The position numbers and the translations under genes are program-made. Positions 1 to 64,000 of a stretch of 64,000 nt of DNA are shown in pieces. This stretch comes from Octopus sinensis (taxonomy: Eukaryota): the NCBI RefSeq assembly GCF_006345805.1, contig NC_043003.1, positions 89,156,001-89,220,000 of the forward strand. The letters are read 5' to 3'. The notes under the pieces are model-generated. The model was given only the letters and a program-made list of their open reading frames with translations, did not search any database and was not told the DNA's origin. Numbering within the stretch: the first letter of the stretch is position 1; every line of letters begins with the position of its first letter.

Positions 1-2520
1 CTCCCTCCAACCATATCACAATATTAAAAATCAATTAAACCCAAACTACATTAGCCACAGACGATATAACAACCCTCAGTACATCCATAATCCAGTACAC
101 TCCACAACCACTCCACCACAAACATACTACCATAGACACACTTTACACCCACCTTTTCCTCAGCAAACCAAACAAAATACAGACCTTCCACTACAATCCA
201 CATGCTACAACCATTTTTTAGACGCAAACCAGAGAAACAGAGATGTGAAATGGAAACAAATAAACAAGTCCAACCGAAAATAATCAACCTGTCAAAAAAA
301 ATCCTGACTTCTATACAAATCAAAATCCTAGCAAGAGGTTTAAAATTTACCCCTACCCCCTGCAGATCGAACCCAAATGAAATCAAGGACAATACTTTGT
401 ACTTCTGCCGAAAATTGCGCCTCACAGAAGCTCTTTACAACTACACCAGTGAAGATGATTCAATAGTGAAAAACAAAAGTGAGTACCATCCTACAAAAGG
501 TAAAAATAAAGCACTTGATGTTTTCTGTGATCACATAACTTGTTTTCCTTACAATACCATTCCAAAACAACATATCAAATCCAACCTTAATTTAAATGAA
601 TGGAAAGACCTTGTCGAGCTAAAAAATGACATAAACCTCACTATTAAAGAAACCGACAAAGGAAGTGCGGTAGTATTGATGGATATAGAGTACTACAAAA
701 ATTTAATACTGTCCATGTTGGAAAATAATACTTACTATGAGAAACTAACATATTACAACCCATAGAAAACACTGAAAGACTTATTCTCCTTACTCCAAAT
801 TCATGGAAAGGTGTCTTACTACACATAAAATAGACTATTTATCCAATTTCAAATACAGTCCTAGTCTATTCTACGGATTACTCAAAATACATAAAAATCC
901 ACACATTTGTGAAACCTGCAAAGTCTCTACAAGCCTATGCATTAATGTCCCTCCCCCTACTGACCTCAAACTGAGACCCATCATAGCTGGCCCTTCTTGT
1001 GAAACCCACCGTTTGAGCAACTTCCTCGACATATTACTCAAACCTTTTTTAAAATATGTGAAAAGCTTTATCAGGGATGACCTAGACATGCTGAACCACC
1101 TCCCGAAGACAGTAAAGGACAGAACACTACTGGTATCTTTCAATGTGGTAAATCTATACACCTATATTCCACACGACTATGGTATAGAAGCAATCACATT
1201 TTGGCTAGAAAAATACCCAGAAGAGATCTCAGGACGAATTAACCACTATTTTATAATTGAAGCACTGAAATTCGTCCTGCTGAACAATCATTTCTTGTTC
1301 GATACTACTTACTATCGACAAAAATGCGGAATTGCAATGGGAACCAGAGCTGCTCCAGTGATTGCAAACCTCGTAATGGGTTACCACGAACTCAAGTTAT
1401 ACCAATCATCACTAGAAAAATATGGCGCCTATTTTAATTGCTACTTAAAGGAGAACTGGAAGAGATATTTAGATGATTGCTTCATACTTTGGAAAGACAG
1501 CATTGATCAACTCCTTGATTTCAAAAAAATGCTCAACAACATACACAGCAATATACAATTCACTATGGAACACAACAGTAAGCAACTCCCTTTTCTAGAC
1601 ATCTTAATTAGAATAGTTAACAACCACATAGAAACAGACATCTTTTATAAACCCACAGATTCTAAACAATACCTATTATTTAACTCCTGCCACCCCAAAC
1701 ACATAAAAATCAACATACCCTTTAACCTAGCGAAAAGAATCTGCACCATAGTTTCCGATACATACACTCGAGAACATATACTCCTTGAACTTAGATCTAC
1801 ATTAACTAAAAGACATTACACAATCTCATTAGTAAATGAAGGCATCAAAAGAGCTAAGGAAATAGGTATACAAATGTTAAGGAAAACTAGCCGAAATACT
1901 AAACAAGACTTAAAAATACTCCCGTACATTTCCACACATAACCCTAGAAACAACGAAGCAGCCTTCAACATCATCACCCAAAATCTTCCCATCCTCACAG
2001 CAGACAAAACAGTGAACGAAATTTTAAGCTCATATAAATTTATAAAAAGCAAAAAGCAACCGAAGTCACTGAAAAAAATATTAACCAGCACTAGACTATC
2101 CACTAACAACAGAGCCAAAAGTGACAAAATGTGGACGTTCTAACTGTGGAACATGCCCCCACCTTCTGGAGGGTTCAGAATTCCAATTCAAACAAGGAGA
2201 AATATTTAAGATCAAATCAAATTTCACCTGCGCCTCAGTAAACGTAATCTATGTCATGGCATGCATAGGATGTGGTAAACTCTATATTGGACAAGCAGGA
2301 ATTTTGCTCCGTCAAAGAATCACCATTCACAAAGAGCAAATCCGTCACCCACAATACAGACAGTTAAAGGTGAGTGAACAATAGAAAGGTGTGCCAGGAA
2401 TTTTAATCCCAATTTCCAAATATTTCCCTTTTACCAATGTTCACAGAACACCACAATGCAACAAAAGTTGAATAAAGAGGCATTTTTCATCAATAAATTT
2501 CTCCCCTAACTAAATATGGA
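1..2520 (+). mobile_element. Penelope-like retroelement (Neptune-like): frameshifted RT plus C-terminal GIY-YIG endonuclease; 5' part probably runs off the window
   Basis: ORF pieces 202-765, 803-2143 and 2121-2384 carry PLE motifs KILARGLKFTPTP, FYGLLKIHK, RPIIAG, GIAMGTRAAPVIANL, WKRYLDDCF and LPFLDI. The linker has CGRSNCGTC and the endonuclease has NVIYVMAC..C..LYIGQ. The first catalytic Asp reads SFNVVNLY (D to N), so this copy is inactive. Confidence 0.9.
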
Positions 2521-2924
2521 CACACAACTCAATACAGAACACCACTAACCCCTATACACTTCCTACACCACTCACATCTCTAAATCCAGAACTACTTACC
2601 TCCCTTACAAATAATCTTTTTTCTCAGGAACTATTAGACCTGACACCGTGTATTAGCCCATGTTTTTCAAGCGATGAATAGCTTTGCGTAAACCATGGTT
2701 TGCTTTGTTCTCTTACTTTATTATCATCTTATAATCATCTCATAATAATGACTTTTATGACTCTTATTACTACCTCAGTCAATCTAAATGTATATATTTG
2801 TCGTTACCTGTCATAAATAGCCTTTTTTTTATTTGCAATGTGCATTTTCGTTGATTTTTCATATTTTACCCTTACATTTCCATATGTATTTTATATTTTA
2901 TATTTTCTTTTTGTAACATATTTC

Positions 2925-2966
<42 letters not shown>

Positions 2967-3537
2967 GGGGGTCTGTCTGTATCTATGTGTGTGTGTTTGG
3001 CTGTACATAGCGGATATAGTAGTATATGTATATGTTTACTAGGGTTTAACTGTAGATATGTGTGGAGATGTATGTGTAAATCCATGTATTTAATGCTGTG
3101 CATAATGAGGCATACTTGTATACACTCGAACATATTAGCTTATATATGTGTGTATGAGTACATGTTTATACACACACACATATACATATACTATAAACTA
3201 TAAGCTAGTAACTCTTGTGTAAACTGACCATTCAACATAACAATATCAAATTACAACTTCAATCAGTATTTCAGAGAGTGGTCAGTGGTCGAAATTAAGA
3301 ATTTATTTATTACCACTGCCATCCCATCAAAGCCAAAATCTTATTCTCAGCCCTTCAGTATCTTATCTCTTTATCTCTTACTCTACTTTATATTCTCAAT
3401 TCTTTTGTTTTTATCTTTTTTTTTGTTACTTTATTCTTATTTGGCTAATTCTTATTTATATGTGGTTCTAACTTTATTATCCTTATTTTTACTTTTTTAT
3501 TATTTTTGCTTTTATTACTCTTGTCTTTTGCTTCCAG

Positions 3538-6500
3538 GAATTACAACTGTGTTTCATGGTCTGCTACCACAACAGCTCCTTTATAGGATCCAGCTAGCTC
3601 TAGACATCATCAGGAAGAACCACGTCCGGTTTCGGCCCCTACTCCTCTACCGTTTTCGGAGGTTCCCTGGCCTCTTCGATGTATCATCAGTGAGTGTCAG
3701 CTGGTGACTGACTGACTTGTCAAAGTTTTTCCCTTTAAATACTTGCCGCTAGGCTCCAGCAGGCAGCCCCAGCAAGTTGTCACGTGACACTGTCTCAACT
3801 TTAACTGACCAATGAAGGCAGGTAGTCTTAGCCCACGCATTCTCTAAACGACCATCATTTGTCAGTCAGCGAAGCTGATTCAGTGTCAGCTTGTCTCACC
3901 TAGTGATGTTATTTCCCGCCGGCATGTTATGACTTTCAAGCCATTTTTGGTTTTCCCTCTTCAGCCATATATAGAAGCTGGCTTTTTCGACTGCCTCCTA
4001 TACTCTCCTTATTAGTTTTCGTAGCTCTGAGCTAGAAAAAAACAAATCTTCTTTTGAATAGCGTTGTCATTTTCCTTTCAATGAAACCTCTAGCCCCTAC
4101 TGTGGTAATACTTGACATTCCATCCCTGTTCTCTGCACTCTTCGATTAGTTTTTCGTACCTCTTCTCCTTTCATTCCTCTGCATTGCCAATGGCACTGTC
4201 AGTTCTAGTAAAATTCCTATTCTCCGTTCTCTGTTCCATAGGACTAAATCTGGTCTTTTTGTCGTTTTTATTAGTGGAAATATTACTTGTCTTTTCAAGT
4301 CTGTGGCCAGCTCCCAGTATCCCTTCCATCTTTCGTCTATCTCGTATACTTTACTTGTAGGCCTGGTTTTATAACCTTTACCCTCCTTGTGGAAGTATAC
4401 TTTCCTGAGCTTTTCTATCTTTGGTTACTCTCCCCTATTGTACCTCTTGATCTTCTCCTTGAGTGCTGCGCTTATGACGTTGAGGACTTGATTACGTCGC
4501 CACGTATACCTTTCTTGTGCTGATCTGCAGTTTGACAGAACATGTCTAACCGTCGCTTTCTCTCCGCATCTACACTCATTGGTTGTTTTTATGTTCCACC
4601 AGACTAAGTTCGCCGGTGAGGGTAGAACGTCGAAGGTAGATGTGATCAGGAAGGATGTTCTTGCTCGTTCCCAAGCCCAAAGTTCCTTCCATGATATTCT
4701 GCGGCTGATCATATATTCCTCCCATCTCAGGCACTGTCCCTGTTGACTATATTGCACCAAATGTACATTTCGCCTTTCTTCTTCCTCCTTTCTCACTTCG
4801 TATACCACTGCCTCTTTCATCTCTTTTATACTGCTCTTGCAAAATGGCCTGAAATTTTGCGACCCTAGGCCGGTTCTTGCTTCTTGTATTGCTCCGACTA
4901 TATCTGCGTGCCTTAGTTTTCTGATCACCCTGTTTACTGCCGCTTCCGCCTTCCATTTCCTCCCTGTTCGTACCTTTGGAGGGTTTTCCCGGATGCTCTG
5001 ATCTTTTGAATACCTTAGCATCATTACTGCCCTTGCCTTTCCTGCCTTATATTCTTTGGCGATTGATGTTATTGGTAGTTGCAGCACAGGTTTTCCATAT
5101 AGTGCAGTTGTATTCAGTGGTTTCAGCAGACCAAGCCATTTTCTGATAAACACACTGCATCTTTGTTCCATCCTTTCTACTCTACTTGAGGCTATTTCGT
5201 ACATTTGCAATGGCCACATTATTCTTGGGTACAGCCCAAATTGCAGTATCCAACATTTGAATTTTCCCGGCAGTGTTGTTCTGTCAATTGCCTTTAATCC
5301 TCGTTCTACTAACTCGTGTGTTTCTTTCCCTTGCTTCTTATCATTTAATAAATCTCTATACCATCTGCCGAGACTCTTTACTGGTTGTTCTTTCACTGTT
5401 GGTATGTCTTCACCTCCTATCCTGAATTTCACTTCTTCTTGCCTTCCTTTCACGAAAGCCACGCTTCGAAATTTTTTGGCTTTGAATTTCATCCTTGCCC
5501 ATCCTATCAGTTCGTCCAACCACTCTGCTGCTTCTCTACTTTCCGATAATACAGTTACGCCGTCCATAAAAGTCCTTAATGGTGTCTTTGTAACAGCTTT
5601 CTCACAGTTTGTAGGTCTAAGTAACATTTCCATGACTAACACGAATAAGATAACTGATATCGTGCATCCGGCTGCAATACCTATTTCAAGCCGTTGCCAC
5701 TCTGTTGTGAACTTTCCTGCTGTAAATCTCATCCTCAGGTTGTCGTAGTAGGACATGAGCATTCGTTGAACATCTTTTGGGATCCAAAAGAAGTCCATCG
5801 CAGTTTTTATTAGTGTGTGCAGAACAGATCCATAAGCATTGGCAAGATCTAGCCAAACAATATACAGGTTTTTCTTCAGTTGTTTTGCACAGGTGATGGC
5901 TTCCCAGATGGCAAATGCGTGTTCTATGCATCCAGGGATTTCGGGGATTCCTGCTTTTTGGATTGCTTCATTAACGTACACGTTATGCTGTACGAATCTT
6001 GTGATTCGTCTAGCAATAATTCCAAACAAGATTTTCCCGTCAGTATTTAATAATGAAATTGGTCTAAATTGACCTAGTGTTTTTGCATCTTTCTCTTTAG
6101 GTAGATAGATACCTTCAGTTATACACCATCGCTCCGCTACATCTTTCTTCTTCCACATTTCTCTTATCAGTGCAAACAGCTGCAAATGTAATTTCGGGCA
6201 ATATTTATATACCTTTTAGCTCACTCCAATGTTCCCTGGTGAACATTTTGCTCTTGCTTTTCTTATGAACTCATCCATTTCCTTCCGTTTGATGTCATTC
6301 AAATCAAATGGTACTCTTGGTTCAGGTGGTTTCTTCAGTCCGTGCATTTCTGGGAGTACTTTATTTCTGTCAGAGTCACTGTATGTCTCTTTCAGATGTT
6401 GTTCAAGCTCTTCTTTCATGCAATCTAATTTTCCACTTTTACTTTCAGTAAATAGATGTTTCGCATATTGATAGGGATTGTTCACAAAGCTACGATAGTT

Positions 6501-7347
6501 CTTTTCTCTCTCCTTTCTTCTGCTCTTCCTTCTTTGTTTTCTTAGCAGATCTCGATGCCTCTTTTTTATCTCTTCATATAGCTGCTTTAGCCCTTCTCTT
6601 TCCTCCTCCTTTGCATCCCTTCATCTGGTTCTGAGTTTTTTCTTCTCTTCTCGAATCTTTGCAATCTGTCTTCCTCTCCTCGATGGTCTGCTCTTTGCCA
6701 TTGATTCTACCTTCCTTGTTGTTTCCAGTCCAAATCTTTTCTCTCTTTCCTGGTAGATTGTATTAGCCAGGTTTTCGAGTTTTTGTTCGTCGTCGCCTTT
6801 GAATTTGGTGGTCATTCTTGCTACAACGTTGTCAATTTTTTTATAACTCGCTGCATCATTTGCTTTCAGCCACTTAGTCCTCTTCACGCCTATCAGTCTT
6901 TTTAATTGTTCCAATTCAACTGTGGAATGAACCTCACTATGGTTATTTTCCGGGGGCTTCTGGCCACACGTCTTGTGGTTTATCAACCCACGTTGTTGAA
7001 TTACTTTCTTCTGACACACCTTCCCTTGGTGGATTCTCAGCCCGATGTAACTAGCAAACACCTTTCCGCAGCAACTGAACTCCTCATCTACCATTCCTAT
7101 ACCGTTTCCTTTCTCATTGTCCATTTCAGGTTCAAGTCCATTTCGTTTTTTTCCGTCCCTATTTGATCTTTTATTCTAGCCCCATGGTCTGGGATCATGG
7201 GGGCATGATTTCCCATGTTTATTCGTTGCAATTTTACCCCGGATCAGGCTGCAAGCCCATTTGATCCTTCGTTACGCTGTCGTACTGTCAAGCGTCTCTC
7301 CGCTTTGTCATCCCTCTTTCTGGATTGTCAGCAAGTCTTTCCCTGCA
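3538..7347 (-). mobile_element. HERO-clade non-LTR retrotransposon (RT plus restriction-like endonuclease), full length but frameshifted
   Basis: N-terminal zinc finger CCGKVFASYIGLRIHQGKVC (6621-7124). RT in 4425-6185 (FRPISLLNTDGK, WLDLANAYGSV, GIAAGCTISVILF). Knuckle CRCGEKATVRHVLSNC. My translation of about 3900-4330 gives KRPDLVLWN..ILLELTVP and EKASFYIWLKR. Candidate 15-bp TSD gtcttttgcttccag (3523-3537) / gtcttttacttccag (7348-7362). Confidence 0.88.
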
Positions 7348-7715
7348 GTCTTTTACTTCCAGTACTCTTGCTCTTTATTTCTTATTTTTTATTTTTTTAT
7401 TTTTTAAACTTTTAACTTTTATCCTTTTCTCTCTATTTTTTCTTTTTTTTTTCTTTCTATCTTATTTTCCTTCCTATCTTATATAAGAGAATTGAATATA
7501 AACCCATTCCAATCTATTTAACATTCACTCTATGTTGACTGGTGATACAGTATGGGCAGATTTTCGAAATCCAATAAATCTTTATACATTTATACAGTTA
7601 GGAAATTTTACAAATACACTTTTTCAAGGAGATATGATAAACCTATTTTAATGGGTAATACTGGGTACTTTTCATATTTTTTATATTATGATGTAATTCT
7701 TTGGACTAACAATGT

Positions 7716-7810
7716 TTGCGGCTGAAGAGAGCTTTAAACCATCTTTTATATCAATAATACACTGATGTAATAACAGATTGTTTATAAAGCTTGAAACATG
7801 TGTACCGTGA
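7716..7810 (+). ncRNA. Type I hammerhead ribozyme fold (orphan)
   Basis: Stem I ttgcgg/ccgtga; core CTGAAGA at 7722-7728; stem II gagcttta/taaagctt; GAAAC at 7793-7797; short stem III AC-atgt-GT; GTA triplet at 7802-7804. Confidence 0.7.
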
Positions 7811-7942
7811 TATCCTTTTTGTTCTGTTTTTAATTTTATTTGATATATTCTCTCTCACCTCTGCCACTATCTGGCATATATAAGTGCTTCACCCTAATAT
7901 AAGTATTCACCCTAAATTTACAGTACCTACTTGATACACACA

Positions 7943-8248
<306 letters not shown>

Positions 8249-8271
8249 ATATATATATATATATATATATA

Positions 8272-9900
8272 CAGTGGCGGCCAAAATGTTCAGAATGGCA
8301 TTGTTTTCGTCAGAAAAGTAGATATAATTTTTTATCAAAGTTGTTTTATATTCTATAATTTTCACAGACAATAAATACGATATTATTTGTTATTGCCTGA
8401 GATTTTTGTGTAATTTGAGAGGATAATACAAAAGTTATGGATGATTTAGTGATTTACTGCAAAACCCATGGCGGCCAAAATGATCAGAGCGGTTGCTTTT
8501 ACTCCGTGTTTTAGTATATTTAACCGGCGAACTCTTATGTTTTGAATTTGTTTACATGACGGTTCGTTTACTAAACATTAGTAAGAATATTTGCAGTGTA
8601 CTTTGTTAATATAATGCCACTTACACCGTTACCAATTCATCAGCAGATTATTAAGCTTCGAAGGAAGGATAATTTAAGTATTGGATCTATTGCAAAGATT
8701 GTTAACAAGTCAAAAAGTGTTGTACACGGTATTCTTAAGGTCTACGATGATTCTGGTTCGTGTGGAGCAAGAGAGTTTACAGGTAGGCCAAGAAAAACGA
8801 CCAAGAGAGAAGATCGTGCTATGGTAAAGTTGGTTAAAAAGAACAGATTTAAAACTGCTGCTGCTGTTTCTCGGAAAATGAGTATTGTATTGAAGAAAAC
8901 TTTATCTCAAAAAACTGTGTCTCATCGTTTAGTTGAAGATGACCTACAAGCAAGAGCACCTGCAGTGAAGCCACTGATCATCTCCAAGAATAAAAAGTGT
9001 CATCTTCCCTTTGCAACCGAACATGTGTTGTGGTCTCAAGAAAAATGGCAAACGGTGCATTTCAGTGATGAATCTAAGTTTATGTTATTTGGCTCAGATG
9101 GGAAAAGGTACGTTCATAGAAAAGTAAGTGAAAAATTGTCGCCTAAATGCCTTAAGACTAGTGTTAAATTCGGTGGAGGAAGTGTCATGGTTTGGGGTGT
9201 TGATATCTGGAGATGGTGTGGGCCCTTTGGTGCGATTACATGGAAAGGTAAATGCAGGAGTTTATAAAAAACTTGTAAAAGATCATGTCTTGCCTGTGCC
9301 GAGAAATTCAACAAAGCGACCACCCATATTCATGCAGGACAATGCCCCATGTCACAAGGCTAAGGCGGTCATGAACTTCCTCAAGGCTGAAAAGGTTATT
9401 GTTATGGATTGGCCTGCTCAAAGCCCAGATCTCAATCCTATTGAAAATGTATGGAATATTCTAGGAGAACGTTCGAAAGCCAGAAATCGTAAAACAACTG
9501 AGCAATTATGGAATGCCCTTCAGGAAGAATAGAATAAGATCACCCAGCAAGAAATTGAAAATTTAATTTCCTCATGCAGTCGAAGATGTCAAAGTGTCAT
9601 TGAAGCTAAAGGGCTTCACACTAGATATTAAATAATTCCAGTATTCTCTGTAATTTTTTATTATCTTGTTATTTTTTCAACCGTTCTGATCATTTTGGCC
9701 GCCATGGGTTTTGCAGTAAATCACTAAATCATCCATAACTTTTGTATTATCCTCTCAAATTACACCAAAATCTCAGACAATAACAATTAATATTGTATTT
9801 ATTGTCTGTGAAAATTATAGAATATAAAACTACTTTGATAAAACTTATACTTACTTTTCTGACGAAAACAATGCCGTTCTGAACATTTTGGCCGCAACTG
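8272..9900 (+). mobile_element. Tc1-family DNA transposon with about 224-bp IR/DR terminal inverted repeats and TA TSD
   Basis: Left TIR 8272-8495 and right TIR 9678-9900. Each TIR carries two direct repeats, GGCGGCCAAAATGTTCAGA and GGCGGCCAAAATGATCAGA. TA on both flanks. Confidence 0.95.
8614..9631 (+). pseudogene. DD34E Tc1 transposase with one +1 frameshift (about 9200) and one premature TAG (9530-9532)
   Basis: FTGRPRKTT, VHFSDESKF, GGGSVMVWG, FMQDNAPCH and SPDLNPIENVW, with 34 residues between the second D and the E. The reading frame resumes after the TAG and runs to AKGLHTRY*. Confidence 0.92.
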
Positions 9901-9906
9901 TATATG

Positions 9907-10055
9907 TATGGTAAGAAGCTTGCTTCCCAGCCACATGGTTCCGGGTTCAGTCCCACTGCATGGCATCTTGGGCAAGTGTCTTCCACTATAATCTCAGGTC
10001 GACCAATGCCTTATGAGTGAATTTGGTAGACAGAAACTGAAAGAAACCCGTCATA
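9907..10055 (+). mobile_element. tRNA-derived SINE, 5' fragment (same family as 38964-39359)
   Basis: tggtaagaagcttgcttcccagccacatggttccgggttcagtccc...gaaactgaaagaaacccgtc matches the head of the full-length copy. Confidence 0.8.
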
Positions 10056-11170
10056 TATATATTTTAGTGTGTGTGTGTATTTGTGTTTGTGTGTGTGTGT
10101 GTGTGCGTGTGTGTGTGTGTGTGTCTATCCTCTCATATGTGGAGGCAAACAGGAGTTTATAGGGAAGCATAAGTTGGGGGGGGGTCAACTTCTGGTCTGG
10201 TCTGCATAAGCAGTGGTCTGCACAGGCATCAATGGTTAGGAAATTCCTACCTATCTTAGCAGTAGATGGGATAACACTAATGCCCCTGCAATTAGCAACA
10301 TTAACACTAGTAACAGTGGCAATGAGAATACTACACAACCTTCTTTTAATTTTCATACAGCTAGAGAGGATTTAAACTCACACTTGAATTAGACTCATCA
10401 ACCTACCTATACATTATCTAGTAAAAAATCTAAGGTTGTGAATTCTAATACAAATCTTTGAAGTACTGTTTTCCCAAGTCTTGGTCCTGGAATAAATACT
10501 ACCCAAGACAACCATTATCAATTAGGTCCACTTAGTCACTATAATCATAAGTCTGGTTTATCTCTCTGATAATATCTCTGATAAGCCTGGCTTATCCCCC
10601 TTTCCATCTCCATAGTAGAGTCACTAACACCCTGTTCCTACTTTGAGGATAAATGATCGCATCGAACAACATAGAATACTAATGGAGCATGAACCCACTG
10701 GTTGTTGGAGAAATTGTAAATGTTGGGTCTCCCAACTCTGTTAAATGGGTTTTGCTTGTGCTATAATATGGTATATAAATGTTAGGTCACAACACCATCT
10801 TCCCACCAGGCGAGTGTATACATAAGGGGATACGTTTGACTTTAAGTGACACTAACTTGTTCACCTAAGCTCCTTCCCAAGTTTAGAGCCTCTAAACTAG
10901 CTATATCCCTAACCACTTCCAAACACTGGCTCAAGTCCCAGGGTATACCTTATACCTTATCCTGGTCCATAGTTTGCAGTGGAACCCCATAGAATGCTAA
11001 CATTTGCATTTGTAAATTATGTTGCTGGGAATCACTCACAATATTATGCCAAAATTCTCTCATTTAATTTTCTCTTGCAGACAATAATTCTATAGTACTG
11101 TTGCTCATTATGTAAGTTCAGTAAAATTTCTCCTCATTTTAGTTAAAACCATTTTCTCATAGACTTTCAA

Positions 11171-11262
<92 letters not shown>

Positions 11263-11591
11263 TTCCTAATCTCTCAATGAGAGATATTCAGTAGCAGTAA
11301 TTTAAAGTAAAGGTTACTTGCCAGACTAATGTAGCAGTCCCGGTTGGGATGAATGCTACTGTTGTTTAGCCCCAGGAGACAAATTAGAGATAAAACCACT
11401 ATTATGCAACTCAAACAGTGATAAATATAAACCAAAACATAAATAACAGATAAAATATATTTTTATAAAACATATAACTACATCTCAAAAAGTATAAAAA
11501 TGAATAATCAATAACGGTGGTGCCCCAGCATGGCCGCGGCCTTCGGGCTAAAACATTTTTAAGGAGTTTAAGGATTTATATAATAAGTAAA

Positions 11592-11696
11592 AACACTACG
11601 TACGTTTCATGGCTACAATTAAATTCGAATTACAATTAAATTTAAATTTAATTGAAATGAATACAATTTAAAATTATAGTCAATCTTCAGGTTAAC
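11592..11696 (-). ncRNA. Degenerate type I hammerhead ribozyme
   Basis: The minus strand reads CTGAAGA-ttgactataatt...aattgtagccat-GAAAC-gtac-GTA. Long stem II, palindromic loop III; stem I pairs poorly. Confidence 0.5.
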
Positions 11697-13824
11697 AATA
11701 ATAGTTAAATAAATAAGCAAATAAAGTTAAACAATATTTATTTAAAAAATAAATAAAATAATAATTGTTCTTATAGAAGAAACTCCATTAATTAAATTTC
11801 AAACTTAAAATATTAGGATTAGTTTCCTACAACACATTTATTATAAATCCTTAAAATCCTTTAAAATGTTTTAGCCCGAAGGCCAATATTTAAGGTAAAA
11901 AAAGGTAGAGTAAATAGATAGAAATATGTATTAATATGTGAAGATATAATTTAGCTTAAAAAAAACATTAATAAATTATAGAATATCTTTAACCCAGTTA
12001 TACTCCAATATTTAATTAGCAAATTATTTAACAAAATAATCACTATTAATATTTTTAGATTTTTGTTCGCATATAATAATTATAAAATAATAAATACATA
12101 AAAATAAGTATCTAAATTATAATCAACAAATATAGTAATTAAAAATCTAAATTTTTTCTATCAATAAACGTATAAACATATAACCAAAAATAAATTAGTC
12201 CATTATTACTTACATAAATATTATAGATATCTATAGAAAATATTTATGAAATACAATTTAAAAATTGAAAAATTCAAATTAAAAATTTATAACCTACGTT
12301 TATAAAATACTTATTATTACTATTATCAAAAACATTTTTACGATCTATATTGCAATGTGACTAACTAACATCTTAGAATTTACGTTCAGATATAATAATT
12401 ATAAACTAATAATAATTAAATAAATGTACATATCTAAATTATCATTAACAAATAAAAAAAATTATAAATTCAAATTTAACAATCAATAGTTATATAGAAT
12501 ACAATGATATTTCTTAAATAAAAACGTTTACTTATCTCTCAAAAATCGTGTCATTAACTAACATTTCAAAACGGAAAACGTCTTATTAAGTGTTTATAAA
12601 AACTCGTGGAATTACGTTATTAAAAGAAATAGAACAAACAGATGGAAATATACATTTTATCAATGAAAACTACAAATATATTTTAGCTTTAATAGGTAAA
12701 GAGAATAAAATCTCTAAGAGAGAATAAAATCACTATACACTATATCTTTCACTATAAAACTAAAATTTTAAATTAAGTACGATAAATTATACTCAAAACT
12801 CTATAAATTAAAATAATTTATATAACTACTATTTATTGTATATTCTCTAATAATCTTATACAAATTAATTTATTTCATATATATAAATATGGTTATGTTA
12901 GAGCCAAATCTTATATTAAACAAAACAACTTTTAGACACATTCTATATTAACTCACTAATTCAATCAGTATCTATACTATAACTACTAATTAATAAATTT
13001 AAGTTGATTCAAAAACTATAATGTAATTAATATTCATTAATAAATAATATTAATTAATTAAATAAACACCTAAATAAATCTAATTCGAAATATATAATAT
13101 AAATACATTTTGATTAATATATAAAAAAAATTTATTACAATCTATAAGCTTAACTGTCAATTACAACAAATATATATTATATATTATAATAATATTCAAA
13201 ACAAATGCTAAAATAATAAATTAAACTTATTATATAAGTAAAGTAATTTATATTTAGATCAAATACTTTGCTCATTAATTAAATAAATAAAGTACATATT
13301 ATCATTATAAATAAATAGTACATAAAGAAAAAAATATTTTACTACATATTCAAAATTATTTATTTAATGTTACTAAAACTATTACCAAGAATATATATAT
13401 ATACTTAATACTATTAATTTTAGTAGACATATAATAAGCATAATAATAATAATATCAACCACAACAATAACAAAAAAAATTAATGAAATAACTATCTTTT
13501 AAACTATGTTCATTAAATAAATTATATATTTAGTAATTAAATAAACATCTAAATATAATCTAACTCTAAGTATTTAAAAAACCTTTACTAACTTGTATTG
13601 ACTTATATTCAAACCACCTACAGAAGTGCAATCACAACACTACTATATTAATTAATTAATAGTTTATTAATTTAGACTTATTAAATTATGTAATATACAA
13701 TATATAATCACATGCTAAATTATAGAATTAATAATAGTACAAAATATAACTACAAATTAGAGACAAAAATAGGGTTTAAATATAGTTGCTATTTATCTAA
13801 AAATTTATTATATAAGTAAATTCA

Positions 13825-14295
13825 TTTGTGTCTACATTTAATTTTACACTCGTCCAATGAATTAACTAATTTATTATGATTATTAAATATTTCTTTAAAT
13901 TCACTAGAACATAAGAAAACAAGAATTACTACCTATACTATATGATTTCGCCTTGCAAAATTATACTTAATTCGTTGGGATTTAAGTTCCCATATGCATT
14001 TGCTAAGCCCAGTAGAGTTCATAAGATTTCTATTCTTAAAGGAATGCATATGCTGAGCTACTCTTAATTTAATTTTAGAGGAAGTAGACCCTATATAGAT
14101 AGCATTTAAGTTATTATTATTCTTATTATTCTCATTAATTAAAGTAATGATACATTTATTATTAAATTTACAATTACTTTTATCTCTACATGTTCAATCT
14201 AAGAGTATGTTATCTTTATAATTATTGGTATTATTATAAAATTTCGTTTTATAAAAATTATTCAACTTTTTTATTCCTATTATTTATATTATTAA

Positions 14296-14329
<34 letters not shown>

Positions 14330-14330
14330 A
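13825..14330 (-). mobile_element. GIY-YIG endonuclease end of a decayed PLE (probably Hydra clade)
   Basis: My minus-strand translation: *TCRDKSNCKFNNKC...AIYIGSTSSKIKLRVAQHMHSFKNRNLMNSTGLSKCIWELK...LCSSE...KIKCRHK*. Confidence 0.8.
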
Positions 14331-14347
14331 ATATTAGTATTAATATT

Positions 14348-14379
<32 letters not shown>

Positions 14380-14555
14380 TATTATTATTTTTTTTTGTTT
14401 TTAATATTATTAAAATTATTATTATCATTTATTGAATTAAAATTAAAATTAAAATTAGTCTTATTTCTGTTTTTATTTTTATTTTTATTTTTATTTTTAT
14501 TTATATTGTTGTTGTTGTTGTTGTTATTATTATTATTATTGTTGTTGTTATTACC

Positions 14556-17500
14556 ACACCCTCTGCAAACACACACATTGTCAAAAACTTTTCCAAACTG
14601 CCCACTTTGTGCCATAAAAAGGAACAAAGATCCTCCTTCCGAAGCTGAAAGCACGTGCACCGTTCGAAAGGAGAAAGAAAACCAGGACGTCACTTTCGAC
14701 GTCATTAAAGATTTCCCTCCTCTGCCCTCCACCAATGCTATGGTACCGGAGAGAGAGGAAGGGAAAGCTATGACTAACATAGACACGAGCACGAAAAAAA
14801 AGTGAAGAAAATTCCAACGATTTTGCTTCTGCTGCGAAGCAGGTTTCGGATGAAATAAAAGTCACGATACAGGACATTAAAAAAGCAAAGGAGTTATTGA
14901 GGAAAGAAGGCAATAGCATTTTCCTCAATACTCCACAAGAAGTGATTGATGAAACAAATAAAAAAACAATCACCTACAAAATTTTCGACAAAAAATGTAA
15001 AAAACTAACAAACGCCACACCCCAACAATTGAAAATAGCTCTGAAGCCCATTTGGGACAAAAAGAGCTACGTAACCAAGGGGAAGCGTTTTGGAACCGTA
15101 GAGGTTCGTTTCCAAATGTAGGAGGAAGCAAGGGCGCATGCCATTTCGCCCTTGCAAACCAAAAATTTGTTACTCGTCCCAAACCACCTTGGGCGGAGAG
15201 TAACGAAAATAAAAATCAACCTCATCCCCCCCGAACCATATATCATGGCTGGTGGCAGCTGTCCTCTATGACATAGAGGACACTGCCACTATTCGAGATG
15301 TACGGAGAGTGAAGGAAAAGAACTGGTTAGGAATGGGAGTGCTGCTCCTGGTGCAGATTCAACAGGAAAATATTCATACCATCCCAGATTCCGTTAACTT
15401 GCCGGACGGCACCAGGCTACACGTTGCTGTGGAGAGGCGAAAGCCAAAATGTTACCTCTGCAGCAGCGAAAGCCACCTAAAAAGGGACTGCCCCATTTAC
15501 AAGAAAAGAATGGAGGCAAACGGTAAGAGGCAGCAGCAGCAGCAACAACAACAACAACAACAACAGAAACAACAACAGCAAGATACACCAAAGACTGCCA
15601 CACCACCAACACCATCACCACCACCACGACGAACGACACCACCTCCAACAACAACCACCAAACCAACACCAACTTCTGCACCAAGAAAAACAACAACAAA
15701 AAACAAGGAGAAACACCAACAGCGTCATCATCACCAATAGACACAGCAACACCACCGCTACTAGCAGAACCAACAAAAATCTTTTGCCCTGCTGATGAAG
15801 CGGACCCGACAGCCATCCCCCTTCCAGATCAGGACAGCTTGGATTGTGCGAGCACTGATGCCGAGAAAGAGGAATGGCACACAGTGCCTCCAAAAAAGAA
15901 AAGGAGGAAAAAACAAAAGGACACACAGGGGAAGCACGAACAAATAGTGCTTCCCAACATCAACAACAACAACAACAACACACACTCACAACAACAAACA
16001 ACAACAATACTTTCGACACCACTACTACCACTGCCACACACACCAACACCAACAGACACGATTACTGCAATAAACACAAAAAATGAAAAACTAGTTACAT
16101 ATCTAAAAGCCAAACAAGTACACAAATTGAAGATTTCATTATACCAACACACAACACACCACCAGCACACACTCTCACAATAAAAATCAATCAAAAAACA
16201 TATAGTGATATAAAACAAATATTCCCTAACGATGTCGGATCGCTAGGGAAAAGTTTCTCAAAGAAACTATATAAAAATATAATTGAAGCACCCGTGAAAA
16301 AGCACAAAGGAGCCACCCCCACCACCAACAACAGTAAGTAGAGCCTTTTTCTCCTTTTATATTTTTTCCCCACCTTTGAAACATGGCAAAACTTAGAATC
16401 GGTTGCTTGAATGTGAGAGGCCTCGGGTCACCTTGGAAACAGGGTCACCAGTTAAACAACCTGAGGTTTCATGATATGGATGTAGCAGCCATCACTGAAA
16501 CCAGGCTCTCCGACCCACAGGAACTCGCAGCCCTTTTCGGCGGATACAAGATATTTCTATCTCCGTGTCGGCCGGGAGCGGGGGTGGTGGTACTGCGGTG
16601 TTGTTTCGGAAGGGCCTGGACTTGAAAATAAGGACAGTCTTCCTGGATCCGGGAGGTAAGTTGGTGGTCCTCGACGTAGACGGTAGTGACGGCGGTGCTT
16701 TCAGACTGCTGGCTGCCTACGCTCCGACAGGAGCAGGGCAGTCAGATTATTTCAAACGTCTGGAAGTTTTCCTGGGAACGTCATGCACTCTAGTGCTAGT
16801 TGGGAATTGGAACGCTGTCTTAGACGAACATTTCGATCGAGTGGGCAGGGGAGCGTCTGATAGAAGAGAAGGGTGCAAGAGCCTCGCCAACCTATTCGGA
16901 CGCTTTCAGCTGTCCGACAGGTTTCGACTAGACAACCTGAATGTGCCAATGTGGACTTGGACCAATCGCATTGGGTCGTCTAGATCGTACTTAGAGGCCA
17001 GTGGATAAGGACAGCATAGGGTGTCCACAATTCCACATAGTCGACTAGACGGACCACAAATTCGTGATCTGTACGGTCGACTTAGATAGGCTACATAGAC
17101 AGGGACCCGGATACTAGAAGCTGAACGCGTCGTTAACGGCGTGCAAAGCTTACAGAGACTGGATTAGTTTACTAGTTAAGCAGGCGCTCACGGGGGCAAT
17201 CATCAACAACAACTGGTGGTTTACCCTCAAGAAAGCAATTAGAGTAGAGTCGATTAGGTTTAGTAAGACTCTAGCTATTGAACGTAGGAAGAGAGAGCGG
17301 GATTTAGTTAAGAAACTAGACGAGGCTCTTGAGACTGGCATCGCGACCAACGTGTTGGCGGCAAGGTTGGCTCTCGACCAACACTTTGACGCCAAATACG
17401 AAGGCTGCGTTGTCAGAGCTAAGGCACGTTTGCTAAACGGGGAGGGGACTAGAGCCGCTCGATGGGCCCGCGTGGCGGAGGCGAAGCGAGGCAACAAAGC

Positions 17501-19680
17501 AACCATTCGGTCTTTGGTGGACCAGAACAGGCGCGAGGTTACCGAACCGAAGCAGATGTGTACGGTGTTTCAGCAGCACTTTGCTCAACTGTTTGGGACG
17601 TGCAGTGGAACGCACACTGGTGCAGACTTCGGTGTGTACCTGGACGGCCTACCGCAACACTCGGACAGCACCGTGCCAACCAGGTCGATACACGACAACC
17701 TCCATCTCATGCGCTACATCATAGAGAGGGTGGGTAACGACGCTGGCACGGGTGGGGCTTTGATCAACTTAGATCAGAGTAAAGCCTTCTATAGGGTCGA
17801 CCATCGGTACCTGGCAGCTGTTCTCAAGGCAGCCGGCTTCGGTCCAGTTTTCCGTGGGTGGATCGCTGCTTTATACAGCAACATCTGCTTGGTGATATGG
17901 GTGAACGGTCACCTTTCGGAACCGTTTGACATCTCGCGTTCGGTCCGCCAAGGATGCCCTCCCTCTTGTACATATTGACTCTCGAGCCATTACTGCGCAA
18001 GTTGGAGGCTTTGAGGGGTATCGTGCGCGATCTAGGAGGCGGGAACAGCGTTTCTGCCTATGCCGACGACGTCACCGTGATGGCACATTAGCCTGATTGG
18101 TGAGACACTAAACGAGTACGAAGTGGTGACAGGAGCAAAGATTAATGCGGAAAAGCCTGTGGGCTTGCAACTGGGCACCTGGAGAGGCAAGCCCATGCCG
18201 TCCAACAGCGTCGTAGGGCGCTGGACAGACGGACCCGTTAAACTGCTCGGCATCTGGTTCGGTCCGGACCTCCAGGTGAATAAAAACTGGGAAGAAGTGA
18301 CGAGCAGGGTGGCACGTCTCACCCAGAAATGAGCCGAGAGGAAGCTGTCTCTGAAAGGTCGAGCGGAGGTGGCGAATGCATACATCGCATCCGTCATCTA
18401 TTACCGCTTGACCATCGTCCCTTGTCCCAACCGCTGGTTGGCCAAGCTGGTACGCCTGCTCTTCGACTTTTTGTGGAAGGGTCAGGTGCCACTGGTCAGG
18501 CGATCCATCTGCTGTCAACGACCGCTGAACGGAGGCCTTGGCATGCCGTGGTTACTGATGCACAGACATGCGCTCAGGCTGCGACATCTCAAGCGTTTCC
18601 TAGATGGTGATCAGGTGTGGTCGTCTTTTGTCAGACGCGACTTTCCGCAGCTCGTCTCTTTGACAGAGCTGCAGACCTGGATCAAACGTAGACCGAGAAA
18701 GGGCGCTTGGCACCTCGAGTGCCGTCAAGCTCTCTCCGCCCTCCGCCAGGCGGGCAATGCGATCGGTTTTAGTTCCACTCTAGCGTTCTATAGAGGGTTA
18801 GTGGAGGAAAAATGCGACGACGTTCTCGGGAAAACTCTAGGCGTTGATGATAACGAACTGAGCGGTCTGTTCGGAAGGACTTTCGGGCTGGAGCCAATGG
18901 ATAATTTCCAGAGGTCGCTCGCCTGGCAGTGCTACTGAGGGGCTCTGCCTGTTCGGGATAAACTCTACTGGCACGGAAGTGCCGTCAGCCGGGCATGACC
19001 GAGGTGTTGCCAGGACGACGAAACCGTTCTGCACGCACTTGTCCAATGCCCGAGTATTGCTGAACTATGGGTTTATGTCGAACAGCTACTGTCGCGTATA
19101 GGACGGATCCGGCTATCAGCCAAATCCATAGTGAAGATTGCCCCGCCGACCTCCTTTAACAAGGAGGGCGAGGCCGTTTTCCTGTGCCTAGTGGCTGTGG
19201 CGAAAGAGATTGTATGGTGGACCCGTTTCAAAGGGCTAAAGTCAGACACTTTCCTCTTTGGTCAAGGCCTCATCAACTTTTTCAAGTTTCACTTGAAAAG
19301 GAAGATGAGGTTAGAGAGGAGAGTGCTGTCCGATAGCAAGTTTTCTGAAAGGTGGGTGAATTGTGCGAGAATGGCCAGTATAAATGGACCAATTCTCAGG
19401 TTTTGCCTGTAATTGAAAAAGGTTTTATAAAAGGAGAAAGGGGCTCTCTACTCTCGTTTTGACCAGGCTCCCGTTGGCTTTTATGGGGTTTTTTCCACCA
19501 GGAACCTTTCGAAGCGCCTCCCCCTATTGGGAGTTTTTCATTGTTACAATCTTTCATTGTTAAACAGTTTTTACTCGAATTTTTTCAAAAACGGACAAAA
19601 CCCTTTGTAACCTTTCGTCTTGTTTTGTCCCTTTATGTTTACTAATCATGTGTGTCAGCCCTTGTGGCCAATAAAAAGAA
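14556..19680 (+). mobile_element. Tx1-like (L1 superfamily) retrotransposon, two ORFs, decayed, with an internal deletion
   Basis: ORF1 pieces include the knuckle CYLCSSESHLKRDC and Q/T/P-rich tracts. ORF2 starts at 16383 with APE motifs (GCLNVRGL, ITETRL, AYAP, GNWN), then RT motifs (LDQSKAF, VRQGCP, AYADDV, LLGIWFG) and a C-terminal CxxC..H..C. In-frame deletion near 17658. The 3' UTR ends gtggccaataaaaagaa. Confidence 0.9.
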
Positions 19681-19703
19681 TTAATTATTATTATTATCAA
19701 TAC

Positions 19704-19745
<42 letters not shown>

Positions 19746-19799
19746 TACTACTACTACTACTACTACTATTATTACTATTTTGATTATTATAATTATTAT

Positions 19800-20460
19800 T
19801 AATATTGTTATTAAAGAATTTAATATTATTATTATATCCTGCCTCTCGGCGGGCTTCACTATAACAAGGTGCATGTTTATTGAAAATCTCTAAATCATAA
19901 TAAAGTAATGATATTCGTTTACTAATATTATTTATCAACGATTTAGTAATTGATGGTGGGTGATTACTATTAGCATTTATATATCTAAGGTTTTCATTAA
20001 ATTTATGATATGGTTGGGTTTTACCCGTTATTAAATTAAAATTAACATCTAAATAATTTACATTATAATTCTCCTTATAATTTAGTAATACTTAAACCAT
20101 ATCTTTTAAAGAAACTATATAGTTTCTTCTTATATAATTCTAGTTTTCTATTAGTGCAATTCTTAGTAATTAGTAAAAGGTCATCCCTATATAAACCACC
20201 CTCTAATTTTAGATTTTCTAATTGAATTTCAGATAATAAATAAATACCTACTAAATCCTTAGCTTGTGCAGAATTGGGTGCCCCCATAGGTTTATCAAAA
20301 TAGTCCCTAGTATCCTTCCTAGTCCATAATTTATTATTATATCTAATAAACGATTTCCTAGCCATTTTAATTACACTAACTTCATCAAAAGTCATTCCTA
20401 CCTTATTCATTGCATATATTAGGGCCTTATTAAACACAATTTCATTAATAGAAGAGTGTA
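19800..20460 (-). mobile_element. RT half of the PLE whose endonuclease lies at 13825-14330
   Basis: PMGAPNSAQAKDLVGIYLL, GLYRDDLL and GLSIT, then after a frameshift VNYLDVNFNL..YINANSNHPPSI..KRIS..EAGYNNN running into (AAT)n. Confidence 0.85.
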
Positions 20461-21156
20461 TGTGCATGTATGTATATGTGTATACATATAAATTTGACAT
20501 GGGCGATTCTTTCTTGTCTTGGGATTCTTGGTCAAATGACTGGGTGGAATTGCGTGAAAAATTACACAGATGTGGAGAATGAGCCGATGGTGTTGTTGGG
20601 CTTTGTATTTTTTCATAGCTCCCATGGTTACTGAGATAATCTACTATAATAATACTCTTGTGTTTATGAATGAAAAAGGAAGAGGTGATAGATGAATAAG
20701 GAAGGAAGGGGTGATGTCATACTTGATATGCTGAAAAAATAAATTAAACAGCGTTTCAACTCTGTGTGAATATGTGTGTGTGTATGTAAAAGGGGGGAAC
20801 GTGAATGTGTGTGTGTGTGTATGTGCATGTTTGTGTGTATGTGTGCGTGTGCATGAAATGGAAGTGGGGGGATTCATCTTTGTTTGCTTAGTACTTGGTT
20901 TTATTTTTTGATTTAGTTGAATCTTGGTTGTTTTTTTGTCGGTCAGTTATTTTTAGCATTCTGACAGAAAAAAGTCATTCTTAAATTTTTTTAACGTAAG
21001 AGTGCCCAAACAAGTCAAATGCTTACACAGAGCAGGTTTTACAGCCACATCATCCAAAACGACTGGGTGAAACCAAACTTACGTGCTTGTATACATAAAA
21101 AGTAATGGTTATTTGCCAACCTAATGTGGCAGTCCCGGTTGAGACAAATGCTACTG

Positions 21157-21335
21157 TTGTTTAGCCCCAGGAGACATCATCTCTGGCTGGCTATACAACA
21201 CAATCTGTGTCCTTATATTTTTGAACAGCAGTATTGTGCTGGGTGGGGATGCTAAACTCCCCTGCTTGAAAATATAAGGACACAGATTGTGAGTCATATA
21301 GCCAGCTGGAGACGATGTCTCCTGGGGCTAAACAA
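21157..21335. repeat. Long imperfect palindrome (about 75-bp arms)
   Basis: ttgtttagccccaggagacatc...atctgtgtccttatattt is inverted at aaatataaggacacagatt...gatgtctcctggggctaaacaa. A truncated left arm recurs at about 11365-11389. Confidence 0.85.
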
Positions 21336-21357
21336 TATATATATATATATATATATA

Positions 21358-23230
21358 GGTTACGGAGAGGGTCATTGCCCAACTAATTAGAGAGAGAGTT
21401 AGTTTAGATGAGATGCAGTTTGGGTTCGTGCCAAGGAAAAGTACCACTGATGCTATATTCCTGGTAAGGCAGCTGCAGGAGAAATACCTAGCCAAAGATA
21501 AGCCCCTGGACCTGGCTTTTGTTGACATGGCGAAAGCTTTTGATAGGGTCCCTCGATCCCTTATCTGGTGGTCAATGAGGAAACTAGGGATAGATGAATG
21601 GCTGGTGAGGGCTGTGCAAGCCATGTACAGAGATACCGTAAGGTTAGGGTTGGCAACATGTACACAGAAGAATTCAAAGTAGAGGTTTTAGGTCCACCAG
21701 GGTTCAGTACTCAGCCCCCTCCTATTTATCATAGTCCTCCAGGCAATTACGGAGGAATTCAAGACAGGTTGCCCCTGGGAGCTCCTCTACGCTGACGACC
21801 TTGCTCTAATTGCTGAGTCACTATCAGAACTGGAGGAGAAGTTCCAGGTGTGGAAGGAGGGTTTAGAATCGAGGGGCCTTAGAGTCAACCAAAGTACTAA
21901 TAAGTAGGAAGGTAGACAATCCACAAATATCTTCAGGGAGATGGCCCTGCTCGATCTGTAGAAAAGGTGTAGGTAGAAACTCTATAAGATGTACCCAGTG
22001 TAAGCTATGGACACATAAGAGGTGCAGCAATGTCAAAGGTAGGCTAACTGGGAAGATAGTTTTTGTATGTGGCAGATGCTCGGGAGCATTAACCTCCGAA
22101 AATCTGCAGAAAACAACTTCCGTCACTTTCCAGGGGGAAAAACTAGAAGTAGTTGATAGCTTCCGTTATCTAGGTGACCAAGTCAGTAGTGGGGGTGGGT
22201 GTGCTGAAAGTGTAACTGCTAGAATAAGAATAGCCTGGGCAAAGTTTAGGGAGCTCTTACCTCTGCTGGTGACTAAAGGCCTCTCGCTCAGAGTAAAAGG
22301 CAGACTGTATGATGCATGTGTACGAACAGCCATGCTACATGGCAGTGAAACATGGGCTGTGACTGCTGAGGATATGCATAAGCTCGTGAGGAATGAAGCC
22401 AGTATGCTCCGATGGATGTGTAATGTCAGTGTACATACTCGACAGAGCGTTAGTACCTTGAGAGAAATGTTGTACCTAAGAAGCATCAGTTGTGGTGTGC
22501 AAGAGAGACGATTGCGCTGGTATGGTCATGTGGCGAGAATGGTTGAAGATAGGTGTGTGAGAAAGTGCCAATCCCTAGCAGTTGAGGGAACCCGTGGAAG
22601 AGGTAGACCCAGGAAAACCTGGGACGAGGTGGTGAAGCACGACCTTCAAACTTTAGGCCTCACTGAGGAAATGACCAGCGACCGAGACCTTTGGAAATAT
22701 GCTGTACATGAGAAGACCAGGCAGGACAAGTGAGCCCAGCCCACTTATGTGTGCCTTTCCTCCCTTGGACACAAAGACATGTTGAGGCAAGCGAAGTCGA
22801 TATAGAACCTCATCCGACGACAGGCACCCATGCCAACCCCCTTTGCTTGCGAAGACATGTTGGGGCAAGCGAAAGCGAAATCGAAATCGAATTGAACCAG
22901 CCAGGATCCCTGGTATGGTGGTACGTAAAAAGCACTATCCAACTCGTGGCCGATGCCAGCACCGCCTCGACTGGCTTCCGTGCCGGTGGCACATAAAATA
23001 CACCAATCCGACTCGTGGCCGTTGCCAGCCTCACCTGGCACCTGTGCAGGTGGCACGTAAAAAGCACCCACTACACTCACAGAGTGGTTGGTGTTAGGAA
23101 GGGCATCCAGCTGTAGAAACATTGCCAGATAAGACTGGAGCCTGGTGCAGCCTTCTGGCTTCCCAGATCCCCGGTCGAACTGTCCAACCCATGCTAGCAT
23201 GGAGAACGGACGTTAAACAATGATGATGAT
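21358..23230 (+). mobile_element. 5'-truncated RTE LINE (family B, PHD finger inside the RT)
   Basis: MQFGFVPRKSTTDAIF, FVDMAKAFDRV, LLYADD, C4HC3 insert, FRYLGD, GRPRKTW. 3' UTR with repeat units and a (TGA)n tail. Confidence 0.9.
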
Positions 23231-24263
23231 ATATATACACACATACATATATATTTTAAAATTTAAATTTAAATTTAATTTTAAAATTTAAACTTTGTAT
23301 GTTGGGTATGTCCCTCGTAGAATGCCAACAAAGTATGTTCGCTGCCTATGGCTACCTGGCATCATCCACAGTAACTGAACAATCATTACTGGATCTATGT
23401 CAGGAATTCTTCAGTGCACATTGAGTATAGTAGAAACAATGGATACAGAAAATAGAGTATACTGGAAACTTTATTTATCACAATGCTCATTTCAACACAT
23501 CCTGCATCACTCCCTCATGGGTGAGAAACTATAAAATGAATTATGATGCCTCCTATGGTGCAGAAGCATCTCATCAGGTGATGTAAATTATTTTCTCATC
23601 ATGTAAGTAATGTTTCACTCTTAATCTTAACTAGAGCATGTTGATAATAGTCATATCTAAAATACATTGAGAAGGAATGGCAAAGAATAGATTAAGTTCC
23701 TCAGCTATGAGTACAAACAGGAAGTAATTAAAAAAGAATACAATACAAAGAATAAGGGAAAAGAAAGCATGCAATTAATTAAAGTTTAACACACTATAAA
23801 GTGTGTCAGTGTCTGTCCAGTGCATCTGTAGACTAGCTACTGGTAATAAATCCTTTGATAGTTAGCCATCCTTGTCAAGCATGATGCTGTGGGCTAGACA
23901 TATTTCTGGATGGTGGTAAGGTCATAACACTTAGTTGCTACTGGGCACACATCTAGATCCCAACATATGCCTATATACACATATATGTACACACACAAAC
24001 CCATTTATACATGCATGTGTGCCATTTCACATACATACATAGATATATACATCAACAGGTGCATAGCTGCAAACACATCCACATGTACATAGATACATTT
24101 ATATACATGCACACACACACACACACACACATACAGACACACATACATATATGTGCACATGTGAGGTCACATATGCACATATGCTTGATCATGCATTAAT
24201 CATTATGTGAGTACACACTAGTACTACAACAAACAATTATGTACATGTTTGTACATACACATT

Positions 24264-25795
24264 ATCATCATCATCATCATATAACGTCCATTTTCCATGC
24301 TGGTATGGGTTGGACGGTTTGACTGCGGTCTGGAGAGTCAGAAGCTGGATGCCCTTCCTAACGCCAACCACTCCGAGAGTGTAGTGGGTGCTTTTTACGT
24401 GCCACCGGCACAGGAGCCAGTCATGGGGTACTGGCATTGGCCATGTTCGGATGGTGCTTTTTATGTGCCACTGGTATGGGAGCCAGTCAGGGTGTACTGG
24501 CATCAGCCAAGTACGGATGCTACTGTTTACATATCACTGGCATGGGGTCAGTCAGGCAGTTCTTGTATTGATCACATTCAGATTGTGCTTTTTATGTGCC
24601 ACTGGCATGGGAGCCGGACAGTAGGTACTGACATCGGCTATGTTTGGATGGTACTTTTTATGTGCCACTGGCATAGGAGCTAGTTGGGGGTACTGGCATC
24701 GACCATGTTCGGATGATGCATTTCATGTGCCACTGACATGGAAGCCAGTCAGGGGGCACTGGCTACAGCTACGATTTTGGTTTTACTTGACTCAACACGT
24801 CTTCTCAAGCATATCATATCGCTCGACACATCAAGGGTACTCTTAAATGGGCCAGACATGCAACACTGGCATTGGCCATGGTTGTAATCTCACTTTAGCT
24901 GCCAGGTCTTCTCAATCAAAGCATATCTCCAAAGGTCTCAGTCTCCTGTCATTGCCTCTGGGAAGCCCAATGTTCAAAGGTCATGTTTCATCACCTCATC
25001 CCATGTTTTCCTGGGTCTACCTCTTCTACAGGTTCCTTCCACAGTTAGGGAGTGGCACTTCCTCACACAGCTGTCCCCATCCATACATAATACATGAACA
25101 TACCAGCGTGGTCATCTCTCTTGCACACCACATCTGATGCTTCTCATGTCCAACTTTTCTCTTAGGGTGCTTACACTTTGTTGTGTATGCGCACTGGCAT
25201 TACACATCCAGCTGATCATACTAGCATCGTTTCTTTCAAGCCTACACATGTCCTCAGCAGTCATGGCCCATGTTTCACTGCCCTGTAGCATGGCTGTTTG
25301 CACACATGCATCATACAATCTACCTTCCATCCTGAGTGAGAGGCCCTTAGTTGCCAGCAGAGCAATCACCTCCACTACAGACTTGGTTGCTTAGGTACTG
25401 AAAGCTATTAACTACTTCTAGTTTTTCCCCCTGGCATGTGATGGAATCTGTTTTCTGTACATCTTCAGTGTTTTTGCTTCTGTACATCCCATTCATTCTC
25501 CACATTCAGCAGTCTTTCATAATAGCATCTCCAATCCTCTTTCTTTGCGGAATCATTAAACACGAGGGCACCATCATCCATGCGGACACATTTCTCTCCT
25601 ATGACATCATGGTTTTCTCTCATACACTGTCTTGCAATCCGAAATACTTCAGTTCTTTGGTCATCACATTGCTGAACATTGGCAAACTTCTTTTCTGTTA
25701 CTTCCTTGGCTATATAATCCTGTCTCCTAGCTTCCCTTTTTGCTATCTGATACATTCTCTTGCTACCTCCACACATACATGCATAGTCATCTGCT
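24264..25795 (-). mobile_element. RTE family B copy with the RT core deleted
   Basis: The pre-RT segment (YYERLLNVENEWD) is fused directly to the post-PHD segment (GEKLEVVNS; RLYDACVQTAML). Same 3' UTR and (TGA)n tail as the other copies. Confidence 0.8.
24387..24775. repeat. Minisatellite of six units of about 65 bp in the RTE-B 3' UTR
   Basis: Unit ggtgctttttatgtgccactggcat..gagccagtcagggggtactggcat..ccatgttcggat starts at about 24387, 24454, 24519, 24583, 24649 and 24714. Confidence 0.85.
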
Positions 25796-26142
25796 CCACT
25801 GAATGTGGCTATGTATACTTTTGACCTCACGTATATATGTATATGTACATGTGTTTTTATAGAGAGACACACATCATATACATGTCCATATATATATATA
25901 GAGAGAGAAAAACACACACATACTTTTAGATACAAACATATGCATGTGCACACACATTTAGACTCATGCAGACACGCATATACATACACCTTTACATTCA
26001 TTTAAACACACACATACATGTACATATACACATATTCATTCATCTACGCACATATACGTCAGCACTTTCAGATTAGGTTACATTCCACGGTGTGTCCAGT
26101 GAAACACCACAGTTGGGTGAAACAATGAAACAGTAAGGCAAT

Positions 26143-26407
26143 TGTTGCAGCATGAGTCATGACACTCCCTGCGAGAAGAGACTTGATCAAACGACTATAA
26201 ATAGTAGTGGTCTGAGTGAGAGACAGAGTGGGCATTAATTGCAGGAAGTCGTAAGGTGTTGTTTTGATAGTTTGTCAGAATATCATTTGCTAGTTTGTGG
26301 AGAGTTCGTGGAGAGTTTGTTGGATTGTTACATTGTTGTTACTCTATTTCGTTATATGTTTTGTTATAGTGCAAAAAAGTATCGTCGTAAATATTGGTAA
26401 TACAACA
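26143..26407 (+). repeat. 5' LTR (TGTTG...CAACA)
   Basis: 5-bp terminal inverted repeat and a TATA-like ctataaata. Aligns with 32661-32817. Confidence 0.85.
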
Positions 26408-26411
26408 ATAT

Positions 26412-26424
26412 TGGTGACAAGGAT
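26412..26424 (+). promoter_or_regulatory. Primer-binding site, probably tRNA-Ser(GCT)
   Basis: tggtgacaaggat equals TGGCGACGAGGAT with two CpG-type transitions, 4 nt after the LTR end. Confidence 0.6.
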
Positions 26425-27149
26425 TCGAAGCTCAGACAGGTCAGTTAACAAATTTTTGTGATACAAAGTTGTTAATGATGGAAGACTTATTAGCTTCCAT
26501 AATATAGTTGCAAAAACAGCAACAGGAGTTGCAGAAACAACTACTTCAGCAACAAGAGAAACAACAACAGTTAATACAGCTATGTCTGAAGAAGTCCAGA
26601 AATACTATAAGTTTGTTTTTCCCCAGATGGCATATTGAACTCTATATCAGAATACAGTTATGACCCAGTGGAGGGTATAACGTCTGCAGTATACTTTAGA
26701 AGATACAAAATCTTCAGGGAAGATTGCAAGTTGTGGACAGACAATGAAAAAGTAAGACTATTATTACATAAATTAGTGCTGGCTGAACATGAAAAATATT
26801 ATAATTTCATACAACCCCAAAAATCTAGAGAAATTTGTTTCCAGGAAACAGTCGAACTACTATCAAAGATAGTAGTTTGACTATTTAACACTTGATGGGA
26901 GTGTTGGAATCTAGTTAAAAAAGAGGATGAAGACTTTGTCATGTATGCTAGGACTGTAAACCAAATGTGCGAAAGGTTTAAATTGTTAGAACTCCTGATA
27001 TGTTTAAGTGCCTCATTTTTGTGCAAGGGCTTACAGCAAACAAAGATGCAGAGATATGTGCAAGAATTTTCACAAAACTTGAACAAGCAGACCAAAGTTT
27101 AACTCTGCAGACAGTTGTGGAGGAGTGTCAAAGAATAGTAAACTTACAT

Positions 27150-27398
27150 CAGGATGTAAAGAAAATTGAAGAGAGGAATTCTCACAAGTACAAGCATGTT
27201 GACTGGGAAGGTATAAACAAAAAAAAAATGTCAAGACCAAACCAATGCTATGGCTGTGGAGCCCTACATTTCAGCAGGATGTAAAGAAAATTGAAGAGAA
27301 GGAATTCTCACAAGTACAAGCATGTCGACTGGGAAGGTATAAACAAAAAAAATGTCAAGACCAAACCAATGCTATGGCTGTGGAGCCCTACATTTCAG
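27150..27398 (+). repeat. Tandem duplication of about 125 bp in gag
   Basis: caggatgtaaagaaaattgaagag...gccctacatttcag occurs twice, head to tail. Confidence 0.95.
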
Positions 27399-28259
27399 GA
27401 AGGATTGTCCTTTCAAAACATAAAAATGTTACAGTTGCCAAAAAGTAGGACATAAGAACTCACATTGCAGAGCAAAGTTAGGAAAGTCAAACATAATAAT
27501 TCTAAAGTTTTCTCAATGGAAGGTAGAAGCGATACCAAAAAGAAATGCTCTAAGCTTCTAACAGGGAATCTGCACAGAGGACTATATAAATAAAATAGAT
27601 TGCCATTTGGTCTGAAGGTCACACCTGCAATATTTCAGCAGGTTATGGATGTGATGTTGGTGAACTGTCAATTTGCAATTTCATATCTCAGTGATGTATT
27701 AATCAAAAGTGAATCTCGTGATCAGCATATTGAACATGTGAAGTATATTTTTCAAAAAATAAGAGATTACCGTTTGACACTCAATGAGGAAAAATGTGAA
27801 TTCTTTTTTAAATATCTAAGACAAACGAAAGATAAAAATGGAAGATGACCTGATGCAAGTAAAAATAAGCCTCCCCCAACTAACATAGTGACAATACAAG
27901 CTTTTCTTGGCCTAGCAAACTATTATCAAAATTACATACCAAACATGTATGAATTGAGAGCTCCACTTAATAATTTGTTGAAGAAAGACGCCAAATGGAA
28001 TTGGTCAAATAATTGTTAAAAGGTATTTCAGGATATTAAAAAAAATATTAATTTTGGATTTGTTGCTGGTTCATTTTGATCCTGCAGCAGAGATTGTAGT
28101 AGCTTCTAATGCTTCTGAATATGGTGTAGGAGTAGTTCTGCTACACAAATATAGACAGTAACATGAAGGTGGTGGTTCATGCCCCATGTGCTCTGATTGC
28201 AGCAGAAAAAAAAAACAGTCCGATAGAGAAAGAAACTCTAGCGATTATTTTTGTCATAA

Positions 28260-30365
28260 CGTACATGCAGTCTTTGGTTATATTCTCTTCTATTGGTGGT
28301 TTTACTCGAAGGAGATATTTGCAAAGTGTTGTATTACTTTTGAATACTGTCTTGATGTCATATGGGCCGCATATCTTTTGTATCTTTTTGGAGAGGCCTT
28401 TCACATAGGGTAGACAGACTGTAGACAGTTTATTGGTTTCCTCGTCTCTTTTCTTCATAATTGGAGTAGATTGGAGTAGATAGTATGTTTTTGGGGTAGT
28501 TGTTGCTTAATTGATTGTTACTGTGCTTGATCATTTCTTCATGATGGGTATCATGATTGCTACTTATATTTTTTGCTCGATATCTTAGGCACTGAGCAAT
28601 TCCTCTCTTTACACTGTATGGATGGTGGGAATTGAAGTTACGGTATCGTCCAGTGAAGGTCATCTTGTGGTATACGGATGTCCTGAATCCATACTTGGTG
28701 CGTGTTATTAATATGTCCAGGAATGCTAGCTGATTGTCTTTTTACTTTTCCATTGTGAACAGTATTCATGGCTTTATTGAGTTCACATGATGTAACAGCA
28801 CTTGGACATCTGTGTCATCAACATAGCGCAGCCATAGGGTTGGTTCTAGCAATGTTGATCCCAAAGCCAAATTCTCAAAGTATTCCATGTATATATTGGC
28901 TATTACCGGTGATAATGGCGAACCCATAGCTAAACCCTCCTCTTGTCGATATATATCAGTGTCCATACTGAAATAGGTAATTTCTACACAGAAGGTCGAC
29001 ATTTCCATCAAGTTTCTTATTGGTATACTAGTGCATTCTTTTAGATAGGTGTCTGTCACTAGTTTTTCTTGAATCACCAATGGTGCTTCACCAGTTGGGA
29101 CTTTGGTGAACAGGATTATCACATCTAGACACACCATCTGGTTGGATTCAATGGGCATATCCTTGATCAATTCTGTGAAGTGGGTGGAATTCTTCACGTA
29201 CGATGTTGACTTTCTTGCTAATGGACTGACTATATCCACAAGGAAGCGGCTCAGTGGATGACATGCTGAATCTCTACAGCTCACTATAGGTCTCAATGGA
29301 ATACCATCCTTGTGAGTCTTAGGAAGACCGTACATGTGTGGTAGTTTACTGTGGTGTTGAGTCAGTTGTCTGTACTTCATCATCATCATCATCATCATCT
29401 TGTTATTGATCAAGATCTGTGAACTTCCTCTCTGTTTTCAAAGTAGGGTCTTTCTTTACTTTGCTGTAGCTACCATCACTTATAAGACTTGCCAATTTTT
29501 CTGAGCAGTCAGACTTGTTCATCACCACTGTAAGTATTATGATGGAATTGTCACTCTGATAGTGAACTTTTCTTCCTTAGTGATGTTTGATTTGGCAAGT
29601 TTCACTTTTTCCAGTACCTGTCTCACTTGACACCTAAGTTGGTATCTTTACGGTTATCTCTTCAATCGGGGCTATTATGTCCAAGTATGGAATTCACTTG
29701 ATGGTTGTCGCAAAGTTGAGACCTTTGTTCAGTACTGCTTCTTCAGAGCTTTCTAGGTGTCGGCTACTAACATTAATTACTGCTTTCACATGTGGGTGAT
29801 GGATTTCAGTCTTCATTCTCTGACCTTTGAGTTTCATAAACTTCTTAATCTGGTGTGTCTTCATCATTTCAGATTCTTTCATGTACGACTTTACCAGATC
29901 TTGTTGGATTCTCTTTCTATCATCATCTCTGGTTATTTTCCTACGTAAGGAAGATAAACTCTCTTTGATTTTGTTATTTAGTTGATGTCTTTTCCAACGG
30001 TTGTAATGGATCCTCTCACGGATGAGGGCATGTCCTGCCCTTTCTGCTACTCTTCTAGCTTTATATGAATCCACTGGTGTCATTATATTCAAGCCAGGTG
30101 ATATTAGCTTTGAGTCTCTACATCTACACAAGAAAGTTAGATGGTTTGAAAGACGAGCTAGTTTTTGATGAAGTTTGTCTATATGTCTCCATTGAAGTCT
30201 AATGTTGACTCCATACTGATTAGATGATACAGTTCTATATTTAAGAGATGAGAAATTATGTACATTATTTACATTTGATTGATATTTGTCCTCATCTTGT
30301 TTGTTGTTAACACAACGTTTTGGCTGATATACCTACCAGCCTTCATCAGGTGTCTTGGGGAAATT
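28260..30365 (-). mobile_element. Penelope/Poseidon-type PLE inserted into the Gypsy RNase H; endonuclease missing
   Basis: N-terminus CRDSKLISPGL..RERI; EEAVLNKGLNFA; MYGLPKTHKDGIPLRPIVS; GLAMGSPLSPVIANIYME; WLRYVDD; thumb SHHPYSVKRG; VCLPYVKGLS. Confidence 0.88.
30309..30354 (-). ncRNA. Minimal type I hammerhead in the PLE terminal repeat, core mutated
   Basis: gacac-CTGATGA-aggctg..cagcc-AAAAC-GTT-gtgtt. The ACGT palindrome suggests the dimeric type. The G of GAAA is changed to A, consistent with CpG decay. Confidence 0.7.
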
Positions 30366-30384
30366 CGATGTTGTTATTATTATT

Positions 30385-30955
30385 ATTATTATTGAGAGAG
30401 CATTGCATGCCTTGAAAGTGACACTGGGGTAAAATATACGGAGCCCAGTATACCCATCATGACTACCCGTCTGATAAGGGTACACCAGGCACATGCATCA
30501 CAACCATATGTGCACGACATGGTGATCTCATATCACGATAAACAGCGCATGACCTTGCAGGTGGGGCCCAGTTAGAACTTTTTTCAAGTTGAGTAGCCCA
30601 TCCCGCTCAAAAGGTCCCTGAATAAGGATTGTATAAAGATGTTGAACGAACCACCCATGTTTCCAAAGGTGAATTATCCAAACCTCTAAGAATTCCTTTC
30701 AACACACACGGCTATGATGCTCCCCCCACTACTTCTGCTCGTGATCAGAGATGCATATATCGTCAGCCACTAAGGGATATGGTCAACTGGTTAAGGTCAA
30801 ACAACTGACAAGCAAATCTGTGGTATTGAGCAGAATATTTGCTGTTAGCCCATCTTTTATACCAAGACAAAACAATGTACATGATAACACTTCCAATCAG
30901 TTAATATCAGAAGCCATGAGCGCCACTGTCTGGTACTGCATCAGGGCATTTATTA
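30385..30955. repeat. Unclassified interspersed repeat flanked by (ATT)n on both sides
   Basis: Non-coding, moderate-GC block bounded by ATT tracts. No motif recognised. Confidence 0.4.
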
Positions 30956-31036
30956 TTATTATTCGGTAGTTTTATTTTTATAGCGTGCTTTCACTTCACT
31001 ACTGAGCGCAGCTCTGTGTGCCTTGGGTATGTGCTG

Positions 31037-31074
<38 letters not shown>

Positions 31075-31169
31075 CTCCATAATTGCCTACAGACATATGG
31101 TGTAGTGATTAAGAGCACAGGTTATTAACCCCAAGATTCTGAGTTCGATTCCAGGCAGTGACCTGAAAA

Positions 31170-31260
31170 ACGTGTTAACAACAAACAAGATGAGGACAAA
31201 TATCCATCTAATGTAAATAATGTACATAATTCTTCATCTCTTAAATATAGAACTGAATCA
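31170..31260 (+). repeat. Inverted partial copy of the PLE terminal repeat (30225-30320)
   Basis: gtgttaacaacaaacaagatgaggacaaatatc...ctcttaaatatagaactg is the reverse complement of 30225-30320. Confidence 0.85.
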
Positions 31261-32849
31261 AGCACATGTTTAATCTTTTAGTGAGCTTAAAGGCCACTAA
31301 TTTAATAAAATATCCGGTAATCCTTTGATAGCAGTAAGAGTTAATCCAATGAAAAACAACAATTCATATGAGTTTTGAGGCCTTCGTGTACATGGTATGT
31401 TTATTCCAATCCGGGAGGAGAGTATTCATACGCAGCTTGAATATTTAACATCTTACAGAACAGAATGAAGTTAAACAAGAAAAGGTTTTCATCTTGCCGC
31501 CTTCCATGACTGGTATAGTGGATTCCACTCAATTCAAAGCGACGTGGGTAGTCTAGTAGCAGAGAGGGAAATGATGCAATTAGCAGCAAGCTGCTTGGTG
31601 AGAAAAGAGGCTGCTCTTGGCTCTGCCTGTCTTTTTATCCCTCTCTCACGAGCGCCACCTCGTTAACGATGTGACCAGGGGAGATAACTCCAGATGATCC
31701 ACGGTCAGGCATGGATTCAACTACAGCTGCCTACCCTACCACCGAAAGTCAAATGGGCAAGCAGAATGATTCATAGATACTTTCAAGTGAGTGCTAAAAA
31801 AAACAGAAATGAGTTAAGAAATGACAAACCACTAACTAAATTCTTAAGGGTGTACAGAATAATGCCCAATCCAGATACAAGTTCAGGCAAGTCACCAGCA
31901 GAGCTAATGTTCACTCAAAGGATTAAATGTATTTTCGACTAATTGTTGCCAAAGGAAAAAACAGAGAAAATAAAAAATACTCTCATGAGGAATTACAGAG
32001 AGTGCTTCGTGAGACCACTGCCGAGACGCTTCTGGAAAAAAAACAGAAAAGCCATTGGCAAACCAATTATAGCAGCGACTCCATCAATTCCTAGGGATAT
32101 CTGAAGAAGGAATTTTTGTTCTGAAATATCATATCAGACTATGGATGATTAAATTACAACAGTGATTATAGTCCATTGTTTGTATTATAAGTGTATTGTT
32201 GTGCCATTCAAAACATTTTATTCTTTAAAAAAAATTCAACTAAACATTTTGATGTTGGAGACAAAGTCCATTTCAAAGTATACAAGAATGGTAAAGAGGG
32301 TTGGTAGGATAGTGTAGTGACTAAAAGAATTGGAAACAAGATATATTTAATAAAAGGCCAACGATGGAAGCATAAATAACACCTAAATCAATTAAAAACC
32401 AGACATACAGAAGAAAGGAAGGAAGCTCCAATGGAAGTGTTTTATGACATGTGTGATGTGCCAGCACCGAAAGATTGAGCCTAGAAGGAGCAGTAACAGA
32501 AAACATAAACAGACTGAACTAATAATTCCTAAGCAGAAAAGGTAGTGAACTCCTTAGAGAAGCAAAATTTCAAAAAGGGAGAAGTGCTCGAAAGAAAGAG
32601 AAAAAATAATGATAAAATAAATTTCATTTCCTACAGAAGTTGGAATCTCAAAATGGAAGATGTTGTGGCGAAAGTCATGACACCTCCGCAAGAATAAACT
32701 TTACCGAACGACTATAAATAGTAGCGGTCTGAGTGAGAGACAGAGTAAACATTAATCGCAGGAAGTTGTAATGTGGCATTTTGGTAGTTTATCGGAATAT
32801 CGTTTGTTGGTTTGTGTATAGTTAGTGGAAAGTGTGTGTTAAGTGTAAC

Positions 32850-33513
32850 CAATCTCCCAAAAGCATTCCAAAACCCTTTCACAACAAGAATTCCCTGTGG
32901 TGTCTATGGTAGTACTCCTTTGGAATCATTCACAAGGAAATCATCATTCAAGATGGTCAACAAAGTTTCTGTTATTAGTGGGATAAAAACAATATAAGAT
33001 GTGAATGGCCCATTCCTAACAGAAATAGAAAAAAGCAGCACTGCATTAACAGTAACATTTAACTGGCTCAACTCAACCACTTAGAAACTGCTGTCAAAGC
33101 CAAACATTCTCACAAAAAGAATCACATTATATTTCCCCTTGACAACGTGAGACCATATGTTGAACGATGGTTAATGCAAACAATCAAAGACAAAAGATGG
33201 GAGCTACTTGATACCCCACCATATTCTACAGACTATCATGGCAATCATTCACTAATGGGTAGGCAGGTAAAGTCTGCAATGATTTGGATGATCTTGTCAC
33301 TGACATCAATGAATGGACTGCGTCCAAAGATTGTCATTTTCTTTTTAATTTTATGGAATTGACCATTTGCTAATCAAATGGGAAGAAGTTATTGAAGTAG
33401 ATGGCAGCTACACTCCAGAATAATCATTTAAACACATTTTAACTGTACTTTGGTGTTTTATTTTCAAACAAATTTAGAATAAACCAATGGTCATTAATTA
33501 TGCACCAACCTCA
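32850..33513 (+). mobile_element. Decayed mariner 3' fragment truncating the Gypsy 3' LTR
   Basis: PKPFH..LWCLW, RPYV..WELLDTPPYSTDYH. Ends with TIR-like aattatgcaccaacctca followed by TA. Confidence 0.6.
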
Positions 33514-33566
33514 TATATATATATAATATATATATATAAGTGTGTGTGTGTGTGTGTGTGTATATA

Positions 33567-33779
33567 CGAGGGGGTACTGTAAAGTTCCAGGCTTTAAGGG
33601 TAGCTTGAAAGGCCTGGTTGGAGGCCCAACCTTCTGAGTGCTTTTACAGGGATTAGAAAAACTGAAACCACTGCAGTAAGTGTGTGAATCTGAGAAAGGA
33701 ATATGTTGAATAAAATCATAATTAACTGATCCTCCTGTATTTTCTTTCATCCAAAGCCAGGAACTTTTCAGCAACCTCA
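33567..33779. mobile_element. Mariner-type MITE (about 213 bp) with TA TSD
   Basis: Ends cgagggggtactgtaaagttccaggcttt and aaagccaggaacttttcagcaacctca, with TA on each side. Confidence 0.75.
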
Positions 33780-33791
33780 TATGTGTGTATG

Positions 33792-33862
<71 letters not shown>

Positions 33863-33899
33863 GCAAGAATTATATAATTTAGTAAAACTGATGAAAAGT

Positions 33900-34560
33900 G
33901 TACCGTGAACTTGCTGGAGGGACTGGAAAATCTGTTTCAAATATAGTCCTTCTTCAGGGAAAAGTTGACAAGAGAGAAATTAATGAAAAACAACAAAGTT
34001 TTACACCTTCTAAGGTGTATCAGTCTGCAACTGATAAATAACACAGAACCACAAAAGCTTTACGTGTGAACAAGAAGTGGTTGGAAAAACAGGGTTAGAG
34101 AATTAGAAGGAAAGCGGAATGGAATGAAGAGAAGAGAGTGAAGTTAAGAGTGAGGTGAATGGAAAAGATGAGGTGCAAATAGGATAAGAAATGGTTTAAT
34201 GAACTACAAGGAGGTGTAGGAATAGAATGAAAATCATACATTTAAATCTGTTGGTGACATAGTACCAAGTCCAAATATGAAATGCCGTTCTCTCTGTTTC
34301 CTTCAAAATGTGGATTTATGGTGTGTGCAGATACCTCACACTAAATAATGGAGTGGCCTGTAGTGTTGAAGCAGAGTTATCAATATAGTGACCATACAGC
34401 TTTGGGATAGATCTGGTGAACTGGGCAATTATTTGCTCTTCAATGTGGCCTATAAAAAAGTTGGTATAATTGTGGCCTAACCTAGTTTCCTTAGCGACTC
34501 TGTTGATATGTTTGTAAAATATGCCAGAGGGAAAAAACACAATTAAGGGTTAGTATAAAC
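33900..34560 (-). mobile_element. PLE remnant (RT fragment, endonuclease tail, hammerhead remnant)
   Basis: YKHINRVAKETRLGHNYTNFFIGHIEEQ..LYGHYID; ERHFIFGLGTMSP..LN; CTGAAGA-aggac..GAAAC at about 33934-33957. Confidence 0.6.
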
Positions 34561-35149
34561 TTGGCTGGGCAGAAGAGTGTAGTGGTGCTAAGTACAGGTT
34601 GGAGGCAATGGTCTAGTAAGTATTTAAGAGCTGATAGGCTATCGTTGTTGAGGATGATAGTATAATGTTGATTGTGAAAAGGCGTAAAACTCTACTGTCT
34701 CTCATTAATTTCTCTTGTGTCACTTTTATCTGAAAAACTCTGCTCAAAATGTTTGTGTGTGTGCGTGTGTGATTTAGTTATAAGGATTCATTAGAATCAA
34801 GGTGCATCAACACCAGAAATGGCTAACTACAATAACATAGAGCTCACAGTGAAGTAAACAAGATTGACTATATTGAATGTTAGTGGGATACTGTAGATAT
34901 GCAAGTACAAAATTCAGTTTAAACCACCCATTCAACTCTGGGGTTGGTCCTTGGTATGACGCAGGTATAAAAAAATGAACACAAACAGCATTTAAAATTT
35001 ATGACAATAGGTTCAATTAACTGAACATGAATTATATGCTTAACATATAGCTATAGATCTAAGGAAATTTCATTTCCTCAAAATACTAGGTATAGAACCA
35101 GTGTTTCTTTGAATGTAGCCATCCCTTTGTGAGGTTTAATATATCCTCT

Positions 35150-38100
35150 TGTCAGGTCAGGTCTGTTGTATGCAGCATCGGATCCTACTACTGGTAAACT
35201 GTAAACCAGTACAACCTGTGTCAGTGGGGTAGAAAGGGCTCCTTAGCCGTAGTGAAGGCAACCTATCTAGGGAGATAACCTTACAATAAATCACTCAGCC
35301 CGTAGCTTAGAAGTACTGGGTTGACGTCCAGCGGGAACAGCTTTGTTTCATGGAGGAGGAAAGATCTTCTTTAGTACTTGGTTGTACAATGCTTTCCAAT
35401 GTGTGTAGTAGTGGTGCGCGCACACATTATTAGCCATTTGAAAAGACTATGGAATTTACAATTAACTGCACCAGGGTTCCTCTTCCCCAGGGAACCAGAC
35501 CTAATGGTATACCTGCGGATGTAGGTCCAGCCCCTGCTTTGCCGGGTCCTGTCTCTGATCATGTTGCACCTCCAAGGGCATCCATTGACGGTGATGCCCT
35601 CAATCTTAACAGACGGGTATCACCTGATGGAGAAGAGTCAGCCCCCAACCAAACAACACCAAACAAACACCTCATCAGCTGTAAAAATCATACGATACTC
35701 AGCACCCTCAATGCCCGCACCCTCGCCTCTCTTCGCCGTCTAGAAGAACTTGGTGCAAATGCAGAATCACATGGCATTGATATAATAGCTGTCCAAGAAC
35801 ACCGATTTTACCACCCTGACAACATCCTCAAATACCATCAAGTCGGTTCTTATCAACTTGTAACCTCCTCAGCATCAAAGAATACTGTTAATTCAACAGT
35901 TGGAGGTATCGGATTTCTACTTTCATCAAAGGCTAGTGATACTCTCTTGAGTATAGAGTCAATCTCACCTAGAATTATGGTGCTTGAGATAGATGGAAAC
36001 CCAAAAACAACATTGGTATGTGTGTATAGCCCACATAATTCGTCTGTGGCAGACGAAATTGAAAATTTCTATACAACCCTTCGTTCAACCATTGAGCAAG
36101 TACCTCTCCATAATTTTCTGGTTATAGCTGGTGATCTGAATGCTAGACTAGGACCCGATGAGACCAAGTTTACTTTCAACTCTAAAACCAATCGGAACGG
36201 AGAAATGCTCAAAGACTTCTTGGAGGAATTTAATCTCTACACCTCCAACAATTCTTTTATGAAACCAAAAGGTCAACTTTGGACATTTGAGTCCCCACTT
36301 GGTGATAGGGCACAAATTGACTACCTCATCTTTCGAAAGAAATGGCGCAATAGTGTTAAGGACTCGAGATCCTACTCATCCTTTAGTTCTGTCGGCTCTG
36401 ACCACAGAATTGTATCAGCTACCGTTAAGCTTAGTCTTCGCTCATCCAAAAAAACTAAGCCTCACCCGATCAAAATGATCGACTGGGAGGAAGTCTTATC
36501 TAACCCCGATATGTCCAAACAATTTACTATTGAGGTCTATAACAAATTTCAATCTCTGTCTACTTCTGAAATAGATGCTGAGAACATTGAGGAAGTATAC
36601 AGCAGCCTCATCAAATCAACAGAGGAAGTTGCACTGGCTGCTCTTCCCAAAAGGAAGAGTAGGGGCCAGAGCAAACCTTCTAATTCCCCAAATGTCATCG
36701 AAGCCAGAAACCATCTAAAGTCTATATCACTAGCTTACCACCGTTCTCCATCCCAGTCACTGAAGATCCAACTCATAGCTGCCAGGAAGAATCTTGATGA
36801 GGCTTACTTGAACGCCGAGGTCGAATTTATCAATGGCAAAATTAGTAAACTATCGAAAGAGCACATTAGTAAAAAACACCATCTCGCCTGGAAATCCATC
36901 AAAGACCTATCAGGCAAAAATTCTGGGTCATCAATTAGAATTAAAGGGGGATCAGCTAAGAAGTGTTTAGAAAATTGGTCAACCCATTTTAAAAACCTCC
37001 TTGGGAAGAATGCCAAAATCCCTGATAACCCCACTCTCCCAAGTGTGCCTATATCAGACACGCTGGACATCAACACCTCCCCTTTTACCATATTTGAACT
37101 AACAGCAGCCACCAAGCAACTAAAAGCCTCGAAAGCATTTGGTCCCGACAACATTCCGGCTGTGATTTGGAAGGATGATAGATTTCACACACTTTTGCTT
37201 AACCTCTGCAACCACACACTTTCCACCTTTGTCGCTCCAAAGATTTGGCACCAGTCTCAAATCATTCCAATACCCAAAAAAGGCGATTTGTCCCTCGTCA
37301 CCAACTACAGGGGCATATCTCTAATGTCAATTGCTGCAAAACTGTACAACAAACTGATCCTAAATCGTCTTGTCCTTTTTGTTGAACCTTTGCTCCGAAA
37401 GAACCAAAATGGATTCAGACATGGGCGCTCAACGCTGAGCCAGATACTATGCCTGCGCAGACTTATTGAAGAATCAAAAGCATTTAATCGCGATCTTGCA
37501 ATGGTATTTGTAGACTTTTCTAAAGCGTTCGATTCTGTAGATAGGTGCAAGATGTTTGAAATCCTTAAGCTCTATGGGATACCAGACAAAATTATTTCTG
37601 CCATCAAGGTCCTCTACACAGATACGTCTTCAACCATCTTAACCCCTGATGGAGAAACATCATCTTTCTCGATCGAGGCCGGAATACTGCAGGGAGACAC
37701 ACTCGCCCCATTTCTTTTCATCATTGTTGTTGATTATGTGCTACGTATGTCAGTTGATACCATCTCTGGCAAGGGCTTTGAAATAAAACCAAGAAGAAGT
37801 TCCAGACACCCAGCTGAGTACTTGACAGACACTGACTTTGCTGACGACATCGCTCTTATCAGTGATTCTCTCTCCAATGCCCAGTCTCTTTTACAATCTC
37901 TTGAACAAGCCTCAAATTGTGTAGGTCTTTACCTTAATGAGACCAAAACTGAATACATAAACAAGTGCCTGTCCAACAGTGATTGTATCATCCACACTCT
38001 CAACAGTGCACCTTTAAATATGGTTTCTGATTATAAATATCTTGGGTCATACATATCATCATCTGGAAAAGACTTTCTAACTAGAAAGGGTATGGCCTGG

Positions 38101-38601
38101 TCAGCCTGTAATGACATGCATAAGATCTGGTCATCAAATCTAAGTAGAGACTTCAAACTTGAAATATTCAAAGCCACAGTCGAACCAATCCTACTATATG
38201 GCTCAGAAACCTGGACGTTATCAAAGAAGCTTGAGAGGCGGTTGGATGGAACCTACACTCGCCTCCTTATGAGAGCTCAAAATCTCTCGTGGAGGCGCCA
38301 TCCAACTAAAATGCAAATATATGGGAAATTACCACCTGTGTCATCTCTTGTGAAGGGTAGGAGAGTCCAGTTTGCTGGACATTGTTGTAGAGCTGAAAAA
38401 GAAGTAATTTCTACTCTTCTCCTCTGGAAGCCATCTACTCGCAACACCAGAGGGCGCACACTCTCCTACCCTGATGTAATCTCCAGGGATACAGGCATCC
38501 AGCAACAGGACCTCCGTAATGCTATGATGGACCGTGAAGTCTGGCGCAACATGGTAAATTCCATTGTCTCGACCACGGTCGAACAATGATGAATGATGAT
38601 A
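35150..38601 (+). mobile_element. Full-length RTE-clade LINE (family A) with TSD
   Basis: Single ORF, about 300-nt 5' UTR with ggcaacctatctagg, short (TGA)n-like tail. 9-bp TSD atatcctct at 35141-35149 and 38602-38610. Confidence 0.92.
35449..38589 (+). CDS. Intact APE endonuclease plus reverse transcriptase ORF, 1046 aa
   Basis: STLNART, VQEHR, VYSP, GDLNARLG, IDY, SDH; NYRGISL, QNGFR, FVDFSKAFDSV, GILQGDTLAP, FADD, YKYLGS. No stops or frameshifts. Confidence 0.95.
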   Translation: MEFTINCTRVPLPQGTRPNGIPADVGPAPALPGPVSDHVAPPRASIDGDALNLNRRVSPDGEESAPNQTTPNKHLISCKNHTILSTLNARTLASLRRLEELGANAESHGIDIIAVQEHRFYHPDNILKYHQVGSYQLVTSSASKNTVNSTVGGIGFLLSSKASDTLLSIESISPRIMVLEIDGNPKTTLVCVYSPHNSSVADEIENFYTTLRSTIEQVPLHNFLVIAGDLNARLGPDETKFTFNSKTNRNGEMLKDFLEEFNLYTSNNSFMKPKGQLWTFESPLGDRAQIDYLIFRKKWRNSVKDSRSYSSFSSVGSDHRIVSATVKLSLRSSKKTKPHPIKMIDWEEVLSNPDMSKQFTIEVYNKFQSLSTSEIDAENIEEVYSSLIKSTEEVALAALPKRKSRGQSKPSNSPNVIEARNHLKSISLAYHRSPSQSLKIQLIAARKNLDEAYLNAEVEFINGKISKLSKEHISKKHHLAWKSIKDLSGKNSGSSIRIKGGSAKKCLENWSTHFKNLLGKNAKIPDNPTLPSVPISDTLDINTSPFTIFELTAATKQLKASKAFGPDNIPAVIWKDDRFHTLLLNLCNHTLSTFVAPKIWHQSQIIPIPKKGDLSLVTNYRGISLMSIAAKLYNKLILNRLVLFVEPLLRKNQNGFRHGRSTLSQILCLRRLIEESKAFNRDLAMVFVDFSKAFDSVDRCKMFEILKLYGIPDKIISAIKVLYTDTSSTILTPDGETSSFSIEAGILQGDTLAPFLFIIVVDYVLRMSVDTISGKGFEIKPRRSSRHPAEYLTDTDFADDIALISDSLSNAQSLLQSLEQASNCVGLYLNETKTEYINKCLSNSDCIIHTLNSAPLNMVSDYKYLGSYISSSGKDFLTRKGMAWSACNDMHKIWSSNLSRDFKLEIFKATVEPILLYGSETWTLSKKLERRLDGTYTRLLMRAQNLSWRRHPTKMQIYGKLPPVSSLVKGRRVQFAGHCCRAEKEVISTLLLWKPSTRNTRGRTLSYPDVISRDTGIQQQDLRNAMMDREVWRNMVNSIVSTTVEQ

Positions 38602-38614
38602 ATATCCTCTAAGT

Positions 38615-38897
38615 CATTGCTACTCAAAGTGGTGGTCCGTGGACTGGTGCCAGTCCACGAGCCATCAGCTGCTGGTACGCGGAGAGTGTCTACGAAAGAA
38701 ACATTATAAAATACTTTTGTAATATTGTATTATTTGTTTACAATATAAATAAAATTTTAAAAATTGTCAAGTTTCCTTATATTCATTATATATAGTGTTT
38801 CCAGTATAAATTAATATTACTATGAAATATTACTGGTCCCTGGCACATTGAAAAATATGCTGCCAGTACGTCACATCAAATAGTTTGATAAGCACTG
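38615..38897. mobile_element. hAT-type MITE
   Basis: Ends cattgctactcaaagt and gtttgataagcactg. 8-bp TSD ctctaagt/ctctaagc. Confidence 0.75.
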
Positions 38898-38963
38898 CTC
38901 TAAGCAACTATCAGTCTGTCTGTCTATCTATCTATTTATCCCTCTCTCTATATATATATATAT

Positions 38964-39359
38964 TTACTCTTTTATTTGTTTCAGTCATTTGACTGTGGCC
39001 ATGCTGGAGCACCGCCTTTAGTCGAGCAAATCGATCCCAGGACTTATTCTTTGTAAGCCTAGTACTTATTCTATCGGTCTCTTTTGCTGAACTGCTAAGT
39101 TACGGGGATGTTAACACACCAGCATCGGTTGTCAAGCGATGTTGGGGGGACAAACACAGACACACAAACATATACACACACATACATACACATATACGAC
39201 GGGCTTCTTTCAGTTTCCATCTACCAAATCCACTTACAAGGCTTTGGTCGGCCCGAGGCTATAGTAGAAGACACTTGCCCAAGGTGCCACGCAGTGGGAC
39301 TGAACCCGGAACCATGTGGTTCGTAAACAAGCTACTTACCACACAGCCACTCCTACGCC
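38964..39359 (-). mobile_element. Full-length tRNA-derived SINE
   Basis: Head ggcgtaggagtggctgtgtggtaagtagc..ggttcagtccc, internal microsatellite, tail ggcggtgctccagcatggcc..gactgaaac. A decayed 3' part recurs at about 55770-55935. Confidence 0.85.
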
Positions 39360-40129
39360 TATATATATACATATATTACAGAGATTTACTTGCAGAGCAA
39401 GTGACCTGATCTGAGATCGTGTGCTGGAATGAAAACAATTGTAGCATGGAAGGTGTTTATAAGCCATTAAAGAAACACACAAAAACCATTAGATTCACTT
39501 CAACATTTAAATTTAATTTGCCAAAATATTTTCATCGCTTTCAGACCGCAACCTGTTCACTGACAAAATTCCATGCTGCATCTGAGAAAGTAACAGTTAG
39601 TTCATGATATATATGCATGTATGTTTTTATGTATGTATGTGTGTACATGTATGTGCATATGCATATGTGTACATGCGTATGCATTAGTGCATGCCTATAC
39701 GCATGTATGTATGTACGTTTGTAATTATGTATGTACGTGAGTATTTAGGTGTGTAGACGTGTCTGTGTGTGTGTACATGTGAATGTATGTTTATGTATTG
39801 ATATGTGTCTGTTCAAGTTGTATACATGACTGTTACTTTGTTGAAGGTTGTATACATACATATACATACATATGCATATACATATAGACACACACATATG
39901 TGTGTGTATGTGCATTTGTCCTTCTCACCACCGTCTACACTACAAACTAACAAAATGCTGAGTAATTAATAGCGACAGTGTCCCTCTGTTTACCATTTTA
40001 CAGCCACTTTATATGGGATTAGGGTCAATGGGGATTATGCATCTTTGCCAGATCATCACAAGATAAAAGCAGTTAAGGTGGAATCTATTTACCCAGACAC
40101 CTCTATTTCACTACTCATTGATTGTTGTT

Positions 40130-40480
40130 CTCCTTGAAGGCACACACCTTGTTAACATCCCAATGCACTCTTTTACCTACACAGACATGCCTGGGCTTAG
40201 ATTCTTTTTGTGAAACCTACTGCACATACTCAAGACATGATTGAGACTTTACATCTCCTTTCCTGCAGAGTCTACACACTCTGTTTGACTGAGTTTTATT
40301 GATCTTTACTTGTGCCACATTCATCCTAATGGTTTGTTCCTGAGCAACTATAATTTTCCCTTTGGTCCCCTGTTTCAGGTTCCTCACTATCAACCAAAGC
40401 CACTGTACTTTACTTCCAAAACCCTTAGTTTGTTGCATGAATTGGCCATGTAATTTCATTTCTTTCCATTTGCTTGTCAT
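40130..40480 (-). mobile_element. Fragment of an R4/Dong-like LINE C-terminus
   Basis: KLHGQF..WLWL..LKQGTKGKIIVAQEQ..CRLC..; KRVHWDV. Confidence 0.5.
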
Positions 40481-41184
40481 GTCAGTTATGTGAGTTCAAA
40501 TTTTGTTGGGGTTGACCTTGTCTTTCATACTTATGGGGGTGATGAAATAAGTACCAGTCAAGCACTGGAGGTCAATGCCATTGACTTGCTCCTTCCTTCA
40601 AAACTGCTGGCATAGTGCCAAAATTTGAAGTTCTTCTTCTTCTTATTATTATTATTTTATCATGAATGATATAGTGTAAAATATTACTAGCAGTATTAGC
40701 AATCATATTTACCCATAGACTTTTGTATGTATTCTTCTATAAATATTTGTCATTGACAGAAGTTTTATGTTGTTATCATTTGTTCAGAACAGTTAGCCAA
40801 GTGAATGAACATTTAAGAGAACCTAGATTTGATTAGCTTTGCTTTTTTTTTTTTTTTTTTTGTTGACAACATAGTTTACCATGTAAAACAATGGGTGAAA
40901 ATGTGTGGTAAAGTGTAAATAGTGAACACTTGTATCCATGTGGCAGTTTCGTCTGTTAATTAAAATTTAATGTTCTGGCAGTGGCTGTAGTTGAGTGGGA
41001 GAAAGAGTGAACTAGTCAATGGGATGAAGCTCTGATTCAGCATGATTCACTAAGTGTGGATCAGGTGGTTAGGATGTTACTTTTTTGTCTTACATTCTTG
41101 TTCTGGTTGTTGAAGAGGGAGACCCAGGAAGACATGGAACAAAGTTTTGATGGCTAATCTCAAAACGCTGAATCTTATGAAGTA

Positions 41185-41390
41185 ATGGTACCACATAAAA
41201 AGCACTAGTAATGGTGCCACATAAAAAGTATGCAGTATACTGTAGAGTGGTTGGTGTTAGGAAGGACATCCAGTCACAGAAACCAAGCCAAAACAGACTG
41301 TGGGACCTGGTGCAGCCCCTGGCCATGTCAATTTCTGTCAAGCCATCCAATCCATGCCAGCATGGAAAATGGATGTTAAATGATGATGAT
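41185..41390 (+). mobile_element. RTE family B 3' end
   Basis: gagtggttggtgttaggaagg..catgccagcatggaaaatggatgttaaatgatgatgat is shared with 23090-23230. Confidence 0.75.
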
Positions 41391-41841
41391 TTGAGTAGGA
41401 TTTGATTTGAGGAAAATAACACTAGCTATAATGAGAATTTTTAAAGGTTTTATTTTTGAAGGAACATGCACAGTCTCTGTGTATGCTGTTAACTAAACAA
41501 ACTGAATTAGATACAATGACGAAACTAATGATGTGGCACAATGTGAGCTTGTAGCCTTTAAAACTATGGCCTAAGTTCTTGGATTGGATATGTAATGTAT
41601 TGAAGTGCATACCACCTTCATCCAAATGCACACAGAACTTCATTCTTCTTCTAGTACTTCATTGACTGCCTTACTTACACTTACCCTGTACCATCCACTT
41701 AACTCATTTTTGCAAAATCAACATTTCCTTGAAACACTTTTTCAGCTGGAAGCCTTAAGTATTATTACCCTTTGTCCAGTTATCCCTGAATTCCAGTGTC
41801 AAAGAAGGTTAACAACCTAAAGGAAATTGTTTTCTCTTATA

Positions 41842-43113
41842 TTGGGTTGAGAAATAATTCTCAAGCGTTTTTTCAAATCTATTTTTAAAAAAAAGACTAC
41901 AACAAATTAATCAATAATGTACAGTCTGTTGTTGTTTATGATTTCCTCCCATTGTCCAACAAGTCTTTTGATGCCTCAGCAATAGAAATCTCCCGCTCTT
42001 GACTTCAAAGAATTTGTCCAACCAAGTTTTCAATTCCACGTTATTATTGAACAATACACCACACAAAGTGTTTGAAAGCAGTTGAAAGAGATGAAAATCT
42101 GATGGCGCCAAGTCTAAAGGAGTATGGTGGATGAGACAGCACATCCCATTGTGGCTTTGGGCATATTGGTAATGTGAGAAAATCGCAGCTTATTTCATAT
42201 TGGTGGTGTGAGGATGGGCATTGTCATGTTGCAGAAGAATGCCATTTCACTTAGCTGGTCTTTTTTGCTGAATTGCTTCATTGAGTTGGTGCAGTTGTTG
42301 AATGTAGAGCTCTGCAATGAGTGCTTGGTTGCACTCAAGCAGTTTGTAATGAATTGTGCCTTCCCAGTCTGACCATACACACAACATGGTCTTTTGAGGA
42401 TGAAGGTCTTGTTTTGCTCACGGAGTAGCTTGTTTGTCAAGGCTGAGCCATTCTTTTCGCTGCTTCATATTGACGCAAAGGCACCAGTTTTCATTGCTAG
42501 TGACAATGTGGTAAAGAAAACACTGAGCAATGTCAATCAAGCAAACTGCCGGCGATTGTGGAGTGTTGGTTTTAGTTGTTTTCATCTAAAGTGTGTGGCA
42601 CCCAAGTGCCATGTTTCTGAACCTTGCCCATTGAGTGAAGGTGATTCACCAAAGGTTTTCGATCACAATTCACCTGCTCTACCAATTCTCTGGTCGTTTG
42701 ACATGGATTTTCATGAAGAAGTTGATTCAATCATTCTTCATTGAACCCAATTGGTTGACTAGTGTGTGATCCATTCTTGAGGTCAAAATTCCCAATTTTG
42801 AAGCACGGAAACCAATGGTGGCTGGTACTTTGAGGCATTGCTCCTTTTCCATACACAGCACAAATCTCACGAGCAGCTTCAGTGGCCTTAACACTTAGAT
42901 TAAATGCAAAAAGCAAATGGTGTTGAAAATACTCAGTTTTGTCCACTTGACATTCCATTTTATTGATCTGGAAATACACAAAAATCAAAACACTTTCTTG
43001 TAGAGCAAAAAATTCCCTTTTAAATAACATGAAACATTTTGCCAATGAGTTTTATTTCTGTGTGCCCTTTTAAATTTGAAAAAAAAATGCTCTTGAATTA
43101 TTCCTCAATCCAG
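41842..43113 (-). mobile_element. Full-length but decayed mariner element
   Basis: MECQVDKTEYFQHHLLFAF..EAAREICAVYG..GNFDLK; LDLAPSDFHLF. Diverged TIRs ttgggttgagaaataattc and gaattattcctcaatccag. Confidence 0.8.
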
Positions 43114-43637
43114 TAATTCCATTCACATCTAAGGCATTTCACAAGAATATTAAATTGACTCCACTATATGACAGGTAGTTTATTTAATTTATCTCAGAAG
43201 GCTGCTGAAAAGAAAAGTTGACTTCAGGAGAATTTGAACTCAGAAATAAGGGAGTGTAATTAAATGACATGGACACTGACCTGTGATTCATTGCTTTTGA
43301 AAATCAACGTCATAGATGTGTGTGTGTGTGCGCGCACACACACACACACACATATATATTTACATACACAAATATACCTTATTTACACATACACATTGTA
43401 TAAATTATTATTCTATGTAACTCTTACTAAGTATGTTGAGTGCCTTTTTCTTTCATTTGTCCACTCACTGAACTCATAAGACTTATTTTATAGTTATACA
43501 TATAAAAACCAGCTTTTAGTCAAGAAGGAAAATGTGCAACATGGTATCATGAACGGTTTACCAACATATCATAAATCAAATATTTCATTGTTAATGACAT
43601 TAATAACTACCTTATTCTCTAAATTAATCTATATAGG

Positions 43638-43692
<55 letters not shown>

Positions 43693-43821
43693 ATTACTTT
43701 ATATAATTAGAATTATATAAAGTAATGTTTTAAATATACCGTAAATGGTCTTTTTACATACTGAACACTGCTTGGTAAAATTATTAATTACTAATTAATT
43801 AATTTTACCCTTATTATTATT

Positions 43822-43996
<175 letters not shown>

Positions 43997-44844
43997 TATA
44001 TATATAATGTACGCATATATAATGCAGTACGTTCTCAAGGTTATCGTCCCAATCACAGATATAGTGGACGAATCCGAAGACGTATACATATATTAACTTG
44101 CTTAGCAAACTTCATTTATCAATAAAAATAAATATATGTTCCTATACTACAGTTTTTCTAAAGCTCCGAGTATCAATCAATTAATCAATTCATCATAATT
44201 CAAATATCAATACATTACATAAGCAATCAGAAACATTATGTAAATAGGGTGATCCATCGCTTGCCTGGTTGAAAGCTAAGTTTTCAGTCGAAATGAACTG
44301 GAATTTCTTCCGTCCAACAGCCGTTAATCTAAATTTATTCCAGCTGTTCAGATTCTAGTTACAATGCTGTCATTTCTCTTTGATTTTGACATCAACACAC
44401 ACCAGATGGTCTAATTAACAGACGTTTATCTAGTAATCCTAGTGCGGTCTTTGTAGATATAGCGGTACTGATGTGTAGCAGGAACTATCGTCAATGATGA
44501 AGATAGTGTCAGAATTGCTACCACGACGCAGAGCTTTGCTGCTTTCCATATATTTAAAATGAAAATCACTAAACCAAAATCACAACAAACAAAAAAAATC
44601 CCCCCCCATCTTCTGAAAATATCGATTTGACGAAACGAAACAGATAATTAAAACAATCGATTTATCCGCATATGTGGAATGAATGCATTATTTGCTTTAG
44701 CAACATAGTAATTGAAAGATTGCAGAGTAAATGAATGGAACGAGTCAGGTGTTGTGGGACGTAATCAAAGGGGAGACAATCATTTTGCTTCCGAGAATGT
44801 CACTAGGGGTGCTCAAAGATCGCTGCTTTAGCATTAACACCGCC

Positions 44845-44874
44845 ATGATTGCTGTGCTTGCAGTGGGTGTGTAA
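44845..44874 (+). promoter_or_regulatory. Candidate uORF (MIAVLAVGV*) 35 nt upstream of the GRAF start
   Basis: accgccATG context, TAA stop before the main ATG. Confidence 0.45.
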
Positions 44875-44909
44875 AGATTGCCGTTCATTGGAGACGTTCG
44901 AAATTAATC

Positions 44910-47537
44910 ATGGGGCTGCGACCGCTGGAATTCGCGGAATGTTTAACAGATAGTCCGTATTTTCGAGAGAATTTACACGAGCATGAAAAAGAATTGGAAA
45001 GAACAAGCAAATCTATCAAAAGCTTGATAGCTTGCGGAAAGGAACTCATTAACGCTGCGAGAAATCTGTCGAAAGCCCAGAAAGCTTTTTCACAAAATCT
45101 GCAGGAATTTCGATTTGAAACAATAGGAAATCAACAAACTGATGATGAAGTAGTAATTGCAGCTTCTCTCAAGGAGTTTGGAGATTGTTTCTTAGCAATT
45201 GAGGAAGTATTTGAAAGAATGCTAGATAAAGCAAAAGATATGTTTTTGGCCCCTTTGGAAAGGTTCCGTAAAGAAAACATTGGAAAAGCTAAAGAAGAAA
45301 AGAAACAGTTTGAAAAACAAACATCTAAATTTTGTGCTTCACAAGAGCGCTATCTCAACTTGAAACCTAAAACTAACGACACTACATTCCAAGAGGCTGA
45401 TGCAGCTCTTGTTTTGGAAGGTAAGCATTTTTACCAAGCATCCATGAAATATGTTCTTTTATTACAAGAAGTGCAAGAGAAAAAAAAATTTGATTTTGTC
45501 GAAATTATTCTTACATTTATATCTAATTGGTTAACTGTTTACCATCAGGGCCATGAAGTGGCTAGAGAATTTAAAACTAACATGAGTGACCTGCAGCTAC
45601 GATTGCAGAACACGCGAGAGAACTTTAATAGTACTAGGGATGAAGCGGAACTTTTGATGAATAAAATGTTAGAGACCAGAGGTTCTCGTGGTGAGTTTAC
45701 TCTGGCCCCTAAGGATTGTAGTCGACAGGGTTATCTCTTTCTCATGGAGAAAAAAGCTCTCGGTACTAACTGGACGAAATGCTACTGTCGCTATTTCAAG
45801 GAACACAAAACTTTCTCTATGATTCCCTATAATCAAATGGTTGGCAAACTCAGTCAACCAGAAACAGGAACTCTTATGTCTTGTATAAGGAGAGCATCTG
45901 ATTCCATTGATAAACGATTTTGTTTTGATATAACTATTTCTGACAAGCCAACTGTAATCTTTACATTCCAAGCATTGTCCGAAGATGATCGACACCTATG
46001 GCTCGATGCTATGGATGGAAAAGAACCTACCTATCAAACTCCCAACAAAACGTCTGAAGAGACCTATATTTTGGATAACATTGGGTTTCAGTTTATCAAT
46101 AAATGTATCGGTTCTATAGAGAGAAAAGGCCTGACGGACCAGGGTCTCTATAGATTGGTTGGTGTCAACTCGAAAGTAAACCGACTTGTTAACATGGGAC
46201 TTGATCGTCGAAAAGTTGATAAGCTTTGCTTAGATGACGCTGGAACCTGGGAAGTGAAAACAATCACCAGCTCCATTAAACATTATCTTAGATCTTTACC
46301 GGAACCTTTGATGACCTTCCGTTTGCACGAGAATTTTATCACTGCTGCCAAACGTGAGTCTAAACTTTTGCGATTTCATGATATACATAGTCTTGTACAT
46401 AAGCTGCCTCAAAAGAACTTCAAAATGTTAGATTTGCTATGTAGTCACCTAAAAAGAGTTTCTGATAAGAGTGATATCAACCTTATGACTGTTGCCAACC
46501 TCGGCGTGTGTTTCGGGCCAACTCTAATGCGGCCCGAAGAAGAGACTGTGGCCGCTATAATGGATATTAAATTTTGCAATATCGTCATTGAAATTTTAAT
46601 AGGAAACTATGAAGAGATTTTCAAACAGACACCTGTAGATATTGGACTTTTAGATGATCTGGAAGATTGTAAACTGTCACCTGCTGAGAGTACAACTACC
46701 ACAAAGAAAAGCTTGGAAAATCAAGCTTTGCCTTCAGGTGCCTCTAGTCATGGAATACCTCCATCTCCTGTTCCTGCGACACACTATAGCAATGTATCAT
46801 CAACTGTTAATTCAAGTCCTGGTTTGCCTAAAAGTGGACCCTTTTCTGAACATGGCTCTCCAAAATATGCAGCTCCTGTTGTGATGCGATCGCATAATTT
46901 ACCAAAAACTAGACAACAGGGTATTGGACACGGTCATCTGAGTCAAGTTGGTGCTGCTATTGGTGGAGTTCATATGACGGGTCACGATCCCAGTCGTGGT
47001 AGCAGTACCAGCGGGAGTTCAGAATCCTTGAATTCTTACAAATCCCCTTCGACAAACCCTTCGCCTCAATTGGATTCTAATCGCAGAGGCCCTATTATGC
47101 CTGCAATGTTTACAAGTGCCCCAGCATCTGCTTTCTCTGGATCCAAGATTCAAACTCTTGGCGATATTGGGACGTTTGGCAGTATTAAAAGGCGTAACGC
47201 CACTGAGTCGTATGCTGGTGGTGGAGGAGGAGGCAGCGGCGGCTTGAGTGTTGGGGGAGGTGCTTTACGTTCGTCGATGCACAGTGGCACGACTAGCAGC
47301 AACGTTGGGCTCCTTCCAGATTCATCTTCTGCCATGTCTAAGTCTATGACTGAACAGCGTTTACGTACTGTTCGAACTCTTTACAACTGCCAGGCAGAAA
47401 ATGATTCTGAGTTGTCTTTTCATGCCAACCAATTCATCTATCAGGTGAAACCATCGCAGGAAGCTTGTTGGTTAGAAGGTACATTGGATGGTGTGACAGG
47501 GCTTATACCTGAGAATTATGTAGAGTATGTTGATTAG
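44910..47537 (+). CDS. Graf: GRAF/ARHGAP26-oligophrenin family Rho GTPase-activating protein, single exon, 875 aa
   Basis: BAR (MGLRPLEFAECLTDSPYFRENL), PH (RQGYLFLMEKKALGTNW), RhoGAP (GLYRLVG arginine finger, KHYLRSLPEPL, NLMTVANLGVCFGPTL), low-complexity linker, SH3 (TLYNCQAENDSELSF..WLEGTLDGVTGLIPENYVE). Confidence 0.95.
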   Translation: MGLRPLEFAECLTDSPYFRENLHEHEKELERTSKSIKSLIACGKELINAARNLSKAQKAFSQNLQEFRFETIGNQQTDDEVVIAASLKEFGDCFLAIEEVFERMLDKAKDMFLAPLERFRKENIGKAKEEKKQFEKQTSKFCASQERYLNLKPKTNDTTFQEADAALVLEGKHFYQASMKYVLLLQEVQEKKKFDFVEIILTFISNWLTVYHQGHEVAREFKTNMSDLQLRLQNTRENFNSTRDEAELLMNKMLETRGSRGEFTLAPKDCSRQGYLFLMEKKALGTNWTKCYCRYFKEHKTFSMIPYNQMVGKLSQPETGTLMSCIRRASDSIDKRFCFDITISDKPTVIFTFQALSEDDRHLWLDAMDGKEPTYQTPNKTSEETYILDNIGFQFINKCIGSIERKGLTDQGLYRLVGVNSKVNRLVNMGLDRRKVDKLCLDDAGTWEVKTITSSIKHYLRSLPEPLMTFRLHENFITAAKRESKLLRFHDIHSLVHKLPQKNFKMLDLLCSHLKRVSDKSDINLMTVANLGVCFGPTLMRPEEETVAAIMDIKFCNIVIEILIGNYEEIFKQTPVDIGLLDDLEDCKLSPAESTTTTKKSLENQALPSGASSHGIPPSPVPATHYSNVSSTVNSSPGLPKSGPFSEHGSPKYAAPVVMRSHNLPKTRQQGIGHGHLSQVGAAIGGVHMTGHDPSRGSSTSGSSESLNSYKSPSTNPSPQLDSNRRGPIMPAMFTSAPASAFSGSKIQTLGDIGTFGSIKRRNATESYAGGGGGGSGGLSVGGGALRSSMHSGTTSSNVGLLPDSSSAMSKSMTEQRLRTVRTLYNCQAENDSELSFHANQFIYQVKPSQEACWLEGTLDGVTGLIPENYVEYVD

Positions 47538-47763
47538 TTCTGTTTGGCTTATCGTTGACAGGCTGACTGGCATTCTCTCTCATTTTTTAAAATCTTGTTC
47601 ATATAAAATGTTCTCAGTTTCAGATTTTTATGAAAGGTAGAAGGAATGTTAACACCATTCACTTTTTTTTTTATCTATTATCGTCAGCAATGTTTTAAAA
47701 ATAGCCTTGAAACAAAATTCAGACAATCTTACTGCAAAGTGATATTTTGCTTAGTATGCATGT

Positions 47764-47809
<46 letters not shown>

Positions 47810-48621
47810 AAACATATATATGTGGGTGGGTATGCTTTTAAATCACGAATTGCATTCATAAATTAACGGGGTGTATTACTCTGTAAATGGTGATATAGAA
47901 GAAATATCGAGGGATGAAAAAAACTGAAAAGCTTTGCCGTTATTATAGTTAAATTATTTTTCTTCCTTCTACTGCCTTGTTTTCTACAAGTGGTGGAATG
48001 TAGTTAAAATGCCATGTCACCCTCCCCTGTGTAGTAGCCAAGGGCAGATAATTTCCCGCACTTTCAATATATTTCCTTACTTCCGGTTAAAAATGTTTTT
48101 TCTTTCCCCACCCACATTTAGCAAGAAAAGTAACTTTTTAGCAATTTTTTAAAGTAATTCAGTCAGTTATGTCAACTTTTATTGAGAATTTTAGATTCTT
48201 GAAATATTGCTTATAGGGAACAGCAACATATTTCAGCAAATAAATTATACTACAAAGTCTATGAATGCAAACCTATTCGAATGCAACAAAAAAAAACTTC
48301 TATGTCCGTATTTAAAGATTAGCAACAAACTTTTTATTTTTATTTATTACTTTCATATGTTCTCAATATTTTCTGCATTTATGCATGCATAAATTATGAC
48401 TTAGAGGGAGGTCATGAAATATATCTCTTGTGTACGCCTGAATATGTCGAAGTCCAACTCATTATAATTTAATCTATAAATATACCTCTCAAGTAATTAA
48501 TATTAAAAATGGAGAGTTACCTGGAATACATTAATTTTTTTTTTTTTTTTTGCTGTTTTCGAACAATTATTTTCGTTCATTGACTCCATATAATTATAAC
48601 TGCTGTTTATGGAAAACAAAT

Positions 48622-48709
48622 GGCGGAGGTAAAGAATACACACACCACTCGTTTTCGGCGGTTAGGGTTACGCCGAAAATGGGTGGTGTGCGTATTCTTT
48701 ACCATCACC
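48622..48709. mobile_element. 88-bp hairpin MITE with GG ends and 8-bp TSD; loop contains TTAGGG
   Basis: ggcggaggtaaagaatac..ttttcggcg-gttagggtta-cgccgaaaa..gtattctttaccatcacc. TSD aaacaaat on both sides. Confidence 0.85.
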
Positions 48710-49607
48710 AAACAAATTAACAACAATACCAATGAAATAATGGTATTCCAATACCCACCTATTATAATGATGCAAACTCTCTATGTTTAGTTTGCTCATT
48801 TCCAGTGTTATATACCTCCTATCTTCATTTATCTTTTATTCTTACATCTTCTATAAATATAATCGCATTCAACATTTAAATCTTTCTCCATTGGTAAACT
48901 AAAAGCTTGCTGACTTTTCCTTCTATTTTCAAAAGAAAAAAAAATGGAAAAGATAAACTAAATAGCGATGACTTCGAGTCTATACATTTCACGATAATTT
49001 TTGTCCTTGATTAAATTTTGTAGGCCCAGTAATGTTTGGGGACCGTTAGTTCTTTTGAGCCACCGACAGTGTACAAAATTTGAATGAACTTTTTAAATTA
49101 AATTATTCGTCTTCTAAGAATATATAAACCTTGATTTAAAACTCACATTCAAATCAGTGATTTTTTTCTTTTCTTCAGTGAAGTAATTTTATATCTGGTG
49201 GAAGTTAGAGTTTTCTTAAGTTTTATGGCACCAGACGCATGACCTTTGTACATACTAAGATTTTGACTTCCATATGTAGAATACAAATTTGTAAAAGTTT
49301 TCAGAAATTTTCAAAAAATAAAAAGAATTATAAGGGGTTATATGGGGTGCTTTAACTAGAATTCCGTCTATTTCGTAATTAACAACAGAACAAAGATTTT
49401 TTTTCACTTCAAAATAACTGGTTTCGTATTCCATAGCTCTCTCCCAGTCGTTCTTTCTTCATCCCAAACTGCCGAGAAGCCCCCTCATGGTCGTTGCTAG
49501 TTCAGTTTCATAAAAAGTTGTTTAAAATTTTCCCAAAAGTAGTAGATTGTTAGAAAATAAATCAAAATGACCATTTTACTAGTAAATTCATGTGTTTGTA
49601 ACAAAGG

Positions 49608-50734
49608 GGCGGAGGTAAAGGACATGGGACCCATCTTCTCGACTGCGGAGATTCCGAAACTGCAAAAAAAAAAAAATCTGCATTTCAAAATTTTAATCCC
49701 ACCCCTTAATTTTTCACTTGGATCTTTTCGGTTTGAACGGCAGTTTTTTTTATAATTTCCACGTAAGTAAACACTTTTAAACTTCGTATACTGGTAGAAT
49801 GTGTTTATAAAACATTTTTTTCCTCTTGGCTTTATTGAGAAAATTCTATAGTTTGTAAGATATTTGTTGGTTTTTTTTCTTCAATATCTGCAATTTCAAC
49901 CAATCAATGACGTCTATTGAAGTGAAAACATTCTGTGCCGTATGAATATGTCCCTCGTTTAAGAAACAGATTGGGTTTATTTACATTTCTGAAGAAAAAA
50001 ATATACCCTTCCCCCACCCCTAGCCCTAACTAACCCTAACCCTAAAACAGATTGAAATGCAATAGATCGATACTAGGGTCATAATTATGGGTGACAATTT
50101 CATATGACACCGCTAGAAAAAACTGCCGTTCAAACCGAAAAGTTCCTTTCACTTTTTTTTTGAAATTTTTTGGGTCGAAATACGTAGAAAAATACAGAGA
50201 TGATTCTGACAAAAAAAATTTGTAAAATTTCAATTTTTCAAATAAATAAATATCCCCTCCTCCTAAAATAGCAGACATAAAAAGTAAACAGAAAACTCGA
50301 CATACTAGAAACAGCAGCTAAACGACGAATCACGTTTTCAAGATTTTAATTTGCCCCCACTCTTTTATTTTTTGCCAGATGGGTGTAGAGGAGGAAAATT
50401 AAAATTTTGAAAACGTGTTTTGGGGTTTTCAAAATCTTCAATTTTTAAGTACGCTCCAACTAGAAAGTCCAACAAGCTAGAAACAACAGCCAAACCGAAG
50501 ATCCACTTTCTAAATACGAATTAACAAAAAAAGAAAAAAATTTTAAATGTCTTTTTGTTGTGTGTGTGCAAAAAGAACTAATTTTTACATACTTCTCTTA
50601 ATTCCAAATTAAAATTTTGAAATGCTGATTTTTTTTTGCAGATTCAGGATCTCTGCAGTCAAAAAGATGGGTTTCTGTAGGGAAAAAAAACAAAAAACTA
50701 AAAGGGGGTGTGGTCCATGTCCTTTACCTCTGCC
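49608..50734. mobile_element. 1.1-kb non-autonomous TIR element (ends GGCGGAGGTAAAG)
   Basis: Ends ggcggaggtaaaggacatgg and ccatgtcctttacctctgcc, with subterminal inverted homology. Flanks taacaaagg/taataatgg match at 7 of 9 positions. Confidence 0.75.
49720..50146. mobile_element. Nested 427-bp MITE with telomere-like repeats
   Basis: TIR ggatcttttcggtttgaacggcagttttt and aaaaactgccgttcaaaccgaaaagttcc. Perfect 8-bp TSD tttcactt. ccctaactaaccctaaccctaa at about 50024-50045. Confidence 0.85.
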
Positions 50735-53700
50735 TAATAATGGATTACCTGTCGGTTGGTTCTCATTGAATGATATTCAATAAAATTCTAAGCTTTAAGA
50801 AATTAAAATTTTAAAGTAGTATGTAGCCCAAATTAAAACATGCAGTCCTCAAAAATAGGGTAACCCTCGTTGAGACCTAATTTCACAGTGGCCTAAATAC
50901 ATATGGATATGACTATTTATTCATAATCCACACTGTAATCTGGTAAATAACTCTTCCTATACTTGTGAATTGAAGAAGAAAAAAACAAACTATTTTTTAA
51001 AAAAAACATTAATTCGCTGTTGATTTCATACACAAAAATGTAATTCATATATTTAAATATGGATATATCCTTAACTCTTCACAGGACTTTGTCTCCTAGT
51101 TTTCATGAAATTCCTTCACAATTTTGGAATCTAGTTATACTTGTTTGAAAGTGAAAGAATTAATCAGTTCTATTTCGATCATTGGAGGGGTGACAACTTA
51201 CGATAGTTGCACACAATGTCTGTGGGTGTCAGGTGCTTGTATTGAGATTGTAGTGATTATCCAAGGTGATAATTTACATCTTTTACACCTGATGCTCTCT
51301 TTTCAACAAACCATGTGTTCAGCTGACTTATTCTAATTATTGATAGATCTATTTAAGAAGAAATTAGTTAAAATAAGCTGTGGTTCTTTTTAATTTAATT
51401 ACATTAAAACTATATTATTTATTAATGTTTAAAGGATCCAGTTTCATGCTAGCTAGCAGTGACAATCCTGTAAACATTTCCTTGTTAGCCCCAGAGTCAG
51501 TGGTGAGCAAGCTTACTCCCTCCCTTTTTCTGTGTGACTAATTAAAAGCAATCTAGTCCTTATTTTAATTCAGTGTGCAATTTTCAAATTCTAAAGAAGA
51601 AATATTGTTTTCTTTTCGAGTGTGGGGCACCAATGAAAAGAAAGTGAAAATGTTTTGCTTAATAACTAAACTTTCATAAATTTTGATAAAAAAAATAAAG
51701 CACAATGTCTATCATAACCCCTCTATATCTTTCCTTCAGCTTTTCTCAAGGCTGTCATAAATTGAACAATCAAAAGTGTGCAATAAGTCAGGATAGAGCT
51801 TTAAAGTGTACTTATGAAGATCAAAGTTCTCCATAACCTAGAAAGAGTTTCTGACAGTCATATTGATGTGGCCTTTTTCAAATTTTAAATTTCCCTTTCA
51901 TTTATTATCTTTAGAAATTTGTTATTGTTGTTTGGTGTCTTCAGTTTTTTTCATCTCCTGTGTATGATCTATTTGACATTTTCAGAATTGCCCCTCCCCT
52001 CAAAACAAATGCAATCTAAATAGCAATATTGGTATCAAAACTTTTGCAACACATCAATATTCCACAGATTGAGGAAAAAACAAACAAAAAACTGATGCCT
52101 ATATAATCATTTTGATATCCCTATTAATGTTTTTTTTTTTAAATGTACAATTACTGGAAACTTGTTTTAATGGCTGCTATATACACATAACCATGTTGTC
52201 TTGGATGCAAATCTTGTCGGATAACATTAAAGGAGTGTAAAAATATTTTGAGATTGCGTGAAATGTTTCAAGTGGTTTTTGCAACCATTCTAATATGGGT
52301 TACTGCTGACTGCTCTGGTCTTGAAAGGGTTGAAATGATATAAACAAAAAATAATATATCTTTTAGATTCTGAAAGCTTTCTTTCTCAAGGTGATTGATG
52401 CTAATATTTACATCCAAATATTCAGTTCAGTAATTAGGCATATAACTAATGTTTGTCTGTCTGTTTGTCAAAAATATATTTGAAATGAAAATATTATATG
52501 GTTCATTTGTTTGTAGCTAAAGTACTAACAATCTGGCTATAGGGCTGTATTGAAAAGAAAGGTATATTGCATTTGTGCAGTGTGTGGATTTTTTTTTTTT
52601 TTTTTCTCTCTCTTTAAAATTTATCAAATTGTATGAAAATAACATGTTTTTTATTGGTAAACTTTGGTTCAGAAATACTTGGTTTCTTTTCATATCAGCA
52701 TGTCATGCATAACCATCTGTCTTTTAAACACATTGACAGTTGATTTCCTATGCTTACTTCTTATAGAGAGGCAATGACTTCCCAATTCAATACTATTTTA
52801 TTCTATCTTAAAATTTTCTTAAAGGTCCTATAAAAAAAGTCCTTAAATTCTAATATTTTTACTAATGAATTCTTCAATTAATAGTCAACAAGATACCAGA
52901 ACCATACTCCTCACTAAAGTATCCTGTTGCTGATATAACAATGTGTATCTCTTAACATTATAATGATGTGTACATACTGTTAATTTAAAGAAGTTTCTGG
53001 TGATCCAGTTCTTGTAGAGTGTGCATGGAGTGGTTGTCTCCTATATTTTCCATTTGGGGATAAATGTTCCCAGAAAATCTGGTACATATTTTTGTTAACT
53101 GGTTGAAATAAGACATGTATAATTAAAATAATCTGCAGACTCACTACAAAATTCCTGCATTGGATTTGAACTTCTGATTCTTTAGCTGTTTGTCTGGTTA
53201 ATCCAGTTCCAATTCTTAGTTTTTTTAGGTTGCAGAATTACTCTTAACCTCTCATCTTATCCTATATATCTTGAGGTGTATGTAGGAGGCCATTATTTTG
53301 TTGCTATATTAACTTCAACTGCTTACTTTGTTCATTTAGATGAAGCGTTATATTTTCTTTTAAGTTGTTTATAAAGTTTTATATCTATATTAGCCTTAAT
53401 GAAAAATTATCATACAAAGATATATTTGCTATCCTATAAAGATTATTCTAAAGTCTGGTATTACATGTGAAAAGTCTGATAAGATTGAAACATATTCAGA
53501 ATTGTCACTAACTATCAAAAATCAAAATCCCCAACTTAATTATATTGGTTAAAAGCTTCAATTTTTAACTAGTTTAAATTTCAGAGTTTTGCCCCTTACC
53601 TTTTTTTTTTAAACAGAATTGTCATTCTTGCTTTGTTTTTTTTTATTATAAATTAATTTTTATTGATTAAAAGTTTTTTTTGACTGACAACATTATGTTA

Positions 53701-56700
53701 GCCTGCACTTAATATATGTTCTTCATACTGAAAGCACTTCTGGGAAATTTTCCAATGTCAAATTAATGCATCCCTCCCTCTTAAATTTCATAGCCTTGAT
53801 TTCTTACAAAGGTACGAAGTATTAGTTGGTTAATAGGTGCAAGAAAATATGACCATATGGCATTGATGTCTCAAGAACATGAATGGTAAGTGGAGTGTTT
53901 ATTATCAAGAAGTATAAGTAAATCTATCCCTACCTTCTGCCAAGGGTTAACTTTATTATACATGCCCAAAGCTTGAAAGTAGAAATATCTAGCCTTTTTT
54001 TCTATTTAATTTAATACACTATTTAATATTTTTGGAAATTCTGTATCTACTTTGGATAGACACATCTATATTTGTAATATTCCTTACCTATTCAATTTTT
54101 GGAATATTTGTGTAACTTGAATTTTTAAACTTGTGTTAGGCATAATTGCTATAATCATAGTTATTTTATTTTGGCAGTAATGTTGAAATATTTTTCATAC
54201 TACATAATGAAGACATGTTCTGTCTCTTTGTCTATCTTAATCATCAAATCTATTTAGATGTGTGTATATCATGCGAGAGAGTTGATGGATGTGTTAAAAC
54301 TACATTTTACTTATAAATCCTGAAAATCTTTTCCGTTACATTTCGAAGAGCAGAAAATCGTACAGATATGAAAAACTTAATCTTTACTTCAAGAATGTGC
54401 TATTTTAGTTTTTTAGCAGAGAAAATATGATTTGAGAATATCTTGAATTCCTGAATGATACAAAATGTTAAAATATGTTTGGTGTTTTAAATGAAAGAAG
54501 AGAAAAAAATTTGAAGTGTTTTTTCTGTTTTTTTACAAGGTTGAATCCATTCTATATTCTAGGATATAGGGCTCTCATCTATACTATAAATAAGCTGTGT
54601 TCCAGTAAATGTCAGCCTTAAATCACTAACCTAAAACCTGAGCGGTAGATTGATTCCTACGACTCAAAGGTGATGAGCTGCCTTTGTACTAAATTTTATT
54701 TGCGACATATTTCATTGCCTTCATTAAAGTTTTCTTAGACAAAGAAATATATATTGGTAGTTAATTGGCTTCAAACAGGAATTTTAGGTAAATGTTTGTG
54801 TTTTTTCTAATTGTTGTGCATCATTATTTCAATATCCCACTACACACACACATCCCCACTCCCTTATCTTTGCCATCATGAATGGTAACCATTTAACACT
54901 TATTTGTGAATAGGGTCTTAAATGTCAAGGTAAGAAATATTGTGAGATGATAATGGAAGTGTAATCAAAACCTATAATTGTTTTCTTATTGAATGTATGG
55001 TGGGTGGTAATTGAGAACTAAGATTGAGGTCATGGCAAGTTAGGATATAGTGCTTTAAATGTGAAGAAAGCTGTCTCACCAATAACTAAAGGGTCAGTCA
55101 AAGCAAGAGATGGAAATGCACTGGTGTGCCACCAACTGGTTAAAATGCACCAACTTAGGTGAGCATATGGTAGTGGTGACGAGGGTGATAAGACAATGTA
55201 GATGATAACAGATTAATGTTTTATAAGTCTAAACAGTTCAAGTTTTGTTGCATTTATTTTATAGTTTTGAATTTGAAAATTGATTTTATGTATTCGAAAG
55301 AAGTATTTATCAGATTATCCATGATATCCCACTCTCAGTCTCCTGAAAGCAACATTGAAAATGAGTCACATTCAGAATTATAATCAATAATAATAATAAT
55401 AGTTTAACTAGTTGGCCCCTTGAAAAATTCACGGAAAACAAAAAAAATGTAGGCATCTATAAACAGTGTAATGTTTGTATATTATGACCGTTTCTTTTCA
55501 TTCTGAGGTCAACTTTGCTTTTTGTCCTTTCAGGGTCGATAAATTAAATACCAGTTGTGTACTGGGGTTGATCTAATTTCAGGCCTAGAAAAGTATTTGT
55601 GACAGTTACAGAATATAGAAAGTAATAATGTAATACCAATGACTATATAATCCAACCAAAATATTTGCTACACAAATGTAAACGGAATTACTATTTAACC
55701 TTAAAATACATTGTACATATTCAAAGAACCTTCTTGGTTTAGTGGTACGGAAAGTTTTGCTGGTATTTTATTCTTTTACTTGTTGCAGTCATTTGACAGT
55801 GGCCATGCTGGAGCACTTCCCTTTAGTCGAAGAAATTGACCCCTGGACTTATTCCCTGTAAGCCTGATGCTTTTTCTATTAGTCTCTTCTGCTGAACAGT
55901 TAAATTACAGGAATGCAAATGCGCCAACATCGAGAACGAAATAATAAATGGATTTATGAATGAAAGTTTGGTAATTGCGTTTATTTCCACCACACGACAC
56001 TTATTATTGCAAACATGTTTTAACTAACCTATACCACACACACACACACAAATACATTCATATATATATATGTCTTGAGTTGTAGTCATATTCTGTGTGA
56101 GGCTGAATCTCCCTGAGAACTATGTTATGCATGTCTGTGGAGTACTCAGCCATTTGTGAGTTAATTTTATCCTCATGTGGTAATGAAAAGTGAAATTGAC
56201 ATCCAATATTTGCTGTGTCTATGTATAAACTTTTCTTTGGATTTATGTATCTACTGTCTCTTTCACTTCCTTTTGTGTCCCTCTTCTCTCCTGCTTTTGA
56301 TTTAACAATGTCTATATGTATCTACTTCTCTTGTGATGTGATAAACATTTAAAAACACAAAACGAATGCTGTCACCACTCGCTCTCTCTTTCAATCTCAC
56401 TCACTCTCACTTTCTCTTTCTCTCTCACTTCCTCTCTATCCTCCTCTTGCTTTGCCACTTCTTTGAAGTAAGTGTGACACACATCAGGTACATACAAAAA
56501 CAGCAAGTTAGCATACTAATATTGATTTTTTTTTTTATCCAAGGCCAGCAACTCTTAGGGTAGCAAGCAAGTTGATTACATTGTCCACAGTACTTGACTA
56601 GTACTTTATTTTATTGTCTCCAGAGTTGGAAGAAATGCCTCTAAACATTTTGTTTGATGAGCTAAAGATTTTGTCAGCTTGCCACATTAATGATGACGAT

Positions 56701-57649
56701 ATTTTTTTTAATTTTGGGGTAACATCTGGGGTCATTCATATTAGAAGCAGTAAAGTAGTGAAGTCAGCTTTTCTTGACTGTACCTATCCTCTTACGACTG
56801 TGTGACCATGTGTCAGTGTTACAATTTATTATTACCATCATCGTTTATGTTGTAACTTTATAATAGACTAATATTCTGAAGTTAATAAAAAGAAGCCCAT
56901 TATACATATATATGTTTTTACAATGACTTTTATCTTGCACAGTGTCATCAGACTATCTGATGATCAAGCCAAAATTTCAGTCACTGTCAATCTTTTCTGT
57001 GTAAAAATTCATAAATCTATACTATAAAGTGTCGACTAATCCTTCAGTTTAATGTAAAATTGGTTTTTATATGTATCATTACATTAGAATAGACAATATA
57101 TATGTAATTGTGTTTAAACTATGTTTACACAAAAAGAAAATAGTGTTGAGTGTACAAATGACTAAAAGTATCTCTAGATAGAATATTTCAGCTTATATTC
57201 TGGAGTTCCCTATACTTTCCAATTCACTGGTGGTGTTGCCACATTAGTCTGCCAAACTGATGGTTTGAAATAATTATGAAATAGCTTGAGGATCTCGTTT
57301 CACCTTGAATTTAGCTTCTTCAATGAATTTTAGCCCATTCCACTGCCATTATTACTATGCATACTGGGATTTCATATTTGCAGATGTGTTGAAATTGATT
57401 AATTTAGCCAGTTCTCCATTCCTTTCCAGTTTTCCCAGGAGTCATTGAGGAAGAAGCCAGATAGCTAGGAGATAGAACATCATCACAAGTAAAGTTCTGC
57501 CATCAGGGTGTTTTCAGTCAGTTATATGATGATGGGTTTATAGATGGGAAGTAAGCTGTAGTTAACAAACTGCTCAGTCCATGTACTCTATCTGAAATCA
57601 ACTGACTATTTGATAATTATTGTGATGCAACTGGGAATAAACAAATGTA

Positions 57650-58460
57650 GAGAGAACATGTTCATGAGGGTGAGAGAAAACAGGGAGGGACTTAGAGGAT
57701 TGCCTTGTTGAATTCACTGTTATGAAAATATACTTCGATCCCTTAGTAAGGAAAACTTTAGAAAGGCTTGCAAGATGACGAAAATTGAGTGGCAGTCTTT
57801 TGCTGCAGAAAAATTCTTGTGATTGTATTAAGGTTTCCCGAAATTTGTTTTAAAGATTGCACTTTCTCCCATTATGTTAGTGGTTTATATTTTCTACTCT
57901 AGGCACAAGGCCCAAAGGTTTTGGGGAGGGGGATGCAGTCAATTAGATCAACTTCAGTACGCAACTGGTACTTAATTTATCAACCCCCAAAAGGATGAAA
58001 AGCAAAGTTGACTTCAGCTGAATTTGAACTTGGAACGTAAAGACATGAAATACCACTAAGCTTTTTGCCCGGCGTGCTAATGTTTCTGCCAGCTCACCAC
58101 CTTGTCAGTAGTTTATATTATCTTCTCAGGGCATGGAATGTCACTTCTATGTCTAAAACCATGCTGATTGCCATTTGATTAGGTTGAAATTGGGTTTGCT
58201 TAACTCTTGGCTATCTGGTCATACACAGTTTTCTAATCAAATGACATATAACTGAGGGTACCTTCCCCATCCTCATTTGATAATACCTGTCAAATTGCTT
58301 TAAAGAATGAGAAGCAGAGAATTCAGGAATATTTGTACTGGATCCTTGATAAACTTTGCTCCTTTACCAAGAGAATCTCCAGTGAAGTCTATCAAATTAT
58401 GGCCAAGGCCTGTCTGTCCCACCAGTTACTCTCTTTAAAGATAAAATGATTTTCCCCTCT
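57650..58460 (-). mobile_element. Very old CRE-like RT remnant, interrupted by a SINE
   Basis: Faint motifs IQQGNPLSP near 57700 and a GGTD.L-like stretch near 58420. Confidence 0.35.
57892..58102 (-). mobile_element. SINE with a Nin-like central domain
   Basis: ggtggtgagctggcagaa..gtcaactttgcttttcatcc..gataaattaagtaccag. 17-bp TSD tgttagtggtttatatt/tgtcagtagtttatatt. Fragments recur at about 40500-40630 and 55500-55590. Confidence 0.75.
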
Positions 58461-59487
58461 GATCTCCATTGAATGGAGGAAGTTGGCAGCCAGTACAACT
58501 AATATTTTGTGAAATTATTTTGATTGGAAGTGAGAAATATTTTTTGTGTTCAACATATTCTTTCATGGTCTTAGCTTTGATTGAGGAGAATGTCTCAGTT
58601 CTCTTGACAGCATATTAATCCAGTGAAACTAGTCTTGATTGTGGGTCATTGACTTATGTCATTAGAGTACTACCTGCCTACTTCATGTCTTACCAATGAC
58701 TTTTAGAAAGTTTCATTCAGTGTGTATTTGGTGATATATATACAATAGTGATAGAATATTACATATATGTGCACACACACATACAAATAAAATTTTTGGA
58801 GTGGAAATGCTTTTGATGTGTATATTGTTTTTAGAATGCTAGCAATATGCCAGTTCTGTTTTATATAAATTATTCATTTGATAAAAAAATTTACTAGAAC
58901 CAAATCTTCATATCACAACCCTAATTTTATAACAGGAAGAACTCAATGGAAAATATAGCCTTAAGTGGTCATGGCTGAAACATCTTTGAATATGGGTCTA
59001 CTTAATTAATGGTGACCCTGGAGCGAAATTACAAATTGCTTTTTTCTATATTTACCTTAGCCACACAAACCAATAACAAAATAATGCATATAATAATGAT
59101 GATTTTATTGTATACAGTGCTCATGTACACTACAGATAGTATGTGGTAATACTTGTAGGTTTAGATAGCTTCTCTCTCTCTCCTTTCAGAATACCTTCAA
59201 TGGAAAATATTTCTCAGATCTTTTAATAAATTATATTTACCAATGGGTGTATGAGATTTTGCTGTATCTATAGATACACAAATACATACACAATAACCTA
59301 GTTATTTGCCTCTAGATCATTTTCTTTTACAGTTATTTACAGCCTTCTTGGAATATTGGAACAAAAGACTTTCAGTAATAAACTCATTGAAAAATTCATT
59401 TTTCTGTTCGCATGTAATAACTATATTTGTGTATTTCTCTGAGTATGTGTTCATATGTATGCATTATATATATATATATATATATGT

Positions 59488-59543
<56 letters not shown>

Positions 59544-60483
59544 ATACACACAAATACGTGTATATATAAAACAAACTATGAATGAAACTCTTACGTGAAA
59601 CACATTGGAAATATTGTATATCTCTTTTTAAAATGTTTTAGACCTTGTTCTAATTTTTTTTCAATTTATTTTACTTGTGATGTATATTTTCATTTCCTCA
59701 TAAATAACATTTTAAATATGAAATGTTGACTTTTTTGTCTTTTAACGTTACACTTTTTATTATTACTGTTTGCATTTGTTAAAAAATGAAAACTTGCATA
59801 CTGAAATAGTCTCCAACCCAAATATAAACTAGAAACTTAGCAATAGGTTAAAAAGACAACAGCATCATGCTGATTTTTCTGTTATTTGGAGCGGGTGGTT
59901 TCTACCAAGAACTATTTCTTTTCCGTGCAAACTAAGGTCTTGTTCAGTTTTATATTTCTTTATTCTTTTTTTTAGCACTTAGAGAGTTTGTAAGAGACCT
60001 CTCCTAGTCCATTGGAAGGTATGTCTATCAATATGTGTCATCACCCTAGCTAGACGACCTGAGCTGGTTGGCCATATGACAGAAAACATTAATAATATGT
60101 GTATACACTTTTCTTCCTGGAAGAACTGGTTTCTGTTTTAGCTCCTAATATATCTTACAATTTAAAATAAAATTAAAAGTCACGTTATCAGTTGAATGTG
60201 TCAAAAGCTGCTCACTTTTGAGTAACATATGTATAATATCCATATATATGCAGATGGTTTTTATTTTCTTTTGTTTCTTTAAATACAAGAGTTCATTATA
60301 AAATTGTAAATAATTATTTGCATCACATTTTTTTTATATAAAAAATGTAATAGTTTTTTCTTAAGTCATGTCAACTCACATGCTAACATCATCTGATGGC
60401 TCTTTCAATTAATCATCTCTGTAAGATGTTTATCAATTTATAATCATTGTGTGTGTGTGTCTCTCTCATATATATATATAATG

Positions 60484-62607
60484 AGAGAGTACCTTGGTAG
60501 ATAAAGCAATTAAGACTATGAAGACAGGGAAAGCCCCTGGCCCATCAGGAATCACTGCAGAGATACTCAAAATAGGTGGTAGTGTCGGCTATAGTCTAGT
60601 CACCTGTATAGTTAACCAGGTGATACACAAAGAATCATACCCAATGACTTGTGTAGCAGCACCATAGTCAACTGCTACAAAGGTAAAGGTGACACTTTAG
60701 ATACAAATAATTACAGAGGTATCAAGCTGTTGGATCAGGTAATGAAGGTCACGGAGAGGGTCATAGCCCAACTAATTAGGGAGAGAGTCAGTTTGGATTC
60801 GTGCCAGGGAAAAGCACCACTGATGCTATATTTCTGGTAAGACAGCTGCAGGAGAAATACTTAGCCAGAGATAAACCTCTGTGCCTGGCTTCTGTTGACA
60901 TGGAGAAAGTTTTTGACAGGGTCCCCCGATCCCTTATCTGTTGGTCAATGCAGGTACTAGGGATAGATGAATGGTTAGTGAGAGCTGTATGAGCTATGTA
61001 CAGGAACGCCATCAGTAAGGTGAGGGTTGGCAACAAGTACAGTAAAGAATTCCGGGTAGAGGTAGGGGTCCACCAAGGTTCAGTCCTCAGCCCCCTCCTA
61101 TTTATCATAGTCTTCCAGGCAATAACAGGAATTCAAGACAGGATGCCCCTGGGAGCTCCCCTATACTGATGAGCTTGCCCTAATTGCTGAGTCATTATCA
61201 GAACTAGAGAAGTTTCAGGTGTGGAAGCAAGGATAAGAATCAAAGAGTCAACCTAGCTAAAACCAAAGCCCTAATAAGTAGGAAGGTAGACAAACCACAA
61301 ACCATAGAAAAGGTGTAGGTAGAAACTCTATAAGATGTACCCAGTGTAAATTATGGACACATAAGAGGTGCAGCAATATCAAAGGAAGGCTAATTAGGTA
61401 GTTTTTGTATGTGGCAGATGCTCAGGAGCAATAAACACTAAAAATGTGCAGAGAACCACAACTACCACATTCCAGGGAGAAAAACTAGAAGTAGTTGATA
61501 GCTTAGGTGACCTAGTCAGTAGTTGGGGAGGGTGCGCTGAAAGTGTAGCTACTAGAATAAGAATATCTTGGGCAAAGTTCAGAGAGCTCTTATCTCTGCT
61601 GGTGACAAAGGGCCTCTCGCTCAGAGTAAAAGGCAGACTGTACGATGCATGTGTACAAACAGCCATGCTACATGGCAGTGGAACATGGGCCATGACTGCT
61701 GAGGACATGCGTAAGCTCGCAAGGGATGAAGCCAGTATGATCCGATGGATGTGTAATGTCAGTGTTGATACTCGACAGAGTGAAAGTACCTTGAGAGAAA
61801 AGTTGGACCTAAGAAGCATCAGATGTGGTGTGCAACAGAGACAACTGCACTGGTATGGTCATGTGGCAAGAATGGATTAGGATAGCTGTGTGAAAAAGTG
61901 TCACACACTAATGGTTGAGGGAACCTGTGGAAGGGGTAGACCCAGGAAGACCTGGGATGAGGTGGTGAAGCACCACCTTCGAATATTGGGCCTCACCAAG
62001 GCAATGACTAGTGACTGAGACCTTTGGAAATACGCTGTGCGTGAGAAGACCCGGCGAGCCAAGTGAGACCATAACCTATGGCCTTTACCAGGGGTGTAAC
62101 CAGCCCACTTATGTGTACCTTTCCTTCTGTGGACACAAATCTCTGCTTGCGAAGACCTGTTGAGGCAAGTGAAACTGAAATCGAACCAAATTCCACTACT
62201 GGCACCCGTGCCAGTGGACGCTAACAGCTCTATCTGAGTGGGATCACTGAAGGAGCAGCTGACTGGCTTCTGTACCAGTGGCACGTAAAAAGCACCATCT
62301 GAGCTTGATTGTTACCAGCGTAACCTTCCTGGCATGTGAACAAAACATTCGAGCGAGGTCGTTGCCAGTGCCGCTGGACTAACTTCTGTACTGGTAGCAC
62401 GTAAAAAACACCATTTGAGCGTGGCCATTACCAGTACTGCCAGACTGGCACATAAAATCACCCACTACACTCTCAGAGTGGTTGGCGTTAGGAAGGGCAT
62501 CCTGCTGTAGAAACTCTGCCAGATCAAATTGGAGCCTGGTTCGCCAGTCCTCAGTGAAATCGTCCAACCCATGCTAGCATGGAAAGTGGACGTTAAATGA
62601 TGATGAT
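60484..62607 (+). mobile_element. 5'-truncated, decayed RTE family B copy
   Basis: NYRGIKLLDQVMKV, KSTTDAIF, partial PHD (first CxxC deleted), RLYDACVQTAML, shared 3' UTR and (TGA)n tail. Confidence 0.88.
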
Positions 62608-62782
62608 AGGAGAGATTGATAATATTGGTTTGTCTGGGACTTCAGATTTTTTTCCACTATTAACTAATTTCATTCTACTTAATATAAATCCCACTATCAA
62701 CAAATATTTTTATTGTTTTTCAAAAAGTTGATTAACACTACCAGATAATATACAGAAACACATGTATTATATATATATAATA

Positions 62783-63348
62783 ATGGGTTGTCTGGAAAGT
62801 TCGTGCTGATTTATAGTAGCTTACCTTTCAATTTATTTTAGTACATGGTTGAGTCCATAAAATAGGATTTGGCTACACCTCCATTTAAAGCACAGTTTAA
62901 GCTATCTTTTCGTGGAAGAAGGTTTATGTTCCTATAACCTGTGTTAATTCTGTAACCCTTTAAAATGGAAGATAAGAAAGTTCATTTTCAGTATCTGATG
63001 CTTTAGGAATGAGACAAAAATTACTGCAACTCAGCTGGGATGTATTACCCCACCCTCCATATTCATCAGATATTGCTCCTTCGGATTTCCACTTTCTCAG
63101 GTTTCTGCTGAATAGTCTTAATGGCAAAAATTTCAATTTCTTGGATGACGTGAAAATATACCTTGATGAATTCTTTGCCATGAAACCACCTCAACTCTAA
63201 AAAGAGGGTATTTTCAAGTTAAAGGAAAGATGGAGATGCATTGTGCAACAAAATGGTTCATATTTGGTTGATTAAAAATGTAATGGCAAGTATTTATTGA
63301 CCTTTTTCTTTCCTTTAAAAATCGGCACGAACTTTCCGGGCAACCCAA
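62783..63348 (+). mobile_element. Internally deleted mariner (566 bp)
   Basis: TIRs atgggttgtctggaaagttcgtgctgattt and aaatcggcacgaactttccgggcaacccaa, TA TSD. MEDKKVHF is joined to WDVLPHPPYSSDIAPSDFH. Confidence 0.88.
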
Positions 63349-64000
63349 TATATATATATTTGCATACATTTGTTCTTTAGTTTGTTTCAATATCTTATCC
63401 AATATAATACTATATATTATTAATAGTGTGTGAGAAATATATTTGTGTGTGTGTATGAATGGATATTATATTTTATGATGTTTGTGTATTGTAGACAATG
63501 CACAATTACAGTCAGCTATTTCGTCCCCTTTTTGATAAATCATTGAAAATATTTTCAATTTAGCTACAATTAAAACAAGTTTATAAAAACTGATGCATGA
63601 CAAACTCTCCAGAAACATGAAAGAAGAACTATTCAGAAATATTAAGTATAAAAGTAGATTATCTTAAAGCTTTTGGATCATGGTTATTAGTTTCTGTGAA
63701 CTTAACTACAACCACCTCCACTGCTTCAGTAAATGTTTCTACAGCTGGATCTTCAACATCTGTTTTTGTTGGCAATCTGAAGCAAGGGAGATATGTGCCT
63801 TCCTGAAGGTTAACACAATAGCGACAGGAAAACTTACTATGTGGGCAGTAGTTCAGCATCTTGACCACACAGCTATATGTGTGTGCGTATATATATATAT
63901 ACATATGCGTATATATATATATATACATATGTGTATATATGAATATATAATTAAGCAAACTACAAGGAATCTTGTACAGGTCTGCATCAGCAAGACTTGA

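Follow-up and report, generated by a model that had tools for sequence, protein, structure and literature searches.

The Graf/ARHGAP26 gene of coleoid cephalopods is carried as a single coding exon, and we consider it probable that this gene arose by an old retrogene replacement ("orphaned retrogene"). The Graf/ARHGAP26 protein has a conserved role in regulating Rho signalling and clathrin-independent endocytosis, and in other animals its gene is large and heavily spliced. Under the proposed origin, the mRNA of an ancestral gene with some 24 exons spread over about 100 kb would have been fully spliced and reverse-transcribed, presumably by LINE machinery, and the copy would have inserted at a new locus, apart from its head-to-head partner NOA36/ZNF330. 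The inserted copy would then have gained a CpG-rich promoter and a leader with a conserved upstream ORF, and would have assumed the function while the multi-exon parent was lost. In favour of a replacement are the precise loss of introns, the lack of a second copy, purifying selection, the occurrence of the same state in related species and the absence of NOA36 nearby. Against it are the missing poly(A) and target-site duplication marks, and the possibility that the absence of NOA36 reflects rearrangement.

The gene lies in a 64,000-nucleotide stretch of Octopus sinensis DNA (the window), and its features are given in Table 1. A first-pass annotation of the window had reported all four domains, BAR-PH-RhoGAP-SH3, in one uninterrupted 2628-bp ORF with an intact arginine finger, and the ORF listing and Pfam matches bear this out. 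The ORF starts with ATG, contains no internal stops and encodes 875 amino acids that share 98% identity with O. bimaculoides XP_014787913.1 ('rho GTPase-activating protein 26'). Among solved structures, the top relative is the GAP domain of chicken GRAF (1f7c; E 4.5e-75), against which the catalytic motifs are conserved: the arginine finger R415, within GLYRLVG, aligns with QGLYRIVG of the chicken protein. The SH3 domain matched oligophrenin-1-like and ARHGAP10 SH3 structures. The protein thus has the complete GRAF architecture, which is also that of vertebrate GRAF1/ARHGAP26, its paralogues ARHGAP10, ARHGAP42 and OPHN1, and Drosophila Graf. In characterised members of the family, the BAR-PH module binds and bends PI(4,5)P2-rich membranes, the RhoGAP domain with its arginine finger speeds up GTP hydrolysis on RhoA and Cdc42, and the SH3 domain is a docking site for proline-rich partners that include FAK and dynamin. 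Given the full architecture and the intact arginine finger, octopus Graf most likely does the conserved job of the family, in which the shut-off of Rho GTPases is coupled to membrane remodelling and clathrin-independent endocytosis. Judged from its sequence, the intron-free octopus gene is real and functional.

Table 1. Features of the Graf locus, in positions of the window
Feature	Positions	Strand	Basis
(TA)n microsatellite, upstream edge of conserved gene block	43825..43992	.	Repeat runs
CpG-undepleted unique segment, putative promoter and 5'UTR	44001..44909	+	CpG o/e ~1.0-1.1, directly upstream of ATG
Conserved upstream ORF, MIAVLAVGV and stop	44845..44874	+	Leader comparison
Graf/ARHGAP26 orthologue, single coding exon, 875 aa and stop	44910..47537	+	ORF listing, Pfam, O. 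bimaculoides match
BAR domain, aa 6-244	44925..45641	+	Pfam BAR_3, E 4e-71, above gathering score
PH domain, aa 272-368	45723..46013	+	Pfam PH, E 1.1e-6, above gathering score
RhoGAP domain, aa 395-543	46092..46538	+	Pfam RhoGAP, E 1.2e-38; alignment to 1f7c
Arginine-finger codon AGA (R415)	46152-46154	+	Motif coordinates
C-terminal SH3 domain, aa 821-872	47370..47525	+	Pfam SH3_9 and SH3_2, E 1e-8
Probable 3'UTR	47538..48260	+	3' end inferred from sequence
(TA)n run in probable 3'UTR	47767-47802
76-nt block conserved with Argonauta, in probable 3'UTR	48040-48115
AATAAA in probable 3'UTR	48239

The single-exon state is not confined to this octopus. Besides the window, three independent assemblies carry an uninterrupted Graf coding sequence in genomic DNA: O. 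bimaculoides (a range of 2628 bp for 875 amino acids), Argonauta hians (2601 bp for 866 amino acids) and the cuttlefish Acanthosepion pharaonis (2673 bp for 890 amino acids). The single-exon gene is also present in further decapodiform contigs. Since octopuses, Argonauta and cuttlefish alike show no interruption of the coding sequence, the intronless state is older than the octopus-cuttlefish split and was already present in their common ancestor, which agrees with the old event that had been suggested. We found no earlier literature on Graf gene structure in cephalopods.

Complete-CDS Graf contigs were also recovered (Logan) from dozens of public cephalopod sequencing runs, whose library type could be RNA or DNA. 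No A-to-G excess that would serve as an RNA signature was seen in these contigs, their mismatch spectra being symmetric or empty, and no papers citing the run accessions were found in the searchable literature. Three contigs (L012, L013 and L015) were considered as transcript ends and set aside, as they end in (TA)n runs and represent assembly breaks rather than poly(A) sites.

Outside the coleoids, the gene is built differently. The Graf genes of the gastropod Haliotis rubra and the bivalve Solemya velum are orthologous to that of coleoids (approximately 53% identity along the whole protein and 63-65% in the BAR-PH part), yet in Haliotis the coding sequence is split into at least 24 tblastn blocks (coding exons) spanning 98.7 kb, and in Solemya the gene spans 126.9 kb. 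A single exon across all molluscs, which would have made the intron-free gene an ancestral feature, is therefore seen within coleoids and fails for these two species. The octopus gene has none of the coding-region introns found in other molluscs, and they were taken out precisely: no gaps interrupt the alignment of the octopus protein at about 20 Haliotis exon junctions. Vertebrate, arthropod and other molluscan Graf genes are multi-exon, with many splice isoforms in databases (up to X26), whereas the coleoid gene, with its one coding exon, can yield no exon-skipping protein isoforms.

The neighbourhood of the gene also differs. NOA36/ZNF330 lies head-to-head with Graf at a distance of 2.3 kb in Solemya and 4.6 kb in Haliotis, beside genes of 99-127 kb, whereas the 2.6-kb uninterrupted coleoid gene has no NOA36 nearby. 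NOA36 was absent from the 45 kb upstream and 16.5 kb downstream of octopus Graf within the window, and from the 10 kb on either side of Graf at three other cephalopod loci (Argonauta, cuttlefish and O. bimaculoides). The queries, a diverse set of 120 NOA36 proteins together with the NOA36 exons of Haliotis, gave a best E value of 0.02 in the window and four other cephalopod loci; in the positive control, the Haliotis flank was matched by 120/120 proteins with E values down to 3e-25. A separate search for a cephalopod NOA36 protein gave no cephalopod entry among targets up to approximately 1.75 times the query length. Because its ancestral neighbour is missing, and on that ground only, we infer that Graf probably moved away from the ancestral locus, although the absence of NOA36 may instead reflect rearrangement in the coleoid ancestor.

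The first-pass annotation had left the choice between an mRNA-derived copy and a complete intron loss; the copy is the part that we favour, in the form of a replacement, and complete loss is its main rival, with perhaps one chance in a few. A full-length cDNA could have recombined with the ancestral locus by gene conversion, removing all coding introns in place, with NOA36 separated later by rearrangement or heavy transposon insertion. Any route through reverse transcriptase would account equally well for the precise removal of all introns, the absence of a parent copy from full-length and fragment protein searches suits intron loss in place as well, and an ordinary evolutionary rate is what would be expected if Graf had never lost its regulatory setting. 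However, cDNA-mediated loss in animals usually affects a few adjacent, 3'-biased introns, not at least 23 over about 100 kb. Loss in place also requires an extra breakpoint exactly between Graf and NOA36, which sit 2-5 kb apart in a gastropod and a bivalve; NOA36 is missing not only from the long octopus upstream flank but also within 10 kb in the compact Argonauta genome. Genome-wide patterns cut both ways: the coleoid ancestor underwent large-scale rearrangement with many translocations or fusions, which would help to explain a separation, yet E. scolopes retains approximately as many ancient microsyntenies as scallop (PMC9023564).

A replacement supposes that no spliced parent persists, and the single-exon gene is apparently the sole Graf orthologue in Octopus, Argonauta and cuttlefish. 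The search for a spliced parent covered protein databases and transcript-like contigs, a scope that a decayed or unannotated parent could escape. No second cephalopod protein was found among all matches at or above 824 bits, a score that gastropod, bivalve and insect orthologues do reach, and the fragment-class protein search returned no cephalopod entry. In neighbour-joining trees, none of the unnamed fragments grouped with coleoids, and the dozens of cephalopod runs that yielded the single-exon gene gave no parent-type sequence. Neither was there a candidate from Nautilus, in that no match was intermediate between coleoids (74%) and other molluscs (approximately 53%) and none of the unnamed sequences was sister to coleoids. 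These results speak against the earlier view of an extra mRNA-derived copy beside a spliced parent. As the single-exon gene is the only orthologue found, hunting for a spliced Graf parent in octopus, squid or other coleoids would probably be fruitless.

The same trees place coleoid Graf as a clade within Mollusca, as the molluscan, single protostome-type orthologue with ordinary branch lengths. Distances to outgroups are 0.59-0.66 for coleoid Graf and 0.51-0.66 for other molluscs; accelerated or relaxed evolution on the coleoid branch was looked for and not found. Across comparisons dN/dS ranges from 0.05 to 0.16, being 0.16 between octopus and O. bimaculoides, 0.059 between octopus and Argonauta and 0.063 between decapodiforms; between octopus and cuttlefish, synonymous sites are saturated and pN is just 0.15. 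Coleoid Graf is under strong purifying selection, as had been anticipated, with values that are not near 1.

It is improbable, in our judgement, that the single-exon gene is instead a duplicate whose spliced parent persists in coleoids in an unannotated, fragmented or poorly expressed form. Gene models are often poor where cephalopod introns are very large, and the parent search rested on predicted proteins and transcript-like contigs, but the protein, fragment and sequencing-run searches all speak against a second gene, and the rate at which the single-exon gene evolves is that of a sole orthologue. An artefact, whether contaminating cDNA in the assembly or an ORF arising by chance, has a negligible probability, given the identical structure in four independent assemblies, domain E values down to 4e-71 and collinearity between the two Octopus species over approximately 24 kb around Graf, which rules out cDNA contamination.

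Retrogene replacement has been described for amphioxus SYCP1 and other genes (Garstang and Ferrier, 2018; PMC5803294), and the names "orphaned retrogenes" and "retrogene replacement" are credited there to Ciomborowska et al. (2013) and Krasnov et al. (2005), respectively. As with coleoid Graf, SYCP1 is large and has multiple exons in most animals but has become one coding exon of approximately 3 kb in one lineage, with the parental copy gone, the state common to related species and the gene functional. Unlike Graf, SYCP1 has a demonstrated new location, beside the ParaHox cluster, and a borrowed bidirectional promoter (PMC5803294). The Graf event is the older of the two, because it is common to octopods and decapodiforms. 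If all coleoids use the single-exon replacement, Graf would be a clean and very old case of a processed copy that assumed an essential function, and a rare genomic change marking the coleoid (or cephalopod) stem. It would also offer a natural experiment in the rebuilding of gene regulation after relocation, by way of a new promoter and a conserved upstream ORF, in a lineage that manages without splice isoforms of the Graf protein. The practical weight is modest: annotation of the gene already exists, and Graf would be a new example of a known phenomenon. We attach only a slim chance to a broader speculation, in which Graf is one visible instance of a burst of such replacements at the coleoid base that coincided with LINE expansion and large-scale genome reorganisation, the new leader and upstream ORF brought Graf a form of translational control absent from its ancestor, and the single exon traded splice-isoform diversity for other means of diversification.

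The 5' end of the gene is visibly richer in CpG, as first noted. The CpG o/e is 1.08 at 44030-45060 and 0.50 over the window as a whole (median 0.45, 95th percentile 1.05); the GC content of this region is merely 0.37, and the signal therefore represents CpG non-depletion and not a classic CpG island. The putative promoter and 5'UTR segment is collinear with octopus contig L014, and its sole match is the orthologous segment of O. bimaculoides. The transcription start is predicted to fall at 44001-44840, and the poly(A) site close to 48260. Both the high O. bimaculoides conservation and the L014 collinearity begin just past the upstream (TA)n microsatellite. A repeat-derived promoter was ruled out, the upstream kilobase being unique with no repeat copies.

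Nucleotide similarity between octopus and cuttlefish starts at 44863. The leader, which was compared in eight coleoid sequences, shows no variation among coleoids in the start context of the upstream ORF (CGCCATGA) or in the terminal block of that ORF (GTGGGTGTGTAA); no similarity to this leader was found upstream of Haliotis exon 1. A possible 5'UTR intron in cuttlefish was rejected. The contig in question (L004) matches two blocks 1.86 kb apart on genomic contig L009, but the junction lacks GT/AG, falls on a GCCAT microhomology and occurs in one contig only, so that a chimera or template switch is probable.

As the first-pass annotation had observed, there is neither a poly(A) tract nor a target-site duplication: A-runs at up to 1.4 kb from the stop codon have at most 9 residues and show no conservation, and no duplication was seen in the flanks of Graf. 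This is expected after hundreds of millions of years, and the absence of poly(A) carries little weight, as erosion would be expected at such an age. Conservation with Argonauta and cuttlefish ends at the CDS and leader, and the ancient insertion boundary is therefore untraceable. The surroundings are LINE-rich, as had also been stated, with an intact endonuclease and RT ORF at 35449-38589 and several RT and endonuclease fragments elsewhere. A young LINE nearby still carries a clean 9-bp target-site duplication.

The first-pass annotation had proposed an intact, intronless and old GRAF gene, a candidate functional retrogene derived from an mRNA (or by complete intron loss) in a LINE-rich region; the observation itself was confirmed, and the interpretation was partly supported. 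The position given for the ORF was exact, and the BAR, PH, RhoGAP and SH3 domains were all recognised by Pfam within it. The nearest solved structure is the chicken GRAF GAP domain (1f7c, E = 4.5e-75), and alignment to it showed that the catalytic motifs are kept; among them is GLYRLVG, which holds the arginine finger described as intact (R415, codon 46152-46154). The 5' end is CpG-richer, as had been noted (observed/expected ratio 1.08 across 44030-45060 vs 0.50 for the whole window, 95th percentile 1.05), with a GC content of just 0.37. The reported lack of a poly(A) tract or target-site duplication also stands, since neither was seen in the flanks bordering Graf. No host gene besides Graf was recognised across the 64-kb window.

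Coordinates and extents of the Graf gene, its relatives and other features
Feature	Location	Strand	Details
Graf ORF	44910..47537	+	875 codons, start ATG
BAR_3	aa 6-244		Pfam E 4e-71, above curated cut-off
PH	aa 272-368		Pfam, above curated cut-off
RhoGAP	aa 395-543		Pfam E 1e-38, above curated cut-off
SH3	aa 821-872		Pfam, above curated cut-off
AATAAA	48239		downstream of Graf
O. bimaculoides Graf			2628 bp genomic range, uninterrupted
A. hians Graf			2601 bp genomic range, uninterrupted, two contigs
A. pharaonis Graf			2673 bp genomic range, uninterrupted
Haliotis NOA36/ZNF330	L025 (Haliotis Graf locus) 1-5369	-	
Haliotis Graf	L025 10001-108731	+	
LINE, intact endonuclease+RT ORF	35449-38589		1046 aa
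LINE, whole element	35150-38601		3.45 kb, (ATGA)-like tail
LINE target-site duplication	35141-35149 and 38602-38610		perfect 9 bp, ATATCCTCT

The predicted protein shares 98% identity with O. bimaculoides XP_014787913.1 ("rho GTPase-activating protein 26"), 89% with that of Argonauta hians and 74% with a cluster including Acanthosepion (Sepia) pharaonis ARHGAP26; after the coleoids, the next matches are other molluscs at approximately 50% identity. In all three of these cephalopods the genomic range of the gene equals the ORF length. The two A. hians contigs (L002, BAAFZT010000078.1; L003, BAAFZT010000004.1) differ by 11 synonymous changes, have flanks that are 97-98.5% collinear, and are probably uncollapsed haplotigs rather than a duplication. 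Contamination by cDNA was ruled out, because approximately 24 kb of the window is collinear with the O. bimaculoides locus. The Haliotis rubra orthologue, in contrast, is split into at least 24 coding blocks across 98.7 kb, and that of Solemya velum spans 126.9 kb. Single-exon structure across molluscs is therefore true of octopus, argonaut and cuttlefish and not of Haliotis or Solemya, so that it is derived relative to other molluscs and ancestral for the clade of octopus and cuttlefish. Approximately 20 Haliotis exon junctions are crossed gap-free by the octopus protein alignment, which indicates that the introns were removed precisely.

The proposed retention by selection was borne out by Nei-Gojobori dN/dS ratios: the gene in the window gave 0.16 with O. 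bimaculoides and 0.059 with Argonauta, and decapodiform sequences compared with each other gave 0.05-0.12. The octopus-cuttlefish comparison is saturated at synonymous sites (pS ~0.8), with pN at 0.15. Neighbour-joining trees placed the coleoid sequences in one clade within Mollusca, and the coleoid branch is not accelerated, since its distances to annelid, hemichordate and insect outgroups fall inside the range of other molluscs. This constraint and rate are the behaviour of what appears to be the sole, fully functional orthologue. GRAF1 and Drosophila Graf combine membrane binding and tubulation by BAR-PH, GAP activity on RhoA/Cdc42 and partner binding by SH3. The octopus protein should likewise couple BAR-PH membrane binding and tubulation to RhoA/Cdc42 GAP activity and SH3 partners.

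The genomic neighbourhood bears on how the introns disappeared. A NOA36/ZNF330-family gene lies immediately upstream of Graf on the opposite strand in both Solemya and Haliotis, with 2.3 kb between its end and the start of Graf in the former and 4.6 kb in the latter. This shared head-to-head pair in a protobranch bivalve and a gastropod makes it the ancestral neighbourhood, at least in gastropods and bivalves. ZNF330 and Graf are also both reported on a contig of 53,539,879 bp in the prawn Macrobrachium nipponense, and human ZNF330 and ARHGAP10 both lie on 4q31; this looks like an old gene pair, possibly with a bidirectional promoter. A set of 120 diverse NOA36 proteins, together with peptides from the Haliotis NOA36 exons, was searched against the window (45 kb upstream and 16.5 kb downstream of Graf) and against the 10 kb on either side of Graf in O. 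bimaculoides, Acanthosepion and both Argonauta contigs; no match had an E-value below 0.02. As a positive control, 120 of 120 NOA36 proteins matched the Haliotis flank (E down to 3e-25). Across the flanks covered, coleoid Graf thus appears to sit outside its ancestral neighbourhood.

Retroposition followed by loss of the parent is the probable origin of the coleoid gene, because it predicts the missing NOA36 directly. Introns could instead have been lost in place at the ancestral locus, and rearrangement in the coleoid ancestor, which underwent many translocations or fusions (PMC9023564), could also explain the synteny result. However, that history needs an additional breakpoint exactly between genes 2-5 kb apart, and E. 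scolopes keeps 275 ancient microsyntenies vs 216 in scallop (PMC9023564); we consider it unlikely.

The full-length protein search, which lists every match of at least 824 bits, included gastropod, bivalve, chiton, annelid and arthropod Graf orthologues and no second cephalopod Graf protein. Had a parental copy diverged after cephalopods and gastropods separated, its score should match or exceed that of Haliotis (927 bits). Searches returned no target beyond approximately 1.75 times the query length (up to 212 aa with a query of 121 aa and 657 aa with one of 375 aa), so that short queries miss full-length relatives, including the source species' own protein. The fragment class was sampled with the BAR-PH half alone, which recovered no cephalopod Graf fragment and no match above 63% identity; the unnamed fragments all group with arthropods, annelids or bivalves. 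Survival of an unannotated spliced parent is improbable, as neither the full-length nor the fragment-class protein searches gave any sign of one, and dozens of cephalopod sequencing runs yielded the single-exon gene. What had been read as an extra octopus retrocopy is the coleoid orthologue itself, with the same structure in three cephalopods.

Among described phenomena, retrogene replacement (the result being an orphaned retrogene) comes closest to the Graf case; in amphioxus SYCP1, for example, a single coding exon of ~3.2 kb represents a gene that is otherwise multi-exon, and its parent is gone (PMC5803294). We found no paper on retrogene replacement of Graf/ARHGAP26 or listing such cases in cephalopods. 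The gene is already annotated in public proteomes and the phenomenon is known; this case is new. It offers a deep-time example, makes a synteny prediction that can be tested, carries a conserved upstream ORF and is a possible phylogenetic marker.

The 909 bp upstream of the ORF (44001-44909), with a (TA)n microsatellite at their upstream edge, are unique and CpG-undepleted, and form a putative promoter and leader. All eight coleoid leaders examined contain an invariant CGCCATGA followed 10-22 nt on by an invariant GTGGGTGTGTAA, at 44841-44874 in the window and just upstream of the ATG in L001 (O. bimaculoides), L002 and L003 (Argonauta), L014 (octopus), L009 (cuttlefish), L012 (a Logan contig) and L005. 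These motifs are the start context and stop block, respectively, of an upstream ORF of 9-12 codons ending VGV*: 9 codons in Octopus (44845-44874, MIAVLAVGV*) and 12 in decapodiforms (...WVGV*). The first upstream ATG of Argonauta opens a different frame, and a second restores ...PVGV*. Nothing similar was found upstream of Haliotis exon 1. That the motifs are conserved at a distance that saturates synonymous sites points to a function, which could be translational control via the upstream ORF or a core-promoter element. In an otherwise unalignable 3' flank, a 76-nt block at 48040-48115, approximately 500 nt beyond the stop codon, is 76% identical to Argonauta L002 13429-13496 and may be a 3'UTR regulatory element.

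A 5'UTR intron in the cuttlefish Logan contig L004 was rejected: positions 1-35 map to L009 8030-8064, 1.86 kb upstream in the cuttlefish genome, and the join, which coincides with a GCCAT microhomology, lacks splice signals and probably reflects a chimera or template switch. Just 21 nt upstream of this displaced 35-nt match is the start of the long contig L012.

The region is LINE-rich, as first described. The orthologous site in O. bimaculoides lacks the LINE with an intact ORF (empty at L001 ~2131-2139); the insertion is therefore young and lineage-specific, and the element may still be active. Further RT and endonuclease fragments and Tc3 and mariner HTH domains occur elsewhere. A mariner/Mos1 HTH_48 fragment (42731-43045, - strand) lies 1.9 kb upstream of Graf, and a GC-rich block at 15000-19000 (GC 0.46-0.56) carries LINE endonuclease and RT fragments (16565-17008, 17352-17978). 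The segment 11000-14800 is very AT-rich (GC 0.17-0.27), with (AT)45 at 11171-11260, a degenerate (TAT)n array at 14278-14553 and low-complexity sequence in the remainder.
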